Part shown: one piece after another, positions 1-64,000 of the stretch
Numbering within the stretch: position 1 is the first letter of the stretch
Layout of the letters: each line of letters begins with the position of its first letter
Assembly: GCF_003019035.1 (NCBI RefSeq)
Contig: NZ_CP027447.1
From: Escherichia coli
GTDB taxonomy: Bacteria; Pseudomonadota; Gammaproteobacteria; Enterobacterales; Enterobacteriaceae
Strand: one strand, 5' to 3'
Length of the DNA: 64,000 nt
Notes under the pieces: model-generated
What the model was told of the DNA's origin: nothing
Seen by the model: the letters and a program-made list of their open reading frames with translations, nothing else
Database searches by the model: none
Translations under genes and position numbers: made by a program

Positions 1-188
1 ATGGTAGTTATGCTCGGGTTTTGACTGCTCCATGTCGTTCACTGCTACTTGATCAGCAAAGCACTCCTGACAGTAAGTACCGTTTTATTCTTAAATAGAA
101 AATAACAGCTGAATTACCATGGGAGCAGAAAAAAGACAAAGGCGATATCATGCTGCGTTCTAAAATTTTAATGTAAAAGGTGATGAAC

Positions 189-290
189 ATGGCAGGGATT
201 CAGGTTATCGCAGGAAGTTTTCCTAAAGGGTGGGCAAGCATGGGGTTCGGTACCATCGTGTTTGCCACCAATCCATGGAACGATGGGTAA
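189..290 (+). other. small ORF (33 aa, MAGIQVIAGSFPKGWASMGFGTIVFATNPWNDG) with SD AAGGTG 6 nt upstream
   Basis: My own translation; good Shine-Dalgarno spacing; followed by palindrome and terminator. No recognisable family. Confidence 0.2.
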
Positions 291-410
291 TGTCTGCATT
301 TTCATAATCTGTAAGCCTTTTACAATTATTAAAAATATGGCAGGCTAGTCTGGTCTCGCGAGACTGACTGAACCTCGGTCGGCTCACAGTGCATTCCTGT
401 GGGACGATGG

Positions 411-448
411 CCAGCCCGGCTTTCGGGTGCCGGGCTGGTCGTTCTTTC
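411..448 (+). terminator. rho-independent terminator (10-bp stem CCAGCCCGGC / GCCGGGCTGG, then T-rich TCGTTCTTTC)
   Basis: Perfect inverted repeat with 8-nt loop followed by a T-rich run on the + strand. Confidence 0.55.
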
Positions 449-494
449 ATGATGCGGCAGGGATAGTGGGATTTCTGTTAATGTGGTTTAGGGA

Positions 495-710
495 TTATCC
501 GGGGTGATTGTCTGCCTTTATCTGGTCCAGGGCATAAGTGATCCCTTCAGCAAAAACAGAAGTATCGAACTGCTTTTGTATTTCCTGAAAATGAACAGTG
601 GCACGACAGATACTCAGTTCTCCGCGATGTAACCGGATAATATCTTCCAGAACATTGTTCACTGCTTCGGCACGGCGCTGATGTTCTGTTAACGTTAATC
701 GGGGATTCAT
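495..710 (-). CDS. hypothetical protein, 71 aa
   Basis: ATG preceded by strong SD (AAGGAG, 7 nt spacing) on the - strand; downstream of the NTPase gene in the same orientation. No family recognised. Confidence 0.4.
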   Translation of the reverse strand: MNPRLTLTEHQRRAEAVNNVLEDIIRLHRGELSICRATVHFQEIQKQFDTSVFAEGITYALDQIKADNHPG

Positions 711-1113
711 GATGCACTCCTTAAATGATGATTTTTATGTACTCACCGGCAAAATATTCTGCCGATTACTGAACACGCATCCGGCACCTCAGGTTTTGAT
801 TTATTCTGGTTTTTTCGATATCCCGGACCAGGTTGATCACGACCAGAAAAAGTGCCGGTATTTTATTGATACGCTGATATGGCTTCGGGATAACAGCTAT
901 ATTCGTTACTCTCAGTTGCTGGCTGTGGGAGCGGCTGATGTCGTCCTCACGGAAAAAACGCTCTGTCTGCTCAATGCCATGCCGACCTTTCTGCAGCCCC
1001 GGCCCGTACCATTTAAAGAGTTGCTTCTGGATGCAGTAAAAACCGGCGAAAATGCAGTCATCGCTGAATGCGTATCCCGGATTATGCGTTACGTGTTTAA
1101 TGAACGTAAGTGA
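709..1113 (+). CDS. hypothetical protein, 134 aa (start overlaps the divergent 71-aa ORF start; 3' end overlaps the NTPase gene 3' end)
   Basis: ORF-track ORF; weak SD-like GGGGA before ATG. Could be spurious antisense ORF. Confidence 0.25.
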   Translation: MMHSLNDDFYVLTGKIFCRLLNTHPAPQVLIYSGFFDIPDQVDHDQKKCRYFIDTLIWLRDNSYIRYSQLLAVGAADVVLTEKTLCLLNAMPTFLQPRPVPFKELLLDAVKTGENAVIAECVSRIMRYVFNERK

Positions 1114-1832
1114 GGTTTATCTGCTGTCTGCATAATCCCGATAGCCAGTGCGAGGGGAAGTAATTCCGGGGAAACTCTTTCAAACAGCGATGCCCATTCT
1201 CCTCTCGCCATCACTCTGTCCAGCCCGCCCCCCAGCTGCATTTCAGCAATCTTCCTGATTTCCCGGAACAACGCCGCTTTGATCTCTTCATGCTCAGCTT
1301 TATTTTCCGGTGTCAGAATGTATTCGTCGAAGAACCGGGGAGGCTGGTTAACGGGGATTGTGTTTACCGGGATGTGTTCCTGTTTCCCGTACTTCGGGGA
1401 CGAACAACATTCTGTTGGCTGACCGGTGAGTTTACGTAACTCCTTCATGAGCAGCTCCTGATCGTAAACTGTCATCAGTGCCGCAATGGTGGCATGCAGT
1501 GCATCGGGCAGTATCCAGGGTTGCCGGCCCGTGGGGCATATAACATCCAGTAGCTCATTCGTCCGACAGATACGCTCCTCTCCGTATGACAACAGGCCCT
1601 GTCCCGTGTATTCCTCCAGCCTGATCACTGTGCCAGCCCGTGGCTTCTGCCAGGTCGTCAGATCATCGCCACTCATACGGCGCTCATTCTCCACGTCAGC
1701 AGCATCGACAATGACGCTGTTTCCGAGTTCCTGTTTCACCACTTCCTCTATCCGCGCCAGTACGTAACTTTTACCGCTGCCCACAGGACCGGACACGGTG
1801 ACAGTGATGACCGGATTCAGTGTATGTGTCAT
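1089..1832 (-). CDS. P-loop NTPase, 247 aa, Walker A GPVGSGKS at residues 15-22 (nucleotide/polynucleotide-kinase-like N-terminus), unassigned family
   Basis: Walker A motif read directly; transcribed antisense to the phage late operon; C-terminal 130 aa without recognisable motifs. Confidence 0.6.
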   Translation of the reverse strand: MTHTLNPVITVTVSGPVGSGKSYVLARIEEVVKQELGNSVIVDAADVENERRMSGDDLTTWQKPRAGTVIRLEEYTGQGLLSYGEERICRTNELLDVICPTGRQPWILPDALHATIAALMTVYDQELLMKELRKLTGQPTECCSSPKYGKQEHIPVNTIPVNQPPRFFDEYILTPENKAEHEEIKAALFREIRKIAEMQLGGGLDRVMARGEWASLFERVSPELLPLALAIGIMQTADKPHLRSLNT

Positions 1833-1962
1833 GTTGCATTCTCCTCTGTGAATAATTCATCGTTTATCCTGCACATCCCGTATCCCCGGCTCTCTTAACG
1901 CGCTTTAAAATCCTTCGCGCCCTGTATTTGTGATGCTGTCTCCACCAGACAAGGAGACACAC
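1833..1962. promoter_or_regulatory. divergent intergenic region; 7-bp inverted repeat TGTCTCC(1937-1943)/GGAGACA(1953-1959) whose 3' arm contains the SD of the first late gene
   Basis: Inverted repeat seen directly; position corresponds to the lys late promoter of Mu-like phages. Confidence 0.3.
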
Positions 1963-2313
1963 ATGAAAAACCTGAAAAAATTCATTCCCCCTGTTAAAAA
2001 ACCTCGCCTCAGCGGCTGGCTGCTGACCTCAGTGCTGTTGCTGGGCACCATCGCTCTGGTCTCGCCACAGCAGCTGCCTGTTGTGATCTACAAGCTGGCA
2101 CTCATCACGCTGGCAGCAGTGCTGGGTTACTGGCTTGACCGTTCACTCTTCCCCAAAGCCCGTCCCGGTCAGTACCTGAAACATGAAGACAGGCTGATGG
2201 CTGAAGGGCGTTTCCCTGTGCAGACCGGCCTTCACCTTGTATTTTCTGCTGCGTTAATCCGCCGTGCACTGATTGTTGCAGCGGTCTGTCTGGCTGTGGC
2301 AACAGGACTGTGA
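1963..2313 (+). CDS. membrane protein with 2-3 predicted TM helices, putative holin (ORF-track start 1930 is GTG; ATG 1963 has SD AAGGAG)
   Basis: Hydrophobic segments in translation; directly upstream of and overlapping the endolysin gene. Confidence 0.5.
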   Translation: MKNLKKFIPPVKKPRLSGWLLTSVLLLGTIALVSPQQLPVVIYKLALITLAAVLGYWLDRSLFPKARPGQYLKHEDRLMAEGRFPVQTGLHLVFSAALIRRALIVAAVCLAVATGL

Positions 2314-3038
2314 CCATGAACTGGCCTCAAATCACCCTCATTATTCTGTTCGCCTTTGGTCTGGGCGTAACCGCCATCAGACACGGAGAACCACGTAACG
2401 ATAAATACAGCTTCTGGTGGCAGCTTGCTGGCAACCTGGTGATTGTCTGGCTGCTCTGGTGTGGCGGCTTCTTCAGTCAGGCCCGCGCAGCGCAGCCTCC
2501 GCAGGCTGCGCTGCAGTATCGCGATGATGTGATCCGTAATGCCCGGCTTGAATGGGGACTGTCTGCGCCGGTGGCCGATTTCGCTGCGCAACTGCATCAG
2601 GAAAGCGGCTGGCGACCTGATGCGGTCTCGCCGGCTGGCGCTCAGGGACTGGCGCAGTTCATGCCCGCCACTGCTGACTGGATAAGTCAGCTGATGCCGG
2701 GGCTTAACAGCCGTGAGCCGTTTAATCCGGCATGGGCCATCCGGGCGCTGGTCAGCTATGACCGCTGGCTGTGGCAGCGCGTCAGCGCCGCCAGTGACTG
2801 CGAACGTATGGCCATGACACTGTCGGGCTATAACGGTGGTCTGGGCTGGGTACAACGGGACAGGCAGCTAGCATCACAGAAAGGCCTGGACAGTACCCGC
2901 TGGTTCGGGCATGTCGCCACGGTGAATGCCGGACGCAATGCTGCCAGCTGGCGGGAGAACCGCCATTATCCGCAGCGCATCCTGCACGAACTGGCCCCCC
3001 GTTATCTGACATGGGGGGGCGGCAGCTGTGTGGACTAA
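2310..3038 (+). CDS. endolysin: lytic transglycosylase (SLT-domain) with N-terminal hydrophobic anchor, SAR-type candidate (alternative start ATG 2316)
   Basis: SLT-like catalytic region (QLHQESGW...GAQGLAQFMPATA); N-terminal hydrophobic stretches. Confidence 0.7.
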   Translation: MTMNWPQITLIILFAFGLGVTAIRHGEPRNDKYSFWWQLAGNLVIVWLLWCGGFFSQARAAQPPQAALQYRDDVIRNARLEWGLSAPVADFAAQLHQESGWRPDAVSPAGAQGLAQFMPATADWISQLMPGLNSREPFNPAWAIRALVSYDRWLWQRVSAASDCERMAMTLSGYNGGLGWVQRDRQLASQKGLDSTRWFGHVATVNAGRNAASWRENRHYPQRILHELAPRYLTWGGGSCVD

Positions 3039-3681
3039 CCTGCTAAAAAATCTGCCGTGGCGCAGTCTGCTGCTGGCTGTGCTCATAAATGCTTTTCTGA
3101 TTGGACTTTATTACCTGGGCTACAAAAGCGGGCATGAAAACGCCACGCGCGACGGCGATAAGGCGATCAGTGAGTTGCAGTCAGCATTCGACACATACAA
3201 AACGGAGCAGGCAATGCTTGAGAACGCTGCGTTGCGAGCATGGGCAAAACGGTATCAGGAGCAGGTGGCCGCCGGGCAGCGGGCTGAAGCCGGTTATCTT
3301 GAGCAGATTGCTCAACTGGAGAGCCGGAACAAACAACTACAGGGGCAAATTAACGATGTCACACAGCGCTGGATTGATGAAAAAGGTAAGAGCCATCCCA
3401 TTGAGTGCGTGTTTACTCGCGGTTTCGTGCGCCAGTACAACGCCGCACTCGGGTATGACAACGCATCCGTCGACACCGGTCATTCAGACGCAACTGCCGC
3501 CGCTGGCACCGGCACTGGCGCAGCGACCGGGCAACCTGAAACCGCTGACGCCCGGTTACGCAATTCGGGTGTCTCCCAGCGTGACGTCCTCGCCAACATC
3601 ATCGACAACGCAGGGCAATGTCGTCGCTGGCGAAACCAGATAAACGCGCTGCTGGATGAACGGGAAGGATTACAGAAATGA
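3028..3681 (+). CDS. i-spanin (Rz-like): N-terminal TM helix plus coiled-coil periplasmic domain (GTG start in ORF track)
   Basis: N-terminal TM (LLLAVLINAFLIGLYYLGY), coiled-coil region, and position directly after endolysin. Confidence 0.5.
   Translation: MWTNLLKNLPWRSLLLAVLINAFLIGLYYLGYKSGHENATRDGDKAISELQSAFDTYKTEQAMLENAALRAWAKRYQEQVAAGQRAEAGYLEQIAQLESRNKQLQGQINDVTQRWIDEKGKSHPIECVFTRGFVRQYNAALGYDNASVDTGHSDATAAAGTGTGAATGQPETADARLRNSGVSQRDVLANIIDNAGQCRRWRNQINALLDEREGLQK
3377..3643 (+). CDS. o-spanin (Rz1-like) lipoprotein, 88 aa, entirely embedded in the +1 frame of the i-spanin gene
   Basis: MKKVRAIPLSACLLAVSC signal/lipobox-like N-terminus followed by proline-rich sequence; ORF-track ORF 3101..3643 trimmed to internal ATG 3377. 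Confidence 0.45.
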   Translation: MKKVRAIPLSACLLAVSCASTTPHSGMTTHPSTPVIQTQLPPLAPALAQRPGNLKPLTPGYAIRVSPSVTSSPTSSTTQGNVVAGETR

Positions 3682-4004
3682 CACTGCAGGTTGAATTCTG
3701 GACGGTGGTGAGTTTTCTGCTCACCTTCATGGGGTTTGTTGGAGGGCTCGCCAAATGGTTGTTCAGTAAAACAGAAGAACGCCAGGCGGCACGATTCGCC
3801 TCCCTTGAACAGGCCCTGCAACAGTCCGCCTCCAACTGGGGCGAGCTGGAAAAGGAATTTATGCGATTTAAAGCGGATTTACCGCTGAATTATGTCCGTC
3901 GCGAGGATTATATCCGTGGCCAGACAGTCATCGAGGCCAAACTGGACGCACTTTACAACAAACTGGAAGTGGTACAGCAGTACCGCAATACCGGAGGTCA
4001 ATAA
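3678..4004 (+). CDS. small membrane-anchored coiled-coil protein, 108 aa (lysis-cassette accessory)
   Basis: N-terminal TM helix; SD GAAGGA before ATG; start overlaps spanin stop. Confidence 0.4.
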   Translation: MTLQVEFWTVVSFLLTFMGFVGGLAKWLFSKTEERQAARFASLEQALQQSASNWGELEKEFMRFKADLPLNYVRREDYIRGQTVIEAKLDALYNKLEVVQQYRNTGGQ

Positions 4005-4315
4005 TGGTCGATATTACCCGGGTACGCCGCGAATCCCTGCGCTGGAGTCTGCTGGTTGCCCTGAACAAAACCCGCCCTTACACCGCCAGCGAAACGTTGC
4101 TGCTGGACGTGTCCCGTGCCATCTACCCGGACACCACGCAACTGGAGCTGCGCCGGGAGCTTGATTATCTGGCAGATCGCAAAATGGTGGAGCTGGAGAA
4201 GAGACCGTCCGGTGACTGGTTTGCCGATCTGAGTCGCCTTGGTGTGGATATTGTGGAATACACCGTGGAATGCGGCCCGGGTATTGCCCGCCCGGAAAAA
4301 TACTGGAGTGAGTGA
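4004..4315 (+). CDS. hypothetical phage protein, 103 aa
   Basis: SD GGAGG before ATG; within the late operon. Confidence 0.4.
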   Translation: MVDITRVRRESLRWSLLVALNKTRPYTASETLLLDVSRAIYPDTTQLELRRELDYLADRKMVELEKRPSGDWFADLSRLGVDIVEYTVECGPGIARPEKYWSE

Positions 4316-4317
4316 TT

Positions 4318-4866
4318 ATGGGACGTCGCAGCAGCATTGATTCTCTGCCGACGGAGGTCCGCCGCTGGCTGGAGCGGGCACTGACGGAGAATAACTTCAG
4401 TGGATATGCCCGGCTGGAAGCCCTGCTGAAGGAGAAGGGATACGTCATCACCCGCTCTTCCCTGCAGCGGTTTGGCTACAAAATGGAGCGACAACTGGCC
4501 CGCATCCGCGCCGCCACCGAGGCCGCGCGTCTGATGGCGCAGGAAGCCGGTGACGAGGCGGACGATCGTTCTGCCGGGATGATGGCACTGATTCAGACCG
4601 AGATGCTGGATGTTCTGATGCGTCTGCAGGAAATCGGGGAAAGTGATGATCCTGCAAAACGCGCAAAACTGCTGGCCACTGCTTCGGAAAGTATAGCCAC
4701 ACTGGTACGGGCTTCGGTGACCCACAAGCGATTCCGGGCCGAGGTGCTGGCAAAAATTGAGGCGCGGATGAATGCTCTGGAAAAACAGGCGAAGTCCGGC
4801 GACACCCGCCTGAGTCTGGAAACCCTGAAGATGGTGCGGGAACAGATTTACGGGGTGATCTCATGA
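4318..4866 (+). CDS. DUF3486-like protein, Mu gp27 position (putative small terminase subunit); ORF-track start 4312 is GTG
   Basis: Position immediately upstream of large terminase and resemblance to Mu-type gp27 from memory. Confidence 0.55.
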   Translation: MGRRSSIDSLPTEVRRWLERALTENNFSGYARLEALLKEKGYVITRSSLQRFGYKMERQLARIRAATEAARLMAQEAGDEADDRSAGMMALIQTEMLDVLMRLQEIGESDDPAKRAKLLATASESIATLVRASVTHKRFRAEVLAKIEARMNALEKQAKSGDTRLSLETLKMVREQIYGVIS

Positions 4867-6179
4867 CAGCGGCCATTCAGCTGTATCCCTATCAGCAGTC
4901 GTGGTTTCTGGATCGTGCCCGTTTCAAGATTGGTATGTTTGCCCGTCAGACGGGCAAGACGTTCACCACCACGCTGGAACTGGTTGATGACTGTTTTGAA
5001 ACGGAGGCCTCAGGGGGACGTACACGCTGGGTGATCCTCTCGCGCGGGGAGCGTCAGGCAAAAGAAGCCATGGTGGAGGGGGTGAAAAAACACTGCAGCG
5101 CCTACCGGATGGCGGCCCGTGAGGTGGAAAGTTATTACCGTGCTGAAAGCGGCGAACGCTACACCATGCTTGAGGTGGAGTTACCCGGCGGCTCCCGTAT
5201 CACGGCCCTGCCGGCGAATCCCGACACGGCTCGTGGGTTTGCGGCTAACGTCTTTCTGGATGAGTTCGCCTTCCATGCCGACAGTCGCAAAATCTGGACC
5301 GCTCTGTTTCCGGTCATTTCCAACGGCTACAGACTGCGTGTGACATCGACACCGAACGGCAAGGGAAACAAGTTTTATGAACTGATGACCAGCAACGCCC
5401 TTGAAAATGTCTGGTCACGTCACATCGTGGATATTTACCGTGCCGTGCGTGATGGTCTGCCGCGGGATATTGCACAGATGCGACAGGCGCTCAACGATGA
5501 TGACGCCTGGGCACAGGAGTTTGAACTGAAGTGGCTGGATGAGGCATCGGCCTGGCTGACGTTTGAACTGATTGACGGCGTGGAGCACGATGCTGCCGGG
5601 CTGCCGGTGCACTATACGGGTGGCCCCTGCTTTGTGGGGGTGGATATTGCTGTTCGTAATGACCTGTTTGTCATCTGGGTGCTTGAACAGGTGGGGGATG
5701 TCTACTGGACCCGGGAAATCATCACCCGTAAACGGGCCACCTTTGCTGAGCAGGATGCTTTGCTGGATGACGTATTTTTCCGTTACCGCGTGCTGCGCTG
5801 CTGTATGGATCAGACCGGGATGGGAGAAAAGCCGGTGGAGGATGCACAGGGTCGCCATGGCAGAAGCCGTGTGGAGGGGGTGATATTTAACAGCCCGAAC
5901 AAGCTCACCCTCGCGACCCGTGGCAGGGAGATGTTTGAGGACCGCCGCCTGCGTATTCCGGCGGGAGATGTGGTCCTGCGCAGTGATCTGCATAAACTTC
6001 GCAAGGTTACCGGGCCTACCGGAACTCCCCGCTTTGTGGCCGAAAGTGATGCAGCAGGTCACGCCGACCGCACATGGGCCTGTTTTCTGGCAATAAACGC
6101 CACTGACGGACCGTCAGGGCCGGTGATGGCCCGTTCGCGTCACCGCCGTGAGGCTGGTCATATACTGGAGGGATTCTGA
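4863..6179 (+). CDS. terminase large subunit, 438 aa
   Basis: N-terminal ATPase motif (FARQTGKT) and position before the portal gene. Confidence 0.8.
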   Translation: MTAAIQLYPYQQSWFLDRARFKIGMFARQTGKTFTTTLELVDDCFETEASGGRTRWVILSRGERQAKEAMVEGVKKHCSAYRMAAREVESYYRAESGERYTMLEVELPGGSRITALPANPDTARGFAANVFLDEFAFHADSRKIWTALFPVISNGYRLRVTSTPNGKGNKFYELMTSNALENVWSRHIVDIYRAVRDGLPRDIAQMRQALNDDDAWAQEFELKWLDEASAWLTFELIDGVEHDAAGLPVHYTGGPCFVGVDIAVRNDLFVIWVLEQVGDVYWTREIITRKRATFAEQDALLDDVFFRYRVLRCCMDQTGMGEKPVEDAQGRHGRSRVEGVIFNSPNKLTLATRGREMFEDRRLRIPAGDVVLRSDLHKLRKVTGPTGTPRFVAESDAAGHADRTWACFLAINATDGPSGPVMARSRHRREAGHILEGF

Positions 6180-7675
6180 TGGCGAGGGGTATCTGGGTTT
6201 CACCCGATGAATTTGTTGCTTTTTCTGAGCCTCAGAAATCACTGACCGCGCAGATTGCCTCCCGCAGCCGCGCGATCGACTTTTACGGACTGGGCATGTA
6301 TCTGCCCAATCCTGATCCCATTCTCAAGGCTCAGGGACGGGATATCCGTATCTACCGCGAACTGCGCACCGACCCGCTGGTCGGGGGCTGTATCCGCAGA
6401 CGTAAAGCAGCGCTCAAATCGCTGGAGCGTGGACTGGAGCGCGGTCACGCTTCTGCCCGGGTCTTCCGTTTCATCCGCGACATGCTCGACGATCTGGATC
6501 TGTCCCGCATCATCGGTGAGATGAGCGATGCCGTGCTCTACGGGTATCAGCCCTGTGAAATCATGTGGGGCCGTTCGGTCAGGGCGTGGGCGGTGACGGA
6601 TATTGTCGGCAAACCGCCTGAGTGGTTTCAGTTTGATACGGACAACTGCCTGCGCTTCCGGGCGCGTGATGCGGGTGTGGAGGGTGAGCTGCTGTCACCG
6701 TCAAAATTCGTGGTGCCGGCACAGGATGCCTCGTATGACAATCCTTACGGTTTCCCTGACCTGTCCATGTGCTTCTGGCCGGTCGCCTTCAAGAAAGGCG
6801 GGATGAAATTCTGGCTCCGCTTTGCCGAAAAGTTTGGCTCCCCATGGGTGATCGGTAAGCACCCGAGGGGTGCAAATGATGCAGAGATTGAAAAACTGCT
6901 GGACTCCATGGAGCAGATGGTGGAGGACGCGGTGGCCGCCATCCCTGATGACAGCAGCATCGAACTCAAAGCAGCGGATGGCAAGGCGGACAGCAGCGAG
7001 GTATTCCGCGAGCTGATCACACTGTCACGCAGTGAGATCTCCATTGCATTACTCGGTCAGAATCAGACCACGGAAGCGAACAGTAACAAGGCCTCTGCAC
7101 AGGCCGGGCTGGAGGTGACGGCTGATATCCGCGATGCGGATGCGGACATCATTCAGGCGGCAGTGAATCAGGTCATAAGAACGGTGGTCACCCTGAACTT
7201 CGGCGATGTGCCGTGTCCGGTCTGGGCCATGTGGGAACAGGAGGCCATTGATGACACCCGTGCCACCCGCGACGAAAAACTCACCCGGGCGGGTCTGCGT
7301 CTGACCCCGCAATACTTCAAGCGTGAGTACCAGCTGCAGGACGGCGATATTGACGAGACACCACCGTCAGAACGCGAGAAGAACATGCTGCCGCTGTCAT
7401 TTGCCGAGGCGATTGATGCCGATATTCAGGCTCAACAGCAGCTTGACGACGCGCTGGACATTCTGATGAACGGAGGTGTGTTAAATGGCACGCTGGAACC
7501 CGTCCTGGCACCTCTGTTTAAGCGGGTCGAAAACGGGGTTAACCCGTCTGAGCTGCTGGGCGAACTGGCGGAGCTCTACCCTCAGATGAACACGGACGAT
7601 CTGCAGGAACGGCTGGCCCGCATTCTCTTTGTGGCAAATATCCGGGGGCGTCTGCATGAGCGTGACAACGGCTGA
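6179..7675 (+). CDS. portal protein (Mu gp29-like, DUF935 family), 498 aa
   Basis: Size, order and family resemblance. Confidence 0.75.
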   Translation: MARGIWVSPDEFVAFSEPQKSLTAQIASRSRAIDFYGLGMYLPNPDPILKAQGRDIRIYRELRTDPLVGGCIRRRKAALKSLERGLERGHASARVFRFIRDMLDDLDLSRIIGEMSDAVLYGYQPCEIMWGRSVRAWAVTDIVGKPPEWFQFDTDNCLRFRARDAGVEGELLSPSKFVVPAQDASYDNPYGFPDLSMCFWPVAFKKGGMKFWLRFAEKFGSPWVIGKHPRGANDAEIEKLLDSMEQMVEDAVAAIPDDSSIELKAADGKADSSEVFRELITLSRSEISIALLGQNQTTEANSNKASAQAGLEVTADIRDADADIIQAAVNQVIRTVVTLNFGDVPCPVWAMWEQEAIDDTRATRDEKLTRAGLRLTPQYFKREYQLQDGDIDETPPSEREKNMLPLSFAEAIDADIQAQQQLDDALDILMNGGVLNGTLEPVLAPLFKRVENGVNPSELLGELAELYPQMNTDDLQERLARILFVANIRGRLHERDNG

Positions 7676-8477
7676 ACTGGCGTACTGCATGACGCTTCCC
7701 CCGAAGCGGGCAGTCAGTTACCTGAAGTCCAAAGGGTATCAGATTACCTGGGACTGGGAAGAAATGTGGCAGGAAGCCCATGCCCGCGCCTTTACCGTCG
7801 CTAAAGTGACCCGCCTGGATATTCTGGAAGATATTCGCGGGGCACTGCAGCAGGCTGTCGATGAAGGAAAAACCGATCGCTGGTTCCGGCAGGAGCTGGA
7901 GCCGGTGCTGAAGCGTAAGGGATGGTGGGGACCACGTGACACGACTGACCCGGTAACGGGTGAGCCGGTCACCATTCAGCAGGGCAGCCCGTGGCGGCTC
8001 GACACCATCTTTCGCACCAATATGTCCGTACTCTACAGCGCCGGTCGTTGGGCGGAGCAGATGGAAAACGTCGACGACAGGCCGTACTGGATGTATACCG
8101 GCATCAACGACAGCCATACCCGCAGGAGCCATCTGGCGCTGCATGGTCTGGTGCTGCGCTGGGATGACCCGTTCTGGCAGGCATTTTACCCGCCGAACGG
8201 CTGGCGCTGCCGCTGTAGTGTGATTGCCCTGAGTGCGGCGGATGTACGTGCCCGGGGCCTGAAGGTTATCAGCTCCGGCTCTGCCATGGGCCAGGAACTG
8301 AAACTGGTCTCAGAGAAAACCGGCGAAATGCGGAACGTGGCCACCTTTAATACCGGCACCACGAAGGTGACCACCGACGTCGGCTGGTCTTATGCACCGG
8401 GGGCAGCATACCGTCCCGACCTGGCCCGCTATCAGGGTACGCTTCAGCCACTGGCACAACAGGAACTGAGAGGATAA
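7656..8477 (+). CDS. head morphogenesis protein (Mu F-like); ORF-track start 7629 is TTG, ATG 7656 preferred
   Basis: Mu F-like sequence and position after portal. Confidence 0.65.
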   Translation: MSVTTAELAYCMTLPPKRAVSYLKSKGYQITWDWEEMWQEAHARAFTVAKVTRLDILEDIRGALQQAVDEGKTDRWFRQELEPVLKRKGWWGPRDTTDPVTGEPVTIQQGSPWRLDTIFRTNMSVLYSAGRWAEQMENVDDRPYWMYTGINDSHTRRSHLALHGLVLRWDDPFWQAFYPPNGWRCRCSVIALSAADVRARGLKVISSGSAMGQELKLVSEKTGEMRNVATFNTGTTKVTTDVGWSYAPGAAYRPDLARYQGTLQPLAQQELRG

Positions 8478-8479
8478 CA

Positions 8480-8938
8480 ATGGCTTCCGATAACCTGGTC
8501 AGTATCACCATTAACGATAAATCCCTGCGCCGGAGCCTCCGTGCGCTGGATCTTGCTGCCACAGACCTGGAGCCCGCGATGCGCAAAATCGCCGGAACCC
8601 TGCTGGCGGAAACACAGTTTAACTTTCTTGATGAGGGGCGTCCGGGGTGGATGCCCTCGCTGGCAGCGGAAGAACGTGACGGGCAGACACTGCAGGATAC
8701 CGGGCGTCTGATGGGGTCAGTATCAACCGACCATGACGCCCGGCAGGCTGTTGTGGGGACCAACGTTGTTTACGGTGCCATTCACCAGTTCGGGGGTAAA
8801 ACGGGGCGTAATGAGTCTGTTGAACTTCCGGCCCGCCCGTTCCTGCCGGTGACGGGGGATGGAGAACTACAGCCTGAAGTGGTAATCCCCATCCTCGATA
8901 CCATTGTCCGCCATCTTGAATCAGCGGCCCGTCGCTGA
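8480..8938 (+). CDS. virion morphogenesis protein (Mu G-like), 152 aa
   Basis: Family resemblance; SD GAGAGGA. Confidence 0.6.
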   Translation: MASDNLVSITINDKSLRRSLRALDLAATDLEPAMRKIAGTLLAETQFNFLDEGRPGWMPSLAAEERDGQTLQDTGRLMGSVSTDHDARQAVVGTNVVYGAIHQFGGKTGRNESVELPARPFLPVTGDGELQPEVVIPILDTIVRHLESAARR

Positions 8939-9152
8939 GTTTTCTCTCTTCAGGCGGGTGATTTATCATTGCCAGCGAATGAGGGGCTGTATTACCTTTA
9001 TAAAGGCTTTACAGCCTCTGTTTTATAACCGCTTCCGGTTCACCGCATTGCTTTCCCTGTCCTTCTCCCCTGATGTTTTCTAAAGCAGATTAAAATCGCC
9101 GGGCCTGCATTTCTCACAAACTGTCTCCGACAACATAACGCGGGACAGCAAA
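8939..9152 (+). promoter_or_regulatory. 214-bp intergenic region inside the head operon with an imperfect palindrome centred on TTTATAAA; candidate late promoter (position of Mu PI)
   Basis: Long gap in an otherwise tightly packed operon; palindrome seen at ~8985-9020. Confidence 0.3.
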
Positions 9153-10268
9153 ATGTCAGCCATTCACATTTTTAAAGCCGGTACTCATACCGATATGCAC
9201 GGCAAAAAACTGCCGTTCACGCCAGACGATCTTGCCGCCTGCGTGAAAGCCTATGACCCGTCCGTCCATGAAGCACCACTCGTGATTGGTCATCCCAGAA
9301 CGGAAGACCCGGCGTGGGGCTGGGTGAAAGCCCTGTCGCTCAGCGGCGTCGATCTGATGGCAGAGCCTGCCCAGCTGGACCCGCAGTTTGCTGAGATGGT
9401 CACCGACGGACGATTCAAAAAAGTGTCCGCCTCTTTCTACCTCCCGGATTCACCGTCCAATCCGAAGCCCGGCGTGCTCTACCTGCGCCATGTGGGCTTT
9501 CTCGGGGCACAGCCACCTTCCGTCAAGGGGCTGAAACAGGTGTCCTTCAGTGAGCAGGAAGAAGGTGTGGTGGAGTTCGCCGACTGGCAGGCCATCACGA
9601 ATGCCTCCCTGTGGGGAAAGCTGCGCGATTTTCTGATCGCCCGCTTCAGTCTGGACGAGGCAGAAAAAGTCCTGCCGGAATGGCAGCTCAACAGTCTGCG
9701 CGAAGAGGCGTACCGCGACACACTGTCGCAGGATGCAGCAGGTGCCCAATTCAGTGAGACAGGCCCGGGGCCGTCTTCCGCAAGTAACGAGGAATCATCG
9801 ATGACAAAAGAAGAGATTGAAGCCCTTCAGGAGGAGAACCGCCGCCTGAAGCAGCAGGCTGCTGATCGCGATGCGCGTGATGCACAGGTCAGACAGGAGC
9901 AACTGCATAAGGACAATGTGGCCTTTGCAGAAAAACTGGTCGCAGAGGGCCGTCTGGCTCCCCGCGCCTCCTCCGTGGTGGTTGCCCTGCTGGATGCCGT
10001 CGCCGGTGGCGACAAGCCGGTGGAGTTTGCTGAGGGGGAAAGCCGCACACCGCTGGCCACCGCCTTTCGTTCATTGCTCTCCGACGGGGAGCCGGTGATG
10101 AATTTCGCCGAACAGGCCACAAAAGAGCGTGTCGGCGACACGGTGAAGGTGGATGTGGCGGAGTTTGCGGAAGCCGATCCTGAGCGTCTGGCCCTGCATC
10201 AGAAAGCAGTGGCCCTGTCCAAAAAAGAAGGCATCAGCTATGAGGCTGCTGTCGCACGCTGCCTGTAA
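9153..10268 (+). CDS. head maturation protease (Mu I-like) with C-terminal scaffold region
   Basis: Mu I-like N-terminal region; coiled-coil C-terminal half. Confidence 0.7.
   Translation: MSAIHIFKAGTHTDMHGKKLPFTPDDLAACVKAYDPSVHEAPLVIGHPRTEDPAWGWVKALSLSGVDLMAEPAQLDPQFAEMVTDGRFKKVSASFYLPDSPSNPKPGVLYLRHVGFLGAQPPSVKGLKQVSFSEQEEGVVEFADWQAITNASLWGKLRDFLIARFSLDEAEKVLPEWQLNSLREEAYRDTLSQDAAGAQFSETGPGPSSASNEESSMTKEEIEALQEENRRLKQQAADRDARDAQVRQEQLHKDNVAFAEKLVAEGRLAPRASSVVVALLDAVAGGDKPVEFAEGESRTPLATAFRSLLSDGEPVMNFAEQATKERVGDTVKVDVAEFAEADPERLALHQKAVALSKKEGISYEAAVARCL
9801..10268 (+). CDS. nested in-frame scaffold protein (Mu Z-like), internal ATG with SD GAGGAA
   Basis: In-frame ATG at 9801 preceded by GAGGAA at 7 nt; Mu makes Z from an internal start in I. 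Confidence 0.4.
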   Translation: MTKEEIEALQEENRRLKQQAADRDARDAQVRQEQLHKDNVAFAEKLVAEGRLAPRASSVVVALLDAVAGGDKPVEFAEGESRTPLATAFRSLLSDGEPVMNFAEQATKERVGDTVKVDVAEFAEADPERLALHQKAVALSKKEGISYEAAVARCL

Positions 10269-10282
10269 TTTAAGGAGAAATC

Positions 10283-11236
10283 ATGTCTGATTACTTAAAA
10301 GGTAAACGTGTCGTTGATCCGGTACTGACCAGTATCGCCCGTGGCTATAAAAATGCCGCATTCATCGGCGAACGTATTTTCCCCGTCGTGCTGACGGACA
10401 AGGAAGGCGTGCGTGTACCGACCTTCGGGAAAACCGCCTTTGTGGAATATGACACCGAGCGCGCCGTCGGGGCGGACAGCAATGTTCTGGTCCGTGAGAA
10501 AACCGGCACGCTTGATCTGGTGCTGGGTGAACACGATCTGGCAGCGCCGGTGGATTACCGCGAACAGGCGGAGTCCATGTTTAACGAGGAGAGCAAGGCC
10601 ATCCGTCGCGCCACGAATGGCGTGAACCTGCGCCGTGAACTTATCGCTGCCCGTCTGGCTCAGGATGAAAAGGTCTACCGTACCGGACACGTCAAAAAAC
10701 TGACGTCCGGCGACCGCTGGGCCGGTGGTAAGGGTGACCCCATCGGGGTGATTGAAGCCGGTATGGAAGCGGTCCGTACGGCCACAGGGCTGCGTCCTAA
10801 CCTGATGACCATGGGTGCCGGCGTGATGGCGCTGCTGAAGTTCCATCCAGCACTTCAGGCAGCCATCGGAGCCAACGAGCGTAAGCGCATCACCACGGAG
10901 ATCCTGCAGGACCTCTTTCAGATCGAAGAGATCGTCATCGGTGCTCCTGTTTCCCTGCCATCCATGAAAGCGGCAATGGATAAAAACAGCGTGCCGGCGG
11001 ATATCTGGGGAGACAACCTGATGCTGCACTATGTCGGCAAACCGCAGCCCGGGGCGGACAGCGCGGACGAGAACGAGCCGTCCTTCGGCTACACTCTGCG
11101 TCGTAAGGGGATGCCTGTTGCTGACAAATACGACGGAGCCGGTGGCAAGGTGAAGTACTGCCGTTATACCGATATCTACAAAGTCGCCGTGGTTGGTGGC
11201 GATGCCGGGTATCTCATCACCGGTATCAGTAAATAA
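10283..11236 (+). CDS. major head subunit (Mu T-like), 317 aa
   Basis: Size, strong SD AAGGAG, position after protease/scaffold. Confidence 0.8.
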   Translation: MSDYLKGKRVVDPVLTSIARGYKNAAFIGERIFPVVLTDKEGVRVPTFGKTAFVEYDTERAVGADSNVLVREKTGTLDLVLGEHDLAAPVDYREQAESMFNEESKAIRRATNGVNLRRELIAARLAQDEKVYRTGHVKKLTSGDRWAGGKGDPIGVIEAGMEAVRTATGLRPNLMTMGAGVMALLKFHPALQAAIGANERKRITTEILQDLFQIEEIVIGAPVSLPSMKAAMDKNSVPADIWGDNLMLHYVGKPQPGADSADENEPSFGYTLRRKGMPVADKYDGAGGKVKYCRYTDIYKVAVVGGDAGYLITGISK

Positions 11237-11245
11237 GGAGGCGTT

Positions 11246-11584
11246 ATGGGAACCACTCAGCAGGTCATTCTGATTACAACCGTAACGGCAGGGGCAGAAC
11301 TGGCACAGCAGCGTTTTGTCGGGGCAGATAATACCCCCTGTAAAGCCGGTGCCGCAGCGCTCGGGGTTGCCGATGTGGATGCTGTTACCGGCGACAGCAC
11401 GCCGGTGAGCGTTCTGGGCATTATTGCTGTTGAGGCCGGTGCTGCGGTCAGCCGTGGTGTGGCTGTTCAGTCAGATGCTCAGGCCAGAGCCGTGCCGCAG
11501 TCCGGCGACGGTAAATCCTGTGGTATTGCACTTGATGAAGCCGGGGGTGAAGGCGACGTCATTCGTATCCTGCGCGGGGTGTGA
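11246..11584 (+). CDS. small Gly/Ala/Val-rich head-associated protein, 112 aa
   Basis: SD AGGAGG; position after major head gene. Confidence 0.4.
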   Translation: MGTTQQVILITTVTAGAELAQQRFVGADNTPCKAGAAALGVADVDAVTGDSTPVSVLGIIAVEAGAAVSRGVAVQSDAQARAVPQSGDGKSCGIALDEAGGEGDVIRILRGV

Positions 11585-11585
11585 C

Positions 11586-12032
11586 ATGTACTGCACCCTG
11601 GAGGATTTGCTTGCGCAGGTGCCGGAACGAACGCTGATCGAGCTCACCAGTGAAGAGATGGACTTCGACTCGCCTGCAACAGTGAATACCCGTGTGGTGG
11701 ACAGCTGTATCCGCTATGCCGACGAGCTGATTGATGCCCATCTGCGCGGACGCTATATCCTGCCACTGGCAGAGATACCGACTGTTCTGCGGGACATTGC
11801 CATCACGCTGGTCCGTTACCGGCTCTACGCCCGCCGCCCGGAAGGTGACCTCCCGGATACGGTGAAGGATGACCACAAAGAAGCGCTGCGGCAACTCAGG
11901 GAGTTACGTGATAACAGGCTCACGCTGGGGCTGCCGTCCACTCAGAAAGATGTGCCTGAGCCTGGCGAGTTTCGTGTACGCAGCCGCCTGGCCACTTTCG
12001 GCGGTCGTGACGGTTTACTGGAGAAATACTGA
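11586..12032 (+). CDS. head-tail joining protein candidate (Mu gp36-like)
   Basis: ATG 11586 directly after upstream stop; ORF-track ORF 11424..12032 trimmed. Confidence 0.45.
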   Translation: MYCTLEDLLAQVPERTLIELTSEEMDFDSPATVNTRVVDSCIRYADELIDAHLRGRYILPLAEIPTVLRDIAITLVRYRLYARRPEGDLPDTVKDDHKEALRQLRELRDNRLTLGLPSTQKDVPEPGEFRVRSRLATFGGRDGLLEKY

Positions 12033-12496
12033 TGAACGTTCTGCCCGTCCTTGATGCGGTACTGGCCCGGTTACGCGAGAAGCTGCCGCAACTGCAGGTG
12101 GAGTACTTCCCGGAGAAACCGGCTGAATATCGCCTGAACCATCCGGTTGGCGCGTTGCTGCTGAGCTATGCCGGTTCGCGCTTTGACAGGCCGGATGATA
12201 CCGGTGCGGTGATCCAGTCTCAGACTATCCAGCTCTACGTCACGGTGGTCTTCCGCCAGCTCAACGGTAAAAAAGGGGCGATTAATGTCCTGGATGCTGT
12301 CCGCCGCATTCTCGGCGGCCACACCCCGCCCGGCTGCCGCCGCCGTATCTGGCTGACCCGCGAGGTGTTCATCGGTGAAGTCAGGGGGCTGTGGCAATAC
12401 GCCCTCGACTTCGCGACTGAAAGCGTCTTTATCGAAGACAGCGATTTACCGTCCGGCCCGCTGTTAACCGAAGTGAACTATGAGGAAAGCGAGTGA
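12032..12496 (+). CDS. neck/tail completion protein candidate (Mu gp37-like)
   Basis: Order and size. Confidence 0.45.
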   Translation: MNVLPVLDAVLARLREKLPQLQVEYFPEKPAEYRLNHPVGALLLSYAGSRFDRPDDTGAVIQSQTIQLYVTVVFRQLNGKKGAINVLDAVRRILGGHTPPGCRRRIWLTREVFIGEVRGLWQYALDFATESVFIEDSDLPSGPLLTEVNYEESE

Positions 12497-12747
12497 TGAA
12501 AGAATACCGCTATTCCGGCCCGGCCAGCGGCGTCACGCTGTGGGACGGAACCGAAATCCTGCTCTGGCCGGGGAAGACGGTTTCCCTGCCGGAGGAGCAT
12601 GACTACGTGAAGGTACTGGTGGCGCTGAAGCATCTGACGCCGGTACCAGAAGATACTAAACCCGCCGTCACACCGGCAGTGCAGTCACCAAAGCGCAGAA
12701 GCAGCAGTGACAGCGAAGTGAAAACGGAGGACTCCCATGGCAGCTAA
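12496..12747 (+). CDS. small phage protein (Mu gp38-like position), 83 aa
   Basis: ATG 12496 overlapping upstream stop. Confidence 0.4.
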   Translation: MKEYRYSGPASGVTLWDGTEILLWPGKTVSLPEEHDYVKVLVALKHLTPVPEDTKPAVTPAVQSPKRRSSSDSEVKTEDSHGS

Positions 12748-14164
12748 CTATCTGCATGGCGTCGAAACCATTGAGGTGGAAAACGGAGCCCGCCCGGTTA
12801 AAACGGTGAAATCTGCCGTTATTGGCCTGATTGGTACCGCCCCGATGGGGGATGTCAATACGCTGGTACAGTGCCTGTCTGAGAAAGACGCTGCGGCATT
12901 TGGCAGCCAGTTCACCGGCTTTACCATTCCGCAGGCGCTGGATGCGATTTATGACCATGGTGCAGGCACCGTTCTGGTCATTAACGTACTCGATCCGTCT
13001 GTGCATAAAACCGCTGTGGTCAGTGAGAATGTGTCGTTCGACAAGGCGACAGGCAGAGCCCGGCTGGCTAATCCGGTGGTCGCGCAGCTGGTACTGAAAC
13101 CGGACAGCGACGGTCAGCCTTATGTTGAAGGTCAGGACTACTCGCTTGATGCACAGACCGGGGTGATTACTAACCTGGGTAAAAGCATTGCTGCAGATGC
13201 AACGGTGAAGGCCAGCTATAACTATGCTGATCCGACCAAAGTCACCCCGGCTGATATCATCGGTACCGTTAACGCTGCAGGCAACCGTACCGGCATGAAG
13301 CTGCTTAACGACAGTTTTAACCTGTTTGGCTACTTCGCCAAAATCCTGATTGCTCCGGTATTCTGCACCCAGAATAGCGTCTCGGTTGAGCTTATCGCCA
13401 TGGCTGAGAAACTGGGAGCAGTAACCTATATTGATGCGCCGGTTGGTACCACTTTTGCGCAGGCTCTGGCGGGACGTGGCCCGGAAGGCACCATTAACTT
13501 TAATACCAGCTCTGACCGTGTCCGCCTGTGCTACCCGCATGTGAAGGTATATGACCCGGTGACGAACACGGAGCGTCTGGAGCCACTGAGCCAGCGTGCG
13601 GCGGGCCTGCGTGCCAAAGTCGACCTGGACAAAGGGTACTGGTGGTCATCCTCCAATCAGGAAATTCTGGGGATCACCGGCGTGGAGCGCCAGCTGTCGG
13701 CAATGATTGACGATCCGCAGAGCGAGGTGAACCTGCTTAACGAACAGGGGATCACCACGGTATTCAGCAGTTACGGCAGCGGCCTTCGTCTGTGGGGTAA
13801 CCGGACGGCAGCATGGCCAACGGTCACCCATATGCGTAACTTTGAGAACGTTCGCCGCACCGGTGATGTGATCAACGAGTCCATTCGTTACTTCAGCCAG
13901 CAGTACATCGACATGCCGATTACTCAGGCGCTGATTGATGCACTGACGGAGTCGGTCAACGCCTACGGTCGCAAAATGACTGGTGATGGTGCGGTACTGG
14001 GCTTCCGTTGCTGGTTTGATCCGGCCCGCAATCCGGAGACGGAGCTGGCCGCCGGGCACCTGTTGCTGAGCTACAAATATACGCCACCACCGCCGCTGGA
14101 GCGACTGACGTTTGAGACTGAAATCACCTCGGAATACCTGTTAACCCTGAAAGGGGGCAACTGA
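12737..14164 (+). CDS. contractile tail sheath protein (Mu L-like), 475 aa
   Basis: Size, order, sheath-like sequence. Confidence 0.8.
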   Translation: MAANYLHGVETIEVENGARPVKTVKSAVIGLIGTAPMGDVNTLVQCLSEKDAAAFGSQFTGFTIPQALDAIYDHGAGTVLVINVLDPSVHKTAVVSENVSFDKATGRARLANPVVAQLVLKPDSDGQPYVEGQDYSLDAQTGVITNLGKSIAADATVKASYNYADPTKVTPADIIGTVNAAGNRTGMKLLNDSFNLFGYFAKILIAPVFCTQNSVSVELIAMAEKLGAVTYIDAPVGTTFAQALAGRGPEGTINFNTSSDRVRLCYPHVKVYDPVTNTERLEPLSQRAAGLRAKVDLDKGYWWSSSNQEILGITGVERQLSAMIDDPQSEVNLLNEQGITTVFSSYGSGLRLWGNRTAAWPTVTHMRNFENVRRTGDVINESIRYFSQQYIDMPITQALIDALTESVNAYGRKMTGDGAVLGFRCWFDPARNPETELAAGHLLLSYKYTPPPPLERLTFETEITSEYLLTLKGGN

Positions 14165-14685
14165 TGTCAAAGATTGAGATAAACCGAATCACGAATGCCA
14201 ACATCTATCTGGATGGTACTAACCTGCTGGGACGGGCTGAGGAAGTTAAACTCCCCGATGTCTCCATGATTATGCAGGAGCACAAGGCACTGGGGATGGT
14301 GGGTAAGGTGGAACTCCCGGCTGGTTTTGACAAACTGGAAGGCGAAATCAAATGGAACAGCTTTTACCGCGATGCGATGTTGTCTGCCGCGAACCCGTAC
14401 AGGTCGCTGGCGCTGCAGTGTCGCTCCAGCGTCCAGCGCTACAGCTCGCAGGGGCTGATCGACGAAATCCCGCTGGTCACCTTCCTGACAATTATGTTCA
14501 AGAAGAACCCGCTGGGGACGTTCAAACAGCACGAGAACGCCGAGTTCTCCAGTAGCTTCACCTGCACGTATATCAGACAGGTACTGGATGGTGAAGAGTT
14601 GCTGCAACTGGACTATCTGGCCAACATCTTCCGCGTCGGTGGCGTTGATCAACTGACTGACTATCGAATCAATATCGGGGGCTGA
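14164..14685 (+). CDS. tail tube protein (Mu M-like), 173 aa
   Basis: Size and position after sheath. Confidence 0.75.
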   Translation: MSKIEINRITNANIYLDGTNLLGRAEEVKLPDVSMIMQEHKALGMVGKVELPAGFDKLEGEIKWNSFYRDAMLSAANPYRSLALQCRSSVQRYSSQGLIDEIPLVTFLTIMFKKNPLGTFKQHENAEFSSSFTCTYIRQVLDGEELLQLDYLANIFRVGGVDQLTDYRINIGG

Positions 14686-14687
14686 CG

Positions 14688-14969
14688 GTGAGTGTTGAAC
14701 TGACTGACAAAGGAGGGCGATGTGCGTCACTGGGCATGTCAAATGGTACGTGGTTTACCCTCCTTGATATTCCGGGGGTGGAGACCCTCTTTAATACCCG
14801 TAAAACCAATGACCCGATTGACTGCACACGTTCAAAGGCCCGCAAACTGGCCGATTTGATTGAAGCATGGGAGCCGCCCGACCAGTGGTTCTCCGGCACC
14901 GGCAACTCTGAGGGAAAGGCGCTTCTCATCGCTTTCCTGCGTAACTGCAAGGGTTTTCGCACTTGCTGA
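14688..14969 (+). CDS. hypothetical protein, 93 aa, GTG start, followed by a terminator
   Basis: ORF immediately after tube stop; strong terminator directly downstream. Confidence 0.35.
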   Translation: MSVELTDKGGRCASLGMSNGTWFTLLDIPGVETLFNTRKTNDPIDCTRSKARKLADLIEAWEPPDQWFSGTGNSEGKALLIAFLRNCKGFRTC

Positions 14970-14976
14970 CATCACA

Positions 14977-14998
14977 GGGGCTCCGGCCCCTTCTTTTT
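14977..14998 (+). terminator. rho-independent terminator GGGGC-TCCG-GCCCC followed by TTCTTTTT
   Basis: GC stem plus T-tract read directly. Confidence 0.6.
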
Positions 14999-15066
14999 AA
15001 TCCCCTTTAATATCCGTCACGTCCACCGCCAGACATACTGCTCTGAATTTACAAAGGAGTATGATC

Positions 15067-15402
15067 ATGTCACAGACCCAGTCCGATACTTTTACGCTGT
15101 CTTATCCTTTCACCACTGCTGCAGGTACCAGAATTGAACAGATTGAACTGAAACGCCTGACAGTAAAAGACCTGAAGCAGGTGCGCAAAATCAACAAAGA
15201 CCCGACAGACTGGGACGAACCACTGATTGCCCGTAGCACCGGTATCCTCCCGGAAGACCTCGATAACATGGATCTTGCCGACTATATGGAGCTGCAGAAA
15301 CGATTTCAGAAAATCACTGGGCTGGGCAAGAGCGACAAAAACACTGATGCAGGCGCAGGGCCTGCTGGCGAGATGGTTCAGGTTTCAACCGGGGGAGATT
15401 GA
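15067..15402 (+). CDS. tail assembly chaperone (Mu gp41 position); SD AAGGAGT
   Basis: Position immediately upstream of tape measure. Confidence 0.55.
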   Translation: MSQTQSDTFTLSYPFTTAAGTRIEQIELKRLTVKDLKQVRKINKDPTDWDEPLIARSTGILPEDLDNMDLADYMELQKRFQKITGLGKSDKNTDAGAGPAGEMVQVSTGGD

Positions 15403-15484
15403 TGCCCTCGATACTGACGATCTGGAGATGTGGCTGGAGCAGGCTGAAGAGCAAATCAAAAGCGAGTTCGGCGACAATCAGTAA
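15227..15484 (+). CDS. overlapping +1/-2 frame ORF, probable frameshift extension of the tail assembly chaperone
   Basis: Open frame overlapping the 3' half of the chaperone gene with no SD of its own. Confidence 0.35.
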   Translation: MPVAPVSSRKTSITWILPTIWSCRNDFRKSLGWARATKTLMQAQGLLARWFRFQPGEIDALDTDDLEMWLEQAEEQIKSEFGDNQ

Positions 15485-15577
15485 CAACGTATCACTTAAC
15501 AGCCGCCAGTCGCGGCTGTTCTGCATGGGTTTCAGACACTTCCCTTCCGTTTTTTTTGCTTTCAGAGGATAGCCACC

Positions 15578-18043
15578 GTGGCCAGTGAATTTTCAGTCGG
15601 CGTCATTATTGGCGGCATTGTCGGGAGCAGCTTCCGCTCAGCCGTCAGTGGCACCCGACGCGCCCTTGATTCCCTTGGTGATACCTCCCGCCGTCTGCAG
15701 GAACGCCAGAATGCCTTAACCCGGGCAACAGAACGTTATGGTCAACTGGGTTCTTCCCGGATGCAGCATCTCAACAGCGAGTTGCTGCGGGTAAGCCGCA
15801 CCATGGAGCAAATTGAACGTCAGCAGCGCCGTCTGTCAGCAGTATCAGCCACCGGTGATGCGTTGAAGGCTAACCGCCTGGCGCTCTATGGTCAGGGTGC
15901 AGAAACCTATGCTATTGGCAGAACGCTGGGCGCACCGGTCATGGCCTCGGTTAAACAATATGCCTCGTTTGAATCACAGTTGCGGGATATCAGTGTCACA
16001 GGAGACCTGGATGCAAAACAGGAACGTGCAATTGGCCAGGCTATCAGACAGGCCTCGCTGAAGGTTAACCAACTGCAGGAGTCTCTGTTAGGGGGAGTCG
16101 GACAATTAGTTGCTGATGGTATGGCCCCCGAACGGGCAGCAACGTTTGCAGAGATGCTTGGAAAGACCGCTACAGCAACCAAAGCCGATATGACCGACCT
16201 TGCCAAAATGACTTATGCCTTCAGCGATGCACTCAGAATCACTGATGCGAAAGAACTTGAACAGGCGTTTGGTATTGCGGCAACAGGAGCCAAACTTGGG
16301 TCATTTGAGCTGAAGGATATGGCAAAAGCATTACCCGGTATGGCTAAAGCCTTCGCTGCTCGTGGTATTTATGGAAAAGATGCGATTACCCAGATTGTTG
16401 CCAGTCTGGAGGTCGGTAAAGGTAGTGGCTCTGCAGAGGAAGCGGTCACCAATATGTCCAACTGGCTGGCAGCAATGGGCCGCGGAGATACCATCCAGAA
16501 ATATGCTAAAGCCGGGGTGGATTACCAGGGGTCAATGCAGAATTACGTCGCTCAGGGTTTTTCGCAGTACGAAGCTTCACTGATGATTGCCAACCGTTTT
16601 ATCGACAGTAAAGGCAAAGCGTTCTTGCAGCAATGGAAAGCTGCAGGAGCAAGAGGCGATCAGGAAGGTCAGCAGAAACTCATGGAGTCATTTGGTCTGG
16701 CTGAGGTCTTTACCGATATTCAGACTGTCAACCATTTACTGTCAATGCGACAGGGCTGGGATAAATACCTTTCCAGTAAGCAGGAAATGAATGCTCCGGC
16801 TGCAATGTCTACCCTGGATAAGGATGCTGCAAAGCAGAATGATACGCTTGAAGGTCGCTGGCGCAGAATGCAGATCGGCTTTAATGATTCTGCTATCAGC
16901 ATCGGGCAATCCTTGCGTCCGGCTTTGCTCCAGTTGGGTGAAACATTTATTCCTTTAATGGACAGCGTCGGCAAATGGATAGCGGCAAATCCGCAGCTCG
17001 TCAGCAGCACCATAAAGGTTGTGGGCGCATTACTCGCTTTCAGGATGGCCACTATCGGTCTCAAGTTTGGGCTGAATCTCCTTATTTCCCCCTTTGTAAG
17101 CGTCTGGAAAAATGCTGTTTTACTTCGGGCCAACTGGCTTCGTCTGATGCTCGCACTGGGGGAAGGCGGTAAACTCCGCTGGCTGGTGACAGGCTTTGGT
17201 GCCGTCGCCAGAGGAGCCAGAACACTGGGGGGTGTGCTCTCAGGGGGGCTGGTTCGCGGAATTATGAGCGCCGGGCGTGCCGTTCTCTGGATTGGCCGGG
17301 CGCTGATGATGAATCCCATCGGTCTCGCTATCACCGCCGTCGCGGCAGCAGCTTACCTTATCTACCGCAACTGGGGCGCGGTCAGTAGCTGGTTTAAACA
17401 GCGCTGGGCTGACATTCAGGAAGCCTTTAACGGCGGTATCGCGGGAATTGGTAAACTGCTGGTTAACTGGTCTCCGGCAGGTCTGCTTTATAAAGCCTTT
17501 GCGGCTGCGCTGAAATATCTCGGCGTTGATTTGCCGGCGAAATTCACCGACTTCGGTGGTCATCTTATTGACGGGCTGATAAATGGCATCAGAAACAAAT
17601 GGGAGTCACTGAAAACCAGCATAACCGGAATGGGTGACAGCATCAGTGACTGGTTCAGCGAAAAGCTGGGCATCCATTCACCGAGTCGCGTGTTTATAGG
17701 CTTTGGTGACAATATCGCGCAGGGTGCCGCCATTGGCCTGCAACGGACCACTCCGCTTGCTGCACTGGCCGGGCAGCGCCTGGCCGCTGAAATGACACCG
17801 GATGTTCCCCGTATCCCGTCGCCGGAAATCATGGCTGCCGGATATTCAGGCCGTGGCGCAACGGCAACCGGCGGTGGAGCGTCTGGCGGTATCCAGGTCA
17901 GCTTTAATCCTCAGTTTTTCCTCAATGGTAAGGAAACCGCAGCGCCTGCCGGGCTGACTGGTGCCCTGAATATGAGCCTGCATGAGCTGGAAAAAATGCT
18001 GGAGCGTCTGCTGGCTCAGAAACAACGTAAGGAGTACAGCTGA
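15578..18043 (+). CDS. tail tape measure protein, 821 aa (GTG start)
   Basis: Length, Ala/Gly-rich repetitive sequence, position. Confidence 0.8.
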   Translation: MASEFSVGVIIGGIVGSSFRSAVSGTRRALDSLGDTSRRLQERQNALTRATERYGQLGSSRMQHLNSELLRVSRTMEQIERQQRRLSAVSATGDALKANRLALYGQGAETYAIGRTLGAPVMASVKQYASFESQLRDISVTGDLDAKQERAIGQAIRQASLKVNQLQESLLGGVGQLVADGMAPERAATFAEMLGKTATATKADMTDLAKMTYAFSDALRITDAKELEQAFGIAATGAKLGSFELKDMAKALPGMAKAFAARGIYGKDAITQIVASLEVGKGSGSAEEAVTNMSNWLAAMGRGDTIQKYAKAGVDYQGSMQNYVAQGFSQYEASLMIANRFIDSKGKAFLQQWKAAGARGDQEGQQKLMESFGLAEVFTDIQTVNHLLSMRQGWDKYLSSKQEMNAPAAMSTLDKDAAKQNDTLEGRWRRMQIGFNDSAISIGQSLRPALLQLGETFIPLMDSVGKWIAANPQLVSSTIKVVGALLAFRMATIGLKFGLNLLISPFVSVWKNAVLLRANWLRLMLALGEGGKLRWLVTGFGAVARGARTLGGVLSGGLVRGIMSAGRAVLWIGRALMMNPIGLAITAVAAAAYLIYRNWGAVSSWFKQRWADIQEAFNGGIAGIGKLLVNWSPAGLLYKAFAAALKYLGVDLPAKFTDFGGHLIDGLINGIRNKWESLKTSITGMGDSISDWFSEKLGIHSPSRVFIGFGDNIAQGAAIGLQRTTPLAALAGQRLAAEMTPDVPRIPSPEIMAAGYSGRGATATGGGASGGIQVSFNPQFFLNGKETAAPAGLTGALNMSLHELEKMLERLLAQKQRKEYS

Positions 18044-18927
18044 TGTTTGCCGTACTGGGTGATATTGAGTTTGAACTGATTACCTACTGGGACGGCTTCG
18101 AGGCCACGTTTGGCGTCGATTATGCGGAGCATGCCCGCATCGAGGGTAAACCCGGCCTGCAGTTCGTCGGCGACAGGCTGGACGAAATCCAGATAAGCCT
18201 GGTCTTCCATCAGCATTATTGTGTGCCCGACGTGGAGCTGGCGAGAGTGCGAACAGCCATGAAGGCCCATCAGGCACTGGCGCTGGTCTTCGGCAACGGT
18301 GACTATCGCGGCTGGTTCGTGATTACCGATGTGACCGCAACCAGCGAGCAGACAGACAGCACCGGTAACGTGCTGGCTGTCAGTGCCACCGTGTCTCTCC
18401 GGGAATACACCGGTGACCCGAAAAATCCTCTGCAACCGCCGGCAATACGCAGGCAGGTTCCCGGTGCCGGGGCCGTATCTGGTGCTGTTCCATCGCCTTC
18501 CGGGGTGGCGCAGTTCGTCCGTAACGGCGTCAACTATGCGAAACAGGCGCAGTCTGTACTCCAGACCACCATCAGTGCCGTTCGGGTGGCACAGAAAATG
18601 AAGGGTAACCCTGTTGTCGCGCTGACCCGTGTACCGGGACTGATGAGCGGACTGGGTAATATATCCGTGGCTCTGGGGAAAAGTGTTCCGGCGTTTAATG
18701 CACTCTCTGAATCCATGCCCGATGCCATCAGTCTGGCCAGAACAGCCAGTGAGGCAGCCACGTATGTACAGCAGGCGCAGTCGGCGCTGAGTGGTGTGGA
18801 CAAAAGAAATATTGCAGGTGCTCTGGATACCGTTTCCGGGCAGCTTAACGCCGCCGGCACAGCATTCAACCGCATGTCTCCGGGATTAAGTGCAATGGCC
18901 GCCAGAATACTGACGAGGAGTGTGTGA
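18043..18927 (+). CDS. tail protein (Mu N / DNA-circulation-like)
   Basis: Order after tape measure; family resemblance from memory. Confidence 0.5.
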   Translation: MFAVLGDIEFELITYWDGFEATFGVDYAEHARIEGKPGLQFVGDRLDEIQISLVFHQHYCVPDVELARVRTAMKAHQALALVFGNGDYRGWFVITDVTATSEQTDSTGNVLAVSATVSLREYTGDPKNPLQPPAIRRQVPGAGAVSGAVPSPSGVAQFVRNGVNYAKQAQSVLQTTISAVRVAQKMKGNPVVALTRVPGLMSGLGNISVALGKSVPAFNALSESMPDAISLARTASEAATYVQQAQSALSGVDKRNIAGALDTVSGQLNAAGTAFNRMSPGLSAMAARILTRSV

Positions 18928-19139
18928 TGTTTCTTGAACATATTACCCGTGACGGAGAGCGCTGGGATTCGCTGGCATGGCAGTACTACGGTGACCCGCT
19001 GGGCTATCCCCGGATTATTGCAGCCAATCCGCACGTGGCCATTACGCCGGTGCTGCCCTCCGGGTTGTTGTTACTGATCCCGGTTATTGAGGCTGAAGAT
19101 GCCCGTACAGAAGAGGATATTGCCCCATGGCTGAGATAA
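18927..19139 (+). CDS. tail protein X-like (LysM-like small tail protein)
   Basis: Small protein between N-like and D-like genes resembling P2 gpX. Confidence 0.45.
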   Translation: MFLEHITRDGERWDSLAWQYYGDPLGYPRIIAANPHVAITPVLPSGLLLLIPVIEAEDARTEEDIAPWLR

Positions 19140-20281
19140 ACAGTACTGCGCAAGCCACATCAGCGTTAACCGGCGTCAGCGATGTGCTGACGCCGGTATT
19201 CACTCTGTGGTATCTGCAGAAAAACATCACCTCTGATATCGCGCCTTATGTCACCCGTGTGGTCTGGAGCGATAACATCAAAAATGAGTCCGATACCATT
19301 GAGGTGGAGCTGGACGACACCGATGGCCGCTGGCTGGATAAGTGGTATCCGGGCAAGGGTGACACGCTGACGCTGAAAATGGGTTATCAGGGCGAGAAAC
19401 TGCTGTCCTGCGGTACATTCTCAATAGACGAGATCGAAGTGAGTTCGCCCGCGTCCGTTGTCGCTATCCGTGGGGTGGCCACCTCGGTTAACAGTGCTCT
19501 GCGGACTAAATCCAGCCGTGGTTTTGAGAACACCACGCTGGCAGCTGTTGCGGGGCGGATTGCCAGAAAGCACCGGCTGAAACTGGTGGGCAGCATTGAG
19601 TCCATCAGAATCGACCGGGTGACCCAGTATGCTGAAACCGACGTGGGTTTTCTGCGCCGGCTGGCCAGCGAGTATGGTTATGCAGTGAAAGTGGTCAGTG
19701 ACCAGTTGATTTTTTCTCATCTGGCCACACTGCGCAGTCAGGAGCCGGTCAGGCAGTTAAAACCGCAGGATGTGGCCTGCTTTTCCCTGCGTGACACCAT
19801 CAACCGGGTCTATAAATCTGCAAAGGTAAAACACCAGAAAAGCAGCAGTAAAAAACTGATCGTCTACGAAGCTGATGGTGGTACCCGTGAAAGCGACAAA
19901 AAGCTCAAAGGCGGTAAGGTTACCAGCGCTGACTCACTTAAAGTTAACAGCCGCGTCAGCGACCCGGACAGTGCCCGGATTAAAGCGGATTCAGCACTGG
20001 CCAGACATAACGAATACCAGCAGAACGGCTCCCTGACGCTGACGGGAACGCCTCAACTGACAGCAGGCAACAAAATTGAACTGGTGGGCTTTGGACAGTT
20101 ATCCGGTCCATGGCTGATAATCACTGCCCGCCATGCGTTTGAGCGTAACAGCGGCTACACCACAGAGCTGGAAGTGGCACGGGGGCCAGTCACAAGAGGG
20201 AAAAAACAAAAAACTCAGAAACTCACGGTTTATCACCCGGATGGCAGTACATCGACGGTGATTAAGGAGAAGAAAAAATGA
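19127..20281 (+). CDS. tail/baseplate hub protein (P2 gpD-like / Mu P-like), 384 aa
   Basis: Order and family resemblance. Confidence 0.65.
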   Translation: MAEINSTAQATSALTGVSDVLTPVFTLWYLQKNITSDIAPYVTRVVWSDNIKNESDTIEVELDDTDGRWLDKWYPGKGDTLTLKMGYQGEKLLSCGTFSIDEIEVSSPASVVAIRGVATSVNSALRTKSSRGFENTTLAAVAGRIARKHRLKLVGSIESIRIDRVTQYAETDVGFLRRLASEYGYAVKVVSDQLIFSHLATLRSQEPVRQLKPQDVACFSLRDTINRVYKSAKVKHQKSSSKKLIVYEADGGTRESDKKLKGGKVTSADSLKVNSRVSDPDSARIKADSALARHNEYQQNGSLTLTGTPQLTAGNKIELVGFGQLSGPWLIITARHAFERNSGYTTELEVARGPVTRGKKQKTQKLTVYHPDGSTSTVIKEKKK

Positions 20282-20805
20282 CTGGTGTCACCCGTCAGAT
20301 CGGTACGGTCAGTGCCGTTGATGCCGACAGGGTTCAGGCCCGCGTTCGTCTGCCTGAATGCGATAATCTGCGCACAAACTGGCTTAACGTGCTACAGCGC
20401 AATACCCAGGATAACAAGGATTACTGGCTCCCTGACGTGGGGGAGCAGGTTGAGGTGCTGCTCGATGCCAACGGCGAGGATGGTGTTATTCTGGGCGCGG
20501 TGTACTCAGACGTCGATAAACCGCCGTTCAGTGATAAAAACGTCCGGGGTACGAAATACGCTGATGGCGCGGAGTTCAGTTATAACCGCGCGACCCATAC
20601 GCTGACGGTCAGAGGAGGTATTGAGCGTATCGTGGTGGAGGTTGCCGCTGATATCTCTCTCAAAGGGAAAAAACTCGACCTCACGGGAGTTACCACGATC
20701 AACGGCCCCGCGACACTCAATGGTGATCTGGAAATCAACGGAAGCGCCCATGCAACGGGTAACATATTTGCTGATGGTCAGAACTCTAATCACCATTCCC
20801 ATTGA
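20278..20805 (+). CDS. baseplate assembly protein V (spike), 175 aa
   Basis: gpV-like sequence. Confidence 0.7.
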   Translation: MTGVTRQIGTVSAVDADRVQARVRLPECDNLRTNWLNVLQRNTQDNKDYWLPDVGEQVEVLLDANGEDGVILGAVYSDVDKPPFSDKNVRGTKYADGAEFSYNRATHTLTVRGGIERIVVEVAADISLKGKKLDLTGVTTINGPATLNGDLEINGSAHATGNIFADGQNSNHHSH

Positions 20806-20861
20806 ACCTTCTTAAACGCCTTTAATATCGGCGCTTACTTCCCGGGGGCAATACTGCCTCC

Positions 20862-21209
20862 ATGAAAACGACCTCAGTATTCTGGCAACCAGCTCTGCAG
20901 GCTCCCGGCGAAATCGTCCGGGGGCTGGATGATATCCGGCAGTCCATCCAGATCATCCTGCGGACTCCCCGCGGCAGCGACCCGCATCGCCCGGAGTTCG
21001 GCAGCAATCTGCACCTTTATATCGACTGGCCTGTCGACCGGGCCATTCCGCATGTGGTTCGCGAATCCGTCGATGCCATCAGGCGCTGGGAACCCCGCTG
21101 CCAGCTTATGTCGGTTAAACCCGCCGTCGACGGCGAACATCTTACGCTCCGGGTGAGCTGGAAAGGCTCAGACGGACAACCCCGTACTCAGGAACTGCTA
21201 TGGCGCTGA
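20862..21209 (+). CDS. baseplate wedge protein gpW/gp25-like, 115 aa
   Basis: GPW_gp25-like sequence. Confidence 0.7.
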   Translation: MKTTSVFWQPALQAPGEIVRGLDDIRQSIQIILRTPRGSDPHRPEFGSNLHLYIDWPVDRAIPHVVRESVDAIRRWEPRCQLMSVKPAVDGEHLTLRVSWKGSDGQPRTQELLWR

Positions 21210-22303
21210 CAGAACCCGATTTTATTGAACGCGATGCCGATAAAATCACGGCAGAAATGATTGCGAAGTATGAAGAGGATACCGGAAAAACGCTGTACCC
21301 GGCACAGGCTGAACGTCTGCTGATTGACCTGTGGGCCTATCGCGAAATGCTGGTCAGGGTGGCAGTACAGGAGGCGGCGAAGCAGAATCTGGTCGCTTTT
21401 TCCCGTGAGCCGATGATTGATTACCTCGGTGAACTGGTCGGTGTATACCGCCTTGCCGCGCAGCCTGCCACCACCACACTTCAGTTCTCTGTGGATGAGG
21501 CACTGGCCATTGATGTGCTGATCCCGGCAGGCACCCGCGTCAGCGCTTCCGACAGTATTATTTTTGCCACCGATACAGACGTGGTGCTGAAGGCCGGATT
21601 GCTGCTGGTCAATGTCACGGCCACCTGTACCGAGCCGGGTACCGCTGGCAACGGCTGGCAACCGGCGCAGGTCAGTCAGTTACTCGATGAGATTGATAAC
21701 ATTGACCTGCTGGTGACCAATCTGACGGCCAGCTCTGGCGGTTCAGAGCAGGAAGACGATGACCGGCTCCGGGAGCGTATCAGGCTGGCCCCGGAGTCAT
21801 TCACCAATGCCGGAAGCCGTGGTGCATACCGTTTTCATGCTATGGGGGCGCATCCCGGCATTGTCGACGTTGCTGTTCTTTCTCCCGCTCCCGGCACTGT
21901 CGAGCTGTATCCGCTGCTCAGCACTGGTCTGCCGGACAGCAGTATCCTCACTCTGGTAGAGAGTTTCTGTTCTGACGAAAAAGTCAGACCACTCACTGAT
22001 ACCGTGCGGGCTAAAACACCTGTTCAGGTGGATTACACCATTGAAGCCAGGATTACGATCTATCGTGATCAGGATGCAAGGTTGGTAAAGGACAACGCTA
22101 ACAGCGCCATACAGAACTGGGTGGCATCCCGTACCGCCACGCTGGGGCGCGATATTGTTCCCAGCCAGATTATCAGCGTGTTGTCCGTTTCCGGGGTGTA
22201 CCAGGTCGAACTGGTGACACCGGCACTGAGGGTGGTGGCAGAAAACGAATGGGCAAACTGTACGGCGATCACTCTTAACATGACCGGGGTGTCCGATGGC
22301 TAA
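21200..22303 (+). CDS. baseplate protein J-like, 367 aa
   Basis: Baseplate_J-like sequence and order. Confidence 0.8.
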   Translation: MALTEPDFIERDADKITAEMIAKYEEDTGKTLYPAQAERLLIDLWAYREMLVRVAVQEAAKQNLVAFSREPMIDYLGELVGVYRLAAQPATTTLQFSVDEALAIDVLIPAGTRVSASDSIIFATDTDVVLKAGLLLVNVTATCTEPGTAGNGWQPAQVSQLLDEIDNIDLLVTNLTASSGGSEQEDDDRLRERIRLAPESFTNAGSRGAYRFHAMGAHPGIVDVAVLSPAPGTVELYPLLSTGLPDSSILTLVESFCSDEKVRPLTDTVRAKTPVQVDYTIEARITIYRDQDARLVKDNANSAIQNWVASRTATLGRDIVPSQIISVLSVSGVYQVELVTPALRVVAENEWANCTAITLNMTGVSDG

Positions 22304-22874
22304 GGTGCTACAACTCCCGCCACCGCTTGAGGGTGATATCAGTCTCAGAACGCTGGGAAGACTGGCCGGACGGCTGGATAACATCGACCTGAGCGTACTG
22401 ATGGTCGGTCTCGTCGATATTGTCGACAGTTCCGCGCTGCCATGGCTTGGCGAGCAGTTCTCGCTGTTCGGCGATGGCTGGGAACTGGCGGAATCGGACG
22501 ATGTACGCCGCATGCTTATCAAATCCGCTATCGAGCTACACCGCTATAAAGGAACACCGTGGTCAATCCGGGAAATTATCCGCCGTTTTGGCTTCGGCGA
22601 AGTGGATCTGATTGAAGGTACGGGGCAGATTGGCTATGACGGCAGACACACGTACAACGGGCTTTTCGTCCATGGTGATGCACAAGCCTGGGCAGTCTAT
22701 CGCGTCATCTTTCAACAACCCATCACTAACGATCAGGCGGCGCTGTTACGTCAGACGCTTGCTGCCTTTGCTCCGGCTCGCTGTCATCTGGCAAGTCTGG
22801 AATATCAGTCTGTCGCCATTCGATACAACAGTACTACCTGTTATGACGGTAGTTACAACCACGGGAGCAGTTAA
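22296..22874 (+). CDS. tail protein I-like (P2 gpI / Mu gp48-like), 192 aa
   Basis: Family resemblance and order. Confidence 0.7.
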   Translation: MAKVLQLPPPLEGDISLRTLGRLAGRLDNIDLSVLMVGLVDIVDSSALPWLGEQFSLFGDGWELAESDDVRRMLIKSAIELHRYKGTPWSIREIIRRFGFGEVDLIEGTGQIGYDGRHTYNGLFVHGDAQAWAVYRVIFQQPITNDQAALLRQTLAAFAPARCHLASLEYQSVAIRYNSTTCYDGSYNHGSS

Positions 22875-22876
22875 TT

Positions 22877-23845
22877 ATGGCAAATCTACCCGAAACCCCG
22901 CAGTGGGAAAGCGGCATCTACCAGATTGAGGTCTCTGACCCCGTTCTGGGCGGACCTGACGGAATTTCTAACCGCCAGGCTAAACAACTGGCCAGCCGAA
23001 CGTCATACCTCAAACAGAAGGTCGAAAAAAGCGGAACAGACCTGGCTGCACATATCGCGGCAGTTGACCCGCATACCCAGTACGCGACGAAAGCCAGTCC
23101 GACATTCACCGGCACACCAACAGCACCTACACCTGCAAATGGTGATAACAGCAAAAAGCTGGCGACGACGGAGTTTGTGGCCAAAGCACTTGCGGCACTT
23201 GCAGGCAGCGCCCCTGAGACACTGGATACGCTTAAAGAGCTGGCTGACGCTCTCGGTAATGATCCAAACTTTGCGACTACGGTACTGAACAAGCTGGCGG
23301 AAAAGCTGGCTAAAGACCAGAACGGCGCAGATATTCCTGAGCCTGCGCTGTTTGTCAAAAACCTTGGTTTGGGGGAAGGCTCTGCACTGCCCGTTGGTGT
23401 GCCCGTTCCGTGGCCCTTAGCAACACCACCAACGGGCTGGCTGAAATGTAACGGTGCAGCATTTTCTTCTGAAATGTACCCCAAACTGGCAAAAGCCTAC
23501 CCCGCGAATAAATTACCGGATTTACGCGGAGAATTTATCCGTGGCTGGGATGATGGGCGAGGAATTGATGCGGCACGCGCTTTATTGAGCATTCAAAACG
23601 GGATGTTGGAAAAACACCGCCATATTGTTGTAGCTAACGATGGATATGACACAAAAGATGAATGGGAGTTGGCTACGATTTTCAAAAAAACATATACACA
23701 AGGCAGGGGGCTTGATGCCACAAATACAGGAGGGAGTTTGACTCCATCACCAACGCTTCATTCACGAGGAAGTATTGGTAACACAGGTGGTAGTGAAACC
23801 CGCCCCCGCAATATTGCATTTAACTATATCGTGAGGGCGGCTTAG
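22877..23845 (+). CDS. tail fibre protein: constant N-terminal part fused to the variable C-terminal part currently in the + orientation
   Basis: Tail-fibre-like N-terminus; C-terminal ~155 aa lie inside the invertible segment. Confidence 0.75.
   Translation: MANLPETPQWESGIYQIEVSDPVLGGPDGISNRQAKQLASRTSYLKQKVEKSGTDLAAHIAAVDPHTQYATKASPTFTGTPTAPTPANGDNSKKLATTEFVAKALAALAGSAPETLDTLKELADALGNDPNFATTVLNKLAEKLAKDQNGADIPEPALFVKNLGLGEGSALPVGVPVPWPLATPPTGWLKCNGAAFSSEMYPKLAKAYPANKLPDLRGEFIRGWDDGRGIDAARALLSIQNGMLEKHRHIVVANDGYDTKDEWELATIFKKTYTQGRGLDATNTGGSLTPSPTLHSRGSIGNTGGSETRPRNIAFNYIVRAA
23361..23386 (+). other. gix/hix-like recombination site, left (TTGTCAAAAACCTTGGTTTGGGGGAA)
   Basis: Matches the AAACC-NN-GGTTT core of Gin/Hin sites; sits at the outer edge of the long inverted repeat. 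Confidence 0.55.
23371..23569 (+). repeat. inverted repeat, left copy (~200 bp, high identity to reverse complement of 24772..24978)
   Basis: Direct comparison of the two stretches; both encode GEGSALPVGVPVPWP...GRGID. Confidence 0.8.
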
Positions 23846-23851
23846 TTATAT

Positions 23852-24469
23852 TCAACTGGCTGCTGCCAGAGGCATTTCCGGCCAGTTGATATCCGGTGCA
23901 GTGCTGATGTCAGTCGCATTAAGCACATCTATGAAATCAAGCACGGCGTTTAGTTTTTCCGTCTCCTGGGGCGTCAATCGGCGTCCGGCTCGTAGTTTGA
24001 GATTTATAAGCTCAACAGATGCCATTGCCTGTTCCTCAAGTTGCTGACGATGCACTCCGGCAGCTTCCAGTTCTGCTGCGTGCTGTCGTCCCGCATCTGT
24101 CACCCAGGTCTCACCATCCCAGACATCATAGATAGTAGCTGGCTGTTTCACCGTCGTATCAGGAGGGTAATCTCCCGGTTGTGTGATTTGCACAGCGTTA
24201 CCATTCTCTGTGCTGTAAACCGTTTCGCCTCTGTGGTCTGGAACATATTTCCAGATGTTCTGGTCGGTATCACGACAGACAGCGAAGCCGGGGCGTTTTT
24301 CTGGTGGCGCGTCAATGCATGAGTGAGCCGGAATTCCAACACCATAAGCGAGATACTCAACAGTGGCAGAGAGATATTCACGGTTTTCAGCATCGTAGTT
24401 ATAAACGGTAATATCGCCTGCAGTTATAGCGATACCATTCTGATCAAGTACTGCAGCAGCATTATTCAT
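23852..24469 (-). CDS. tail fibre assembly protein (Tfa/U-like), 205 aa
   Basis: Tfa-like sequence; start overlaps stop of the inverted alternative fibre segment. Confidence 0.7.
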   Translation of the reverse strand: MNNAAAVLDQNGIAITAGDITVYNYDAENREYLSATVEYLAYGVGIPAHSCIDAPPEKRPGFAVCRDTDQNIWKYVPDHRGETVYSTENGNAVQITQPGDYPPDTTVKQPATIYDVWDGETWVTDAGRQHAAELEAAGVHRQQLEEQAMASVELINLKLRAGRRLTPQETEKLNAVLDFIDVLNATDISTAPDINWPEMPLAAAS

Positions 24470-24972
24470 TAAGTAGCCCTTACAATATAGTTAAACGCAA
24501 TATTACGGGGGCGGTTTTCCGTTCCTGTATTCCCTCCGTTGGCACCTAATCTATAAACACCACGAGTGCCAATAGCACGTAGTGAAGATGGAACTTTTAC
24601 ACCTGACTCATCTGTTTTAACAATCCCGCCATCACCGTATGTAGCCAGTATACCAGGGTTTGTTCCTGCACGGGTGCTATTTGCGGCAAGCCCTTCACCA
24701 GTCCATAACTCCATATAGTGAATATGATCTATAACCGAATGTGATTGTGCATTAAGCAAGGAACGCCCTGAATCAATTCCCCGCCCGTCATCCCAGCCGC
24801 GAATAAACTCACCCCGTAAATCCGGTAATTTATTCGCGGGGTAGGCTTTTGCCAGTTTGGGGTACATTTCAGAAGAAAATGCTGCACCGTTACATTTCAG
24901 CCACCCTGCTGGCGGTGTGGCTGAGGGCCACGGAACGGGCACACCAACGGGCAGTGCAGAGCCTTCCCCCAA
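24469..24972 (-). CDS. alternative tail fibre C-terminal segment (silent in this orientation; no own start expected)
   Basis: First 65 aa near-identical to internal part of the + strand fibre; different C-terminal ~100 aa ending in the same RPRNIAFNYIVRA motif. Confidence 0.65.
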   Translation of the reverse strand: MGEGSALPVGVPVPWPSATPPAGWLKCNGAAFSSEMYPKLAKAYPANKLPDLRGEFIRGWDDGRGIDSGRSLLNAQSHSVIDHIHYMELWTGEGLAANSTRAGTNPGILATYGDGGIVKTDESGVKVPSSLRAIGTRGVYRLGANGGNTGTENRPRNIAFNYIVRAT

Positions 24973-24978
24973 ACCAAC
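24772..24978 (-). repeat. inverted repeat, right copy
   Basis: Reverse complement matches 23371..23569. Confidence 0.8.
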
Positions 24979-24988
24979 GTTTTCGTCT
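24963..24988 (-). other. gix/hix-like recombination site, right (reads GACGAAAACGTTGGTTTGGGGGAA on the - strand)
   Basis: Same AAAC-NN-GGTTT core in inverted orientation. Confidence 0.5.
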
Positions 24989-25043
24989 TAACTCCCACCT
25001 ATACCAGCTATGTATTTTTAACAAAACAAAGAGGATATTTTTC

Positions 25044-25616
25044 ATGCAAATTGGCTACATTCGTGTGTCAACAAATGACCAGAATACAGATTTACAACGA
25101 AACGCACTGAACTGCGCAGGATGTGAACTGATTTTTGAGGATAAAATCAGCGGAACAAAGTCAGCCCGACCGGGATTGAAAAAGCTGCTCAGAACGTTAT
25201 CAGAAGGAGATACGCTCGTTGTCTGGAAGCTGGACAGGCTGGGCAGAAGCATGAAACACCTCATCACTCTTATTGAGGAACTGCGGGAAAAAGGGGTTAA
25301 CTTCCGTAGTCTTACAGACAGCATTGATACGTCAACACCCATGGGACGTTTCTTTTTTCACGTCATGGGGGCTTTAGCGGAAATGGAGCGTGAATTAATA
25401 GTTGAACGAACACTGGCCGGACTTGAAGCAGCACGTGCACAGGGGCGTATTGGTGGACGTCGTCCGAAACTGACAAAAGAGCAACATGAACAAATAGCAA
25501 GGCTGATCAAAAATGGCTATAGCAGGAAACAGTTGGCAATTATTTACGATATCGGTATATCGACGATTTATCGTTATCACCCTGTAGAGGAACTTCAAAC
25601 TCAAGCTGAGTTGTAA
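25044..25616 (+). CDS. Gin/Pin/Hin-family serine DNA invertase, 190 aa
   Basis: N-terminal MQIGYIRVSTNDQ catalytic-serine motif and near-identity of long blocks to Gin/Pin as I remember them; SD AAGAGGA. Confidence 0.85.
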   Translation: MQIGYIRVSTNDQNTDLQRNALNCAGCELIFEDKISGTKSARPGLKKLLRTLSEGDTLVVWKLDRLGRSMKHLITLIEELREKGVNFRSLTDSIDTSTPMGRFFFHVMGALAEMERELIVERTLAGLEAARAQGRIGGRRPKLTKEQHEQIARLIKNGYSRKQLAIIYDIGISTIYRYHPVEELQTQAEL

Positions 25617-25691
25617 TTCTTTTTCTGATATTGAAATGCCGCGGCGATGTAATTTATCTCACGGAAATAGGTACGTTTATCGCGCGGCGCA

Positions 25692-26204
25692 TCAATTCCT
25701 TTGTAAATCCAGCAAATCATCAATGCCAGTTTCACTTGCGGTATAAAAACTATCGGACTGAAAAACACACGGGCGACCTTGCTGATTAAAGGTCATCAGA
25801 ATCAAAAACGCGTTAGGTGCCAGACCATTTCCTGAAATACCCCGCCAGATAACCAGATCCTGAATGCCGTTACGATCAAGATCGGCACGGTAAAGTTGCG
25901 CATTACCCGCCATATTTTGCAGCACCCCCACAGGCACAGACCAGGATTTACCGGCGCGATCTTTACCGTTCAATTGCCATTCACTATCATCATTTGGCAT
26001 CTTTTCAAGCGTCACGCCAGCAACGCCGACTTTTCTAAAATGCCAGGTTTGCTCGGCATCATAAGGCATGGTCAGGAGAGGTTTCAGCGCCCGCTTTTGC
26101 GCGTATTCGCTGTCACTCATCGGCAGATATTCGGTAAAGCTGGTGGCCTGTGCAGGCAGCACTAAGCTCAATAAAAAAGCGCACATCCCTGTTCTGATGT
26201 TCAA
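25692..26204 (-). CDS. secreted hypothetical protein, 170 aa (signal peptide ...LSLVLPAQA), between invertase and hycI
   Basis: Signal-peptide-like N-terminus; TTG at 26204 or ATG at 26186 as start. No family recognised. Confidence 0.5.
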   Translation of the reverse strand: MNIRTGMCAFLLSLVLPAQATSFTEYLPMSDSEYAQKRALKPLLTMPYDAEQTWHFRKVGVAGVTLEKMPNDDSEWQLNGKDRAGKSWSVPVGVLQNMAGNAQLYRADLDRNGIQDLVIWRGISGNGLAPNAFLILMTFNQQGRPCVFQSDSFYTASETGIDDLLDLQRN

Positions 26205-26228
26205 TTCCCTGAATTCCTTACTGAAAAA

Positions 26229-26699
26229 CTACTCTTCTTCCACCGCTAACTGCGCGAAGCCGCCGTTCCCTTCCCAGCCTTCCAGACGTTGATAAACGGT
26301 TTCCACCGCATCTTTAATCGGCTGGGTCATCGGGTAGTAAAAGCCGACGATATCCGGCTGGATGCCGAGGAAAATCACTTCGCCAATGTCTTCTTTCAAC
26401 TGGTCGATAAGGTAGTTCAGCGGCATGTTATGGGTAGTCATCATAAACATCTCGGCGATGTCATCCGGGTCGATGATGCGGATCTCGCCGGGGTTTAGCC
26501 CCATATCCGTGGCGTCGACAATCAGCAGTCGTGTCGGGCGCAGTTCACGGATGGCGACGATATCGTTTTCCGGTGCGCTACCGCCGTCAATCACCACCCA
26601 GTTACCTTTCGGCGCGGCGGCGCACTTTTCCGCCAGCAGCGGGCCTGCGCCATCATCGCCCATCATGCTATTGCCAACACAGAGTAAAACGTCAGTCAC
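26229..26699 (-). CDS. hycI: hydrogenase 3 maturation protease
   Basis: Recognised E. coli protein sequence; operon context. Confidence 0.9.
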   Translation of the reverse strand: MTDVLLCVGNSMMGDDGAGPLLAEKCAAAPKGNWVVIDGGSAPENDIVAIRELRPTRLLIVDATDMGLNPGEIRIIDPDDIAEMFMMTTHNMPLNYLIDQLKEDIGEVIFLGIQPDIVGFYYPMTQPIKDAVETVYQRLEGWEGNGGFAQLAVEEE

Positions 26700-27102
26700 G
26701 CAATCTCCTCACCATCAAATAGATGGCATTTTCCTGATAAATATCATGCAGCATACTTAACAGCATGGTACTCCATTCTTTCTGCTGCGAAGTTTGCGCT
26801 GCCCGGGCTTTATCGAATGCGTTAGCCAGCATCGGCACATGGTTAATGTCGATGACGATCTCACCGTACTTCGGCACGCCTTCCATTTTACGGCGGGCTT
26901 CACTGCCCGCCTCCAGAGTGGCAATCCATGCCAGATATTCATCCCACGGGCAGGTGAGCGCGGCTTCCAGGCAATCGATAACCCCAAGGTGGTGACCAAT
27001 CGCCAGGCTGTAATAGACCACCTGCTGCGCCTCGGCGGGCGTGGCATCGTTCTCATCAATAAATTTACGGCTCAGTTGACTGAACACCACCTTTTCACTC
27101 AT
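26692..27102 (-). CDS. hycH: formate hydrogenlyase maturation protein HycH
   Basis: Sequence and gene order. Confidence 0.9.
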
Positions 27103-27866
27103 CGGATACGCGCCTCTTCAACAACATGATTCAGATGGCTGACAATCTCGTTCAGACGCGGATCGTTTTCCGCTTCCAGCCAGCGTGCAACCTGTTCTTC
27201 ACCCTGCCCTAACTGTGTCAGGAAGTCATCGGCAATCTGACGACCGTAACGATAACCCGCCAGGCGGCGTGCTTCGCGATCCACTTTCACACGCAGCGGC
27301 TGCACCATATCGCCATGAAGGATTTCCGCCGGTTGTTCATCCTGCTCACCCGGGCCACGGGCGTGAATTTTCTGCTCCAGCAGGCCGAGCGCCATTGCAA
27401 AGCCGTACAGCGTGGCGGCTGGCGTTGGCGGGCACCCCGGAATGTAGACATCCACCGGGACGATTTTATCCGTACCGCCCCACACGCAGTAGAGATCGTG
27501 GAAAATGCCGCCGCTGTTACCGCAGGCACCGTAGGAGATACAGATTTTCGGGTCCGGCGCGGACTGCCACGCACGCAGCGCAGGGGATCGCATTGCACGG
27601 GTGACCGCGCCGGTAAACAGTAAAATATCCGCATGACGCGGTGACGGGACGACTTTAATGCCGAAGCGTTCTGCATCGAACAGCGGCGAAAGCGTGGCGA
27701 AAATTTCGATTTCACAGCCGTTGCAGCCGCCGCAGTCCACGCGGTAAACGTAGGCAGAACGTTTGATTTTTTTCAGTAACGACGCCTTCATGCTGGCGAT
27801 GGATTCATCCACCGTCATCGGGACCGGAATGCCGTTGGCGTCACGGGGGCCTAATAAATTGCTCAT
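27099..27866 (-). CDS. hycG: hydrogenase 3 small subunit
   Basis: Sequence and gene order. Confidence 0.9.
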
Positions 27867-28408
27867 CAGATGGCCTCTTTCATATGGCGAGTCAGTTCAA
27901 TACGGTCGGACGGCACCAGGCATTTCTGGCGCTTACATTCCGGGCAAGTCTCAAAGCTTTCGCGGTGGTTTTCCGCGCGGCTGTCACCATTGTGCTTAAG
28001 CAGCGCAATGGCGTAGTCGATCTCTTTCTGGACGGCGAAAGGACGATTGCAGACGCGGCAGTTGCACAGCGCGAAGCGGGACTGTTGCAGGAAGTCTTCT
28101 TTCTTCCACACCGCCAGTTCGTACTCTTGCGACAGTTTGATCGCCGCCGTCGGGCAAACTTCTTCGCAGCGTCCACAGAAGATGCAGCGCCCGAGATTAA
28201 ACTCCCAGGCAAGCTCTCCTGTGGCGAGGTCGGTTTCAACCGTTAAGGCGTTTGACGGGCAGGCATTGACGCAGGCCGCGCAGCCGATGCACTGCTGCGG
28301 GTTCTGCTCTGGCTTACCACGGAAGTTTTTATCAACCGCAATCGGCTCCAGCGGATAAGACGAGGTCGCCGTGCCGGTTTTGATGACTTTTTTGATAAAG
28401 GTAAACAT
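27866..28408 (-). CDS. hycF: formate hydrogenlyase iron-sulfur subunit (4Fe-4S ferredoxin-type)
   Basis: CxxCxxCxxxCP motifs; gene order. Confidence 0.9.
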
Positions 28409-28417
28409 GGCGATTCC

Positions 28418-30127
28418 TTATTTCAGCGGCGAGTTTTTACGCTCAATGCTGTAGCGCTCGAGTTCTTTGTACGGCACCACTTTGCTCTTCTTCTTACGTA
28501 CATCGACCACGGTCATGCGGTCGGTACAGGAGTAGCAAGGGTCCAGGCTACCGATAATCAGCGGCGCATCGGAAACGGTGTTGCCGCGCAGCATGTAGCG
28601 CAGGGTCGGCCAGTTCGCGTAGGTCGCCGCACGGCAGCGCCAGCGGTACAGCTTCTGGTTGTCGCCGGTCATGCTCCAGTGGATATCGTCGCCGCGCGGC
28701 GCTTCGGCAAAGCCCAGCGCGAAACGGTGCGGAATATAGGTAAAGCCTTCCACCATCAGCGGACCGCCCGGCAGGTTATCCAGACCGTAGTCGATCATGT
28801 TCAGCGCGGTATAGACCTCGTTGATTCGCACTTTCAGACGGGAAATAACGTCGCAGCCCTGCTCGCTGTGGACTTCCATTGGCAGCAGGCCATAACCGAC
28901 AAACGGGTGATCGGCGCGAGTATCGCGGGCGTGACCGCTGGCGCGAACCATCGGGCCAACGTTACTGAAGTCGCGAGCGATTTCCGGGTCCAGACGACCA
29001 ATACCGACGGTGCGTTGTTCCATGTTCGGTGTGCTCAGCAGCACATCCACCAGCTCCTGCACTTCACGACGCATCTGTTGTGCCAGCTGGCGGGTCTGGA
29101 TCATGTCGTCTTTCAGCAGATCGCGACGAATCCCGCCGATCAGGTTCAGGCCGTAGGTTTTACGTGCACCGGTAAGGATCTCTGCCATTTTCATGGAGGT
29201 TTCACGCACGCGGAAGAACTGCATAAAGCCGGAGTCGAAGCCGGTAAAGTGACAGGCCAGGCCGAGATTGAGCAGATGCGAGTGCAGGCGTTCTACCTCC
29301 AGCAGAATGGCGCGGATCATCTGCGCGCGTTCTGGCACCTGAATACCCATCGCGTTTTCCACCGACGTGGTATAGGCGGTGCTGTGAGCAAAGCCGCAGA
29401 TCCCGCACACACGGTCAGAGAGGAAGGTCACTTCGTTGTAACCCATACGGGTTTCCGCCAGTTTTTCCATGCCGCGATGGACGTAGAACAGGCGGTAGTC
29501 GGCGTCGATAATGTTTTCACCATCGACGAACAGACGGAAGTGACCCGGTTCGTCAGAAGTGACGTGCAGTGGACCAATCGGCACGACATTGTTTTTCTTG
29601 TCGCCCAGTTCGTTGATGAACTCGTAGGTTTCAGCATCAGTAGTCGGTGCCGGACGCTGACGATAATCCATGCTGTCTTTACGCAGCGGATAAAGTTCAT
29701 CCGGCCAGTCATCCGGCAGCACCAGACGACGTTCATCCGGCAGACCAACCGGAATCAAACCGTACATATCGCGCACTTCGCGCTCGCCCCACACCGCCGC
29801 CGGAACGCGCGGCGTTACGGACGGATATTCCGGTTTGTTGGCGTCAACTTCGACGCGCACCGTTACCCAGCACTTAGTCCCCTTCTCCATCGACAGCACG
29901 TAGTAAACGGCGTAATGACCATTAAGTTTGCGTTCGTCGTTACCAAACAGCACCGACAGCCAGCCCCCCTGCTTGTAATAGAGAAACTCCACCACTTCCG
30001 GCAGGTAGTTCACCTTCACGGTCACGGTCAGCTGATCTTTGGTCTGCCAGGCGTGGTCCAGCACGACGCCCGGAAATGCCTCATTCAGCGCGGCGAGATA
30101 ATGTTGACCTAATTTTTCTTCAGACAT
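28418..30127 (-). CDS. hycE: hydrogenase 3 large subunit (start MSEEKLGQ; ORF track extends 7 codons upstream)
   Basis: Recognised sequence; NiFe large-subunit motifs. Confidence 0.9.
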   Translation of the reverse strand: MSEEKLGQHYLAALNEAFPGVVLDHAWQTKDQLTVTVKVNYLPEVVEFLYYKQGGWLSVLFGNDERKLNGHYAVYYVLSMEKGTKCWVTVRVEVDANKPEYPSVTPRVPAAVWGEREVRDMYGLIPVGLPDERRLVLPDDWPDELYPLRKDSMDYRQRPAPTTDAETYEFINELGDKKNNVVPIGPLHVTSDEPGHFRLFVDGENIIDADYRLFYVHRGMEKLAETRMGYNEVTFLSDRVCGICGFAHSTAYTTSVENAMGIQVPERAQMIRAILLEVERLHSHLLNLGLACHFTGFDSGFMQFFRVRETSMKMAEILTGARKTYGLNLIGGIRRDLLKDDMIQTRQLAQQMRREVQELVDVLLSTPNMEQRTVGIGRLDPEIARDFSNVGPMVRASGHARDTRADHPFVGYGLLPMEVHSEQGCDVISRLKVRINEVYTALNMIDYGLDNLPGGPLMVEGFTYIPHRFALGFAEAPRGDDIHWSMTGDNQKLYRWRCRAATYANWPTLRYMLRGNTVSDAPLIIGSLDPCYSCTDRMTVVDVRKKKSKVVPYKELERYSIERKNSPLK

Positions 30128-30144
30128 GCTCAAACTCTCTTTAA

Positions 30145-31068
30145 TCACGCCGCCAGCAAGGAGACGAACGCTAAAAATGCAAAGCCAAACCCGGCCCAGG
30201 TAATGCGTGGTGTAATATCAAGACGCAGACGGGCCATGCTGTTTTCGAACAGCGCGATAACCAGGACGCCAACCACCAGTTTGACGATGGCAATCACCAG
30301 CGCCAGCAGCAGCCCACCGACGGTGAAGGTTTCCATTTGTCCCCACGGAATAAACACCCCGACGAACATCTGCAACACCACCAACTGTTTCAGGCTGATG
30401 CCCCATTTCATGACGCCAAAACCGCTGCCGCTATACTCAGAGAGCGGACCTTCCTGCAACTCCTGCTCGGCTTCCGCCAGGTCGAACGGCAGTTTGCCCA
30501 TTTCGATAAAAGTGGCGAACGCACAGGCACAAAGCGCCAGCACCAGCGGGATGCTCTGGCTCAGTGGCCAGTGATAAACGGTGTCGGTGATGTTGCTGAT
30601 GTTGGTGGAACCGGCAACCTGTGCGGCAACCCACAGACCAAGCAGCAGCATCGGTTCAACCAACACGCCAAGCATCGCTTCACGGCTCGCGCCGATAGCG
30701 GTAAACGGGCTACCGGTATCCAGACCAGAAATGGCAAAGAAGAAACGCGCGATGGCGAAGAGATACAGTAAGGTGATCAAATCGCCCAGTTGCGGCAGCG
30801 GAGAACCGACGGTCACCACCGGCAGCGCAGTGGCGATAGTCAGCATGACGCCCACCATCACATACGGCGTCAGGCGGAACACCCAGCCGGAGGCATCCGG
30901 GCCAACGCTCTGACGCCCCAGCAGTTTGATAATGTCGCGATACTCCTGCAACACACCCGGCCCACGACGGTTATGCAGACGGGCGCGCGCTACGCGGGTA
31001 ATACCGGAGAGCAGCGGCGCAACGGCAAATAGCACCAGCGCCTGAATTAACGGATATAAAACACTCAT
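30145..31068 (-). CDS. hycD: formate hydrogenlyase membrane subunit
   Basis: Sequence and gene order. Confidence 0.9.
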   Translation of the reverse strand: MSVLYPLIQALVLFAVAPLLSGITRVARARLHNRRGPGVLQEYRDIIKLLGRQSVGPDASGWVFRLTPYVMVGVMLTIATALPVVTVGSPLPQLGDLITLLYLFAIARFFFAISGLDTGSPFTAIGASREAMLGVLVEPMLLLGLWVAAQVAGSTNISNITDTVYHWPLSQSIPLVLALCACAFATFIEMGKLPFDLAEAEQELQEGPLSEYSGSGFGVMKWGISLKQLVVLQMFVGVFIPWGQMETFTVGGLLLALVIAIVKLVVGVLVIALFENSMARLRLDITPRITWAGFGFAFLAFVSLLAA

Positions 31069-31070
31069 TC

Positions 31071-32897
31071 TCAGGCTCCTCGTGAAACAATAATCACCAC
31101 CAGCACCGCCAGTTCAACCAGCGCCATCCGGCGGAACAGCAACGCACTCCCCTCGCACTGCCAGCCCGGTACCAGCGACACCGGATTCAGCCATTTGCGC
31201 AGTTTCAGCACCGGCGCAAACGCCTGTTTCACCGGCATGGCAAAACCGTGAGCGGTAATCACCATTGATTTTTCATGGTCGTAGCCGCACACCCAGGCCG
31301 CGCCGCGGGAACGCGACGGCAAACGATCGCCTTTGCAAATCGCCATAATGATGAATGGCAGCAGCGGGCAGGCAATCAGCAGCAACGTGATCATTGGTTG
31401 AGAAACGGTGGTGTTAGCAGGCTCCAGCGGCAGAGGTACAGCAGCAGAGAGCATCGGCAGTAGCCACGGCGCAGCAACACCGCCAATTACGCAGCAAATC
31501 GCCAGTGCCACTACGCTTACGCTCATCAGGAGCGGCGCACAGGTGGCGTTTTCGGCTTCTTTGGTACGCGGCGCGCCGAGGAAAGTAACACCATAGACTT
31601 TCGCCATACACATCACCGCCAGCGCACCGGTAATTGCCAGCCCCACGGCGAGCAGCGGCCCGAGAAGACGGGCAACAAACGCGCCACTATTGCTCAGTTT
31701 GAAGAAGGATTGATAGATAACCCATTCCCCGGCAAACCCGTTCAGTGGCGGCAGCGCAGCCATTGCCATCAGCCCGACTAACATGGCGATGGAGATAACC
31801 GGCATTTTCTTGCCAATACCACCGAGTTTTTCGATATCGCGATGACCGGTACGGAACCAGACGCTCCCCGCCCCGAGGAAAAGCACGCTTTTGAACAGGC
31901 TATGGTTAAGCAGATGGTACAGACCACCGACCAGGCCAAGGGCAATCAGCGCCGGTTGTTCGAGCGCGATACCCGTTACGCCAGCGCCCAGCCCCAGCAG
32001 GATAATGCCGATATTTTCCAGGGTGTGGTAAGCCAGCAGGCGCTGGATGTTGTGTTCCATCAACGCATACAGACCACCGACGAACGCGGTGATCATACCG
32101 AGCACCAGCAGCGCGATCCCCCACCACAGCGGTGCGTTACCGCCCAGCAGTGACAGGGTTAAAATGCCCAGCAGGCCAATTTTCATGACTACCGTAGAAA
32201 ACAACGCGGCAGCTGGCGCAGAGGCGTTAGCATGTGCCTGCGGCACCCAGCCGTGCAGCGGAATAATCCCTGCCAGCAGACCAAAGCCAATCACACCGAG
32301 CAGCCAGATATCGGAACCGAGCGGCAGCTGTTGCATACGCATATCCAGCAGGCGCAGATCCAGCGTGCCGTAACGCTGCCACAGCAGCCAGCAAGCAATC
32401 GCCAGCAGCAGAGTGCCAAGACGCCCCAGCGCAAACCACAGTTTGCCCTCTTTGCTGTTGCTGGTGAGGAACACCGCACACAGGGCCATGATTTCGGCCA
32501 TTACCACGAACATGCCGAGGTTGCTGGCGATGACGGCACAGACGGCGGCAGCCATCAACATATTGATCTGCAAGCCGTTGCACTTCACCTGCGCGTGGCG
32601 ATGCCAGTCAATGTTGTAGAGGCTGACAAACAGACCGCACATACCGAGCGTAATCAGCCAAATCGCGTTAAGCGGAGAGATTTGCACATCGTAGCTTACC
32701 AGCGACAGCGCACCGCTCACGCCAACCGCGCCAGTCAGCACAGTAAAGCCCGCGGCTGCCGTATACAGGCTACCCACCGCGCCGCCAATTCCGGCTATCC
32801 AGCCACTTAGCGCTTTTTGAAAAGAAAAGAGAAATGCCAGAACAGCGGCGGCGACAAACCACGCCACGCCGCTATTGATCAGGGAAATTGCGCTCAT
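31071..32897 (-). CDS. hycC: formate hydrogenlyase membrane subunit (antiporter-like)
   Basis: Sequence and gene order. Confidence 0.9.
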   Translation of the reverse strand: MSAISLINSGVAWFVAAAVLAFLFSFQKALSGWIAGIGGAVGSLYTAAAGFTVLTGAVGVSGALSLVSYDVQISPLNAIWLITLGMCGLFVSLYNIDWHRHAQVKCNGLQINMLMAAAVCAVIASNLGMFVVMAEIMALCAVFLTSNSKEGKLWFALGRLGTLLLAIACWLLWQRYGTLDLRLLDMRMQQLPLGSDIWLLGVIGFGLLAGIIPLHGWVPQAHANASAPAAALFSTVVMKIGLLGILTLSLLGGNAPLWWGIALLVLGMITAFVGGLYALMEHNIQRLLAYHTLENIGIILLGLGAGVTGIALEQPALIALGLVGGLYHLLNHSLFKSVLFLGAGSVWFRTGHRDIEKLGGIGKKMPVISIAMLVGLMAMAALPPLNGFAGEWVIYQSFFKLSNSGAFVARLLGPLLAVGLAITGALAVMCMAKVYGVTFLGAPRTKEAENATCAPLLMSVSVVALAICCVIGGVAAPWLLPMLSAAVPLPLEPANTTVSQPMITLLLIACPLLPFIIMAICKGDRLPSRSRGAAWVCGYDHEKSMVITAHGFAMPVKQAFAPVLKLRKWLNPVSLVPGWQCEGSALLFRRMALVELAVLVVIIVSRGA

Positions 32898-33505
32898 TTA
32901 GCCTCTCCACTTTGAGCCTGCTGAAACAAGGTGAGATCGCCAAAGTCCGTGTTAAAGGTCAGCTCACGCTTACGTTTGCTGACGCGGGCGATATCGGTGT
33001 TATCCACCAGATGCAGGGCTTTAGTCGGGCACATCCGCACGCAGGCCGGACCTTGTTCATCAAAACTGCAAAGGTCACATTTGACGGCGATCGCGCGAAT
33101 ACCTGGCACCCAGTCAAGCAATGTGCTGACACGCGCCGGAGCAGGCGGTGCCGGTGGCGCTTTCGGGGTATTGGCGTTTGCCGGAATATCCAGCGGACGG
33201 CTGCCGGAAAATTCAATTGCGCCAAACGGGCAGGCGATGCCGCACAGTTTGCAGCTTACGCACAGACTTTCATTCAACTGCACGGCCCCATCAACGCGGG
33301 TGATGGCGTTAACCGGGCAAACCACCGCACAGGGCGCATCTTCACAGTGGTGACAGAGCTGCGGCGCAGATTCTTTTTCATTGAGCATCACTCGCAGGCG
33401 CGGCATTGATTGCAGGCCGTGCTGGCGATGCGTCTCTGAACAGGCAGCCTCACAAGTGTGGCAGCCGATACAGAGCGTGGAGTCAGCAATTACAAAACGA
33501 TTCAC
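32894..33505 (-). CDS. hycB: formate hydrogenlyase iron-sulfur subunit
   Basis: Multiple ferredoxin Cys motifs; gene order. Confidence 0.9.
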   Translation of the reverse strand: MNRFVIADSTLCIGCHTCEAACSETHRQHGLQSMPRLRVMLNEKESAPQLCHHCEDAPCAVVCPVNAITRVDGAVQLNESLCVSCKLCGIACPFGAIEFSGSRPLDIPANANTPKAPPAPPAPARVSTLLDWVPGIRAIAVKCDLCSFDEQGPACVRMCPTKALHLVDNTDIARVSKRKRELTFNTDFGDLTLFQQAQSGEAK

Positions 33506-33629
33506 CAGGCATTCCTCAGGTGATTGTCATTTTTGACGAAAACATGCCGATGAAATGTCATTTTCGACACTCATCGACACGCCCATCCCCAAACAGGCGT
33601 AACGCCTGCAAAACGGGCAAAGCCTCAGC

Positions 33630-34091
33630 TCATGCTGCCGGGCTTTGTCCCTTTACCAGTTGGCTTAAATTCACCGGCACATTGTTTTCAATGGCGGTAT
33701 ATAAGCTGTCGTAAACGCCAGCGATTTTTTCGAGATAGTGTTCCAGAACCTGTTCGCGATCGCGGATGTTGACCTTGCCATCAATCATGCCGTCAATGCT
33801 CAGTTGCGCCTGCGCAATCCGCTGTTTGTCTTCACCCTCTTTCGTTTCGACGTAATACTCGATGGTGTGGCTGTTAAAGCCATCCGCCAGGGTGACGTAA
33901 ATACGAAAATGTTCAAAAAGGACGAAACAGAGTTCTTTGTCCGGCGCGCAGCTCATGGCGTGATGCAGGCGCGCTTTCGATAACGTGATCCCCTGAACCA
34001 GCGAATTACAGTAGATGTGCCACTGGTCCTGTAGGCGACGATGCCGCTGTGCGATGTAATCGGCTTTCTCGCTTATTTCCCAAATAGTCAT
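33630..34091 (-). CDS. hycA: formate hydrogenlyase regulatory protein
   Basis: Recognised sequence; first gene of hyc operon. Confidence 0.9.
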   Translation of the reverse strand: MTIWEISEKADYIAQRHRRLQDQWHIYCNSLVQGITLSKARLHHAMSCAPDKELCFVLFEHFRIYVTLADGFNSHTIEYYVETKEGEDKQRIAQAQLSIDGMIDGKVNIRDREQVLEHYLEKIAGVYDSLYTAIENNVPVNLSQLVKGQSPAA

Positions 34092-34125
34092 TGTCAGGTT
34101 ACCCGTTTAACAGAGATGCCAGCTT

Positions 34126-34143
34126 TAAGCATTTTTTATGCCA
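34126..34143 (-). promoter_or_regulatory. sigma-54 promoter of hyc operon (- strand reads TGGCAT-N8-TGC)
   Basis: GG and GC elements spaced as in -24/-12 consensus, upstream of hycA. Confidence 0.6.
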
Positions 34144-34186
34144 ACTTTTAATTCATTGTTATTAAAACGATTTTTAAGCTAAAGAT

Positions 34187-34230
34187 GAATTTCGTCGCCG
34201 TGTCGACGTGTCATTTCGACATCATCGACA
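34187..34230. promoter_or_regulatory. FhlA upstream activating region (repeated TTTCGTCG / TGTCGACG / TTTCGACA / CATCGACA motifs)
   Basis: Repeated motifs in the hycA-hypA intergenic region; FhlA is known to bind here. Confidence 0.5.
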
Positions 34231-34256
34231 TTATTTACCGCAGGGATAATCAATGC

Positions 34257-34272
34257 TGGCACAATTATTGCT
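34257..34272 (+). promoter_or_regulatory. sigma-54 promoter of hyp operon (TGGCAC-N5-TTGCT)
   Basis: Near-consensus -24/-12 element ~30 bp upstream of hypA. Confidence 0.65.
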
Positions 34273-34302
34273 TGTAGCTGGCAATAGTTAATGGGAGGCG
34301 AT

Positions 34303-34653
34303 ATGCACGAAATAACCCTCTGCCAACGGGCACTGGAATTGATCGAACAGCAGGCCGCAAAACACGGCGCAAAACGCGTAACTGGGGTCTGGCTCAAAAT
34401 TGGCGCATTTTCTTGTGTCGAAACCAGCTCTCTTGCCTTTTGTTTTGATCTGGTTTGCCGCGGCAGCGTGGCGGAAGGTTGTAAACTGCACCTCGAAGAA
34501 CAAGAGGCCGAATGCTGGTGTGAAACATGCCAACAGTATGTGACGCTACTGACCCAGCGCGTCCGCCGCTGTCCACAGTGTCATGGTGACATGCTACAGA
34601 TTGTGGCAGACGACGGTTTACAGATTCGGCGGATAGAAATAGACCAGGAGTGA
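34303..34653 (+). CDS. hypA: hydrogenase nickel incorporation protein
   Basis: Recognised sequence (MHEITLCQ...); ORF track extends 4 codons upstream. Confidence 0.9.
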   Translation: MHEITLCQRALELIEQQAAKHGAKRVTGVWLKIGAFSCVETSSLAFCFDLVCRGSVAEGCKLHLEEQEAECWCETCQQYVTLLTQRVRRCPQCHGDMLQIVADDGLQIRRIEIDQE

Positions 34654-34656
34654 GCG

Positions 34657-35529
34657 ATGTGTACAACATGCGGTTGCGGTGAAGGCAACCTGTATATCGA
34701 GGGTGATGAACATAACCCTCATTCCGCGTTTCGTAGCGCGCCATTTGCCCCGGCGGCACGCCCGAAGATGAAAATCACCGGCATTAAAACGTCTGAATTT
34801 ACCCCCAGCCAGACTGAAGAAGGCGACCTGCATTACGGTCATGGCGAAGCGGGCACTCACGCGCCGGGCATGAGCCAGCGTCGGATGCTGGAAGTCGAAA
34901 TTGACGTGCTGGACAAAAATAACCGTCTGGCTGAACGCAACCGCGCGCGCTTTGCTGCCCGCAAGCAACTGGTGCTCAACCTGGTTTCCAGCCCTGGTTC
35001 CGGTAAAACCACCCTGCTGACGGAAACCTTAATGCGCCTGAAAGACAGCGTTCCGTGTGCAGTTATTGAAGGCGACCAGCAAACCGTGAACGATGCCGCG
35101 CGCATTCGCGCTACCGGCACACCAGCGATTCAGGTGAACACCGGTAAAGGCTGCCATCTCGACGCTCAGATGATCGCCGACGCCGCACCGCGCCTGCCAC
35201 TGGCCGATAACGGTATTCTGTTTATCGAAAACGTTGGCAACCTCGTATGTCCGGCGAGCTTCGATCTCGGTGAAAAACACAAAGTGGCGGTGCTTTCCGT
35301 TACCGAAGGTGAAGACAAACCGCTGAAATATCCACATATGTTTGCCGCCGCCTCACTGATGCTGCTCAACAAAGTTGACCTGCTACCGTATCTCAATTTC
35401 GACGTTGAGAAGTGCATCGCCTGCGCCCGTGAAGTCAATCCAGAAATTGAAATCATCCTTATTTCCGCCACCAGCGGCGAAGGGATGGACCAGTGGCTGA
35501 ACTGGCTGGAGACACAGCGATGTGCATAG
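34657..35529 (+). CDS. hypB: hydrogenase maturation GTPase/nickel-binding protein
   Basis: Recognised sequence; GSGKTT P-loop. Confidence 0.9.
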
Positions 35530-35792
35530 GCGTTCCCGGCCAGATCCGCACCATTGACGGCAACCAGGCGAAAGTCGACGTCTGCGGTATTCAGCGCGAC
35601 GTCGACCTAACGTTAGTCGGCAGCTGCGATGAAAACGGTCAGCCACGTGTGGGCCAGTGGGTACTGGTTCACGTTGGCTTTGCCATGAGCATAATTAATG
35701 AAGCCGAAGCGCGCGACACTCTCGACGCCTTACAAAATATGTTTGACGTTGAGCCGGATGTCGGCGCGCTGTTGTATGGCGAGGAAAAATAA
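35520..35792 (+). CDS. hypC: hydrogenase maturation chaperone (starts MCIGVPGQ)
   Basis: Recognised sequence; ATG overlaps hypB stop. Confidence 0.9.
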
Positions 35793-36913
35793 TGCGTTTT
35801 GTTGATGAATATCGCGCGCCGGAACAGGTGATGCAGTTAATTGAGCATCTACGCGAACGTGCTTCACATCTCTCTTACACCGCTGAACGCCCTCTGCGAA
35901 TTATGGAAGTGTGCGGCGGCCATACCCACGCCATTTTTAAATTCGGCCTCGACCAGTTACTGCCGGAGAACGTTGAGTTTATCCACGGTCCGGGTTGCCC
36001 GGTATGTGTACTGCCGATGGGAAGAATCGACACCTGCGTGGAGATTGCCAGCCATCCGGAAGTCATCTTCTGTACCTTTGGCGACGCCATGCGCGTACCA
36101 GGGAAACAGGGGTCGTTGTTACAGGCAAAAGCGCGCGGTGCCGATGTGCGCATCGTTTACTCGCCAATGGATGCGTTAAAACTGGCGCAGGAGAATCCAA
36201 CCCGCAAAGTGGTGTTCTTCGGCTTAGGTTTTGAAACCACCATGCCGACCACCGCCATCACTCTGCAACAGGCAAAAGCCCGCGATGTGCAGAATTTTTA
36301 CTTCTTCTGCCAGCACATTACGCTCATCCCAACACTGCGCAGTTTGCTGGAACAGCCGGATAACGGTATCGACGCGTTCCTCGCGCCCGGCCACGTCAGT
36401 ATGGTTATCGGCACCGACGCCTATAATTTTATCGCCAGCGATTTTCATCGTCCGCTGGTGGTGGCTGGTTTCGAACCGCTTGATCTACTGCAAGGCGTGG
36501 TCATGCTGGTGGAGCAGAAAATAGCAGCCCACAGCAAGGTAGAGAATCAGTATCGTCGGGTGGTGCCGGATGCCGGTAACCTGCTGGCGCAACAGGCGAT
36601 TGCCGATGTGTTCTGTGTCAACGGCGACAGCGAATGGCGCGGCTTAGGCGTGATTGAATCTTCTGGTGTACACCTGACGCCGGATTATCAACGATTCGAT
36701 GCCGAAGCGCATTTCCGCCCGGCACCGCAGCAGGTCTGCGATGACCCGCGCGCACGTTGTGGCGAAGTATTAACGGGCAAATGTAAGCCGCATCAATGCC
36801 CGCTGTTTGGTAACACCTGTAATCCTCAAACCGCGTTTGGTGCGCTGATGGTTTCCTCCGAAGGAGCGTGCGCCGCGTGGTATCAGTATCGTCAGCAGGA
36901 GAGTGAAGCGTGA
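35792..36913 (+). CDS. hypD: hydrogenase maturation protein
   Basis: Recognised sequence and order. Confidence 0.9.
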   Translation: MRFVDEYRAPEQVMQLIEHLRERASHLSYTAERPLRIMEVCGGHTHAIFKFGLDQLLPENVEFIHGPGCPVCVLPMGRIDTCVEIASHPEVIFCTFGDAMRVPGKQGSLLQAKARGADVRIVYSPMDALKLAQENPTRKVVFFGLGFETTMPTTAITLQQAKARDVQNFYFFCQHITLIPTLRSLLEQPDNGIDAFLAPGHVSMVIGTDAYNFIASDFHRPLVVAGFEPLDLLQGVVMLVEQKIAAHSKVENQYRRVVPDAGNLLAQQAIADVFCVNGDSEWRGLGVIESSGVHLTPDYQRFDAEAHFRPAPQQVCDDPRARCGEVLTGKCKPHQCPLFGNTCNPQTAFGALMVSSEGACAAWYQYRQQESEA

Positions 36914-37920
36914 ATAATATCCAACTCGCCCACGGTAGCGGCGGCCAGGCGATGCAGCAATTAATCAACAGCCTGTTTATGGAAGCCTTTGCCAACCCGT
37001 GGCTGGCAGAACAGGAAGACCAGGCGCGCCTTGATCTGGCGCAACTGGTGGCGGAAGGCGACCGTCTGGCGTTCTCCACCGACAGTTACGTTATTGACCC
37101 GCTGTTCTTCCCTGGCGGTAATATCGGCAAGCTGGCGATTTGCGGCACCGCGAATGACGTTGCGGTCAGTGGCGCTATTCCGCGCTATCTCTCCTGTGGC
37201 TTTATCCTCGAAGAAGGATTGCCGATGGAGACACTGAAAGCCGTAGTGACCAGCATGGCAGAAACCGCCCGCGCGGCAGGCATTGCCATCGTTACTGGCG
37301 ATACTAAAGTGGTGCAGCGCGGCGCGGCAGATAAACTGTTTATCAACACCGCTGGCATGGGCGCAATTCCGGCGAATATTCACTGGGGCGCACAAACGCT
37401 AACCGCAGGCGATGTTCTGCTGGTGAGTGGAACTCTCGGCGACCACGGGGCGACTATCCTTAACCTGCGTGAGCAGCTGGGGCTGGATGGCGAACTGGTC
37501 AGCGACTGTGCGGTACTAACGCCGGTTATTCAGACGCTGCGTGACATTCCCGGCGTGAAAGCGCTGCGTGATGCCACCCGTGGTGGAGTGAACGCGGTAG
37601 TTCATGAGTTCGCGGCAGCCTGCGGTTGTGGTATTGAAATTTCAGAAGCGGCACTGCCGGTTAAACCTGCTGTACGCGGCGTTTGCGAACTGCTGGGACT
37701 GGACGCCCTTAATTTTGCCAACGAAGGCAAACTGGTGATCGCCGTTGAACGCAACGCAGCAGAGCAAGTGCTGGCGGCGTTACATTCCCATCCATTGGGA
37801 AAAGACGCGGCGCTGATTGGTGAAGTGGTGGAACGTAAAGGTGTTCGTCTTGCCGGTCTGTATGGCGTGAAACGAACCCTCGATTTACCACACGCCGAAC
37901 CGCTTCCGCGTATATGCTAA
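36910..37920 (+). CDS. hypE: hydrogenase maturation carbamoyl dehydratase
   Basis: Recognised sequence and order. Confidence 0.9.
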   Translation: MNNIQLAHGSGGQAMQQLINSLFMEAFANPWLAEQEDQARLDLAQLVAEGDRLAFSTDSYVIDPLFFPGGNIGKLAICGTANDVAVSGAIPRYLSCGFILEEGLPMETLKAVVTSMAETARAAGIAIVTGDTKVVQRGAADKLFINTAGMGAIPANIHWGAQTLTAGDVLLVSGTLGDHGATILNLREQLGLDGELVSDCAVLTPVIQTLRDIPGVKALRDATRGGVNAVVHEFAAACGCGIEISEAALPVKPAVRGVCELLGLDALNFANEGKLVIAVERNAAEQVLAALHSHPLGKDAALIGEVVERKGVRLAGLYGVKRTLDLPHAEPLPRIC

Positions 37921-37993
37921 TAAAATTCTAAATCTCCTATAGTTAGTCAATGACCTTTTGCACCGCTTTGCGGTGCTTTCCTGGAAGAACAAA

Positions 37994-40072
37994 ATGTCAT
38001 ATACACCGATGAGTGATCTCGGACAACAAGGGTTGTTCGACATCACTCGGACACTATTGCAGCAGCCCGATCTGGCCTCGCTGTGTGAGGCTCTTTCGCA
38101 ACTGGTAAAGCGTTCTGCGCTCGCCGACAACGCGGCTATTGTGTTGTGGCAAGCGCAGACTCAACGTGCGTCTTATTACGCGTCGCGTGAAAAAGACACC
38201 CCCATTAAATATGAAGACGAAACTGTTCTGGCACACGGTCCGGTACGCAGCATTTTGTCGCGCCCTGATACGCTGCATTGCAGTTACGAAGAATTTTGTG
38301 AAACCTGGCCGCAGCTGGCCGCAGGTGGACTATACCCCAAATTTGGTCACTATTGCCTGATGCCACTGGCGGCGGAAGGGCATATTTTTGGTGGCTGTGA
38401 ATTTATTCGTTATGACGATCGCCCCTGGAGCGAAAAAGAGTTCAATCGTCTGCAAACATTTACGCAGATCGTTTCGGTCGTCACCGAACAAATCCAGAGC
38501 CGCGTCGTTAACAATGTCGACTATGAGTTGTTATGCCGGGAGCGCGATAACTTCCGCATCCTGGTTGCCATTACCAACGCGGTGCTTTCCCGCCTGGATA
38601 TGGACGAACTGGTCAGCGAAGTCGCCAAAGAAATCCATTACTACTTCGACATTGACGATATCAGCATCGTCTTACGCAGCCACCGTAAAAACAAACTCAA
38701 CATCTACTCCACTCACTATCTTGATAAACAGCATCCCGCCCACGAACAGAGCGAAGTCGATGAAGCCGGAACCCTCACCGAACGCGTCTTCAAAAGTAAA
38801 GAGATGCTGTTGATTAATCTCCACGAGCGGGACGATTTAGCCCCCTATGAACGCATGTTGTTCGACACCTGGGGCAACCAGATTCAAACCTTGTGCCTGT
38901 TACCGCTGATGTCTGGCGACACCATGCTGGGCGTGCTGAAACTGGCGCAATGCGAAGAGAAAGTATTTACCACTACCAATCTGAGCTTACTGCGCCAGAT
39001 TGCCGAACGTGTGGCAATCGCTGTCGATAACGCCCTCGCCTATCAGGAAATTCATCGTCTGAAAGAACGGCTGGTTGATGAAAACCTCGCCCTGACCGAG
39101 CAGCTCAACAATGTTGATAGTGAATTTGGCGAGATTATTGGCCGCAGCGAAGCCATGTACAGCGTACTTAAACAAGTTGAAATGGTGGCGCAAAGTGACA
39201 GTACCGTTCTGATCCTCGGTGAAACTGGTACAGGTAAAGAGCTGATTGCCCGCGCGATCCATAATCTCAGTGGGCGTAATAATCGCCGCATGGTCAAAAT
39301 GAACTGCGCGGCGATGCCTGCCGGATTGCTGGAGAGCGATCTATTTGGTCATGAGCGTGGGGCTTTTACCGGTGCCAGCGCTCAGCGCATTGGTCGTTTT
39401 GAACTGGCGGATAAAAGCTCACTATTCCTCGATGAAGTGGGCGATATGCCGCTGGAGTTACAGCCGAAGTTGCTGCGTGTATTACAGGAACAGGAGTTTG
39501 AACGTCTTGGCAGCAACAAAATCATTCAGACGGACGTACGTTTAATTGCCGCGACTAACCGCGATCTGAAAAAAATGGTCGCAGACCGAGAGTTCCGTAG
39601 CGATCTCTATTACCGCCTGAACGTATTCCCGATCCACCTGCCGCCACTACGCGAGCGTCCGGAAGATATTCCGCTGCTGGCGAAAGCCTTTACCTTCAAA
39701 ATTGCCCGTCGTCTGGGGCGCAATATCGACAGCATTCCTGCCGAGACGCTGCGCATCCTGAGCAACATGGAATGGCCGGGCAACGTGCGTGAGCTGGAAA
39801 ACGTCATCGAGCGCGCGGTATTGCTGACACGTGGCAACGTGCTGCAGCTGTCATTGCCTGATATTGCTTTACCAGAACCTGAAACGCCGCCTGCCGCAAC
39901 GGTTGTCGCTCAGGAGGGCGAAGATGAATATCAGTTGATTGTTCGCGTGCTGAAAGAAACTAACGGCGTGGTTGCCGGACCTAAAGGCGCTGCGCAACGT
40001 CTGGGGCTGAAACGCACGACCCTGCTGTCACGGATGAAGCGACTGGGAATTGATAAATCGGCATTGATTTAA
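37994..40072 (+). CDS. fhlA: formate hydrogenlyase transcriptional activator (sigma-54 enhancer-binding protein)
   Basis: Recognised sequence starting MSYTPMSD; AAA+ GETGTGKE motif; ORF track extends 12 codons upstream. Confidence 0.9.
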   Translation: MSYTPMSDLGQQGLFDITRTLLQQPDLASLCEALSQLVKRSALADNAAIVLWQAQTQRASYYASREKDTPIKYEDETVLAHGPVRSILSRPDTLHCSYEEFCETWPQLAAGGLYPKFGHYCLMPLAAEGHIFGGCEFIRYDDRPWSEKEFNRLQTFTQIVSVVTEQIQSRVVNNVDYELLCRERDNFRILVAITNAVLSRLDMDELVSEVAKEIHYYFDIDDISIVLRSHRKNKLNIYSTHYLDKQHPAHEQSEVDEAGTLTERVFKSKEMLLINLHERDDLAPYERMLFDTWGNQIQTLCLLPLMSGDTMLGVLKLAQCEEKVFTTTNLSLLRQIAERVAIAVDNALAYQEIHRLKERLVDENLALTEQLNNVDSEFGEIIGRSEAMYSVLKQVEMVAQSDSTVLILGETGTGKELIARAIHNLSGRNNRRMVKMNCAAMPAGLLESDLFGHERGAFTGASAQRIGRFELADKSSLFLDEVGDMPLELQPKLLRVLQEQEFERLGSNKIIQTDVRLIAATNRDLKKMVADREFRSDLYYRLNVFPIHLPPLRERPEDIPLLAKAFTFKIARRLGRNIDSIPAETLRILSNMEWPGNVRELENVIERAVLLTRGNVLQLSLPDIALPEPETPPAATVVAQEGEDEYQLIVRVLKETNGVVAGPKGAAQRLGLKRTTLLSRMKRLGIDKSALI

Positions 40073-40116
40073 CAGATGTGGTTATACTCGATCAACATTC
40101 AATGAAAGGAGGCAGT

Positions 40117-40545
40117 ATGGCAGTTTCAGCAAGAAATCAATTAACCGGAACAGTTAGCGCAGTAGCAATGGGCGCTGTGAATGACGAAGTAGAACTGACG
40201 CTGGCAGGTGGTGCAAAGCTGGTGGCAATTGTGACTCACAGCAGCCAGCAAGCGCTGGGTCTGGCGAAAGGGAAAGAAGCGATTGCCCTGATTAAAGCCC
40301 CGTGGGTAACGCTGGCAACGGAAGACTGTGGACTGAAATTCTCTGCTCGCAACCAGTTTGCTGGCAGCGTGTCGACAATCACCGAAGGCGCAGTGAACGC
40401 CACTGTCCATATCAAAACGGATGCGGGTTTTGAAATTGTGGCAGTGGTAACAAATGAAAGTCAGGATGAAATGAAACTCACCACTGGCTCGCGCGTTATT
40501 GCATTGATCAAAGCATCAGCCATCCTGATTGCCACCAAAGCGTAA
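40117..40545 (+). CDS. tandem Mop/TOBE-domain molybdate-binding-type protein, 142 aa
   Basis: Two internal repeats each starting SARNQ; strong SD AAGGAGG before ATG 40117. Confidence 0.75.
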   Translation: MAVSARNQLTGTVSAVAMGAVNDEVELTLAGGAKLVAIVTHSSQQALGLAKGKEAIALIKAPWVTLATEDCGLKFSARNQFAGSVSTITEGAVNATVHIKTDAGFEIVAVVTNESQDEMKLTTGSRVIALIKASAILIATKA

Positions 40546-40556
40546 GCGCCTTATTT

Positions 40557-40593
40557 GCCGGAGAGTATGGCTCTCCGGCAGATTTATTTCTTT
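40557..40593 (+). terminator. terminator hairpin GCCGGAGAG-TATGG-CTCTCCGGC followed by T-rich tract; overlaps ygbA 3' end
   Basis: Perfect 9-bp stem and T-tract. Confidence 0.6.
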
Positions 40594-40928
40594 GGACGAT
40601 ATTTTTCTGGCAACTCCGGCACCGGACGCTTGTCATCGATGAGATGACGCACGGTTAAGATCGGATGACGCCACAGCATTCTCGGCCCGGCCCAACGCAT
40701 AATCTGTTTCATCTCTTCACGCTTTGCAGGCTGGTAACAGTGCACCGGACACTGCTTACAGGCTGGTTTCTCTTCGCCGAACACACATTTATCCAGCCGC
40801 TTTTGCGCGTAGGCAAACAGCGCGTCGTAATGCTCCGGCTCCGCTGACGCCTGCGGGCATTTCGCTTGATAAAGATCGATCATTTTTTTAATCGTCAGTT
40901 TTTCACGAGAGATACGCTTGCCGGACAT
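40584..40928 (-). CDS. ygbA: conserved protein YgbA
   Basis: Recognised sequence; position between fhlA and mutS. Confidence 0.85.
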   Translation of the reverse strand: MSGKRISREKLTIKKMIDLYQAKCPQASAEPEHYDALFAYAQKRLDKCVFGEEKPACKQCPVHCYQPAKREEMKQIMRWAGPRMLWRHPILTVRHLIDDKRPVPELPEKYRPKK

Positions 40929-41214
40929 GCTGCCTCCATACTCTTAAGGTGTATTTATATTACAACTTAATTTGAAAGGGGACTATGGCTCTGAAGGAGG
41001 AGGTTTATTCAACCGACGCAATTTTGCGTACTTGCTTCATAAGCATCACGCAAAAGCTGCAAAACAGCATCTTTCCCGGAATCACCATCAAGAACTCGCC
41101 GTTCGCTTCTTCCCCTGAAATGATTAACTCCGGTATCATGTGCGCCTTATGTGATTACAACGAAAATAAAAACCATCACACCCCATTTAATATCAGGGAA
41201 CCGGACATAACCCC

Positions 41215-43776
41215 ATGAGTGCAATAGAAAATTTTGATGCCCATACGCCCATGATGCAGCAGTATCTCAAGCTGAAAGCCCAGCATCCCGAGATCCTGCT
41301 GTTCTATCGGATGGGTGACTTTTACGAACTGTTTTATGACGACGCGAAACGCGCCTCGCAGCTGCTGGATATTTCACTGACCAAACGCGGTGCTTCCGCG
41401 GGAGAGCCGATCCCGATGGCGGGGATCCCCTACCATGCGGTGGAAAACTATCTCGCCAAACTGGTGAATCAGGGCGAGTCCGTTGCCATCTGCGAACAAA
41501 TTGGCGATCCGGCGACCAGCAAAGGTCCGGTTGAGCGCAAAGTTGTGCGTATCGTTACGCCGGGCACCATCAGCGATGAAGCGCTGTTGCAGGAGCGTCA
41601 GGATAACCTGCTGGCAGCTATCTGGCAGGACAGCAAAGGGTTCGGCTACGCGACGCTGGATATCAGTTCCGGGCGTTTTCGCCTGAGCGAACCGGCTGAC
41701 CGGGAAACGATGGCGGCAGAACTGCAACGCACTAATCCGGCGGAACTGCTGTATGCAGAAGATTTTGCTGAAATGTCGTTAATTGAAGGTCGTCGCGGTC
41801 TGCGCCGTCGTCCGCTGTGGGAGTTTGAAATCGACACCGCGCGCCAGCAGTTGAATCTGCAATTTGGCACCCGCGATCTGGTCGGTTTTGGCGTCGAGAA
41901 CGCGCCGCGCGGACTTTGTGCTGCCGGTTGTCTGTTGCAGTATGCGAAAGATACCCAACGTACGACTCTGCCGCATATTCGTTCCATCACCATGGAACGT
42001 GAGCAGGACAGCATCATTATGGATGCCGCGACGCGTCGTAATCTGGAAATCACCCAGAACCTGGCGGGCGGTGCGGAAAACACGCTGGCTTCAGTGCTCG
42101 ACTGCACCGTCACGCCGATGGGCAGCCGTATGCTGAAACGCTGGCTGCATATGCCAGTGCGCGATACCCGCGTGTTGCTTGAGCGCCAGCAAACTATTGG
42201 CGCATTGCAGGATTTCACCGCCGAGCTGCAGCCGGTACTGCGTCAGGTCGGCGACCTGGAACGTATTCTGGCGCGTCTGGCTTTACGAACTGCTCGCCCA
42301 CGCGATCTGGCCCGTATGCGTCACGCTTTCCAGCAACTGCCGGAGCTGCGTGCGCTATTAGAAAATGTCGATAGCGCTCCGGTACAGGCGTTGCGTGAAA
42401 AAATGGGCGAGTTTGCCGAGCTGCGCGATCTGCTGGAGCGAGCAATCATCGACACACCGCCAGTGCTGGTACGCGACGGTGGTGTTATCGCACCGGGCTA
42501 TAACGAAGAGCTGGATGAGTGGCGCGCGCTGGCTGACGGCGCGACCGATTATCTGGAGCGTCTGGAAGTCCGCGAGCGTGAACGTACTGGCCTGGACACG
42601 CTGAAAGTCGGCTTTAACGCGGTTCATGGTTATTACATTCAGATCAGCCGTGGACAAAGCCATCTGGCACCCATCAATTACATGCGTCGCCAGACGCTGA
42701 AAAACGCCGAGCGCTACATTATTCCAGAGCTAAAAGAGTACGAAGATAAAGTTCTCACCTCAAAAGGCAAAGCACTGGCACTGGAAAAACAGCTTTATGA
42801 AGAGCTGTTCGACCTGCTGTTGCCGCATCTGGAAGCGTTGCAACAGAGCGCAAGCGCACTGGCAGAACTTGATGTGCTGGTTAACCTGGCGGAGCGGGCC
42901 TATACCCTGAACTACACCTGCCCGACCTTTATTGATAAACCGGGTATTCGCATCACCGAAGGCCGCCATCCGGTGGTTGAACAGGTACTGAACGAGCCAT
43001 TTATCGCCAACCCGCTGAACCTGTCGCCGCAGCGCCGCATGTTGATCATCACCGGTCCGAACATGGGCGGTAAAAGTACCTATATGCGCCAGACCGCGTT
43101 GATTGCGCTGATGGCCTATATCGGCAGCTACGTACCGGCGCAAAAAGTCGAGATTGGGCCGATCGACCGTATCTTCACGCGCGTAGGAGCAGCGGACGAT
43201 CTGGCATCCGGGCGTTCAACCTTTATGGTGGAAATGACCGAAACCGCCAATATTTTACATAACGCCACCGAGTACAGTCTGGTGCTGATGGATGAGATTG
43301 GGCGCGGAACCTCCACTTACGATGGTCTGTCGCTGGCGTGGGCGTGCGCGGAAAATCTGGCGAATAAGATTAAAGCGTTGACGTTGTTTGCCACCCACTA
43401 TTTCGAGCTAACCCAGTTACCGGAGAAAATGGAAGGCGTCGCCAACGTGCATCTTGATGCACTGGAGCACGGCGACACCATTGCCTTTATGCACAGCGTG
43501 CAGGATGGCGCGGCGAGCAAAAGCTACGGCCTGGCGGTTGCTGCTCTGGCGGGCGTGCCAAAAGAGGTTATTAAGCGCGCACGGCAAAAACTGCGTGAGC
43601 TGGAAAGCATTTCGCCGAACGCCGCCGCTACGCAAGTGGATGGTACGCAAATGTCTTTGCTGTCAGTGCCAGAAGAAACGTCGCCTGCGGTCGAGGCACT
43701 GGAAAACCTGGACCCGGATTCACTCACCCCGCGTCAGGCGCTGGAATGGATTTATCGCTTGAAGAGTCTGGTGTAA
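41215..43776 (+). CDS. mutS: DNA mismatch repair protein MutS
   Basis: Recognised sequence; Walker [10 protein letters not shown]. Confidence 0.95.
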
Positions 43777-43782
43777 TAACAA

Positions 43783-43815
43783 TTCCCGATAGTCTTTTGC
43801 TATCGGGAATATTAA
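43783..43815 (+). terminator. hairpin TTCCCGATAG-TCTTTTG-CTATCGGGAA after mutS
   Basis: 10-bp stem seen; weak T-tract. Confidence 0.45.
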
Positions 43816-43881
43816 CGACAACTGACGAATCAAATAAAAATACCCTGTATAATAGGAAAGCTTATTTTACAGGGTAAAACC

Positions 43882-44538
43882 ATGCCATCTACACGCTATC
43901 AAAAAATCAATGCCCATCACTATCGCCATATATGGGCCGTTGGTGATATTCATGGTGACTATCAATTATTACAATCCCGCTTACATCAACTCTCTTTTTG
44001 CCCTGAAACCGACTTACTTATTTCTGTCGGCGATAATATTGATCGTGGGCCGGAGAGTCTTAACGTACTACGCCTGTTAAACCAGCCCTGGTTTACATCG
44101 GTTAAAGGCAACCATGAAGCGATGGCGCTTGATGCATTCGAAACTGGCGATGGAAATATGTGGCTTGCCAGCGGTGGTGACTGGTTTTTCGATTTAAATG
44201 ATTCAGAGCAACAAGAGGCAATAAATCTGTTGCTGAAATTTCATCGCCTTCCACATATTATTGAAATCACTAACGACATAATAAAATATGTCATCGCACA
44301 TGCAGATTATCCGGAGAATGAATATCTCTTTGGCAAAGAAATAGCGGAGAGCGAATTACTCTGGCCTGTTGATCGTGTGCAGAAATCACTTAATAGCGAA
44401 TTACAAAAAATAAACGGTGCCGACTTCTTTATATTTGGTCATATGATGTTTGATAACACTCAGACGTTCGCTAACCAGATTTATATTGATACCGGATCGC
44501 CGAAAAGCGGGCGGCTGTCATTTTATAAAATAAAGTAG
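43882..44538 (+). CDS. pphB: serine/threonine protein phosphatase 2
   Basis: Recognised sequence (GDIHG, GNHE motifs). Confidence 0.9.
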   Translation: MPSTRYQKINAHHYRHIWAVGDIHGDYQLLQSRLHQLSFCPETDLLISVGDNIDRGPESLNVLRLLNQPWFTSVKGNHEAMALDAFETGDGNMWLASGGDWFFDLNDSEQQEAINLLLKFHRLPHIIEITNDIIKYVIAHADYPENEYLFGKEIAESELLWPVDRVQKSLNSELQKINGADFFIFGHMMFDNTQTFANQIYIDTGSPKSGRLSFYKIK

Positions 44539-44539
44539 T

Positions 44540-44566
44540 CTCATGCTTCTTCTGTGAAGCATGAGT
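44540..44566. terminator. hairpin CTCATGCTTC-TTCTGTG-GAAGCATGAG between convergent pphB and ygbI
   Basis: 10-bp stem; T-rich on the - strand side. Confidence 0.45.
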
Positions 44567-44588
44567 AACCCGGTGTTATTGCAGGCCA

Positions 44589-45356
44589 TTATTCATTTTT
44601 CGCTACCAGCAAAGAGAGATCCTGCTTCGCCAGCGCGCGACTGGCACTCTCCGGCAAACCGTCGTCTGTAATAATCTGATCAAACTCGCTTAATGGTAAC
44701 GCCAGCCATGTCGCCACCTGACCATATTTCGTCGCATCACAGACCAAAACTCGCTGGCGGCTGGCACTGGCAATCGCCCGTTTCACCGTGACTTTATCTT
44801 CCGCTGGCGTAGAAATCCCCCGCACACTCCATGACGATGCAGAAATAAAAGCCTGATCAATCATCAGGCTGCGCAGCATGGTCGCAGCGGCTTCCCCGAC
44901 ACAGGAACGGTTTTCCCGACACACTGCACCGCCAGTGTGAATAATTGTGCAATTACTGTTGTCGAGCAAGTAGTCCGCAATAACGAAATCGTTTGTGACC
45001 ACAGTCAGTGACTCCATGTGAATCAGATGCTGTGCTATCGCTAGCGTGGTCGTTCCCGCATCCAGATAGATACAACTTCCCGGCTGAACAAGACTTGCCG
45101 CCAGCTTGCCAATAGCCGCTTTTTGCGTCATTGCCAGCGCAGTTTTTACCTGATGAGAAGGTTCATGCGCCACGCGTCCCGGAGACTGGACGCCTCCGGA
45201 CACCAGCACAACGGCTCCCTGCTGCTCCAGTTTTTGTAAATCCCGACGAATGGTCATATGTGACACATTCATTCTGTCCGTTAGTTCAGCAATACTGACA
45301 ATGCCTTTTTCAGCTACCATCTCAAGGATGATTTGGCGACGCTCTACGGGTATCAA
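44589..45356 (-). CDS. ygbI: DeoR-family transcriptional regulator; TTG start with SD AAGGAG
   Basis: Recognised sequence; ORF track extends 10 codons upstream to an ATG without SD. Confidence 0.85.
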   Translation of the reverse strand: MIPVERRQIILEMVAEKGIVSIAELTDRMNVSHMTIRRDLQKLEQQGAVVLVSGGVQSPGRVAHEPSHQVKTALAMTQKAAIGKLAASLVQPGSCIYLDAGTTTLAIAQHLIHMESLTVVTNDFVIADYLLDNSNCTIIHTGGAVCRENRSCVGEAAATMLRSLMIDQAFISASSWSVRGISTPAEDKVTVKRAIASASRQRVLVCDATKYGQVATWLALPLSEFDQIITDDGLPESASRALAKQDLSLLVAKNE

Positions 45357-45551
45357 CTTTTGCTCCTTCCTTTGTCCTGCTGACATTCTACGCTATTTGC
45401 CTGCGAAACGTGCGCGGCGCAACTAACGCTTAGTTCACATAAAATAACACACAATGTTAATTTTTGTGAATCAGCTCACCATATCGTTATCTTCCAGCGC
45501 TTATATTCACAATATCAAACAAAATATCACTTAAATTAACAAGGAGAACAG

Positions 45552-46460
45552 ATGAAAACGGGATCTGAGTTTCATGTCGGTATCGTTGGCTTAGGGTCAA
45601 TGGGAATGGGAGCAGCACTGTCATGTGTCCGCGCAGGTCTTTCTACCTGGGGCGCAGACCTGAACAGCAATGCCTGCGCTACGTTGAAAGAGGCAGGTGC
45701 TTGCGGGGTTTCTGATAACGCCGCGACGTTTGCCGAAAAACTGGACGCTCTGCTGGTGCTGGTGGTCAATGCGGCCCAGGTTAAACAGGTGCTGTTTGGT
45801 GAAACAGGCGTTACACAACATCTGAAACCCGGTACGGCAGTAATGGTTTCTTCCACTATCGCTAGTGCTGATGCGCAAGAAATTGCTACCGCTCTGGCTG
45901 GATTCGATCTGGAAATGCTGGATGCGCCAGTTTCTGGTGGTGCAGTAAAAGCCGCTAACGGTGAAATGACTGTCATGGCCTCCGGTAGCGATATTGCCTT
46001 TGAACGACTGGCACCCGTGCTGGAAGCCGTTGCCGGAAAAGTTTATCGCATAGGTGCAGAACCGGGACCAGGTTCGACCGTAAAAATTATTCACCAGTTG
46101 TTAGCGGGCGTACATATTGCTGCCGGAGCCGAAGCGATGGCACTTGCAGCCCGTGCGGGGATCCCGCTGGATGTGATGTATGACGTCGTGACCAATGCCG
46201 CCGGAAATTCCTGGATGTTCGAAAACCGGATGCGTCATGTGGTGGATGGCGATTACACCCCGCATTCAGCCGTCGATATTTTTGTTAAGGATCTTGGTCT
46301 GGTTGCCGATACAGCCAAAGCCCTGCACTTCCCGCTGCCATTGGCCTCAACAGCATTGAATATGTTCACCAGCGCCAGTAACGCGGGTTACGGGAAAGAA
46401 GACGATAGCGCAGTTATCAAGATTTTCTCTGGCATCACTCTACCGGGAGCGAAATCATGA
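45552..46460 (+). CDS. ygbJ: L-threonate dehydrogenase (3-hydroxyisobutyrate dehydrogenase family)
   Basis: Recognised sequence; NAD-binding GLGSMG. Confidence 0.9.
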   Translation: MKTGSEFHVGIVGLGSMGMGAALSCVRAGLSTWGADLNSNACATLKEAGACGVSDNAATFAEKLDALLVLVVNAAQVKQVLFGETGVTQHLKPGTAVMVSSTIASADAQEIATALAGFDLEMLDAPVSGGAVKAANGEMTVMASGSDIAFERLAPVLEAVAGKVYRIGAEPGPGSTVKIIHQLLAGVHIAAGAEAMALAARAGIPLDVMYDVVTNAAGNSWMFENRMRHVVDGDYTPHSAVDIFVKDLGLVADTAKALHFPLPLASTALNMFTSASNAGYGKEDDSAVIKIFSGITLPGAKS

Positions 46461-47719
46461 TCAAGATTGGCGTTATCGCCGATGATTTTACCGGCGCGAC
46501 GGATATCGCCAGTTTTCTGGTGGAAAACGGTCTACCAACGGTACAAATTAACGGTGTTCCAACAGGTAAAATGCCGGAAGCAATCGACGCACTGGTGATC
46601 AGCCTGAAAACGCGTTCCTGTCCGGTGGTTGAAGCCACACAGCAATCGCTGGCGGCTCTGAGCTGGTTGCAACAGCAAGGTTGCAAACAGATCTATTTCA
46701 AATACTGCTCTACTTTCGACAGTACGGCGAAAGGTAATATCGGCCCGGTTACCGATGCATTAATGGATGCTCTCGACACGCCGTTTACGGTCTTCTCTCC
46801 GGCCCTGCCGGTCAACGGACGTACGGTTTATCAGGGGTATTTGTTCGTAATGAATCAACTGCTGGCCGAATCCGGGATGCGCCATCACCCGGTAAATCCC
46901 ATGACCGACAGCTATCTTCCTCGTCTGGTTGAAGCGCAATCCACAGGGCGCTGCGGCGTCGTTTCGGCACATGTTTTCGAACAAGGTGTGGATGCCGTTC
47001 GTCAAGAGCTGGCTCGCTTACAGCAAGAGGGCTACCGCTACGCGGTGCTTGATGCGCTGACCGAATACCATCTGGAAATTCAGGGAGAAGCCTTGCGCGA
47101 TGCCCCACTGGTAACGGGCGGTTCTGGTCTGGCGATTGGCCTTGCCCGGCAGTGGGCGCAAGAAAACGGTAACCAGGCTCGCAAAGCAGGGCATCCGCTC
47201 GCTGGGCGCGGCGTAGTGCTCTCCGGTTCATGCTCTCAAATGACCAACCGCCAGGTAGCACATTACCGTCAAATTGCACCAGCCCGTGAAGTTGATGTGG
47301 CACGCTGCCTCTCAATTGAAACTCTGGCCGCTTATGCACACGAACTGGCAGAGTGGGTTCTGGGCCAGGAAAGTGTACTTGCTCCACTGGTTTTTGCCAC
47401 CGCAAGCACTGACGCATTGGCAGCAATTCAACAGCAATACGGTGCACAAAAAGCCAGTCAGGCAGTAGAAACACTGTTTTCTCAACTAGCGGCGCGGTTA
47501 GCAGCGGAAGGCGTGACACGCTTTATTGTCGCAGGCGGTGAGACCTCCGGCGTAGTCACACAGAGCCTGGGAATAAAAGGGTTTCATATTGGCCCAACCA
47601 TTTCCCCTGGCGTGCCGTGGGTAAACGCACTGGATAAGCCTGTCTCACTCGCCCTTAAATCTGGCAACTTCGGTGATGAAGCCTTTTTTTCACGAGCCCA
47701 AAGAGAGTTTTTATCATGA
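46457..47719 (+). CDS. ygbK: 3-oxo-tetronate kinase
   Basis: Sequence and operon order. Confidence 0.85.
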   Translation: MIKIGVIADDFTGATDIASFLVENGLPTVQINGVPTGKMPEAIDALVISLKTRSCPVVEATQQSLAALSWLQQQGCKQIYFKYCSTFDSTAKGNIGPVTDALMDALDTPFTVFSPALPVNGRTVYQGYLFVMNQLLAESGMRHHPVNPMTDSYLPRLVEAQSTGRCGVVSAHVFEQGVDAVRQELARLQQEGYRYAVLDALTEYHLEIQGEALRDAPLVTGGSGLAIGLARQWAQENGNQARKAGHPLAGRGVVLSGSCSQMTNRQVAHYRQIAPAREVDVARCLSIETLAAYAHELAEWVLGQESVLAPLVFATASTDALAAIQQQYGAQKASQAVETLFSQLAARLAAEGVTRFIVAGGETSGVVTQSLGIKGFHIGPTISPGVPWVNALDKPVSLALKSGNFGDEAFFSRAQREFLS

Positions 47720-48354
47720 GCGATTTCGCAAAAGTAGAGCAGTCTTTGCGAGAGGAGATGACGCGGATTGCCAGTTCATTCTTTCAGCGCGGCTATGCAA
47801 CCGGTTCGGCTGGCAATCTGTCGCTGCTTTTACCTGACGGGAATTTACTGGCGACACCGACAGGTTCATGCCTGGGCAATCTCGATCCGCAGCGGCTTTC
47901 CAAAGTCGCCGCGGATGGCGAATGGTTAAGTGGTGACAAACCCTCGAAAGAGGTGCTCTTTCATCTGGCGCTGTATCGCAACAATCCGCGCTGTAAAGCG
48001 GTGGTGCATTTGCACAGCACATGGTCGACGGCGCTTTCCTGCCTGCAAGGGCTGGACAGCAGCAACGTTATTCGTCCGTTCACACCATACGTGGTGATGC
48101 GGATGGGAAATATCCCGCTGGTGCCTTATTACCGACCGGGCGATAAACGCATCGCACAGGATCTGGCGGAACTGGCAGCAGACAATCAGGCTTTTTTACT
48201 GGCAAATCATGGCCCAGTGGTTTGCGGTGAAAGCCTGCAAGAAGCCGCCAACAATATGGAAGAGCTGGAGGAAACGGCAAAGCTGATTTTTATTCTCGGT
48301 GACCGCCCGATCCGTTATCTGACCGCAGGTGAAATTGCGGAATTAAGGAGTTAA
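47716..48354 (+). CDS. ygbL: class II aldolase family 3-oxo-tetronate 4-phosphate decarboxylase
   Basis: Sequence and operon order. Confidence 0.85.
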
Positions 48355-48358
48355 TGCA

Positions 48359-49135
48359 ATGCCTCGTTTTGCAGCTAATTTATCCATGATGTTCACCGAA
48401 GTGCCTTTTATTGAACGCTTCGCCGCAGCGCGAAAAGCCGGGTTCGATGCTGTGGAATTTCTGTTTCCCTATAACTACTCCACCCTGCAAATCCAAAAGC
48501 AACTGGAGCAAAACCATCTGACACTGGCGCTGTTCAATACCGCTCCCGGAGATATTAATGCGGGGGAATGGGGATTATCCGCCCTTCCCGGACGTGAGCA
48601 CGAAGCACACGCAGACATCGACCTGGCACTGGAATATGCATTGGCGCTCAATTGTGAACAAGTCCATGTGATGGCAGGCGTCGTGCCCGCTGGCGAAGAT
48701 GCTGAACGGTACAGGGCAGTATTTATCGATAATCTCCGCTACGCTGCCGACCGCTTTGCGCCACACGGCAAGCGAATATTAGTTGAAGCACTCAGCCCCG
48801 GCGTTAAGCCTCATTATCTCTTCTCCAGCCAGTATCAGGCACTGGCTATTGTTGAAGAAGTTGCGCGAGATAACGTGTTTATTCAACTAGATACTTTTCA
48901 TGCGCAAAAAGTAGATGGCAACCTGACGCATTTAATCCGCGACTACGCCGGGAAATATGCGCACGTACAAATTGCCGGACTACCTGATCGACATGAACCG
49001 GACGATGGAGAAATCAACTATCCGTGGCTGTTCCGCCTGTTCGATGAGGTGGGATATCAGGGCTGGATCGGTTGTGAATATAAACCTCGTGGCCTCACCG
49101 AAGAAGGGCTTGGCTGGTTTGACGCCTGGCGCTAA
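48359..49135 (+). CDS. ygbM: 2-oxo-tetronate isomerase (hydroxypyruvate isomerase family)
   Basis: Sequence and operon order. Confidence 0.85.
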
Positions 49136-49223
49136 TTCGTTAAATCCCTAATTACAACGTACCCATACATCCCCCCATCTACGGATGGGGTAGGTTAACT
49201 ATAACTTTCAGACAGGGTTTCCC

Positions 49224-50588
49224 ATGTCCACAATTACATTGTTATGCATTGCGTTAACTGGCGTAATCATGCTGTTGCTGCTGGTCATCAAGGCAAAGGT
49301 ACAACCATTCGTTGCTCTGCTCCTCGTCAGCCTGTTAGTCGCACTTGCGGCGGGTATACCGGCGGGCGAAGTGGGTAAAGTGATGATCGCCGGGATGGGC
49401 GGTGTGCTTGGTTCCGTCACTATTATTATTGGTCTGGGCGCTATGCTGGGGCGTATGATCGAACACTCTGGTGGTGCAGAGTCACTGGCTAATTATTTCA
49501 GTCGCAAGTTAGGTGACAAACGAACTATCGCTGCACTGACTCTGGCAGCGTTCTTCCTCGGTATCCCCGTCTTCTTTGATGTCGGCTTTATTATTCTTGC
49601 GCCAATCATTTACGGTTTTGCCAAGGTTGCCAAAATATCGCCACTCAAATTTGGCCTGCCTGTCGCTGGGATCATGCTCACTGTTCATGTGGCGGTACCG
49701 CCGCATCCAGGCCCTGTCGCCGCAGCGGGGTTACTCCACGCAGACATCGGCTGGCTAACCATCATCGGTATTGCGATTTCTATTCCCGTAGGGATTGTTG
49801 GCTACTTTGCAGCGAAAATAATCAATAAGCGCCAATATGCAATGTCGGTGGAAGTACTGGAACAGATGCAACTGGCTCCGACCAGTGAGGAAGGCGCGAC
49901 AAAATTAAGCGATAAAATAAATCCACCGGGCGTCGCGCTGGTCACCTCGCTAATTGTTATTCCTATCGCGATTATCATGGCGGGTACGGTTTCCGCAACA
50001 CTGATGCCGCCTTCGCATCCCCTGCTTGGTACGCTACAGCTGATCGGCTCACCAATGGTAGCTCTAATGATTGCGCTGGTGCTGGCATTCTGGTTATTGG
50101 CTTTACGTCGCGGCTGGAGCTTACAACACACCAGCGACATTATGGGCTCAGCCCTTCCCACCGCGGCGGTAGTGATTTTGGTTACTGGTGCTGGAGGGGT
50201 ATTTGGCAAAGTGCTGGTGGAATCGGGCGTCGGCAAAGCCCTTGCCAACATGCTACAAATGATTGACCTGCCTCTGTTACCAGCCGCATTTATTATTTCA
50301 CTGGCGCTGCGTGCATCGCAGGGGTCAGCAACCGTAGCAATCCTGACAACCGGCGGGTTACTCTCAGAAGCGGTGATGGGATTGAATCCGATTCAGTGCG
50401 TATTGGTGACGCTGGCAGCCTGCTTTGGTGGGCTTGGCGCGTCACATATTAATGACTCAGGGTTCTGGATTGTGACCAAATATCTGGGGTTGTCGGTAGC
50501 AGACGGTCTGAAAACCTGGACAGTGTTAACGACCATTCTCGGTTTTACCGGATTCTTAATTACCTGGTGCGTATGGGCGGTAATTTGA
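49224..50588 (+). CDS. ygbN: GntP-family transporter
   Basis: Polytopic membrane protein; operon order. Confidence 0.85.
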   Translation: MSTITLLCIALTGVIMLLLLVIKAKVQPFVALLLVSLLVALAAGIPAGEVGKVMIAGMGGVLGSVTIIIGLGAMLGRMIEHSGGAESLANYFSRKLGDKRTIAALTLAAFFLGIPVFFDVGFIILAPIIYGFAKVAKISPLKFGLPVAGIMLTVHVAVPPHPGPVAAAGLLHADIGWLTIIGIAISIPVGIVGYFAAKIINKRQYAMSVEVLEQMQLAPTSEEGATKLSDKINPPGVALVTSLIVIPIAIIMAGTVSATLMPPSHPLLGTLQLIGSPMVALMIALVLAFWLLALRRGWSLQHTSDIMGSALPTAAVVILVTGAGGVFGKVLVESGVGKALANMLQMIDLPLLPAAFIISLALRASQGSATVAILTTGGLLSEAVMGLNPIQCVLVTLAACFGGLGASHINDSGFWIVTKYLGLSVADGLKTWTVLTTILGFTGFLITWCVWAVI

Positions 50589-50594
50589 CCTTAA

Positions 50595-50627
50595 TAAAAA
50601 GGTCCGATGGGCATCGGACCTTTTATT
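50595..50627. terminator. bidirectional terminator AAAAA-GGTCCGATG-GGC-CATCGGACC-TTTTATT
   Basis: A-tract, 8-9-bp stem, T-tract between convergent ygbN and ecdD-like gene. Confidence 0.7.
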
Positions 50628-50863
50628 TAGCGCTTACCTTCCGCCAGCAGCGGCGGGATGCTCGGCACCATCGGCGCGTCATCAATATCTTTCTGCGTCA
50701 TGCGGAACGCTTCGGGATAATGTTCGCGGCTGGTGCGGCGCAGCGGTTCGGTATCGCGCCAGGTATAGAGGCAATGCTGGCACTGGTAGACCGTCCAGAC
50801 ATCTTTTACCGGCGATTTCGCCATCACTTCAATCTGTTCATCAGCACAACGTGGACAAATCAT
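50627..50863 (-). CDS. small subunit of UbiD/UbiX-type aromatic acid decarboxylase (EcdD/YclD-like), 78 aa, CxxC...CxxC
   Basis: Two Cys pairs (CPRC, CQHC); position downstream of UbiD-like gene. Confidence 0.7.
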   Translation of the reverse strand: MICPRCADEQIEVMAKSPVKDVWTVYQCQHCLYTWRDTEPLRRTSREHYPEAFRMTQKDIDDAPMVPSIPPLLAEGKR

Positions 50864-50873
50864 CTTGTTCTCC

Positions 50874-52325
50874 TTATTGACGTGCGGCCAGCATAGCGGT
50901 CAGTTTTTCAGCCCAGGCTTTGGTTTCCGGTAAATCCACCACCGGCTGACTGTAGTGACCGCGGTTGTCCGGGGCGACAGGCGTGGTGGCGTCGATAATC
51001 AGCTTGTCGGTGATCCCCGCCGGGCTTGAGCCTGGGTCGAGTTCCAGCACGGACATATTCGGCAACTGCACCAAATCCCCTGCCGGGTTCACTTTCGAGG
51101 AGAGCGCCCACATCACCTGCGGCAGGTTGAACGGATCAACGTCTTCATCGACCATAATCACCATCTTCACATAGCCCAGACCGTGCGGCGTGGTCATCGC
51201 ACGGAGGCCCACCGCGCGGGCAAAGCCACCGTAGCGTTTTTTGGTGGAGATAATCGCCAGCAGGCCGTGGGTGTACATGGCGTTTACCGCCTGCACTTCC
51301 GGGAACTCGGCTTTCAGTTGCTGATACAGCGGCACGCAGGTGGCTGGCCCCATCAGGTAGTCGATTTCCGTCCACGGCATCCCGAGATAGAGCGATTCAA
51401 AAATGGGTTTGCTGCGATAAGAGACGTTATCGATGCGCACCACGGTCATGTTGCGCCCGCCGGAGTAGTGCCCGGTAAACTCACCGAACGGCCCTTCGAT
51501 TTCACGTTTACGGCTTTCGATGACACCTTCGAGGATCACTTCTGAACCCCACGGCACATCAAAACCAGTCAGCGGGGCGGTGGCGATCGGGTACGGGCTT
51601 TCACGCAGCGCGCCTGCCATTTCGTACTCGGACTGATCATATTTCAGCGGCGTGGCCCCCATCAGCGTGATGATCGGATCGTTACCGAGGGTGATCGCAA
51701 TCGGCAGATCTTCACCGCGCTCTTCCGCTTTATGCAGATGCAGGGCGATATCGTGCATCGGCACCGGTTGCAGGCCGAGCTTACGTTTGCCCTTCACTTC
51801 CATGCGGTAGATACCGACGTTCTGCTTGCCGAAGTTATCCGGATCAAGCGGATCGCGGGAAACCACGCACGCTTTGTCGAGATAGAAACCGCCATCGCCA
51901 TCGTTTAAACGAAACAGCGGCAGGATATCGAACAGGTTGATCTCGTCTCCATCGACGGTGTTCTGCGCCCAGGCTGGATTGGCTCGGCGTTCCGGGGCAA
52001 TCGGGAAGTTGTCCCAGCGGCGGATAAACTCATCGATCTGTTTTTTAACCGGGGTATTTGGCGGCAGGCCGAGGGAAATCGCGTGGTTCTGCCAGGAACC
52101 GATGGTGTTCATCGCCACGCGGGCATCGGTAAAGCCGCGAATATTATCAAACCACAGCGCTGGCGCGCCGTCGCCGATACGCCCGGTGGCGTTGGCTGCG
52201 GCTGCCAGATCCGGTTCTGCGTTCACCTCTTCGCTGATTTTCAGCAATTGCCCATGGTCGTCGAGCGCCCTACCAGGCCATCGGCGTAACCGGCACGGAT
52301 ACCGGCGAGCGTTTTCATACTGCAC
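50874..52325 (-). CDS. UbiD-family decarboxylase (EcdC/YclC-like); homology begins ~ALDDHGQ, N-terminal ~20 codons of the ORF derive from out-of-frame upstream sequence
   Basis: UbiD-like sequence through most of the ORF; N-terminus disrupted by the junction near 52270. Confidence 0.7.
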   Translation of the reverse strand: MQYENARRYPCRLRRWPGRALDDHGQLLKISEEVNAEPDLAAAANATGRIGDGAPALWFDNIRGFTDARVAMNTIGSWQNHAISLGLPPNTPVKKQIDEFIRRWDNFPIAPERRANPAWAQNTVDGDEINLFDILPLFRLNDGDGGFYLDKACVVSRDPLDPDNFGKQNVGIYRMEVKGKRKLGLQPVPMHDIALHLHKAEERGEDLPIAITLGNDPIITLMGATPLKYDQSEYEMAGALRESPYPIATAPLTGFDVPWGSEVILEGVIESRKREIEGPFGEFTGHYSGGRNMTVVRIDNVSYRSKPIFESLYLGMPWTEIDYLMGPATCVPLYQQLKAEFPEVQAVNAMYTHGLLAIISTKKRYGGFARAVGLRAMTTPHGLGYVKMVIMVDEDVDPFNLPQVMWALSSKVNPAGDLVQLPNMSVLELDPGSSPAGITDKLIIDATTPVAPDNRGHYSQPVVDLPETKAWAEKLTAMLAARQ

Positions 52326-52579
52326 GGAATAACGATCATGCCGTCGGTACGAAAGGAACCTGAGGAGATGGTCGCCGCCTGATCCGCCGAGTTATGGCTG
52401 AAGTCTGCGAGGGCAGCAACATCGCGAGCGCTGTAAGGCGTTTCCAGTTCAATGGTGGTTTTCGCCCACGTCGACATCACCAGATGAGTCTCGACATTCG
52501 GCATCTCCCGCAGCGCTTGCAGTAATGCCACACCAAGAGGCGCACCGGTAGCCCCTGTCATCCCGACGATCAGTTTCAT
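52241..52579 (-). pseudogene. truncated UbiX-like flavin prenyltransferase (EcdB/Pad1-like): 105 aa of ~190 retained, C-terminal half missing
   Basis: N-terminal UbiX homology up to GYADGLVGR then STTMGNC-stop; no UbiX C-terminal coding sequence in any frame downstream. Confidence 0.65.
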
Positions 52580-52725
52580 TGCTTACTCTCTTAATTGTTC
52601 GTATACGAACGTTATTATTAACATACTCCTTCATTTCCACAGCGGCAAGGATTGAAAAGTAACAACATCTTCTTCGTCACTGAAAAACCGCTATGATAGC
52701 GACAGAGAATTAGCCCGGAGTTTAC

Positions 52726-53133
52726 ATGGCGTTACGAAATAAAGCGTTCCATCAGTTACGACAGCTTTTTCAGCAGCATACGGCCCGCTGGCAGCACGAG
52801 TTACCTGACCTGACCAAACCACAGTACGCGGTGATGCGCGCCATTGCTGATAAGCCTGGTATCGAACAGGTGGCACTGATAGAAGCAGCAGTCAGCACCA
52901 AAGCAACGCTGGCAGAAATGTTGGCAAGAATGGAAAATCGTGGCTTAGTCAGACGTGAACATGACGCCGCTGATAAGCGGCGACGCTTTGTCTGGCTGAC
53001 TGCCGAAGGAGAAAAGGTACTTGCTGCGGCGATACCGATTGGCGACAGTGTGGATGAGGAATTTTTGGGGCGTTTGAGTGGAGAAGAGCAGGAGCTGTTT
53101 ATGCAGCTGGTGCGCAAGATGATGAGCAAATAG
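52726..53133 (+). CDS. MarR/SlyA-family transcriptional regulator, 135 aa
   Basis: MarR-like winged-helix region; divergent from the ecd-like cluster. Confidence 0.7.
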   Translation: MALRNKAFHQLRQLFQQHTARWQHELPDLTKPQYAVMRAIADKPGIEQVALIEAAVSTKATLAEMLARMENRGLVRREHDAADKRRRFVWLTAEGEKVLAAAIPIGDSVDEEFLGRLSGEEQELFMQLVRKMMSK

Positions 53134-53252
53134 GATGTTGATTGCCGGATGGGACGCTGACGTGTCTTATCCAGGCGACAAAACACACCGACTCCCAAAT
53201 AAAAGAAAAAGGCCAGCCTCGCTTGAGACTGGCCTTTCTGACAGATGCTTAC

Positions 53253-54245
53253 TTATTCGCGGAACAGCGCTTCGATATTCAGCCCCTGCGTTTGCAGGAT
53301 TTCGCGCAAACGGCGCAGGCCTTCAACCTGAATCTGGCGAACACGTTCACGGGTGAGGCCAATTTCACGACCTACATCTTCCAGTGTTGCCGCTTCGTAC
53401 CCCAGCAAACCGAATCGACGTGCCAGTACTTCACGCTGTTTGGCGTTCAGCTCGAACAGCCATTTGACGATGCTCTGCTTCATATCGTCATCTTGCGTGG
53501 TATCTTCCGGACCGTTCTCTTTTTCATCGGCCAGGATGTCCAGCAACGCTTTTTCGGAATCACCACCCAGCGGGGTGTCTACCGAGGTAATGCGCTCGTT
53601 AAGACGAAGCATACGGCTGACGTCATCAACTGGCTTATCCAGTTGCTCTGCGATCTCTTCCGCACTTGGTTCATGGTCCAGTTTATGGGACAACTCGCGT
53701 GCGGTTCGCAGGTAAACGTTCAGCTCCTTTACGATGTGAATCGGCAAACGAATAGTACGGGTTTGGTTCATAATCGCCCGTTCGATCGTCTGGCGAATCC
53801 ACCAGGTTGCGTATGTTGAGAAGCGGAAACCACGTTCCGGGTCAAACTTCTCTACCGCGCGGATCAGCCCCAGGTTGCCCTCTTCGATAAGATCCAGCAA
53901 AGCCAGACCACGATTGCCATAACGGCGGGCAATTTTTACCACCAGGCGCAAGTTACTCTCGATCATCCGGCGGCGAGAGGCAACATCTCCACGCAGTGCG
54001 CGACGCGCAAAATAAACTTCTTCTTCGGCCGTTAACAGTGGTGAATAACCAATCTCACCAAGGTAAAGCTGAGTCGCGTCCAGCACACGCTGTGTGGCTC
54101 CCTGCGATAACAGTTCCTCTTCGGCCAAATCGTTATCACTGGGTTCCTCTTCTACTAAGGCCTTTTCGTCAAAAACCTCAACTCCGTTCTCATCAAATTC
54201 CGCATCTTCATTTAAATCATGAACTTTCAGCGTATTCTGACTCAT
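53253..54245 (-). CDS. rpoS: RNA polymerase sigma factor RpoS (sigma-38), full length, Glu at codon 33
   Basis: Recognised sequence starting MSQNTLKV; ORF track extends 12 codons upstream. Confidence 0.95.
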
Positions 54246-54307
54246 AAGGTGGCTCCTACCCGTGATCCCTTGACGGAACATTCAAGCAAAAGCCTGGTTC
54301 CGCCGAT

Positions 54308-55447
54308 TTATCGCTGCGGCAAATAACGCAGCGGGTTTACGGATTTCCCCTTGTAACGAATTTCAAAATGCAAGCGTGTTGAACTGGTTCCGGTGCTACC
54401 CATGGTTGCTATTTTTTGCCCCGCCTTCACTTCTTGTTGTTCCCGGACCAGCATTGTGTCGTTATGGGCGTAGGCACTCAGGTAATCATCATTATGTTTG
54501 ATGATAATCAGATTACCGTAGCCGCGCAGCGCGTTACCGGCATAAACAACGCGGCCATCTGCAGTCGCGATAATTGCCTGTCCTTTGCTGCCTGCGATAT
54601 CAATCCCCTTGTTGCCCCCCTCAGAAGCGCCAAAGGTTTCGATCACTTTGCCCTCAGTCGGCCAGCGCCAGGTGGAGATAGGCGTACTGGTTGATGTACT
54701 GCTGACAGTCGGCTCGGTTGTGCTTGCTGTTGGTACCGTTACAGGCGCTGTGACCGTGGTCGCAGTTGGCTTGTTGTTCGGCAACATTTTGTTAGCACTC
54801 TGTTCACCCGAAGACTCAGAATACGTAATTGTCGGTTGCGACGCAACAGCAACGGTGGAATTTTGTGCAGGCTTGATCACAACTCCTTGCTCTGCTGCGT
54901 CGGCCTGGGTAATGGCATTTCCGCCAGTGATTGGCGTACCGGAAGCATTCCCCACCTGTAAGGTCTGACCGACGTTCAGCGCGTATGGTGCCTGAATATT
55001 GTTGCGCTGAGCAAGGTCACGGAAATCGTTGCCAGTAATCCAGGCGATATAGAAAAGTGTGTCGCCTTTTTTCACTGTATAGGTACTGCCGCTATAACTG
55101 CCTTTCGGAATGTTCCCATACTGACGGTTATAGACGATGCGTCCGTTTTCCATCTGTACCGGCTGCTGAGCTACTGGCTGCACCGGCTGGATTTGCGGTT
55201 GTTGAGTGGCCTGAATTTGTGGCTGCTGTACCGGCTGAATTTGCGGTTGCTGCGCTGTAGACGTCGTCCCCATTTTCGGCGGCGGCGTAATCAACATACC
55301 AGAATTGGTATTTGCAGGCGCATTGCCATTAACGGAGCTGACCGGGGCCGGTGGATTTGAAGTGTCAGAACAGCCTGCCAGCCATAGCGAAACCAGTGAC
55401 AAAGCCGCAATGCGGCGAACGGTGAATTTTGGGCTTCCCGCGCTCAT
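54308..55447 (-). CDS. nlpD: murein hydrolase activator lipoprotein NlpD (LysM + M23 domain)
   Basis: Lipobox LAGC, Gln/Pro-rich repeats, recognised sequence. Confidence 0.9.
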
Positions 55448-55586
55448 TTATCCCCCAGGAAAAATTGGTTAATAACCAGTGACATAATTACCGTGCAAGG
55501 CACCATACTGAACACTGGAAAAGATGTTCACGATACGCTGACCTGCGGCAAAATAACCAGGAAAAATCCAGGTATTTCCTCACGTT

Positions 55587-56948
<1,362 letters not shown>

Positions 56949-56968
<20 letters not shown>

Positions 56969-57998
56969 AATCACCTGTTGTGTTGATAAGTTCCCTGACA
57001 ACGCTGGTTGCAAAACTACCCGCCGGAAGCCAGAAACGGATTTCTACGGTGACGTCATCCCACCAGTTCCAGCTTAATTGTTGCGGATACAGCAGCATCG
57101 CTCTGCGCGCGGCTTCAACTTTTTCGCGCACCAGTAAGGCTTGTAATTCAGTTTCTGCGGCGACAGCTGCTTGTTCGAATGCCAGCGCTTCACGCTGAGT
57201 TCCCCATTCGCCACTGCCCGGCAATGCGGCGGTTATCATTAGCTCTTTATCGTTGACGCGACACTGTAATTCCGCCAGTTCTTCGGTGGTTGCGACAAAC
57301 CAGCTACCACGTCCGGCTAATTGTAGCGCATCGCCGTCAACAACTTGATTAACGTCTGCTTTTTTGAGGCGCTCAGCAACAATCTGATTAAACAACGCAC
57401 TGCGGGCTGCCGACAACCAAAAACTCCGTTTATTGCGATCGCGCACCGGAGTATTGGTTTGCGCCCAGCGCAGCGCGCCCTGCAAGTTGCTACCGCCAAT
57501 CCCAAAACGTTGGGCACCGAAGTAGTTCGGTACACCTTTTACGCAAATATCGATCAGACGTTGTTCAACGTCATCGCGATTGCTCACTTCGCGTAGTACC
57601 AGGGTAAAGGCGTTACCTTTCAGCGCCCCTAAACGCAGCTTGCGCTTGTGCCGCGCATACTCCAGCACCTGGCAGCCTTCCAGTTGAAAGGCGCTCAGAT
57701 CGGGCATCTCTTTGCCCGGCACGCGAGCGCATAACCACTGTTCCGTAACAGCATGTTTGTCTTTTTGCCCAGCGAAGCTGACTTCACGGGAATGAATTTT
57801 CAGGAATTTCGCCAGTGCATCCGCCACAAAACGGGTATTGCAGCCGTTTTTGAGGATTCTAACCAGAATATGCTCACCTTCACCATCAGGCTCAAAGCCC
57901 AAATCTTCCACCACCACAAAGTCTTCCGGATTGGCTTTCAGCAGCCCGGTGCCTTGCGGTTTACCGTGGAGGTAAGTGAGATTATCAAACTCAATCAT
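56949..57998 (-). CDS. truD: tRNA pseudouridine(13) synthase
   Basis: Recognised sequence and order. Confidence 0.9.
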
Positions 57999-58474
57999 TT
58001 TGTTGCCTTAATGAGTAGCGCCACCGCTTCACAGGCAATCCCTTCCCCACGTCCGGTAAATCCAAGTTTTTCCGTAGTAGTGGCTTTCACGTTAACATCA
58101 TCCATATGGCAGCCGAGATCTTCGGCAATAAACACGCGCATTTGTGGAATGTGCGGCAACATCTTCGGTGCCTGAGCGATGATAGTGACATCGACGTTGC
58201 CAAGGGTATAACCCTTCGCCTGAATACGACGCCAGGCTTCGCGTAGCAGCTCGCGGCTGTCGGCACCTTTAAATGCCGGATCGGTATCCGGGAACAGCTT
58301 GCCGATATCTCCCAGCGCCGCCGCGCCAAGCAATGCATCGGTCAACGCATGGAGCGCCACATCGCCATCAGAATGCGCCAGCAATCCTTTTTCGTAAGGA
58401 ATGCGTACGCCACCAATGATAATTGGGCCTTCACCGCCAAAGGCGTGTACGTCAAAACCGTGTCCAATTCGCAT
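57995..58474 (-). CDS. ispF: 2-C-methyl-D-erythritol 2,4-cyclodiphosphate synthase
   Basis: Recognised sequence. Confidence 0.9.
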
Positions 58475-59184
58475 TATGTATTCTCCTGATGGATGGTTCG
58501 GGTGAGGTAAAACTCGGCCAGTGCCAAATCTTCCGGGCGCGTGACTTTAATGTTATCCGCGCGGCCTTCGACCAACTGCGGATGAAATCCGCAATATTCC
58601 AGCGCCGAGGCTTCGTCGGTAATGGTAGCGCCTTCATTTAGAGCGCGCGTCAGGCAGTCATGTAACAGCTCACGAGGGAAAAATTGCGGCGTCAGCGCGT
58701 GCCATAAGCCGTTGCGATCAACGGTATGAGCAATGGCATTTTTGCCCGGTTCGGCACGTTTCATCGTATCGCGCACTGGTGCGGCGAGGATCCCCCCCGT
58801 GCGGCTGGTTTCGCTCAACGCCAACAGGCGCGCGAGGTCATCCTGATGCAGACAAGGACGAGCGGCGTCATGCACCAATACCCACTGCGCGTCGCCAGCG
58901 GCTTTCAGACCTGCCAGCACGGAATCGGCACGCTCTTCACCACCATCAACAACCGTGATTTGTGGATGATTCGCCAGAGGAAGTTGTGCAAAACGGCTAT
59001 CGCCAGGACTTATGGCAATGACGACATGTTTCACCCGGGGATGCGCCAGCAGCGCATGCACCGAGTGTTCAAGAATGGTTTGATTACCGATTGAGAGATA
59101 TTGCTTAGGACATTCCGTTTGCATTCGACGGCCAAATCCGGCCGCCGGAACCACGGCGCAAACATCCAAATGAGTGGTTGCCAT
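58474..59184 (-). CDS. ispD: 2-C-methyl-D-erythritol 4-phosphate cytidylyltransferase
   Basis: Recognised sequence. Confidence 0.9.
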
Positions 59185-59202
59185 GTTAATTCCTGGGCTG
59201 AT

Positions 59203-59514
59203 TTATCGATTGTTTTGCCCCGCAGACTGTGCGCGCTTCGACGCGTCAGGCACCAGACGATAAAAAGTTTCGCCCGGCCTGGTCATGCTGAGTTCATTAC
59301 GCGCACGCTCTTCGAGCGCCTCCTGGCCGCCATTGAGATCGTCAATTTCGGCAAAAAGTTGATCGTTTCGCGCTTTAAGTTTCGCGTTTGTAGCTTGCTG
59401 TGCCGCCACATCATCATTGACGCGGGTATAGTCATGTATACCGTTCTTACCGAACCACAGCGAATACTGTAGCCAGACCAGAATAGCCAGCAACAGCAGC
59501 GTTAGTTTACCCAT
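59203..59514 (-). CDS. ftsB: cell division protein FtsB
   Basis: Recognised sequence; TM plus coiled coil. Confidence 0.9.
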
Positions 59515-59707
59515 CCTGCCCCCTGAAAAACGGCATCATCATCCCATGCATCCGAAGACGACTCTACATCCTCTGTTGGGGATACCGCGACAACGCGGGC
59601 AAATGTACCACATTTGTCCATTGTTACGTATACCCAGGGCGTGCAGAACATAATCTCATTATTAGTTACGGTTTGAATTATGAACAGAGGAGACAAGAAA
59701 GTACAAA

Positions 59708-60031
59708 TTAGCCCAGTAGCCACATAAACAGTGCGCCAAACATAATGCCTACTGTCACCAGGGTGAAAACAATACTGTAGCGTAGCTTTCCGTCCATCAA
59801 TGAATGCAGCGCAATCCCCACCACTACCGCGACAGGCATCAGTGCCAGAAAGAAAGGCCAGGTGTAGATAAAGAAGAACAGCGTGTTAGAGCCATAAATC
59901 AACATCGGCATCGCCAGCGCAAATAACCATGAGATAAAACCGACCACGGCACCAGGCAGTGACCATGTGGTTTCTTCATCCTCAGTAAGGCTGTCGTTAT
60001 TTGTTAGTGTAATGTTATGGCTATTACGCAT
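59708..60031 (-). CDS. ygbE: inner membrane protein YgbE
   Basis: Hydrophobic small protein; position. Confidence 0.8.
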   Translation of the reverse strand: MRNSHNITLTNNDSLTEDEETTWSLPGAVVGFISWLFALAMPMLIYGSNTLFFFIYTWPFFLALMPVAVVVGIALHSLMDGKLRYSIVFTLVTVGIMFGALFMWLLG

Positions 60032-60080
60032 ATTTGATCCTGTTACTTTGACGAACCGGGCATGGAAACCCGGTGGTGTC

Positions 60081-60686
60081 TCAGGATCTGATAATATCGT
60101 TCTGTCTCAACAGATCTAATAATTGCTGTACCAAATTTGTTACTAATTGTTCACCATTGAGATGAATTTCTGCCGATTCAGGCGCTTCGTAAACGGAATC
60201 TATTCCCGTAAAGTTGCGCAGTTCACCGGCACGCGCTTTCTTATATAAGCCTTTTGGATCGCGGGCTTCGCAAATCGCCAGCGGTGTATCGACAAACACT
60301 TCGATAAAGCGCCCTTCTCCTACGCGTTCGCGAACCATCTGGCGTTCGGCGCGGTGTGGCGAGATAAATGCGGTCAGCACCACCAGTCCGGCTTCAACCA
60401 TCAAATTCGCCACTTCACCGACGCGACGGATATTTTCTTTACGATCGGCATCGCTAAAACCGAGATCGCTGCATAATCCGTGGCGAACATTGTCGCCATC
60501 CAGCAGATACGTACTGACGCCAAGTTTATGTAACGCCTCCTCCAGCGCCCCCGCGACGGTTGATTTACCGGAACCAGAGAGGCCGGTAAACCACAGCACA
60601 ACACCACGATGACCGTGGTGCTGTTCGCGTTGTTGCGGAGTTACTGGGTGGCTATGCCAGACGACGTTTTCGTCATGCAGCGCCAT
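60081..60686 (-). CDS. cysC: adenylylsulfate kinase
   Basis: Recognised sequence; Walker [10 protein letters not shown]. Confidence 0.9.
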
Positions 60687-62113
60687 TATTTATCTCCCAG
60701 TAAATCGCGCGCACCCCAATGCGGGAAATGGCGGCGAACCAGGGCATTCAATTCCAGTTCGAATGCACTGAATTGAGATGGCGCAGCAGTTGCCTGGCTA
60801 ACTGGCTCGTGCACCATACCGGCACCTACGGTCACATTGCTCAGGCGATCGATAAAAATCAGCCCACCGGTCACCGGATTTTGCTGATAACGATCTAACA
60901 CCAGTGGCTCGTCAAAAGTGAGATCCACCAGGCCGATGCCGTTCAGCGGCAGGTTTTCAACTTCGCGTTGGGTAAGGTTATTGATATCAACCTGATAACG
61001 AATGCCATCAACACGAGCACGCGTCTTCTTACCGGCAATTTTGATGTCGTAACTCTGGCCCGGGGAAAGCGGCTGTTCCGCCATCCATACCACATCCACC
61101 GACGCGCTCTGCACAGCCGGTAACGCTTCGTCTGCCGCCAGCAGCAGATCGCCACGGCTGATGTCGATTTCATCCGTCAGCACCAGGGTGATCGCTTCTC
61201 CGGCAAAGGCTTCTTCGCGATCACCATCAAAAGTCACGATCCGCGCGACGTTTGATTCCACACCAGAGGGCAGCACTTTTACACGTTGCCCGACTTCCAC
61301 GCGACCGGATGCCAGCGTTCCGGCGTAGCCACGAAAATCGAGATTCGGACGGTTAACGTACTGCACCGGGAAGCGCATTGGCTGAGCATCCACCACTCGC
61401 TGGATCTCCACGGTTTCCAGCACTTCGAGCAGTGTCGGACCGCTGTACCACGGCATACTTTCACTTTGCGAAGCCACGTTGTCGCCTTCCAGTGCGGAGA
61501 GCGGCACAAAGCGGATATCCAGATTACCCGGCAGCTGCCCGGCAAAAGTCAGATAATCTTCACGAATACGGGTGAACGTCTCTTCACTGTAATCCACCAG
61601 ATCCATTTTGTTGATCGCCACGACCAGATGTTTGATCCCCAACAGTGTGGAGATAAAACTGTGACGACGGGTTTGATCGAGCACGCCTTTACGGGCATCG
61701 ATCAGTAAGATCGCCAGTTCACATGTCGATGCGCCAGTCGCCATATTGCGGGTGTACTGCTCGTGCCCCGGGGTGTCGGCGATAATAAATTTACGCTTCT
61801 CGGTAGAGAAATAGCGGTAGGCCACATCAATAGTGATGCCCTGTTCGCGCTCAGCTTGCAGGCCGTCCACCAGCAGTGCCAGATCCAGCTTTTCGCCCTG
61901 GGTGCCGTGACGCTTACTGTCGTTATGCAGCGATGAGAGCTGATCTTCGTAGATTTGGCGGGTATCGTGTAGCAGGCGACCAATCAGGGTACTTTTGCCG
62001 TCATCGACGCTACCACAGGTCAGAAAACGCAGCAGGCTTTTATGTTGTTGCGCAATCATCCAGGCTTCGACGCCGCCTTCATTGGCGATTTGTTGTGCAA
62101 GTGCGGTGTTCAT
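60686..62113 (-). CDS. cysN: sulfate adenylyltransferase subunit 1 (GTPase)
   Basis: Recognised sequence; GTPase motifs. Confidence 0.9.
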
Positions 62114-62114
62114 C

Positions 62115-63023
62115 TTAAAAATACCCCTGACGTTTTTTCAGCTCCATAGACCCCGCCTGGTCGCGGTCAATCACGCGGCCCTGACGTTCACTGGTGGTGG
62201 AAACCAGCATCTCTTCGATGATCTCCGGCAGTGTTTGTGCATTTGACTCCACCGCACCGGTCAGCGGCCAGCAGCCCAGCGTACGGAAACGCACCATCCG
62301 TTTTTTAATCACTTCGCCCGGTTGCAGGTCGATACGGTTGTCATCAATCATCATCAACATACCGTCGCGTTCCAGAACCGGACGTTCCGCAGCGAGATAC
62401 AGCGGCACAATGTCGATATTTTCCAGCCAGATGTATTGCCAGATATCCTGCTCGGTCCAGTTAGAGAGCGGGAAGACGCGGATGCTTTCGCCTTTGTTAA
62501 TTTGCCCGTTGTAGTTGTGCCACAGCTCCGGGCGCTGATTTTTCGGATCCCAGCGATGGAAGCGGTCACGGAAAGAGTAGATTCGCTCTTTAGCGCGGGA
62601 TTTCTCTTCGTCACGACGTGCGCCACCGAAGGCGGCATCAAAACCGTATTTGTTCAGCGCCTGTTTCAGGCCTTCAGTTTTCATAATATCGGTATGTTTC
62701 GCGCTGCCGTGTACGAATGGATTAATCCCCATCGCCACGCCTTCCGGGTTTTTATGCACCAGCAGCTCGCAGCCGTAGGCTTTCGCCGTACGATCGCGGA
62801 ACTCATACATCTCGCGGAATTTCCAGCCGGTATCGACATGCAGCAACGGGAAAGGCAGCGTACCTGGATAAAACGCCTTGCGCGCCAGATGCAGCATGAC
62901 GCTGGAATCTTTACCGATAGAGTAGAGCATCACCGGATTTGAGAATTCTGCAGCCACCTCGCGAATAATGTGGATGCTTTCCGCCTCCAGTTGCCGCAGG
63001 TGAGTAAGTCGTTTTTGATCCAT
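62115..63023 (-). CDS. cysD: sulfate adenylyltransferase subunit 2
   Basis: Recognised sequence. Confidence 0.9.
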
Positions 63024-63275
63024 AACCGTTCCTTTGCAATACCGCTATTTTCTTGCCATCAGATGTTTCGACTATAGGGAGCGCAGGAGAACGAATGAAA
63101 TTACCAATTAGAATGAGTAGTTCCTTAACGGAATAACGATTTGGCAAAGCTAATATCAAAAAGTGCTTAAGGCACCGGATTTCGGGCGTTTAGGAAGATT
63201 TGAAATTGTTTTAGCGCATCGGCAGTTTCATACTATGGCGGTAAAAAAAATTTGCATGGTATTTAAGGACTCACT

Positions 63276-64000
63276 ATGTTTTCCGCATTGCGCCACCGTA
63301 CCGCTGCCCTGGCGCTCGGCGTATGCTTTATTCTCCCCGTACACGCCTCGTCACCTAAACCTGGCGATTTTGCTAATACCCAGGCACGACATATTGCTAC
63401 TTTCTTTCCGGGACGCATGACCGGAACTCCAGCAGAAATGTTATCTGCCGATTATATTCGCCAACAGTTTCAGCAAATGGGTTATCGCAGTGATATTCGG
63501 ACATTTAATAGTCGGTATATTTATACCGCCCGCGATAATCGCAAGAGCTGGCATAACGTGACGGGAAGTACGGTGATTGCCGCTCATGAAGGCAAAGCGC
63601 CGCAGCAGATCATCATTATGGCGCATCTGGATACTTACGCCCCGCTGAGCGATGCTGACGCCGATGCCAATCTCGGCGGGCTGACGTTACAAGGAATGGA
63701 TGATAACGCCGCAGGTTTAGGTGTCATGCTGGAATTGGCAGAACGCCTGAAAAATACGCCTACCGAGTATGGTATTCGATTTGTGGCGACCAGCGGCGAA
63801 GAGGAAGGGAAATTAGGCGCTGAGAATTTACTCAAGCGGATGAGTGACTCCGAAAAGAAAAATACACTGCTGGTGATTAATCTCGATAACTTAATTGTTG
63901 GCGATAAATTGTATTTCAACAGCGGTGTAAAAACCCCTGAAGCAGTAAGGAAATTAACGCGCGACAGGGCGCTGGCAATTGCGCGTAGTCATGGAATTGC
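63276..64000 (+). CDS. iap: alkaline phosphatase isozyme conversion aminopeptidase, 5' part (runs off window end)
   Basis: ATG 63276 then signal peptide; open to end of window; recognised sequence and position divergent from cysD. Confidence 0.8.
   Translation, partial: MFSALRHRTAALALGVCFILPVHASSPKPGDFANTQARHIATFFPGRMTGTPAEMLSADYIRQQFQQMGYRSDIRTFNSRYIYTARDNRKSWHNVTGSTVIAAHEGKAPQQIIIMAHLDTYAPLSDADADANLGGLTLQGMDDNAAGLGVMLELAERLKNTPTEYGIRFVATSGEEEGKLGAENLLKRMSDSEKKNTLLVINLDNLIVGDKLYFNSGVKTPEAVRKLTRDRALAIARSHGI

Follow-up and report, generated by a model that had tools for sequence, protein, structure and literature searches.

In a Mu-like transposable E. coli prophage, the tail-fibre gene near the right end very probably has its 3′ end built into a host-range switch that works by site-specific inversion, as in the Gin/Hin/Cin/Pin/Min ('Din') systems. 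Its anatomy, the reading frame across the junctions, the homology of its parts, the natural isomers carried by relatives and the confinement of exchange to the crossover sites are all established. An invertible segment that swaps the end of the fibre gene had been proposed in a sequence-only reading of the same window (the whole 64-kb stretch of DNA analysed here), and anatomy, an in-frame in-silico flip and the isomers of relatives concur with that proposal. The features are collected in Table 1.

Table 1. Features of the invertible segment and its surroundings, in window coordinates
Feature	Coordinates	Strand	Remarks
Tail-fibre gene, constant 5′ part (aa 1–163)	22877..23364	+	outside the invertible segment; same in both in-silico isomers
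Left 26-bp crossover site, TTGTCAAAAACC-TT-GGTTTGGGGGAA	23352..23377	+	central TT at 23364/65
Outer inverted repeat, left arm	23358..23569	+	codes for the collar-domain start common to all tip cassettes
Tip cassette 1	23365..23845	+	joined to the constant part, currently expressed; fibre of 322 aa
Inner repeat, left arm	23795..23844	+	codes the conserved C-terminus ETRPRNIAFNYIVRA
tfa, 205 aa	23852..24469	-	co-oriented with tip 2, convergent with tip 1
Tip cassette 2	24469..24976	-	currently silent; phrog_523, tail collar fibre
Inner repeat, right arm	24470..24519	-	conserved C-terminus of tip 2
Outer inverted repeat, right arm	24772..24983	-	212 nt
Right 26-bp crossover site, AAGACGAAAACG-TT-GGTTTGGGGGAA on the - strand	24964..24989	-	central dinucleotide at 24976/77
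Serine DNA invertase, Gin/Pin/Cin/Min family, 190 aa	25044..25616	+	phrog_125
Candidate Fis-dependent enhancer, two G-N13-C 15-mers	25089..25151	+	predicted
Prophage right end	25617..25694	.	host DNA from 25695

Both crossover sites are present in inverted orientation, with an identical TT centre and GGTTTGGGGGAA as their inner half, and they agree with the consensus given in Table 3 of PMC4134206. The left site, with the same outer half, borders the constant part of the fibre gene in 8178, A31, JNEC-KY180, FEA3, DEF2 and DEF10, and the right site aligns with Mu gixR at an equal distance to the invertase start. The two occupy the outer ends of an inverted repeat (93% complementary) that is symmetric around both site centres and encodes ~68 residues common to both tips (fibre aa 164–231). 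Flanking gix-like sites, and repeats reaching ~200 bp into the segment, had both been recognized in the sequence-only reading, whose coordinates for the left site (23361–23386) need a shift of ~9 nt to the left. A single copy of the exact core AAACCNNGGTTT exists in the 64 kb, at 23359, and with up to two mismatches the core motif is found 33 times in the same 64 kb against 27 expected; it is not enriched, so that the motif by itself proves nothing, and it is the context that does. One near-match (24650–24661) was rejected as a further site, having an AG centre and no half-site context. The window contains only these two sites and no third, where Min-type regions have at least three.

The fibre ORF (22877–23845) belongs to the tail-fibre family phrog_3100 (E 1.5e-133) and carries a Collar domain (PF07484) at aa 174–221. 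In an alignment that takes in collar and C-terminus alike, tip 1 matches the T4 gp37 tip (2XGF, E 2e-16), and by sequence the two cassettes appear to encode miniature receptor-binding tips of the T4 gp37 type; none of the fibre, tip and Tfa proteins matched an NCBIfam family. Such a tip would run from a collar domain through a single HxH motif and a variable stretch of 90–100 aa to a return strand ending NIAFNYIVRA. A gp37-type tip fold explains both repeats of the segment, the outer one as crossover site plus collar start and the inner one as the C-terminal strand. Pairwise pN/pS of tip 1 is 0.05–0.15 (window copy against six relatives), values that point to strong purifying selection. A search of sequenced phages for tips like tip 1 gave one P1-like record rich in frameshifts and some distant matches, and nothing else.

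In the mechanism we propose, the invertase would pair the two 26-bp sites and exchange strands at their identical central TT, which would flip 23365–24976. The 163 constant codons, which in the present state run on into tip 1, would after the flip stand in frame with tip 2, and tfa would follow just downstream, translationally coupled. Flipping the segment in silico gives an open, in-frame fibre of 331 aa, whose TAA stop overlaps the ATG of tfa.

The serine invertase gene that had been noted just downstream is intact. Its product aligns with the Mu Gin structure 4M6F over residues 1–183 (306 bits), has Resolvase (PF00239) and HTH_7 (PF02796) domains, and retains the catalytic-serine motif YIRVSTNDQ; a mutated catalytic serine, which the earlier reading had named as evidence that would tell against a switch, is absent. 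Over its first 120 nt the gene is 77–80% identical to gin, and this stretch contains the two candidate enhancer 15-mers, the second (25137–25151) from a motif scan and the first (25089–25103) read by eye. From centre to centre the 15-mers are separated by 48 bp, and they occupy the same positions in Mu gin; the motifs are weak. Kahmann et al. reportedly located an enhancer within this part of gin in 1985, and inversion here may likewise depend on Fis and an enhancer. Beyond the invertase, homology to relatives with other insertion points ends at 25694–25697 and a 100% match to host sequence starts at 25695; these breakpoints replace an end at 25684 that had been suggested by resemblance to the right end of Mu.

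Both orders of the segment occur in nature. The order seen here, tfa(-)/tip2(-)/invertase, is found at full length in 4 records, and the flipped order, tfa(+)/tip1(-)/invertase, at full length in 9 genomes. Four members of one mouse E. coli lineage (8178, FEA3, DEF10 and DEF2) share both the prophage and its insertion point and represent four isomers, in which four 230-nt inner arms are permuted across four outer half-sites. The 212-nt repeats are, at 93% identity, long enough for RecA-mediated inversion, and homologous recombination between them could in principle drive the flipping in place of the invertase. Homologous exchange would be scattered along the 212 nt, however, whereas every 230-nt arm in the four isomers is unmosaic, exchange is limited to ~22 bp around the TT, with all of it falling between the outer half-site and +20, and the junctions that separate the window from the five-cassette array of strain A31 lie within +17. 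We consider the RecA route very improbable on these grounds, and site-specific exchange by the invertase is the reading we retain.

By analogy with these relatives, the switch is probably active in the source strain as well. The contrary case would be a decayed remnant, a two-cassette array left behind by deletions that no longer inverts and has its fibre frozen on tip 1 without a chaperone. Three cassettes, differing site-precisely, distinguish the window from the A31 array, no exact two-cassette array on the same phage exists among 5,426 complete E. coli genomes, and tfa lies antisense to the late operon, all as expected of such a remnant. The parts themselves nevertheless speak against decay: over the 570 nt compared, which leave out the stop codon, the invertase coding sequence is 100% identical to that of A31; the two sites are intact, agree in their central TT and have the half-sites that recombine in the 8178 lineage; and all three ORFs of the invertible segment are open. 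A two-cassette array with one tfa is, moreover, known from a P2-like prophage of D72, where it stands in the other state. A remnant is therefore improbable, and we favour a working switch.

The second, short inverted repeat that had been described as bracketing tfa, with an ending shared by both tips, is present too (50 nt, 86% complementary), and RPRNIAFNYIVRA closes both tips. Were this repeat also to recombine, tfa alone would flip and couple to tip 1, its ATG set right behind the tip 1 stop, and the locus would be a nested switch of four isomers, two of them productive; the repeat does bracket tfa exactly. The inner-flipped junction, built in silico and sought in 5,426 complete E. coli genomes, occurs in none of them; the 18 that carry the same core all have the native internal order, and the best match to the flipped construct spans the repeat and tfa only. 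The inner repeat has neither the GGTTTGGGGGAA half-site nor a TT centre, and GAAACC-CG-CCCCCG, read by eye, misfits the consensus. The tip C-terminus aligns to the C-terminus of T4 gp37 (NIAFNYIVR), where it is kept without any inversion system. The inversion at the inner repeats that the earlier reading had entertained thus finds no counterpart in these genomes, and a nested switch is highly unlikely; the inner repeat is a conserved C-terminal strand common to T4 gp37 and not a recombination site.

With only two sites in the window, selecting a tip also fixes the direction in which tfa points. The product of tfa is a Caudo_TAP protein (PF02413, E 3.7e-25; phrog_105), and its ATG overlaps the stop of silent tip 2 (TAATG), while 6 nt separate the stop codons of tfa and tip 1. 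That the segment has one assembly gene, coupled to the silent tip, is confirmed from the earlier reading, and the expressed tip 1 has no cognate copy in the window: tblastn found no second tfa homologue in the 64 kb, and the prophage reaches ~10 kb beyond the left edge of this stretch. Gp37-type tips usually have their chaperone gene directly downstream (PMC9659904). A sigma-70 consensus scan of 22700–25800 gave no - strand promoter for tfa (a weak negative) and detected no terminator that would separate the fibre gene from that of the invertase, and by eye the spacer from site to invertase has no convincing - strand promoter (again a weak negative). With no promoter-like - strand site for tfa, the supply of Tfa in the present state has no visible route.

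This arrangement recurs. Across eight loci and the window, wherever a cassette of the tip 1 class abuts tfa, every isomer that joins this cassette to the fibre gene has the array's one tfa running antisense to the late operon; the tfa-convergent tip is never co-transcribed with tfa from that operon, and yet it is under purifying selection. A single Tfa may serve all tips via their common C-terminus. For tip 1 it is quite possible that folding is independent of Tfa, or proceeds at reduced efficiency, and just as possible that Tfa arrives in trans or from an unrecognized promoter; it is unlikely that fusion to tip 1 is simply a non-productive state. More tentatively, and with some doubt, the switch might toggle the presence of Tfa along with the tip sequence, alternating a 'bare', chaperone-independent gp37-like tip with a Tfa-assisted or Tfa-capped one. 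If so, tip 1 would be a natural case of a fibre that needs no Tfa in a class that normally depends on a chaperone, and a tip that truly folds without Tfa would be useful for fibre and tailocin engineering, where chaperone matching is a nuisance. For the most part the locus is a tidy example of phage host-range switching, and its value is practical: the region is mishandled by assemblers and annotators because silent tip cassettes get called as separate 'phage tail protein' genes.

The Mu G segment also occupies a right-end position in a transposable phage and joins a constant part to a variable one. Its repeats are 34 bp with GA as the central dinucleotide, against 212 nt and TT in the window. 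The G segment is 3 kb and built as a mirror image, Sv-U / U'-S'v, with two tfa genes (the annotation shows U and U'), whereas the window has one; the short repeats and two assembly genes of the Mu architecture are thus not what the window contains. The S tips of Mu do not belong to the collar/gp37 type, and only a short match exists, in the constant part. The contrast with Mu repeats drawn in the sequence-only reading is real, but it is not unusual and marks Min/Pin-type cassettes already in the literature; repeats of ~200 bp and a single tfa are not novel and are family traits of Min/Pin-type collar-tip cassettes. Prophage Phi2 of EC958 has a 26-bp site, with TT centre and GGTTTGGGGGAA half-site, within an imperfect inverted repeat of 227 bp (Forde et al. 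2014, PMC4134206); collar domains are present in its tips, and both orientations occur in PacBio reads (PMC4134206). Unlike the window, Phi2 is described as mirror-symmetric, each side having its own cognate minor fibre (tfa) gene, in a segment of 2,067 bp (PMC4134206). T4 gp37 has, like the window tips, a collar domain, the HxH motif and a C-terminal NIAFNYIVR, and a Tfa-family chaperone gene adjoins the tip in the window as it does for gp37 with gp38 and for lambda Tfa. The needle is much shorter in the window than in gp37, and T4 has no inversion, its chaperone always being co-oriented with the tip.

The P2-like 'shufflon' of EPEC E2348/69 has the same core as the window (tip158, convergent tfa, tip, invertase). 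Across the ~51% of a 2,740-nt query that aligns to the module, identity is 91.7%, and the variable part of tip 1 is 98.5% identical. It differs in having three sites (NC_011601.1 1891695, 1892134 and 1893696), a P2-like carrier, a longer constant part (521-aa fibre) and another tfa-coupled tip (152 aa). Two inversions in E2348/69 were measured by sequencing and validated by PCR (Goldberg 2014 Table S1, PMC4272514), and the E2348/69 sites agree with them within ~7 bp.

In Min and in an IncY P1-like plasmid, as in the window, a cassette consists of a site, ~200 bp of collar-coding DNA, a variable part and a terminal ...RPRNIAFNYIVRAA. The Min multiple-inversion region of plasmid p15B is said to have been described by Sandmeier et al. 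in 1991 (NAR 19:5831). Sites of the Min/IncY P1-like kind (GGCATAAAAACG-TT-GGTTTGGGGGAA) are near-identical to those of the window, a lone tfa again follows one tip as its coupled partner and converges on a second, and the invertase gene has 90% nucleotide identity to that of the window, both being 573 nt. Min differs in scale and setting, with six sites, six tips and a P1-like fibre of ~800 aa, against two sites, two tips and a 322-aa fibre on a Mu-like transposable prophage. The passage on p15B-Min-type regions in PMC5786510 gives six tips and one tfa; the IncY P1-like plasmid has the same layout as p15B, again with six tips and one tfa, and the gene table of a p15B-min-like region (pMCR_SCKP-LL83) lists one tfaE among its tip ORFs. 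The hallmarks of a Min-type cassette (site plus ~200 bp of collar DNA, an ...NIAFNYIVRA end and a single embedded tfa) are all found in the window. Built on the same core, the arrays of relatives have 3 to 6 cassettes and in every case one tfa, and the array displayed at this locus is that minimal core of Min-type multiple-inversion arrays: a tip, a convergent tfa and a tip.

The tail-fibre gene in the window ends in a predicted invertible segment: its constant part (codons 1–163) lies 5' of the segment, and the 3' cassette, or tip, would be swapped. The two 26-bp crossover sites stand in inverted orientation at the outer ends of a 212-nt repeat. The bare core motif has no statistical distinction by itself; what counts is the symmetry of the two sites, the repeat they belong to and an invertase gene next door. 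A one-mismatch match to the core, ATACCAGGGTTT (24650–24661, within the silent tip 2), has the centre dinucleotide AG and flanks that misfit the half-sites, and is probably a chance occurrence. The invertase retains an intact catalytic-serine motif, and flipping 23365–24976 in silico yields an open 331-aa fibre (constant part plus tip 2) with the tail-fibre assembly gene tfa directly after it. This anatomy, the in-frame flip and the isomers found in relatives support the interpretation as an invertible tail-fibre segment made in an earlier sequence-only reading, whose left-site coordinates were about 9 nt off and whose observation otherwise stands.

Features of the tail-fibre inversion module, in window coordinates
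Feature	Position	Strand	Description
Tail-fibre gene	22877–23845	+	ORF
Left 26-bp crossover site	23352–23377	+	TTGTCAAAAACC-TT-GGTTTGGGGGAA
Outer inverted repeat	23358–23569 / 24772–24983		212 nt, 93%
Tip 1 (currently expressed)	between site centres	+	fused to constant part, giving a 322-aa fibre
HxH motifs	approx. 23618–23632 and 24722–24736
Inner inverted repeat	23795–23844 / 24470–24519		50 nt, bracketing tfa
tfa	between site centres	-	205 aa, Caudo_TAP
Tip 2 (silent)	between site centres	-	stop codon overlaps tfa start (TAATG)
Right 26-bp crossover site	24964–24989	-	AAGACGAAAACG-TT-GGTTTGGGGGAA on the - strand
Serine invertase gene	25044–25616	+	190 aa, 306 bits against the Mu Gin structure

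Window positions 1–25694 hold two thirds of a Mu-like transposable prophage, its right-hand part (left end outside the window). The head module is of Mu type, with portal, F-like protein, protease and major head protein, and the baseplate, with homologues of D, V, W, J and I, is of P2/Mu type. Relatives in other E. coli occupy differing, gene-disrupting sites near yehR, yccX, fepE and proY; homology to relatives inserted elsewhere ends at 25694–25697, and from 25695 onwards the host DNA matches the E. coli chromosome adjoining hycI at 100%. The prophage is inserted beside hycI, adjoining a 170-aa hypothetical gene (junction 25694/25695), and its right end lies 78 bp beyond the invertase gene. 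A 20-nt, 90% inverted repeat between the start of the tip 1 variable part (23560–23579) and the extreme prophage right end (25681–25700) is probably due to chance, though it overlaps the presumed transposase-binding end.

By alignment, the predicted tips are miniature forms of the receptor-binding tip of T4 gp37. Both the collar domain (Collar, PF07484) and the last residues (NIAFNYIVR) align to 2XGF, and each tip carries one HxH motif (KHRHI, DHIHY), which the alignment pairs with the gp37 needle's first HxH. In T4 these needle motifs coordinate iron, and the alignment suggests that the tips may form a metal-binding mini-needle. The gp37 chain reportedly goes out to the tip and comes back to the collar; such a fold would explain why the cassette ends are conserved and only the middle 90–100 residues vary. 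The 212-nt repeat therefore consists of the crossover site and the collar-coding sequence with which every cassette begins, and the 50-nt inner repeat is the C-terminal strand that they share. Within the conserved C-terminal ‘...VRA’ (23834–23845, 24469–24481), Arg is encoded by the rare codon AGG, which in tip 2 forms part of a Shine–Dalgarno sequence (AAGGG) 7 nt ahead of the tfa ATG; the same AGG is retained in tip 1, with no gene after it, and inter-cassette copies in relatives have AGA or AGG.

Flipping occurs in relatives, and by analogy would be expected in the window strain. The present order, tfa(-), tip2(-), invertase(+), is found at full length in 4 records, and the in-silico flipped order, tfa(+), tip1(-), invertase(+), in 9 genomes. 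Mouse E. coli isolates 8178, FEA3, DEF10 and DEF2 carry one prophage at one insertion point as four isomers, in which four unmosaic 230-nt inner arms are permuted over four outer half-sites. All exchanges in this lineage fall between the outer half-site and +20 despite 212 nt of homology on offer, which argues against general recombination and fits site-specific exchange at TT. The module of the EPEC E2348/69 P2-like prophage aligns with ~51% of the query at 91.7% identity (98.5% in the tip 1 variable part). Its crossover sites (NC_011601.1 1891695, 1892134 and 1893696) coincide, within a few bp, with the two inversions quantified by sequencing, with PCR validation, in Goldberg et al. (PMC4272514); the forward state made up 90 +/- 3% for the large inversion and 49 +/- 37% for the small. 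Inversion at the inner repeat, also raised in the sequence-only reading, finds no such counterpart: the tip1–tfa–tip2 core is in native internal order in 18 complete genomes, and a search of 5,426 complete E. coli genomes for the inner-flipped junction found it in none. We reject this repeat as a recombination site, as the site consensus is also absent from it (sequence read by eye).

Tip 1 and tfa converge on each other, their stop codons 6 nt apart and without an intervening site. Any isomer that expresses tip 1 therefore has tfa antisense to the late operon, a statement that covers the window and all eight fetched relatives in which a tip 1 homologue abuts tfa. For gp37-type tips the chaperone gene is normally directly downstream (PMC9659904). 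No second tfa lies within the window, and no promoter-like site for tfa was found on its own strand. Pairwise pN/pS for tip 1 (window copy against six relatives, from Mu-like, P2-like and P1-like carriers) is 0.05–0.15, indicative of strong purifying selection. Tip 1 may fold without Tfa or at lower efficiency; Tfa may come from an unrecognised promoter, or in trans from another prophage; or the present orientation may be poorly productive and tolerated by the phage. All tips share the same 13–14 C-terminal residues, and the N-domain of Mu Tfa reportedly binds the fibre C-terminus, which suggests that one Tfa could serve all tips. The question of Tfa supply for the convergent tip concerns the whole family typified by Min, the multiple-inversion region of plasmid p15B, and not this locus specifically.

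The closest array is that of strain A31, identical in tip 1, tip 2 and invertase coding sequence (100%) and near-identical in tfa (99.8%). At each window junction an outer flank of A31 meets A31's tip 1 or tip 2 arm with zero differences; the arms that A31 itself has at these positions differ at +17 and +20. Three cassettes therefore separate the two arrays, and the breakpoints lie within crossover sites. The window array (23352–23381, 24960–24989) equals the five-cassette A31 array (locus L003: 4488, 4960, 6573, 7499) minus three, both junctions lying <=17 nt from the crossover centre. This pattern suggests that cassettes may be lost or gained when site-specific recombination between directly oriented sites deletes or inserts them, events that Gin-family invertases normally disfavour. 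The genome annotation pipeline (loci L001, L003, L004, L005, L012 and L013) renders silent tips either as pseudogenes or as free-standing ‘phage tail protein’ genes, many of which begin at a TTG within the crossover site, and the status of one cassette varies among isomers of a single lineage. The Min-like region of the P1-like phage vB_EcoM-673R5 (ON470615.2, 3900–7900) is frameshift-rich, with the invertase split into ‘Hin2’ and ‘Hin1’ and truncated tips; sequencing error seems a likelier cause than biology, so the record is a poor comparator.

Long repeats and a single tfa, previously taken as unusual, are family traits. EC958 Phi2 likewise has a 26-bp site inside a long repeat (227 bp, imperfect, inverted) and collar-domain tips (PMC4134206). 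A single tfa is shared with an IncY P1-like plasmid (fibre, tip, tfa, four more tips, then invertase) and with a region 99% identical to p15B min, where one tfaE is listed among the tip ORFs (PMC5786510). Every array fetched from Mu-like and P2-like phages also has one tfa, with two cassettes in D72, three in E2348/69, four in 8178 and five in A31 and JNEC-KY180. Mu-like phages of the same kind can also have the classical mirror-image segment with two tfa genes, as in CFS3292, the EPEC Mu prophage and Mu itself. The window system is therefore the bare core of a Min/Pin-type module, not a module of Mu-G type. It is an ordinary representative of a kind already known.

Follow-up and report, generated by a model that had tools for sequence, protein, structure and literature searches.

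Phage Mu is transposable, has 5'-TG...CA-3' termini and inserts almost at random, knocking out host genes. A Gin-type invertase near its right end controls an invertible tail-fibre segment, this end is arranged in the order gin, com, mom, attR, and the target duplication made on insertion is 5 bp long. A second type of transposable phage, the BcepMu type, includes Escherichia phage PhiKM (PQ738613.1, assigned to Bcepmuvirus by NCBI) and the prophages of strains WS3294A, TW10573, CFS3292 and 97.3. These relatives combine a Mu-type head with a P2-type tail, carry their early genes (Mor, Gam, ExeA-type ATPase and DDE transposase) on the opposite strand, and are found at unrelated chromosomal sites with 6-bp duplications.

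The DNA analysed here, a 64,000-nt stretch of Escherichia coli sequence referred to as the window, begins inside a transposable prophage of this second type and passes into chromosomal hyc genes (Table 1). The in-window part of the prophage contains lysis genes, Mu-type head genes, a P2-type contractile tail, an invertible tail-fibre segment and a serine invertase; Pfam matches were obtained for Portal_Mu (E=2.8e-90), Phage_Mu_F, Terminase_6N/6C (a T4-type large terminase), Phage_sheath_1, GPD and Baseplate_J. The closest phage record is PhiKM, and nucleotide identity to PhiKM and the four named prophages amounts to 94-98% over most of the in-window prophage. Among complete E. coli genomes, 51 carry prophages about 97% identical, at sites that vary from one chromosome to another.

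Table 1. Features of the right prophage end and of the adjoining chromosome (positions in the window).
Feature	Coordinates	Strand	Evidence
Right-hand ~25.7 kb of BcepMu-like (Bcepmuvirus-type) transposable prophage	1..25694	+	Pfam matches, 94% identity to PhiKM
Serine DNA invertase (Gin/Pin/Hin type), 190 aa, last prophage gene	25044..25616	+	Resolvase E=1.7e-51, HTH_7 E=1.3e-13
Non-coding right end of prophage	25617..25694	.	78 bp, ending ...TTTATCGCGCGGCGCATCA-3'
Truncated host gene	25692..26204	-	TTG start, 170 aa; codons 1-170 = 25695-26204
ATTCCT, first host bases and predicted right-hand copy of the target duplication	25695..25700	.	SCU-301 identity starts at 25695
Spacer, hycI stop to TTG start	26205..26228	.	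24 bp, read from sequence
hycI, hydrogenase 3 maturation protease, intact	26229..26699	-	Pfam HycI E=1e-30; 100% identical to SCU-301

Full-length relatives carry, on the opposite strand, genes for Mor, gp16/GemA, Gam, an ExeA-type ATPase and a DDE transposase, together with a gene annotated "BcepMu_gp16 family"; the DDE transposase and its AAA+ partner occur in every one of them, in a region that corresponds here to DNA left of window position 1. Alignment with the relatives places the left end of the prophage about 10 kb left of position 1, so that the left ~10 kb, expected to hold Mor, Gam, an ExeA/B-like ATPase, the DDE transposase, the repressor and the left end itself, would lie outside the window. 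The prophage shares with Mu its transposable nature, its tips and its invertase with an invertible tail-fibre segment. It is BcepMu-like, however, and not Mu itself: the early region is arranged differently, the genus is Bcepmuvirus and not Muvirus, and the duplication measured in relatives is 6 bp as against 5 bp in Mu.

Inverted repeats of 212 nt (23358-23569 and 24772-24983), 93% complementary to each other, enclose the invertible tail-fibre segment, in which alternative fibre C-termini and assembly genes are found. A second inverted pair, of 50 nt, was seen at 23795-23844 and 24470-24519.

The right end differs from that of Mu in that only 78 non-coding bases separate the invertase stop (25616) from the end of the phage (25694). 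This distance leaves no place for com or mom, in agreement with an earlier reading made from the sequence alone, according to which no com/mom-like gene follows the invertase. The invertase is likewise the last annotated gene, about 78 bp from the end, in the prophages of four relatives (L004, L005, L006 and L010), in none of which was a Mom or Com gene annotated by PGAP. Since the phage is BcepMu-like, a com/mom module is not to be expected there, and the comparison with the com/mom region of Mu, which that sequence-only reading had drawn, is misplaced.

The junction between prophage and host lies at 25694/25695, where the last bases of the prophage are ...GCGCGGCGCATCA. It falls inside the stretch of about 600 bp in or beside which the sequence-only reading had located it, and it was fixed by the alignment to a prophage-free genome that this reading had proposed. 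By local BLAST, E. coli SCU-301, which carries no prophage at this place, is collinear with window positions 25695-30700 at 100% identity; the window reads ...TTTATCGCGCGGCGCATCA/ATTCCTTTGTAAATCC at the junction and SCU-301 reads ...TGCGTGTGGCC ATTCCTTTGTAAATCC. The identical terminus ...CGCGCGGCGCATCA was found in strains 97.3, CFS3292 and WS3294A, followed in each by unrelated DNA, and the prophage of TW10573 (L010) ends at the same base, ...GCGCGGCGCATCA. The flanks of these other insertions are gsk, ppiD and proY or IS DNA. As independent insertions end at this base beside unrelated flanks, base 25694 is the right terminus of the element.

In the relatives the left terminus reads TGATTAGAC... 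or TGATTAGACTTGAGATAAATG...; both ends of the element start with TGAT, and its tips are 5'-TG...CA-3', as is typical of transposable phages. A 9-mer resembling GAGATAAAT occurs at positions 12-20 and 35-43 from the tip at both ends, which in the window corresponds, at the right end, to 25675-25683 and 25652-25660 (minus-strand reading). The arrangement suggests that these GAGATAAAT-like 9-mers are candidate transposase-binding sites.

A 20-nt inverted match (18/20) links 23560-23579 (AGGAATTGATGCGGCACGCG, tail-fibre coding) with 25681-25700 (CGCGCGGCGCATCA/ATTCCT); by a rough estimate, about 0.007 matches of this quality would be expected in the 2.9-kb region. It spans the junction, six of its bases being host target DNA, and was treated as a coincidence.

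The length of the target duplication was measured in relatives because the open-access papers give no value for BcepMu. In WS3294A the prophage lies between aes and gsk with TTTTCC (6 bp) on both sides, and the empty site, rebuilt with a single TTTTCC, matched prophage-free genomes at all 494 bases (100%). In TW10573 the prophage lies between ybaV and ppiD with TTTGTT (6 bp) on both sides. This family of prophages makes 6-bp target duplications, and from the two cases ATTCCT (25695-25700) is predicted to be the right-hand copy in the present genome. This duplication, of which the right copy is the one visible, and a simple insertion are both predicted by analogy with the relatives; a rearrangement at the left end, such as the one seen on the right side of the 97.3 prophage (L004), is conceivable.

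What separates ascB from hycI in SCU-301 is one intact gene of 756 bp, without phage DNA. Its product, "hypothetical protein" WP_077902345.1, has 257 aa when read from a TTG codon and 251 aa when read from the internal ATG annotated by PGAP; the alignment favours the upstream TTG as the start, since the initiator methionine of the Klebsiella protein aligns with it. The minus-strand ORF at 25692..26204 of the window translates into residues 1-170 of the 257-aa SCU-301 ORF, all identical. Its TGA stop (25692-25694) is the reverse complement of the terminal TCA of the phage, and the codon of SCU-301 at this position is GGC (Gly). The break thus falls between Asn170 and Gly171, within the second of two DxDxNG-like loops (DLLDLQRN/GHTQLL), and 87 codons of the interrupted gene are lost. 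Neither these 3' codons nor ascB DNA were found by local BLAST in the 64,000-nt window. On this evidence the 170-aa ORF is almost certainly the front two-thirds of a chromosomal accessory gene cut by the prophage, and not phage cargo.

The sequence-only reading had correctly recognised a minus-strand gene for a 170-aa protein with a signal peptide, had set it 25 bp from hycI (the gap is 24 bp), and had placed it at the right end of the prophage; its coding bases are wholly outside the prophage. Of the two origins that this reading had left open, a moron or host DNA, the second is borne out by SCU-301 and by the distribution described below and the first is not, and truncation by the insertion had been missed.

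The ORF is, judging by its conservation, a real reading frame and not a chance one, because amino acid identity to the orthologues is 70% in Salmonella and 61% in Klebsiella. Its N-terminus, MNIRTGMCAFLLSLVLPAQA/TSF, has by eye the n/h/c layout and the AxA cleavage site of a Sec signal peptide, and the aligned homologues keep a hydrophobic leader with small residues at its end; a Sec signal peptide is therefore plausible. Scanning of the minus strand detected no terminator-like site in the region between hycI and the ORF and no promoter-like site in the 24-bp spacer, the sole minus-strand promoter match being inside the ORF. With no terminator and no spacer promoter, the truncated gene may be read through from the hyc operon, a possibility with which the scans are consistent without proving it.

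The truncated fragment is most likely a non-functional pseudogene remnant, judging from the structure model and from conservation. In the AlphaFold model of the intact protein six beta-strands of a single compact domain fall in the lost part, and the strands modelled at residues 168-208 (251-aa numbering) lie past the break; these six core strands and half of a conserved loop are missing from the fragment. In an alignment of 11 Enterobacterales sequences, Leminorella included, the lost residues comprise the invariant GYW, T, LY, W, RV, G, FG, YPAL and RF.

The fragment might instead still be made by read-through from the hyc operon, exported and functional, which would be compatible with disruption of the gene by the prophage. 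The signal peptide, the start codon and the upstream region are intact, the first FG-GAP-like loop is retained, no terminator-like site separates the ORF from hycI, and shorter ORFs (about 155-200 aa) are present at the same locus in other strains. We consider a working fragment quite unlikely, however: a conserved loop is split besides the loss of the six strands from a compact beta domain, such fragments usually misfold and are degraded, and the shorter alleles elsewhere look like decay products.

The exact abutment of the stop on the junction, with no foreign residue added to the protein, could mean that the small host gene is complete at 170 aa, with the prophage sitting just past its natural stop. 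This is very improbable, given that the TGA consists of phage bases where SCU-301 has the glycine codon, and that intact alleles continue for 87 strongly conserved codons.

A moron origin of the ORF, as cargo of the right prophage end in the place taken by com/mom in Mu, could be argued from its direct contact with the prophage and from its G+C content (48%, as against 55% in the neighbouring hyc genes), but the chance of this is close to negligible, as the coding bases begin at 25695, outside the terminus common to four insertions, the ORF is missing from the other copies of the prophage, 1462 genomes have the gene at the same locus without a prophage, and no PHROG family, phage record or viral fold matched it.

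The distribution of the truncated host gene was examined by megablast of window positions 25400-26700 against 5426 complete E. coli genomes. None of the 5426 spanned the junction of invertase and ORF, this insertion site being absent from them, and an exact search with the 36-nt right junction gave no match in public metagenome, genome or viral contig collections. In other genomes the match to the window starts at 25695, 25701 or 26023, or as late as 26208-26227; for K-12 and O157 it begins at 26208, and the gene is entirely lost in both. Searched for by itself, the gene was present in 2299 of the 5426 genomes, always in single copy and on the chromosome: it was full-length (>=80% complete) in 1462 and a remnant in 837 more. 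Its occurrence beside hycI in prophage-free genomes, which the sequence-only reading had named as evidence against cargo, refutes that origin.

In the 837 remnant genomes, ST131 among them, typically the first ~164 bp of the gene survive beside hycI. In E. coli FDAARGOS_144 (L002, 3552-4182) a helix-turn-helix gene comes after the remnant, and one related fused product has been named ygjM-like. In Enterobacteriaceae the gap between ascB and hycI is an islet of variable content, and at least three alleles of it exist: the intact gene, a remnant with a helix-turn-helix gene, or nothing.

Outside E. coli, the Salmonella orthologue (269 aa) directly follows hycI and precedes hydN, and the Klebsiella spallanzanii orthologue lies downstream of hycI with one small SymE-toxin gene in between. 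The Leminorella homologue (355 aa) is unlinked to hyc. Close homologues in E. coli, E. albertii, E. marmotae, Salmonella, K. spallanzanii and Leminorella are annotated as "hypothetical" or "periplasmic or exported protein", and a search of the literature with the Salmonella locus tag STM2844, which was a guess, returned nothing. At the K. spallanzanii locus (L008, 4422-6814) two SymE-toxin genes and a ParD/ParE pair flank the orthologue, which marks the spot downstream of hycI as a landing site for small mobile modules.

The host protein matched no PHROG family, its structure model matched no viral structure at E<=0.001, and tblastn against 50,697 phage records retrieved two short records only, neither of them regarded as a real phage carrying the gene. 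OR845509.1 (L020; 2.3 kb, "UNVERIFIED_ORG", labelled phage) aligns in full with the hycI-hydN segment of the Salmonella chromosome at 98% identity; it was rejected as a phage carrier and regarded as host DNA carried over in a phage preparation. OR850966.1, a 4-kb record of a phage collection with a partial match, is probably host DNA too.

The relevant steps of the insertion may be proposed as follows. A transposable BcepMu-like prophage inserted into the accessory gene just downstream of hycI, between hycI and ascB, a site not shared by the related prophages. Its right terminus lies at 25694 (...GCGCATCA), with host DNA resuming at 25695, and the promoter-proximal two-thirds of the gene remain as the 170-aa ORF closed by a TGA made of phage bases. 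The other 87 codons are expected beyond the left end of the prophage, about 10 kb left of the window. There the left junction should read ...CAATTGCGTGTGGCCATTCCT/TGATTAGACTTGAGATAAATG..., with the second copy of ATTCCT and then the 87 codons and ascB on the host side; stated from the phage side, ...GTGTGGCCATTCCT, the rest of the gene (its 3' portion) and ascB should come before the left end TGATTAGACTTGAG.... The hyc operon upstream is untouched.

For annotation, the boundary of the prophage can now be given to the exact base, and the appropriate label for the ORF is a disrupted host gene, not a phage lysogenic-conversion gene. Disruption of a host gene by a transposable prophage is an ordinary finding; all that is mildly novel is the family of uncharacterised proteins that includes the product of the disrupted gene. 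This family is sizeable, has no description in Pfam, NCBIfam or the literature, and is now provided with a confident structure model.

A profile search of 1.84 billion representative proteins identified 328 relatives at E<=1e-3, each a representative of a cluster at 50% identity, across Enterobacterales, Pseudomonas and Obscuribacterales. Most of them are 330-360 aa long and have an extra C-terminal region. The members that carry names come from Pseudomonas and Obscuribacterales, the Pseudomonas homologue being listed in UniRef as 'VCBS repeat-containing protein'. The HMM search that the sequence-only reading had suggested gave nothing for the E. coli protein: no Pfam model (E<=1) and no NCBIfam or PHROG model matched it.

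The intact E. coli protein carries two DxDxNGxxD-like loops, ADLDRNGIQDL and DLLDLQRNGHTQL, like those of FG-GAP/VCBS repeats (PF01839, PF13517; the blades of the integrin alpha propeller), and the wider family has the FG-GAP/VCBS-like loop DLLDLDxDGxAEL. The family profile weakly matched the Ca2+ loop of integrin alpha-V (E=0.026). When the FG-GAP_3 model was run on 10 distant homologues, only P0128 passed (27.2 vs 26.9 bits), the others being sub-threshold. Unlike FG-GAP/VCBS proteins, the E. coli protein has only two loops, forms no 7-bladed propeller and stays below the Pfam gathering score. The resemblance of the motifs appears real, and membership of the FG-GAP/VCBS family is not established by it.

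An AlphaFold model built from 80 sequences (mean pLDDT 92.5, pTM 0.89) replaced an earlier one built from 11 sequences (pLDDT 49). Taken with the alignments, it predicts an intact protein that is exported by Sec, is all-beta, has two FG-GAP/VCBS-like loops and belongs to a broad unnamed family. Scores for fold matches to the model were modest: 6.9 for PliI-Ah, a periplasmic lysozyme inhibitor (3od9), 6.9 for eIF3 subunit b, a WD40 propeller (6ybt), 6.8 for UmbA4 (9oee), 6.4 for the PVL lectin, also a propeller (2bwm), and 6.1 for X-Tfi XAC2610 (4qtq; 140 residues aligned).

XAC2610, Tsi1 and PliI-Ah form a single fold class of peptidoglycan-hydrolase inhibitors, and XAC2610 has a Ca2+-binding loop (PMC10933484). 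The host protein weakly resembles these three periplasmic inhibitors (3od9, 4qtq and, for Tsi1, 4fqb) with their small beta-propeller-like fold, and XAC2610 was the only non-integrin PDB sequence found by the family profile, at a non-significant E=1.8. The likeness, seen in a predicted structure, is a weak lead and not membership of the class. Like PliI, Tsi1 and X-Tfi, the members of the widespread exported two-loop family might inhibit lysozyme-like or peptidoglycan-hydrolase toxins in the periplasm, each as a stand-alone (orphan) inhibitor, with the Escherichia/Salmonella gene perhaps a tenth gene of the hyc operon; we regard this as unlikely. If it were true, the insertion would remove a piece of the envelope defence of the strain. 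No effector gene was seen beside family members in the contexts examined, where the neighbours were hycI/ascB, hycI/hydN, toxin-antitoxin modules, a PTS operon, an amylase and response regulators.

The neighbourhoods of distant homologues consisted of short contigs or unrelated neighbours. At several of these loci (L017, 5152-5940; L018, 3584-4003) the family member is immediately preceded by a small same-strand gene without a Pfam match, which may be a conserved partner. In two of these loci a YCII-domain gene and an alpha-amylase gene are located 3' of the family member.

Some differences were also noted among the prophages. Window positions 1-259 (and 763-1080) show no match to the Dam-methylase region of PhiKM and CFS3292, the closest relatives, and bases 1-109 are only ~80% similar to a different central-region gene, present in WS3294A and TW10573. 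This indicates, as far as the alignments go, that the region between the early and the late genes is mosaic in the BcepMu-like phage family. Other strains carry related prophages in decay: that of 97.3 (L004, 36461-37707) has a frameshifted invertase and IS4321/Tn3 DNA directly at its right end, and in that of TW10573 (L010, 32443-38660) a baseplate-region gene with a PD-(D/E)XK nuclease annotation contains insertions of IS100, ISEc43 and IS2.

Follow-up and report, generated by a model that had tools for sequence, protein, structure and literature searches.

The divergent hycA-hypA intergenic region of an Escherichia coli strain: two back-to-back sigma-54 promoters and two predicted FhlA-type enhancers

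The stretch of Escherichia coli DNA analyzed here (64 kb; hereafter the window) contains the divergently transcribed genes hycA and hypA. Positions 34092-34302 make up the whole 211-bp gap between them, as judged from the map of open reading frames and from the RefSeq annotation of the identical record; the hycA start codon reads CAT on the plus strand at 34089-34091, and the ATG of hypA begins at 34303 (Table 1). Both sources also place hycB-I to the left of hycA and hypB-E together with fhlA to the right of hypA. HycA is an antagonist of FhlA. The gene for the cognate enhancer-binding activator, fhlA, sits downstream within the hyp transcription unit, inside the window. Hydrogen production by formate hydrogenlyase is under the control of this region, whose characterization dates back to 1990. 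In the original prediction, 34092-34302 was taken for the divergent sigma-54 control region of the hyc and hyp operons and was called well-known biology; the coordinates, the flanking genes and the alignment with E. coli K-12 all agree with this assignment, and sigma-54 sites of the region have indeed been published for K-12 and Salmonella.

Table 1. Positions of genes and of observed or predicted control elements in and around the hycA-hypA gap (window coordinates).
Feature	Position	Strand	Description
hycA	33630-34091	-	First gene of hycABCDEFGHI; Pfam HycA_repressor PF11046 (E 2e-90); RefSeq annotation
hypA	34303-34653	+	First gene of hypABCDE-fhlA; Pfam HypA PF01155; RefSeq annotation
fhlA	37994-40072	+	GAF, sigma-54-interaction AAA+ (Sigma54_activat) and Fis-type helix-turn-helix (HTH_8) domains; Pfam and RefSeq annotation
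hycA 5' leader (predicted)	34092-34117	-	26 nt; predicted start 34117, 12 nt downstream of the C of the -12 GC
hyc operon sigma-54 promoter	34128-34143	-	TGGCATAAAAAATGCT; TGGCAT-N6-TGC; GG 34142/34141 (-25/-24), GC 34130/34129 (-13/-12)
AT-rich spacer with IHF-like core	34144-34186	-	Core TAACAATGAATTA at 34161..34149, one mismatch to WATCAANNNNTTR
UAS1, predicted FhlA-type upstream activating sequence	34186-34231		Heptamers AATTTCG (34189) and CATTTCG (34212); pentamers TGTCG (34201), TGTCA (34209), CGACA (34217) and CGACA (34226); 13-bp palindrome TGTCATTTCGACA (34209-34221); FhlA-matrix site TGTCGATGATGTCG (minus strand, 34217-34230)
hyp operon sigma-54 promoter	34257-34272	+	TGGCACAATTATTGCT; TGGCAC-N5-TTGCT; GG 34258-59, GC 34270-71
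hypA 5' leader (predicted)	34283-34302	+	20 nt; ribosome-binding site GGGAGG at 34293-34298
UAS2, second predicted FhlA-type enhancer	33525-33580		TGTCATTTTTGACG (33525-33538), TGTCATTTTCGACA (33556-33569), then CTCATCGACAC

A 1,031-bp query running from hycA to hypA is 100% identical to E. coli SCU-301. Of the 5,426 complete E. coli genomes, 5,425 contain this segment, which carries the annotations hycA, hypA and hypB. Colinearity with SCU-301 starts at 25695, within a gene for a hypothetical protein adjoining hycI. Positions 1-25694 belong to a Mu-like transposable prophage and hold late genes of it (tail sheath, tape measure, DUF935 portal, terminase); the closest phage is Escherichia phage PhiKM (94% identity), and the phage end reads ...GCGCGGCGCA. 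None of the complete E. coli genomes in the collection carries this prophage at this site; related prophages, up to 98% identical, lie at other sites in about 40 genomes. Farther to the right, at 52259-52269, the window lacks 305 bp that are present in SCU-301 (locus L002, 38641-38944), the BLAST pieces overlapping by 11 bp at the junction. This deletion removes the junction of the genes for subunits B and C of hydroxyarylic acid decarboxylase and leaves a 483-codon open reading frame at 50874-52325.

Both -24/-12 elements that the original prediction had read at 34126-34143 (minus strand) and 34257-34272 (plus strand) are present at these positions. Read on the minus strand, 34143 to 34126 gives TGGCATAAAAAATGCTTA, and in either element the distance from GG to GC is 10 bp, which is sigma-54 geometry. 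Each element points toward its adjoining gene, with 38 nt between the C of the -12 GC and the ATG of hycA and 32 nt in the case of hypA. When this C is taken as position -12, promoter geometry predicts transcriptional start sites at 34117 (minus strand) and 34283 (plus strand), 166 bp apart.

Motifs of this kind might be fortuitous matches in an AT-rich gap that have no promoter function. The loose pattern TGGCAY-N5-WTGCW leaves some room for such a reading: it is matched exactly twice in the 64 kb, by the hyc and the hyp element (0.6 matches expected), and at least two matches occurred anywhere in the sequence in 17 of 100 shuffles. However, the two matches lie in a single 211-bp gap, diverge from one another, stand at fixed distances from their start codons and take the top two matrix scores. 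With the RpoN matrix built from 186 sites/promoters, as printed in PMC7658346, the best of approximately 128,000 positions on both strands is the hyp element (18.65 bits), followed by the hyc element (13.43 bits). The sigma-54 promoters of norV and hydN, which we sought in the window as internal controls, are absent because the prophage, and not the usual asc-hydN-nor neighborhood, fills its left 25.7 kb.

In K-12, ChIP-seq of sigma-54 recovered the sites OS27 (hycA; TTGGCACAAAAAATGCT) and OS28 (hypA; CTGGCACAATTATTGCT), which are flagged as previously confirmed, lie 128 bp apart and have start distances of 26 nt and 20 nt, respectively (Bonocora et al., 2015; PMC4591121); the leader lengths and the 128 bp between the corresponding 17-mers are the same in the present strain. 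Genomic SELEX shows the RpoN holoenzyme binding in the K-12 hycA-hypA gap (PMC8743547), and in Salmonella both the hycA promoter (TGGCATGGAAAATGCTTA) and the hypA promoter (TGGCATAAATATTGCTTT) are bound by sigma-54 in ChIP-chip experiments, with transcripts that depend on this sigma factor (PMC3844500). By analogy with these orthologous sites, sigma-54 occupancy and rpoN dependence would be expected in the present strain as well. Together with the invariance of both elements in 70 of 70 aligned gaps (see below), the bound K-12 and Salmonella sites refute a chance origin of the two motifs, to which we assign a negligible probability.

The two promoters resemble each other beyond the sigma-54 consensus. 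Positions 34117-34148 and 34252-34283 form an imperfect inverted repeat of 32 nt with 75% complementarity. It reaches to a common GCTGGCA whose end coincides with each predicted start, an extended similarity found in Escherichia only.

The hycA-hypA gap of K-12 MG1655, the comparison proposed along with the original prediction, has the same length of 211 bp and differs by seven substitutions (34138, 34154, 34167-68, 34236, 34254-55) and no indels. The mismatch in GG/GC spacing that had been named as the outcome speaking against the assignment is absent, and no substitution falls within any GG, GC or UAS1. One substitution does alter a promoter hexamer: at 34138, position -21 of the hyc promoter, the present strain carries T where K-12 carries C, and the interpretation is hence refined in that the hyc -24 hexamer of this strain is TGGCAT, whereas that of K-12 is TGGCAC.

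Such a change within the -24 hexamer could alter, and then probably weaken, hyc expression in this strain; the RpoN matrix score drops from 14.9 bits with C to 13.4 bits with T, and the exact 53-mer around the T is rare in E. coli (93 of 5,221 genomes). Against this reading, which we consider very unlikely, stands the distribution of the T itself. Most of the other Enterobacteriaceae have it at this position (T in 52 of 70 regions, C in 18), it occurs in the sigma-54-bound hycA promoter of Salmonella (PMC3844500), and in the 186-promoter matrix only C is more frequent (C 122, T 43; PMC7658346). For these three reasons, we regard the -21 T as a neutral or mild variant.

Conservation across the Enterobacteriaceae was followed with a HypA scan of one genome per species, which yielded 80 loci, 73 of them with hycA divergent from hypA. 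Both sigma-54 elements align without gaps and with unchanged GG/GC spacing in all 73 divergent loci. The distance from the -12 C to the ATG of hycA varies only between 36 and 39 nt, and that to the ATG of hypA between 29 and 36 nt, except for two insertion-bearing loci (44 and 177 nt). In an alignment of the 70 non-identical gaps, from which column conservation was derived, TGGCA and TGC are invariant in both promoters (70/70; in the hyp promoter TTGC, 70/70), while the bases of the N5 spacers vary. Conserved blocks comprise positions 34093-34110 of the hycA leader, the hyc -12/-24 element, the TTTTTAA...TTG columns of the AT-rich tract, the segment 34205-34231 (GAC-R-TGTCATTTCGWCA...TCGWCAT), the hyp -24/-12 element and the ribosome-binding site of hypA (GGAGG).

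The leader segment 34093-34110 (GTCAGGTTACCCGTTTAA) is nearly invariant in about 70 species even though it lacks a strong Shine-Dalgarno match. Positions 34162-34190, between the IHF-like core and the enhancer, are hypervariable even inside the genus Escherichia, with at least two very different haplotypes (for instance, that of the window and K-12 vs. that of loci L004, L005 and L008). One locus labeled as a Citrobacter sp. metagenome-assembled genome (L003; DXKH01000118.1) is 100% identical to the window over hycB, hycA and hypA, and another contig from that bin (L012) bears a true Citrobacter-type copy; the bin appears to be contaminated with E. coli DNA.

Searches for other kinds of control elements returned little. 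An Rfam scan of the whole window gave no family at the gathering score, and hence no known RNA element in either leader. For a sigma-70 promoter, only one weak antisense match was found between 33600 and 34700 (1.1 expected), which is no evidence for one. A terminator-like hairpin at 34193-34208 (arms CGTCG/CGACG, in the upstream part of UAS1) is at chance level (one vs. 1.5 expected) and not credible, and the FNR consensus scan gave only a match with two mismatches at 34152-34165, inside the IHF tract, which is not informative.

Between the promoters, the original prediction had noted repeated FhlA-type motifs, and these repeats are real. The four pentamers of UAS1 fall within 60 bp, against 0.27 expected, a density calculated for a pentamer that was picked after the sequence had been seen, and one that makes UAS1 the joint densest segment of the window, together with 33525-33579 in the hycA-hycB gap. 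The TGTC at 34209-34212 is invariant in 70 of 70 gaps. With the FhlA matrix (13 sites of the TGWC-N6-GWCA type; PMC7658346), the minus-strand site of UAS1 scores 16.1 of a possible 17.1 bits and ranks second in the window; this matrix derives from characterized E. coli sites, very likely including those of UAS1 and UAS2, so that its hits locate sites already known and are no independent discovery. UAS1 extends from -69 to -114 relative to the predicted hyc start and from -52 to -97 relative to the predicted hyp start, which is close. Its placement with respect to hyc agrees with the approximately 70-150 bp at which enhancers lie upstream of the promoters that they activate.

An idealized 16-bp FhlA palindrome, CATTTCGTACGAAATG, is given in PMC4987338, where it is quoted from Leonhartsberger 2000. 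It has no match in the window with up to three mismatches, and at four to five mismatches the enhancers are not singled out. Only half-sites of it are present (CATTTCG at 34212, AATTTCG at 34189), and site A of UAS2 departs from it by five mismatches. Because the quoted string is an idealized consensus, the missing match weakens the consensus test and not the assignment of the FhlA sites; the real sites are half-palindromic. A half-site pattern that we tried instead, WCATTTYCGWC, finds the UAS2 sites and misses UAS1 owing to the 5-bp spacer present there.

The AT-rich tract between UAS1 and the hyc promoter contains the IHF-like core. By itself, such a core is at chance level, given that the window holds 41 matches with one mismatch where 38.7 are expected. 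In the alignment, the corresponding 13-mer is an exact match to the consensus in 21 of the 70 species and deviates by one mismatch in 26 of 70, and its conserved columns are the consensus-critical CAA....TTR. This agrees with the binding of IHF between the enhancer and the hyc promoter that Hopper et al. reportedly described in 1994.

The second enhancer-like element, UAS2, extends the control system leftward. It reads GTCATTTTTGACG...TGTCATTTTCGACACTCATCGACAC (33525-33580), with two 14-bp sites 31 bp apart followed by CTCATCGACAC, and differs from the UAS1 block by just two single-base indels. Its site at 33556-33569 attains 17.1 bits with the FhlA matrix and ranks first in the window, that at 33525-33538 ranks fifth, and the element is conserved in about 70 species. 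UAS2 lies 703-758 bp upstream of the predicted hyp start (-703 to -758), inside the hyc transcription unit. The interpretation is thereby refined: the control system is not confined to the hycA-hypA gap, to which UAS2 adds a second FhlA-type enhancer. In the same intergenic segment, directly past the hycA stop codon, a hairpin (CAGGCG-TAA-CGCCTG) is found at 33594-33608. At this position Citrobacter and Salmonella also have hairpin-forming sequences, which differ from that of E. coli, and genera with a short hycA-hycB gap have no hairpin; the structure may be a partial terminator or a processing site between hycA and hycB.

As to which of the two elements serves the hyp promoter, comparative data and earlier work, on which we base both the pairing of enhancers with promoters and the proposed binding of IHF, point in the same direction. 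The Böck laboratory is said to have placed the hyp enhancer between hycA and hycB. In Phytobacter, in Kosakonia sp. S29 and in a related metagenome-assembled genome, the gene divergent from hypA is hycI-like, and no hycA or hycB is found within 2 kb upstream of hypA. These loci have kept the hyp sigma-54 promoter and carry, approximately 110-165 bp upstream of it, a two-site element of the UAS2 type (GGTCATTTTTGACG, 18 bp, CGTCATTTTCGTCA). The retention of a UAS2-type pair next to hyp when hyc is absent is, as judged from sequence comparison, independent support for the proposed UAS2-hyp assignment, and UAS2 is probably the main hyp enhancer.

A different arrangement is conceivable, in which UAS1 is bidirectional, FhlA bound there switches on hyc as well as hyp, and UAS2 has an auxiliary role or another target altogether. 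UAS1 is indeed situated between both promoters, and its distances to the hyp GG and to the hyc GG both change in steps of about one helical turn. Moreover, Trabulsiella and Yokenella retain a single central cluster of repeats between a hyf-like operon and hyp; there, the two promoters are still divergent, and the product of the first gene of the partner operon is only about 53% identical to HycB (we take the gene as hyfA-like). Yet only some 52 bp separate the end of UAS1 from the hyp start, an unusually short distance for a sigma-54 enhancer, and the element found upstream of hyp in the absence of hyc has the architecture of UAS2, its two sites being spaced 31-32 bp apart. Independent indel events are few in number, and the hyp-side insertions of 11-13 bp are extra repeat units of the CATCGACAG type, so that the step may reflect only the length of the unit. 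Considering also the reported location of the hyp enhancer between hycA and hycB, we judge a UAS1 shared by both operons to be a rather unlikely alternative to UAS2 as the main hyp enhancer.

The spacing data themselves were collected from the 70 gaps. From the hyc GG to the enhancer core the distance is 45, 56-59 or 66-68 bp, from the core to the hyp GG it is 47-49 or 59-63 bp (single outliers, 41 and 51 bp), and from GG to GG it is 94, 104-105, 114-118 or 128-129 bp (one outlier, 109 bp). Steps of about one helical turn on either side of the enhancer suggest face-of-helix constraints, a pattern that we treat as a lead only, the indel events being few and some of the insertions being themselves extra repeat units. 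If this lead is followed to its end, UAS1 would be in helical register with both promoters, and one FhlA assembly would be placed to act on both closed complexes, or both would share it or compete for it; we view this proposition as speculative and improbable. If it were true, such a dual-register enhancer would depart from the textbook arrangement of one enhancer per promoter, and the -21 T allele of the hyc promoter could shift the balance between the expression of structural and of maturation genes.

Collectively, these data make it very probable that the region is the hycA-hypA control region of E. coli, with two back-to-back sigma-54 promoters and FhlA/UAS control as originally proposed, and no observation speaks against this reading. 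The hyc promoter would drive hycABCDEFGHI (hydrogenase 3/formate hydrogenlyase) leftward, and the hyp promoter would drive hypABCDE-fhlA (hydrogenase maturation and the activator itself) rightward. At each -24/-12 element, sigma-54 RNA polymerase would wait in a closed complex. As formate builds up during fermentation, FhlA bound to the TGTCA/CGACA cluster of UAS1 would reach the polymerase of the hyc promoter across about 100 bp, with IHF bending the AT-rich tract (core 34149-34161) to facilitate the contact, and hydrolysis of ATP would open the promoter; looping and opening are described here in line with established knowledge of enhancer-binding proteins. The hyp promoter would most likely be served mainly by the near-identical UAS2 (33525-33580). 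Feedback would be negative through HycA and positive through fhlA.

For a region that is already known, this analysis matters little beyond annotation. It provides a coordinate map of every element in this strain, in which seven substitutions spare all critical bases, a 70-species footprint of the constrained bases, and comparative support for an enhancer in the hycA-hycB gap that would serve hyp.

The closest known system is that of K-12 MG1655 (b2725/b2726), which has in common with the present strain the gene pair, the length of the gap, the 17-mer of the hyp promoter, UAS1, the spacing and the leader lengths, and differs by the substitutions described above, including the one in the hyc -24 hexamer. 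In Salmonella Typhimurium LT2, hycA (STM2853) and hypA (STM2854) are likewise divergent, the hyc promoter also reads TGGCAT...ATGCTTA, and the S. enterica region (L027) aligns over the entire gap; the differences lie in the N5 spacers, in the hyp -24 hexamer (TGGCAT), in the length of the gap (208 bp) and in the GG-to-GG distance (114 vs. 116 bp here). The fdhF, hydN-hypF and hyf promoters share the activator FhlA, the TGWC-N6-GWCA matrix and an enhancer about 100 bp upstream (PMC7658346; PMC4987338). However, these are single promoters, whereas the hyc-hyp locus combines two back-to-back promoters with a second enhancer located within the neighboring operon. The zraP-zraSR region likewise has two divergent sigma-54 promoters around a cluster of activator-binding sites, and Leonhartsberger et al. 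reportedly described there, in 2001, one central ZraR enhancer that serves both. In contrast to that central enhancer, the comparative data for hyc-hyp favor a separate and distant enhancer for the hyp promoter.

Follow-up and report, generated by a model that had tools for sequence, protein, structure and literature searches.

Results and discussion

A tandem-Mop gene between fhlA and ygbA

The DNA analysed (the window) is a stretch of 64,000 nt from the Escherichia coli contig NZ_CP027447.1, and all positions given below refer to it. Between fhlA and the convergently oriented ygbA the window carries a coding sequence that we call mop. The features of this interval, together with one element upstream of the hyp genes, are listed below.

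34257..34272, + strand: perfect sigma-54 -24/-12 box TGGCACAATTATTGCT, ahead of hypA; no other place in the window fits the pattern without a mismatch
37994..40072, + strand: fhlA, encoding the sigma-54 activator of the formate regulon; product 99% identical to K-12 FhlA
40073..40116, + strand: fhlA-mop spacer of 44 nt; no terminator or promoter call, predicted fold -4.3 kcal/mol, z +0.5
40073..40545, no strand: the 473 bp missing in K-12-type genomes, from the pairwise alignment with MG1655
40080..40088, + strand: GGTTATACT, a -10-like TATACT box 28 nt 5' of the mop ATG, conserved in several genera
40105..40112, + strand: Shine-Dalgarno sequence AAAGGAGG, 4 nt 5' of the mop ATG, read from the sequence
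40117..40545, + strand: mop (modG-like) open reading frame of 142 codons plus stop; same CDS as RefSeq WP_000301062.1
40120..40323, + strand: Mop domain 1, residues 2-69, the best stretch of the TIGR00638 match
40336..40536, + strand: Mop domain 2, residues 74-140, an internal repeat of domain 1 (43%); Tub and Mop chains match residues 74-139
40553..40583, no strand: terminator hairpin common to mop and ygbA, 14-bp stem with T-rich tail; -23.1 kcal/mol, z -4.9
40584..40928, - strand: ygbA, convergent neighbour, 114 aa; Pfam YgbA_NO with E 4e-41, NCBIfam PRK10410

The mop frame follows the fhlA stop codon (40070-40072) and runs from the ATG at 40117 to the TAA at 40543-40545. An in-frame GTG at 40078 would give an ORF of 155 aa with 13 additional residues, which is the form found in a few database entries. 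This start was rejected, as sequence conservation begins at the ATG and the Shine-Dalgarno sequence fits the ATG; a GGAGG is kept at the same position in nearly all orthologous loci. Comparison with 18 orthologues yielded dN/dS values of 0.026-0.098 (counting only pairs with unsaturated dS), equal to the range for hypE in the same loci, and mop is therefore a genuine gene, not an open frame that arose by chance. Its GC3 of 0.48 is somewhat below the 0.57-0.63 of the neighbouring genes. The initial annotation had proposed a gene of 142 codons with two repeated Mop domains and a strong Shine-Dalgarno sequence at this place, and the open reading frame, the ribosome-binding site, the Pfam and NCBIfam profiles and the neighbouring genes all agree with it.

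In RefSeq the protein is called "TOBE domain-containing protein", and the identical sequence is found on at least 1000 contigs in the public databases, under that name or as "molybdopterin-binding protein" or "molybdenum-pterin-binding protein". Literature searches yielded no paper on the E. coli mop gene. The gene is an ordinary, functional one of a known kind, and already catalogued; new from the present analysis are its specific assignment to ModG and the history of its deletion.

Domains and relationship to ModG

The Mop protein contains two copies of the TOBE domain (Pfam, E 8.8e-35), which NCBIfam likewise reports as two Mop domains (TIGR00638, E 4.1e-42). The halves formed by residues 1-71 and 72-142 can be aligned without a gap at 43% identity over 69 residues (E 3e-18), and both open with SARNQ, so that the proposed internal repeat stands. 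Neither the Pfam nor the NCBIfam profiles detected a DNA-binding, ATPase or other effector domain. A monomer model made with AF2 on the basis of 25 homologues reached a pLDDT of 96.3.

The closest relative of solved structure is ModG of Azotobacter vinelandii (1H9J), with a phmmer E-value of 5e-33 over residues 1-140 and 49% identity; the AF2 model superimposes on it with a Foldseek TM-score of 0.95 and an rmsd of 1.3 A. ModG (1H9J, 1H9K, 1H9M), which binds molybdate in the cytoplasm, likewise consists of two tandem Mop domains only, in about 142 aa, and in both proteins the SARN, AVN, T and KA(P/S) motifs are kept in both halves. The genomic setting is different: the E. coli gene follows the hyp genes and fhlA with no mod genes seen adjoining, whereas modG of Azotobacter presumably sits within the mod locus. 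E. coli has no nitrogenase.

After ModG, the next best match is the C-terminal di-Mop part of E. coli ModE (E 1e-15), and the single-domain Mop and Tub proteins come third. The ModE structures (1H9R, 1H9S, 1O7L, 1B9M) have the same fold, with TM-scores of 0.88-0.90 and 34-36% identity. The first Mop domain of ModE shares SARNQ, T, S and KAPW with the Mop protein, whereas its second domain is without the SARN (ADNQ in the alignment) that the Mop protein keeps in both halves; moreover, ModE has an N-terminal DNA-binding domain and the Mop protein does not. An assignment as ModE was rejected, the match covering only positions 124-261 of the 263 in the profile with 88 bits against a cut-off of 369. 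A hidden winged-helix N-terminus of the ModE type was rejected as well: the protein begins at the first Mop domain, and a start at the GTG would add no more than the 13 residues mentioned above.

The single-domain relatives are MopII of C. pasteurianum (1GUG), Mop of Sporomusa (1FR3) and Tub of Eubacterium limosum (9BEB). They have the same domain and the same ligand positions, and each half of the Mop protein matches such chains with E-values from 2e-9 to 3e-5 and 30-40% identity. They are chains of about 70 aa that form hexamers, whereas the Mop protein has two domains in one chain; a trimer of such fused chains would give the same six-domain shell. The resemblance to the TOBE domains of ModC, WtpC, MalK and CysA is that of a distantly shared fold (TM-scores 0.6-0.7). 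The matches to the C-termini of ModC and WtpC are weak, and a ModC- or WtpC-type ATPase was rejected, since only the last 60-70 positions of these profiles were matched with 26-49 bits against cut-offs of 285-440; proteins of that type have an ABC ATPase domain, which is lacking here.

In Tub, tungstate and molybdate are bound by Ser4, Arg6, Ala20-Val21-Asn22, Ser40, Lys60 and Ala61: the site on the threefold axis is made by the backbone of Ala20-Val21-Asn22, the interface site by Ser4, Arg6, Lys60 and Ala61 together with Ser40 of the neighbouring chain, and these sites have been likened to those in ModG, Mop and ModE (PMC11980592). The residue numbering of Tub is identical to that of the first half of the Mop protein. 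Mapped by alignment from the Tub structure, and not from a bound structure of the protein itself, the predicted ligand positions are S4, R6, A20-V21-N22, T40, K60 and A61 in domain 1 and, with a shift of 72 residues, S76, R78, A92-V93-N94, T112, K132 and A133 in domain 2. In the alignment of 25 homologues, which includes ModG and reaches down to 40-46% identity, these positions show either no variation or at least 90% conservation in both halves.

Judged by its sequence and predicted fold, the Mop protein is a stand-alone di-Mop molbindin of the ModG type. The binding of molybdate or tungstate, proposed in the initial annotation, is well supported by the homology to ModG and the retention of the predicted ligand positions.

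Gene order in the Enterobacteriaceae and copies elsewhere

With each bacterial species represented by one genome, a scan recovered 49 mop loci. Almost all of those from Enterobacteriaceae are arranged as hypE-fhlA-mop, and mop lies 40-60 nt 3' of fhlA. This order extends over at least 12 enterobacterial genera and is found in E. albertii and a cryptic Escherichia clade, in Citrobacter (nine species-level genomes), Pseudocitrobacter, Klebsiella and Raoultella, and also in Kluyvera, Pluralibacter, Enterobacter, Yokenella, Lelliottia and Kosakonia. In Phytobacter and in one Kosakonia genome mop directly follows hypE. The stretch 3' of mop is variable: ygbA adjoins mop in some genera and lies 1.4-6 kb away in others. 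The association of mop with fhlA is conserved within the Enterobacteriaceae but not obligatory.

Two genomes have mop after ascF-ascB and not after hyp-fhlA, namely Raoultella sp. BIGb0138 (locus L014, 5512-6018) and Enterobacter sp. BIGb0383 (L030). The Raoultella locus keeps about 60 nt of the 3' end of fhlA in front of mop, which suggests that the hyc-hyp-fhlA block was deleted and mop spared. In the Enterobacter locus a gene pair that has the appearance of a toxin-antitoxin system lies 5' of mop.

Homologues also occur away from fhlA. Those of Salmonella enterica (L052-L054, L068-L070) show 87-89% identity; some of them adjoin a fimbrial usher/chaperone pair, a DUF6429 gene and an IS66 TnpB gene, others a PTS operon with a sigma-54 activator. 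Large plasmids of Klebsiella and Enterobacter carry homologues with 75-79% identity. On the conjugative IncF plasmid pCAV1344-250 of K. pneumoniae (L059) the copy has an IS3 element on one side and a DeoR/ABC-transporter cluster on the other. The presence of such copies in Salmonella and on plasmids indicates that the gene has also moved horizontally. The orthologues in Serratia, Cedecea and Edwardsiella (69-73% identity) lie in unrelated contexts. As clues to function, the Salmonella and Klebsiella plasmid contexts were uninformative.

Expression of mop

The spacer between fhlA and mop has no terminator and does not fold stably, and the hairpin 3' of mop is a strong one. The leader of mop is at most 44 nt long and was searched, with its surroundings, for regulatory elements. 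A scan of 39500-41250 gave no consensus sigma-70 promoter, the + strand upstream of mop has no sigma-54 -24/-12 box, and Rfam returned no match with E <= 1 in 39700-41300 and none at the gathering score in the whole window, so that a Moco riboswitch was not found either. The literal ModE box TATAT-N5-9-TAYAT is absent from the window. Upstream regions of 23 orthologous loci were also scored for a ModE operator with inverted CGTTATAT-type half-sites: the best scores were 10-11 of the 16 positions of the modA palindrome, values equalled by 18-90% of shuffled sequences, and the modA control scored 16/16. The palindrome model is built on one known site, that of modA, and weak or atypical sites may escape it. 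For the ModE-type site considered at the outset, nothing above chance was therefore seen.

The sigma-54 box TGGCACAATTATTGCT upstream of hypA would be the distal promoter of hypABCDE-fhlA and possibly mop; we take it to be the hyp promoter from what is established for the K-12 hyp operon. A second box, TGGCATAAAAAATGCT, lies in the same hycA-hypA intergenic region (34128-34143, - strand, 2 mismatches), and the two divergent boxes match what one would expect of the hyp and hyc promoters. With no ModE, sigma-54, sigma-70 or Rfam element recognised at mop, read-through from hyp-fhlA is the simplest expectation and the likeliest source of mop expression.

The TATACT box could instead be a (weak) promoter of mop itself. 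In Escherichia, Citrobacter, Kluyvera and Pseudocitrobacter, GG(C/T)TATACT precedes the ATG by about 28 nt. It is also present at the translocated Salmonella copy, where the homology to the E. coli upstream region stops exactly at this box. By eye, no convincing -35 element accompanies the box upstream of mop.

Proposed role

We consider it likely that mop encodes an ancestral molbindin of the ModG type that serves as a molybdenum buffer or store, that it probably stands at the end of the hyp-fhlA transcript, and that it was lost by a single deletion of 473 bp. The product would be a cytoplasmic protein of 15 kDa with the two Mop/TOBE domains only. By homology, it is expected to assemble as a trimer of six Mop domains, a shell similar to the Mop hexamer; the trimer of ModG holds up to eight oxyanions. 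Two kinds of site in the shell would take up molybdate and, almost certainly, tungstate as well: one on the threefold axis at the backbone of the A-V-N loops, the other in buried interfaces at the S-x-R, T and K-A positions. Most probably the protein would act as a buffer or store of molybdate in the cytoplasm, for use by the enzymes that contain the molybdenum cofactor.

Formate dehydrogenase H, a subunit of formate hydrogenlyase, is a molybdoenzyme and needs the molybdenum cofactor. As the probable last gene of the hypABCDE-fhlA transcript, mop would be expressed together with the genes for the maturation and regulation of formate hydrogenlyase, and a molybdate buffer made along with hyp-fhlA would be physiologically sensible. 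For fdhF and hyc to be expressed maximally, FhlA and formate are needed, and so are ModE and molybdate (PMC3149613). The one link to formate hydrogenlyase that was found, also for the possible sensing role of the initial annotation, is that of position and probable co-transcription. It may be positional only, given the orthologues and copies in unrelated contexts and the Raoultella locus without adjoining hyp-fhlA. Since two thirds of the E. coli genomes, including K-12 with its fully active formate hydrogenlyase, are without mop, its contribution is dispensable in many conditions.

The gene could also encode a regulatory partner, a molybdate-loaded di-Mop protein that modulates FhlA, or ModE through mixed Mop assemblies. 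The location immediately 3' of fhlA in most Enterobacteriaceae with no terminator in between would suit such a function, as would the molybdate dependence of hyc and fdhF transcription via ModE (PMC3149613) and the fact that the sensor of ModE is the same di-Mop module. However, the Mop protein is without a DNA-binding or effector domain, mop is kept where fhlA is not adjacent, K-12 controls formate hydrogenlyase by molybdate in its absence, and Azotobacter ModG is regarded as a homeostasis or storage protein (PMC11980592). A regulatory partner thus seems unlikely; it would give the formate regulon of the mop-containing lineages a direct molybdenum input. In a more specific form, the lineages that keep mop would use its product, translated from the fhlA transcript, as a partner of FhlA or ModE that depends on molybdate and tunes the formate-hydrogenlyase and molybdoenzyme regulons to the metal supply. 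This form is quite unlikely too, and among the present results nothing but the gene position speaks for it. If it were true, the molybdate control of hyc and fdhF in K-12 would be a derived, simplified circuit.

Similarly improbable, to about the degree of that specific form, is a protein that primarily binds tungstate (a "TudG") and guards molybdoenzymes from mis-metallation or supplies tungsten. Sites of the Mop family take tungstate and molybdate about equally: the di-Mop part of ModE and MopII were crystallised with tungstate, and Tub binds both. In a survey of gut microbes, ModG-type architectures were found in more genomes predicted to use tungsten than in genomes predicted to use molybdenum (PMC11980592). 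Against this, none of the loci examined has tupA or tungstoenzyme oxidoreductase genes near mop, and the neighbouring pathway uses molybdenum. The sequence does not discriminate between molybdate and tungstate as ligands.

Loss of mop in E. coli

To the absence of mop from K-12 the genome of MG1655 bears witness: its fhlA and ygbA stop codons are separated by 36 nt with no gene inside. Aligned with the window, MG1655 matches it up to the fhlA stop, then shows a gap of 473 bp, and continues with a diverged, homologous hairpin and the 3' end of ygbA; the homologous terminator hairpin thus lies directly 3' of fhlA in K-12. Beside the deletion, the 3' end of ygbA differs as well (114 aa here vs 117 aa in K-12). 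The 36-nt spacer of K-12 (CTGCAAATTGCCGGACAG...CCTGTCCGGCATACT) is homologous to the 38-nt spacer that follows mop in its mop-containing relatives. As the K-12 fhlA-ygbA spacer is the old mop-ygbA spacer, the K-12 state is one of a deletion from stop to stop. No repeats, integrase or IS element were found at the borders of mop.

The K-12 spacer is closer to the post-mop spacer of Citrobacter amalonaticus than to that of mop-containing E. coli. For terminator and spacer together (L001, 6418-6453, compared with L010, 6430-6480), K-12 and C. amalonaticus are closer to each other than K-12 is to mop-containing E. coli and E. albertii. The K-12-type spacer may be one of two old alleles that coexisted, or an imported segment.

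Among 5426 complete E. coli genomes mop is present in 1892, always as a single chromosomal copy, which agrees with the variable presence suggested in the initial annotation; the empty junction of the K-12 type is found in 3507, and by difference 27 have neither. We take the reference strains EC958 and SE15 to belong to phylogroup B2, SMS-3-5 to F, 042 to D, MG1655 to A, IAI1 to B1 and O157:H7 Sakai to E. The first four contain mop and the last three do not.

EC958, B2: mop present
SE15, B2: mop present
SMS-3-5, F: mop present
042, D: mop present
MG1655, A: mop absent
IAI1, B1: mop absent
O157:H7 Sakai, E: mop absent

In IAI39, which has rearrangements there, the mop locus was not located. This distribution, with the phylogroups mapped from reference strains only, fits a single loss in the common ancestry of A, B1 and E, with mop retained in B2, D and F. 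One deletion of 473 bp, from the fhlA stop to the mop stop, would then have removed the gene in the lineage that contains these three phylogroups.

The initial annotation had instead favoured an accessory gene, gained by insertion into a hotspot between fhlA and mutS in some E. coli lineages. Such a gain would go well with the presence of mop in only 35% of the complete E. coli genomes, with the homologues on Klebsiella and Enterobacter plasmids and in Salmonella islands beside an IS66 TnpB gene, with the lower GC3 of mop and with the variable content of the interval 3' of mop in other genera. Yet mop occupies the same place after fhlA in no fewer than 12 genera, its dS values resemble those of hypE, and it is present in E. 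albertii and the cryptic Escherichia clade; its borders are free of mobile-element traces, the K-12 spacer is the homologue of the post-mop spacer, and one junction type is common to all 3507 genomes. Furthermore, the interval that varies in other genera is that between mop and ygbA, not that between fhlA and mop. An insertion is consequently very improbable and already close to refuted. The gene order and the junction point to mop being an ancestral Enterobacteriaceae gene at this place, and to the K-12 state being a deletion and not the empty site of an insertion elsewhere.

That mop is decaying, or is a remnant without function that is about to be lost as it was in K-12, could be argued from its loss without obvious cost in two thirds of the E. 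coli genomes, but deserves next to no credence and is effectively refuted by the signal of selection: dN/dS is 0.03-0.10 across genera, 1889 of the 1892 copies are full length, the ligand positions are kept, and the strong Shine-Dalgarno sequence and the terminator are conserved.

Other features of the window

Positions 1 to about 26020 belong to a Mu-like myovirus prophage, the left end of which is outside the window and which ends just upstream of hycI. It shows 86% identity to Klebsiella phage KP12 over 87% of the query and 94% identity to Escherichia phage PhiKM over 67%, includes genes for tail-fibre assembly (23852-24469) and a Gin-like invertase (24849-25616), and is without a counterpart at this place in K-12 or EC958.

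Between ygbN and rpoS (50627-53133) lies the kpdBCD-hosA cluster, which comprises a UbiD-type decarboxylase, a flavoprotein subunit and a MarR regulator. K-12 does not have it, but Sakai, IAI1, SMS-3-5 and 042 do. Compared with the latter four, the cluster in the window is without about 304 bp, with the junction at 52259-52269 and an overlap of 11 nt; as kpdB thereby loses its 3' half and kpdC its first codons, this strain probably has an inactive decarboxylase.

Compared with EC958, the 3' end of fhlA and mop (39000-40800) have 0-6 differences in 300 nt. For ygbA and mutS (40800-43800) the figure is 13-28, which amounts to about 9% at most. The change is abrupt, and such a mosaic boundary near 40800 suggests that the mutS region has recombined in the past.

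Implications

The practical value of these observations is modest, and mop does not represent a new kind of system. Nevertheless, K-12 is the reference for molybdate homeostasis and for formate hydrogenlyase, yet it is without a conserved protein, predicted to bind molybdate in the cytoplasm, that is kept in most Enterobacteriaceae and in about one third of the complete E. coli genomes, among them those of the B2, D and F reference strains. Phylogroups B2, D and F hold many extraintestinal pathogens. The clean natural deletion of mop offers a ready-made comparison between strains with and without the gene. Because K-12 is without mop, results on molybdenum and tungsten obtained in K-12 may not transfer unchanged to the strains that contain it.

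Follow-up and report, generated by a model that had tools for sequence, protein, structure and literature searches.

The ygbI gene in this Escherichia coli window (the whole 64,000-nucleotide stretch of DNA that was analysed) starts at a TTG codon on the minus strand at 45356-45354, and not at the in-frame ATG at 45386 with which its longest open reading frame begins. We consider it close to certain that a weak promoter lays its -10 element over that ATG, that transcription starts at about 45378, and that the resulting leader carries a Shine-Dalgarno (SD) sequence from which a YgbI of 255 amino acids is initiated at UUG. For ygbI, this picture is established by sequence features, genome annotation, a published transcription start site (TSS), a published signal from initiating ribosomes and conservation across species. 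There is nothing new in the TTG start, which was reported in 2009, entered GenBank in 2014 and emerged again from initiation profiling in 2016; RefSeq uses it as well.

The sequence of events is, in our reading, as follows. Transcription of ygbI is driven by a sigma-70 promoter that is weak and has TAGAAT at 45390-45385 as its -10 element; it sets out from the A at 45378 and yields a 22-nt leader that presents AAGGAG 6 nt before the UUG at 45356. 30S subunits bind this leader, and initiation with fMet at the UUG gives a 255-aa repressor of the DeoR family beginning MIPVERRQ. The ATG at 45386 is a by-product of promoter sequence, left untranslated upstream of the TSS.

The start region and its ribosome-binding site

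Read in codons, the minus strand runs AAA TAG CGT AGA ATG, continues TCA GCA GGA CAA AGG AAG GAG CAA AAG, and then enters the protein with TTG ATA CCC GTA GAG CGT CGC. The ATG (45384-45386), at which the 2006 annotation began the gene, is in frame and is not a translation start. A mechanical list of open reading frames begins there nonetheless, giving a longest frame of 265 aa (45386 to 44589) with the N-terminus MSAGQRKEQKLIPVERR; this frame is bounded upstream by a TAG at 45393-45395, three codons 5' of the ATG and at -13 codons from the TTG. Ten codons 3' of the ATG, and in the frame of the MIPVERRQ... protein, the TTG at 45354-45356 is the true initiation codon, as indicated by the RefSeq start, by the peak in tetracycline-inhibited ribosome profiling (TetRP) and by the TTG or GTG found in orthologues. 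The coding sequence that follows from it (44589-45356, minus strand; 255 aa plus stop) specifies a DeoR/GlpR-family repressor of threonate/erythronate-utilisation genes, for which RefSeq gives the product name 'DNA-binding transcriptional repressor YgbI'. The SD sequence AAGGAG occupies 45363-45368 and is followed by the 6-nt spacer CAAAAG and then by the TTG, whereas the ATG has no SD. The initial annotation, which had proposed a TTG start on these grounds, described this geometry exactly.

The difference between the two codons was quantified as the energy of the duplex formed by the 3' end of 16S rRNA (ACCUCCUUA) with the 20 nt that precede each candidate, and was set against a background of all 5892 ATG, GTG and TTG triplets on both strands of the window (mean -2.6, sd 2.5). 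Before the TTG this energy is -8.0 kcal/mol, within the best 2.7% of the 5892 triplets; before the ATG at 45386 it is -2.6 kcal/mol, which is the window mean, and before an internal ATG at 45320 it is -1.5 kcal/mol. The SD asymmetry between TTG and ATG is real and stronger than background. With -8.0 kcal/mol at the one codon and a background value at the other, there is therefore a strong ribosome-binding site at the TTG and none beyond background at the ATG. The 5' leader, taken from the TSS to the base before the TTG, comprises 22 nt on the minus strand (45357-45378; AGGACAAAGGAAGGAGCAAAAG). Together with the first 38 coding nucleotides it has a minimum free energy of -5.4 against a mean of -8.9 for shuffled sequences (z = +1.43); of 200 shuffles, 194 reach an equal or greater stability. 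Such weak folding of the leader and early ygbI is consistent with an open initiation region.

Much of the published evidence comes from K-12. The window is identical to strain SCU-301 over 972 bp (100%) and shares 99.4% identity with the K-12 derivative TG1; in the ygbI leader it matches K-12 base for base, so that experiments in K-12 apply to it directly. In all four E. coli genomes whose annotation was opened (SCU-301, 100% identical to the window; TG1, the K-12 derivative; HS13-1; and K-12 MG1655), the RefSeq/PGAP coding sequence is 768 nt, or 255 aa, and its first base maps to 45356. The GenBank record U00096.3 had in 2014 moved the ygbI start by 30 nt, to give 2860467-2861234, 768 nt as against 798 nt in 2006 (PMC4909307, Table S3). 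YgbI is likewise listed as 255 aa by Gao 2021 (PMC8464067). The earlier suggestion that the longest-frame call is 10 codons too long thus holds in so far as the extra codons are spurious, but it does not apply to the current RefSeq call, which already starts at 45356.

Transcription start and initiating ribosomes

Directed 5' RACE (DMTSS) mapped the 5' end of ygbI to +9 of the then-annotated ATG (Mendoza-Vargas 2009, Table 2 and supplementary file 3; PMC2760140). The same Table 2 gives the sigma-70 -10 element as 'atagCGTAGAATgtca', i.e. cgTAGAATg, and the authors explicitly declared the annotation of the ygbI open reading frame wrong by 10 aa (PMC2760140). Transferred to the window, this 5' end falls on an A of the minus strand, 45378, counted as +9 from the old ATG; the position is either 45378 or 45377, as '+9' and '21 nt upstream' in PMC2760140 disagree by 1 nt. 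The -10 hexamer TAGAAT of this promoter, ygbIp, is placed at 45385-45390 on the minus strand by sequence and by Mendoza-Vargas 2009; it has five of six matches to the -10 consensus and is separated by 6 nt from the A at 45378. Its last two bases, AT, and the G that follows them are the ATG at 45386. Because the TSS maps downstream of it, at its +9, this ATG is not on the mRNA from ygbIp; the TTG at 45356 is on the mRNA mapped by the published 5' RACE, about 22 nt downstream of the TSS.

The remainder of the promoter is poor. At 16-18 nt spacing no recognisable -35 element is present for ygbIp (the best candidates match TTGACA at 0-2 of 6 positions), and a search for a TGn extended -10 returned none. 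A -35 element is often missing from sigma-70 promoters that are weak or depend on additional factors; its absence here therefore points to a weak promoter rather than to no promoter at all. The -10 region itself is well kept. The surrounding block AAATAGCGTAGAAT is invariant in E. coli, E. albertii and Entomohabitans, and Salmonella and the P0041 locus carry cgTAAAAT at the -10 position. The third base of the 'ATG' is T in Entomohabitans and C in S. enterica. The A and T persist in Escherichia and the G varies because what is conserved is the -10 element, as TAGAAT or TAAAAT.

Initiating ribosomes have been located across E. coli by TetRP (Nakahigashi 2016; PMC4909307). In the resulting Table S2, read depth is 92.6/64.9/76.4 at the ygbI TTG and 0/0/0 at the ATG of 2006, and row 45 gives ygbI a new initiation codon TTG, a shift of +30 and a translation starting MIPVERRQ (PMC4909307). 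The ribosome-profiling check that the initial annotation had proposed is thus already in print, with a peak at the TTG and zero at the ATG. On N-terminal peptides, the entry for ygbI in the Table S2 column 'N'-peptide found' is '1. new annotation', category 1 being defined in the legend as a peptide from the new site, and no ygbI row or IPVER peptide was found in Table S4 (PMC4909307). The supplements of the TRAINSPOTTER N-terminomics study hold no entry for ygbI or P52598, and in the Reg-Seq papers YgbI appears only as a binding protein and with its copy number, with nothing on the start site. An N-terminal peptide of the MSAGQRKEQK extension, the observation named beforehand as the one that would speak against the TTG, was looked for and no support for it was found. 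Taken with the RefSeq annotation, the mapped TSS and the homologues and orthologue DNA described below, these data bear out the proposal that ygbI starts at TTG.

Conservation of the start and alternative initiation sites

Among 120 homologous proteins, 105 could be anchored on the motif ER[RH], and 100 of these 105 N-termini start M/V-I-P-x directly before it. The MSAGQRKEQK extension is confined among the homologues to a single cluster, P0029, a partial entry from Shigella flexneri. As the N-termini of database proteins are themselves the output of gene callers, the DNA of orthologues was also read. A contig scan provided four loci, of which two were useful, and the others were reached through homologous proteins and the contigs that encode them; in total, 14 orthologous loci from at least nine genera were compared, a set of few sequences that are not phylogenetically independent. 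At the homologous start, all 14 have a TTG or GTG preceded by an SD-like element (-6.3 to -12.1 kcal/mol).

The upstream ATG behaves quite differently from the start itself, and among the 14 loci is in frame in Escherichia and one Salmonella lineage only. Three E. coli loci (the window, TG1 and HS13-1) and E. albertii start with TTG and have the ATG in frame at -10, as does the Salmonella lineage P0021. Entomohabitans starts with TTG and has ATT in place of the ATG; the main S. enterica lineage (P0018) also starts with TTG, and combines ATC for ATG with a 1-nt indel and an in-frame TAA at -6; on the plasmid pEc4097, upstream of another TTG start, the ATG has lost the frame through a 1-nt insertion and an in-frame TGA stands at -10. 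Scandinavium, P0041 (73% identity), Serratia, Yersinia, Dickeya and Pantoea start with GTG and have no upstream in-frame start, with in-frame stops at -4 to -23. Conservation of the 10 extra codons, which had been put forward as a further check, accordingly breaks down outside Escherichia and one Salmonella lineage: in the other loci the ATG is either lost, shifted to another frame or parted from the gene by an in-frame stop. In three comparisons free of indels, substitutions within the 30-nt stretch are spread over codon positions 1/2/3 as 6/5/8 (42% third), and in the next 240 nt as 16/14/81 (73% third; Fisher p = 0.014 between the two). The lack of third-position bias in the 30 nt may be read as supporting evidence only, the sequences being few and related.

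Within E. coli, 4341 of 4588 matching records share the same 76 nt around the ATG, and the ygbI locus was found in 4587 of 5426 complete genomes at 96.8-100% identity. The locus (window 44589-45560) is missing from the other 839 of the 5426, and the ygbI cluster is thus accessory rather than core in this species.

Some of the sequences encountered depart from the common arrangement. In an E. coli-like variant on a metagenome contig (L016, positions 295-312 of ERZ28617657 scaffold_18721), AAGGAG has become AAGGTG, which weakens the SD core; the change creates an in-frame GTG three codons 5' of the TTG, and the protein called there (P0003) is 258 aa long and begins MQKLIPV. The 256-kb plasmid pEc4097 of E. 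coli N18-04097 (L018; NZ_CP047278.1, 10034-11897) carries a second, diverged ygbI-ltnD pair with 85.9% identity over the start region. This pair adjoins a truncated DUF2913 gene and a gene for an Rpn-family recombination-promoting nuclease, neighbours that suggest mobilisation of the threonate-utilisation cluster. In Salmonella, including subsp. arizonae, several clusters of 190-191 aa (P0090, P0094, P0101-P0112) start MAQEPSHQIK and contain DeoRC only, without the helix-turn-helix (HTH) domain; they may be either truncated or pseudogenised copies of ygbI, or another start-site problem in these lineages.

One must consider what can be said for the ATG at 45386 as the real or main start, with a YgbI of 265 aa as in the K-12 annotation of 1997-2006. 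The open reading frame has no earlier start codon, and this one is an ATG; some older database entries, such as P0029 of Shigella flexneri, retain MSAGQRKEQK; and it is in frame throughout the sampled Escherichia. Its persistence in frame in most E. coli, in E. albertii and in one Salmonella lineage counts against a view that admits the TTG alone; its A and T, however, belong to the -10 hexamer and are under constraint there. A codon that has an anti-SD energy equal to the background mean and no SD, that lies inside the -10 element and upstream of the TSS mapped by 5' RACE (PMC2760140), that draws no TetRP reads in any of three samples (PMC4909307), that opens 30 nt devoid of codon-position bias and that in Entomohabitans, S. 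enterica, six other genera and the plasmid pEc4097 is missing, frameshifted or followed by a stop in frame is effectively refuted as the main start, and we accord it a negligible probability.

A subtler possibility is dual initiation, whereby an upstream promoter would under some condition yield a minor 265-aa isoform, in Escherichia only, beside the major 255-aa form. In favour of this is a promoter-like site further upstream on the minus strand (TTCACA-18-TATTTT, 45470-45441; 9/12 matches, with a TG extension); an mRNA begun there would, in principle, be long enough to contain the ATG, and the site so also counts against a TTG-only view. Such sites are, however, expected by chance: the consensus scan found two, which does not exceed the 1.0 +/- 1.2 expected in shuffled sequence. 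Dual starts have been reported for a number of other genes (Nakahigashi 2016; PMC4909307), and across Escherichia the ATG is in frame with no intervening stop; yet the same study's three TetRP samples hold no ribosome signal at this ATG, which also lacks an SD, and there is no conservation of the extension at the protein level (MSAGQRKEQK, MAAGQRKEQK, MVTGERRELK; impossible in other loci). We therefore regard dual initiation as very improbable. Initiation could also be imagined downstream, at the ATG at 45320 (Met13 of the 255-aa form), before which the mapped mRNA has no other ATG. A start there would lack an SD, with an anti-SD duplex of only -1.5 kcal/mol, would forfeit the first seven positions of the HTH_DeoR profile and would leave untranslated the preceding IPVER[RH]Q.IL, which is conserved in about 100 homologues with substitutions biased to third positions; the TetRP peak, moreover, was assigned to the TTG (PMC4909307). 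This candidate was rejected on SD energy, the HTH_DeoR domain and the homologue N-termini, and there is hardly any chance that it is the start. The TTG at 45356 remains the preferred initiation codon.

The repressor, its regulation and related cases

Numbered on the 265-aa form, YgbI contains an N-terminal HTH_DeoR domain (PF08220, E = 3.1e-16, residues 16-69) and a C-terminal DeoRC sensor domain (PF00455, E = 2.6e-51, residues 86-241), both above the Pfam gathering score, and so has the architecture of DeoR/GlpR repressors. Position 1 of the HTH_DeoR profile is residue 6 of the 255-aa YgbI; the HTH begins there, and a protein initiated at the TTG has ahead of it an N-terminal stub of the usual short length.

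YgbI binds the intergenic region between ygbI and ygbJ (ltnD) and represses ygbJK (Gao 2021; PMC8464067). That region (45434-45542) holds four to five copies of a motif of about 16 nt (TCACAnAAAATAACA / TGTTAnTTTTnTGTGA): an inverted pair at 45434-45449 and 45455-45470, its halves 5 nt apart, and others at 45505-45521, 45515-45530 and 45527-45542, reaching the SD of ltnD. Blocks of the motif are invariant in Entomohabitans. The copies agree with the single ChIP-exo peak of YgbI between ygbI and ygbJ (PMC8464067), and are plausible operator sites for it.

YgbI is a scarce protein, at 2-6 copies per cell (values of Schmidt 2016 reprinted in PMC7567609). We infer that a weak promoter with no -35 and a weak UUG codon would jointly keep it at few copies per cell. 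The start codon is TTG in Escherichia, Entomohabitans, Salmonella and pEc4097, GTG in Scandinavium, P0041, Serratia, Yersinia, Dickeya and Pantoea, and ATG in none of the 14 loci; TTG and GTG have been exchanged at least once among them. Non-ATG starts were recorded at 45354-45356 of the window and at loci L005, L006, L008-L015 and L018. That all 14 loci have TTG or GTG and never ATG is the one observation that is mildly new. As a link between start codon and YgbI level, its conservation is only suggestive. Tentatively, and with more doubt than confidence, the non-AUG start may be a selected feature that, with the -35-less promoter, limits an autoregulated YgbI to near-single-digit copies.

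Beyond annotation hygiene, the ygbI start is of little importance, the correct 255-aa form being already in RefSeq, in U00096.3 and in the literature. Legacy GenBank entries with the MSAGQRKEQK extension nonetheless remain (e.g. the Shigella cluster P0029), and callers that favour the longest open reading frame will repeat the error, because TAGAAT and the G behind it spell an ATG in frame. The gene also illustrates, cleanly enough for teaching, how a promoter element can pose as a start codon.

Among regulators with non-AUG starts, lacI of E. coli begins with GUG; regulators of the lacI type and YgbI are alike in being low-copy repressors with a weak start codon. The closest precedent for the present result is the published correction of ygbI itself (PMC2760140; PMC4909307; U00096.3; WP_001300386.1, WP_001295181.1), which moved the start of this very gene by 30 nt to this very TTG; there is no difference of substance, and the strain of the window is non-K-12. 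More broadly, ygbI belongs with ybjX (PMC2760140) and with the 95 genes re-annotated in U00096.3, whose longest-frame starts were moved downstream because the TSS falls within the old open reading frame, and which represent the same class of artefact: a fortuitous in-frame ATG without an SD upstream of a true start that has one. It differs from ybjX-type cases in that the spurious ATG is made by the -10 hexamer itself (TAGAAT plus G), and it is because the hexamer creates it that this ATG persists in Escherichia.
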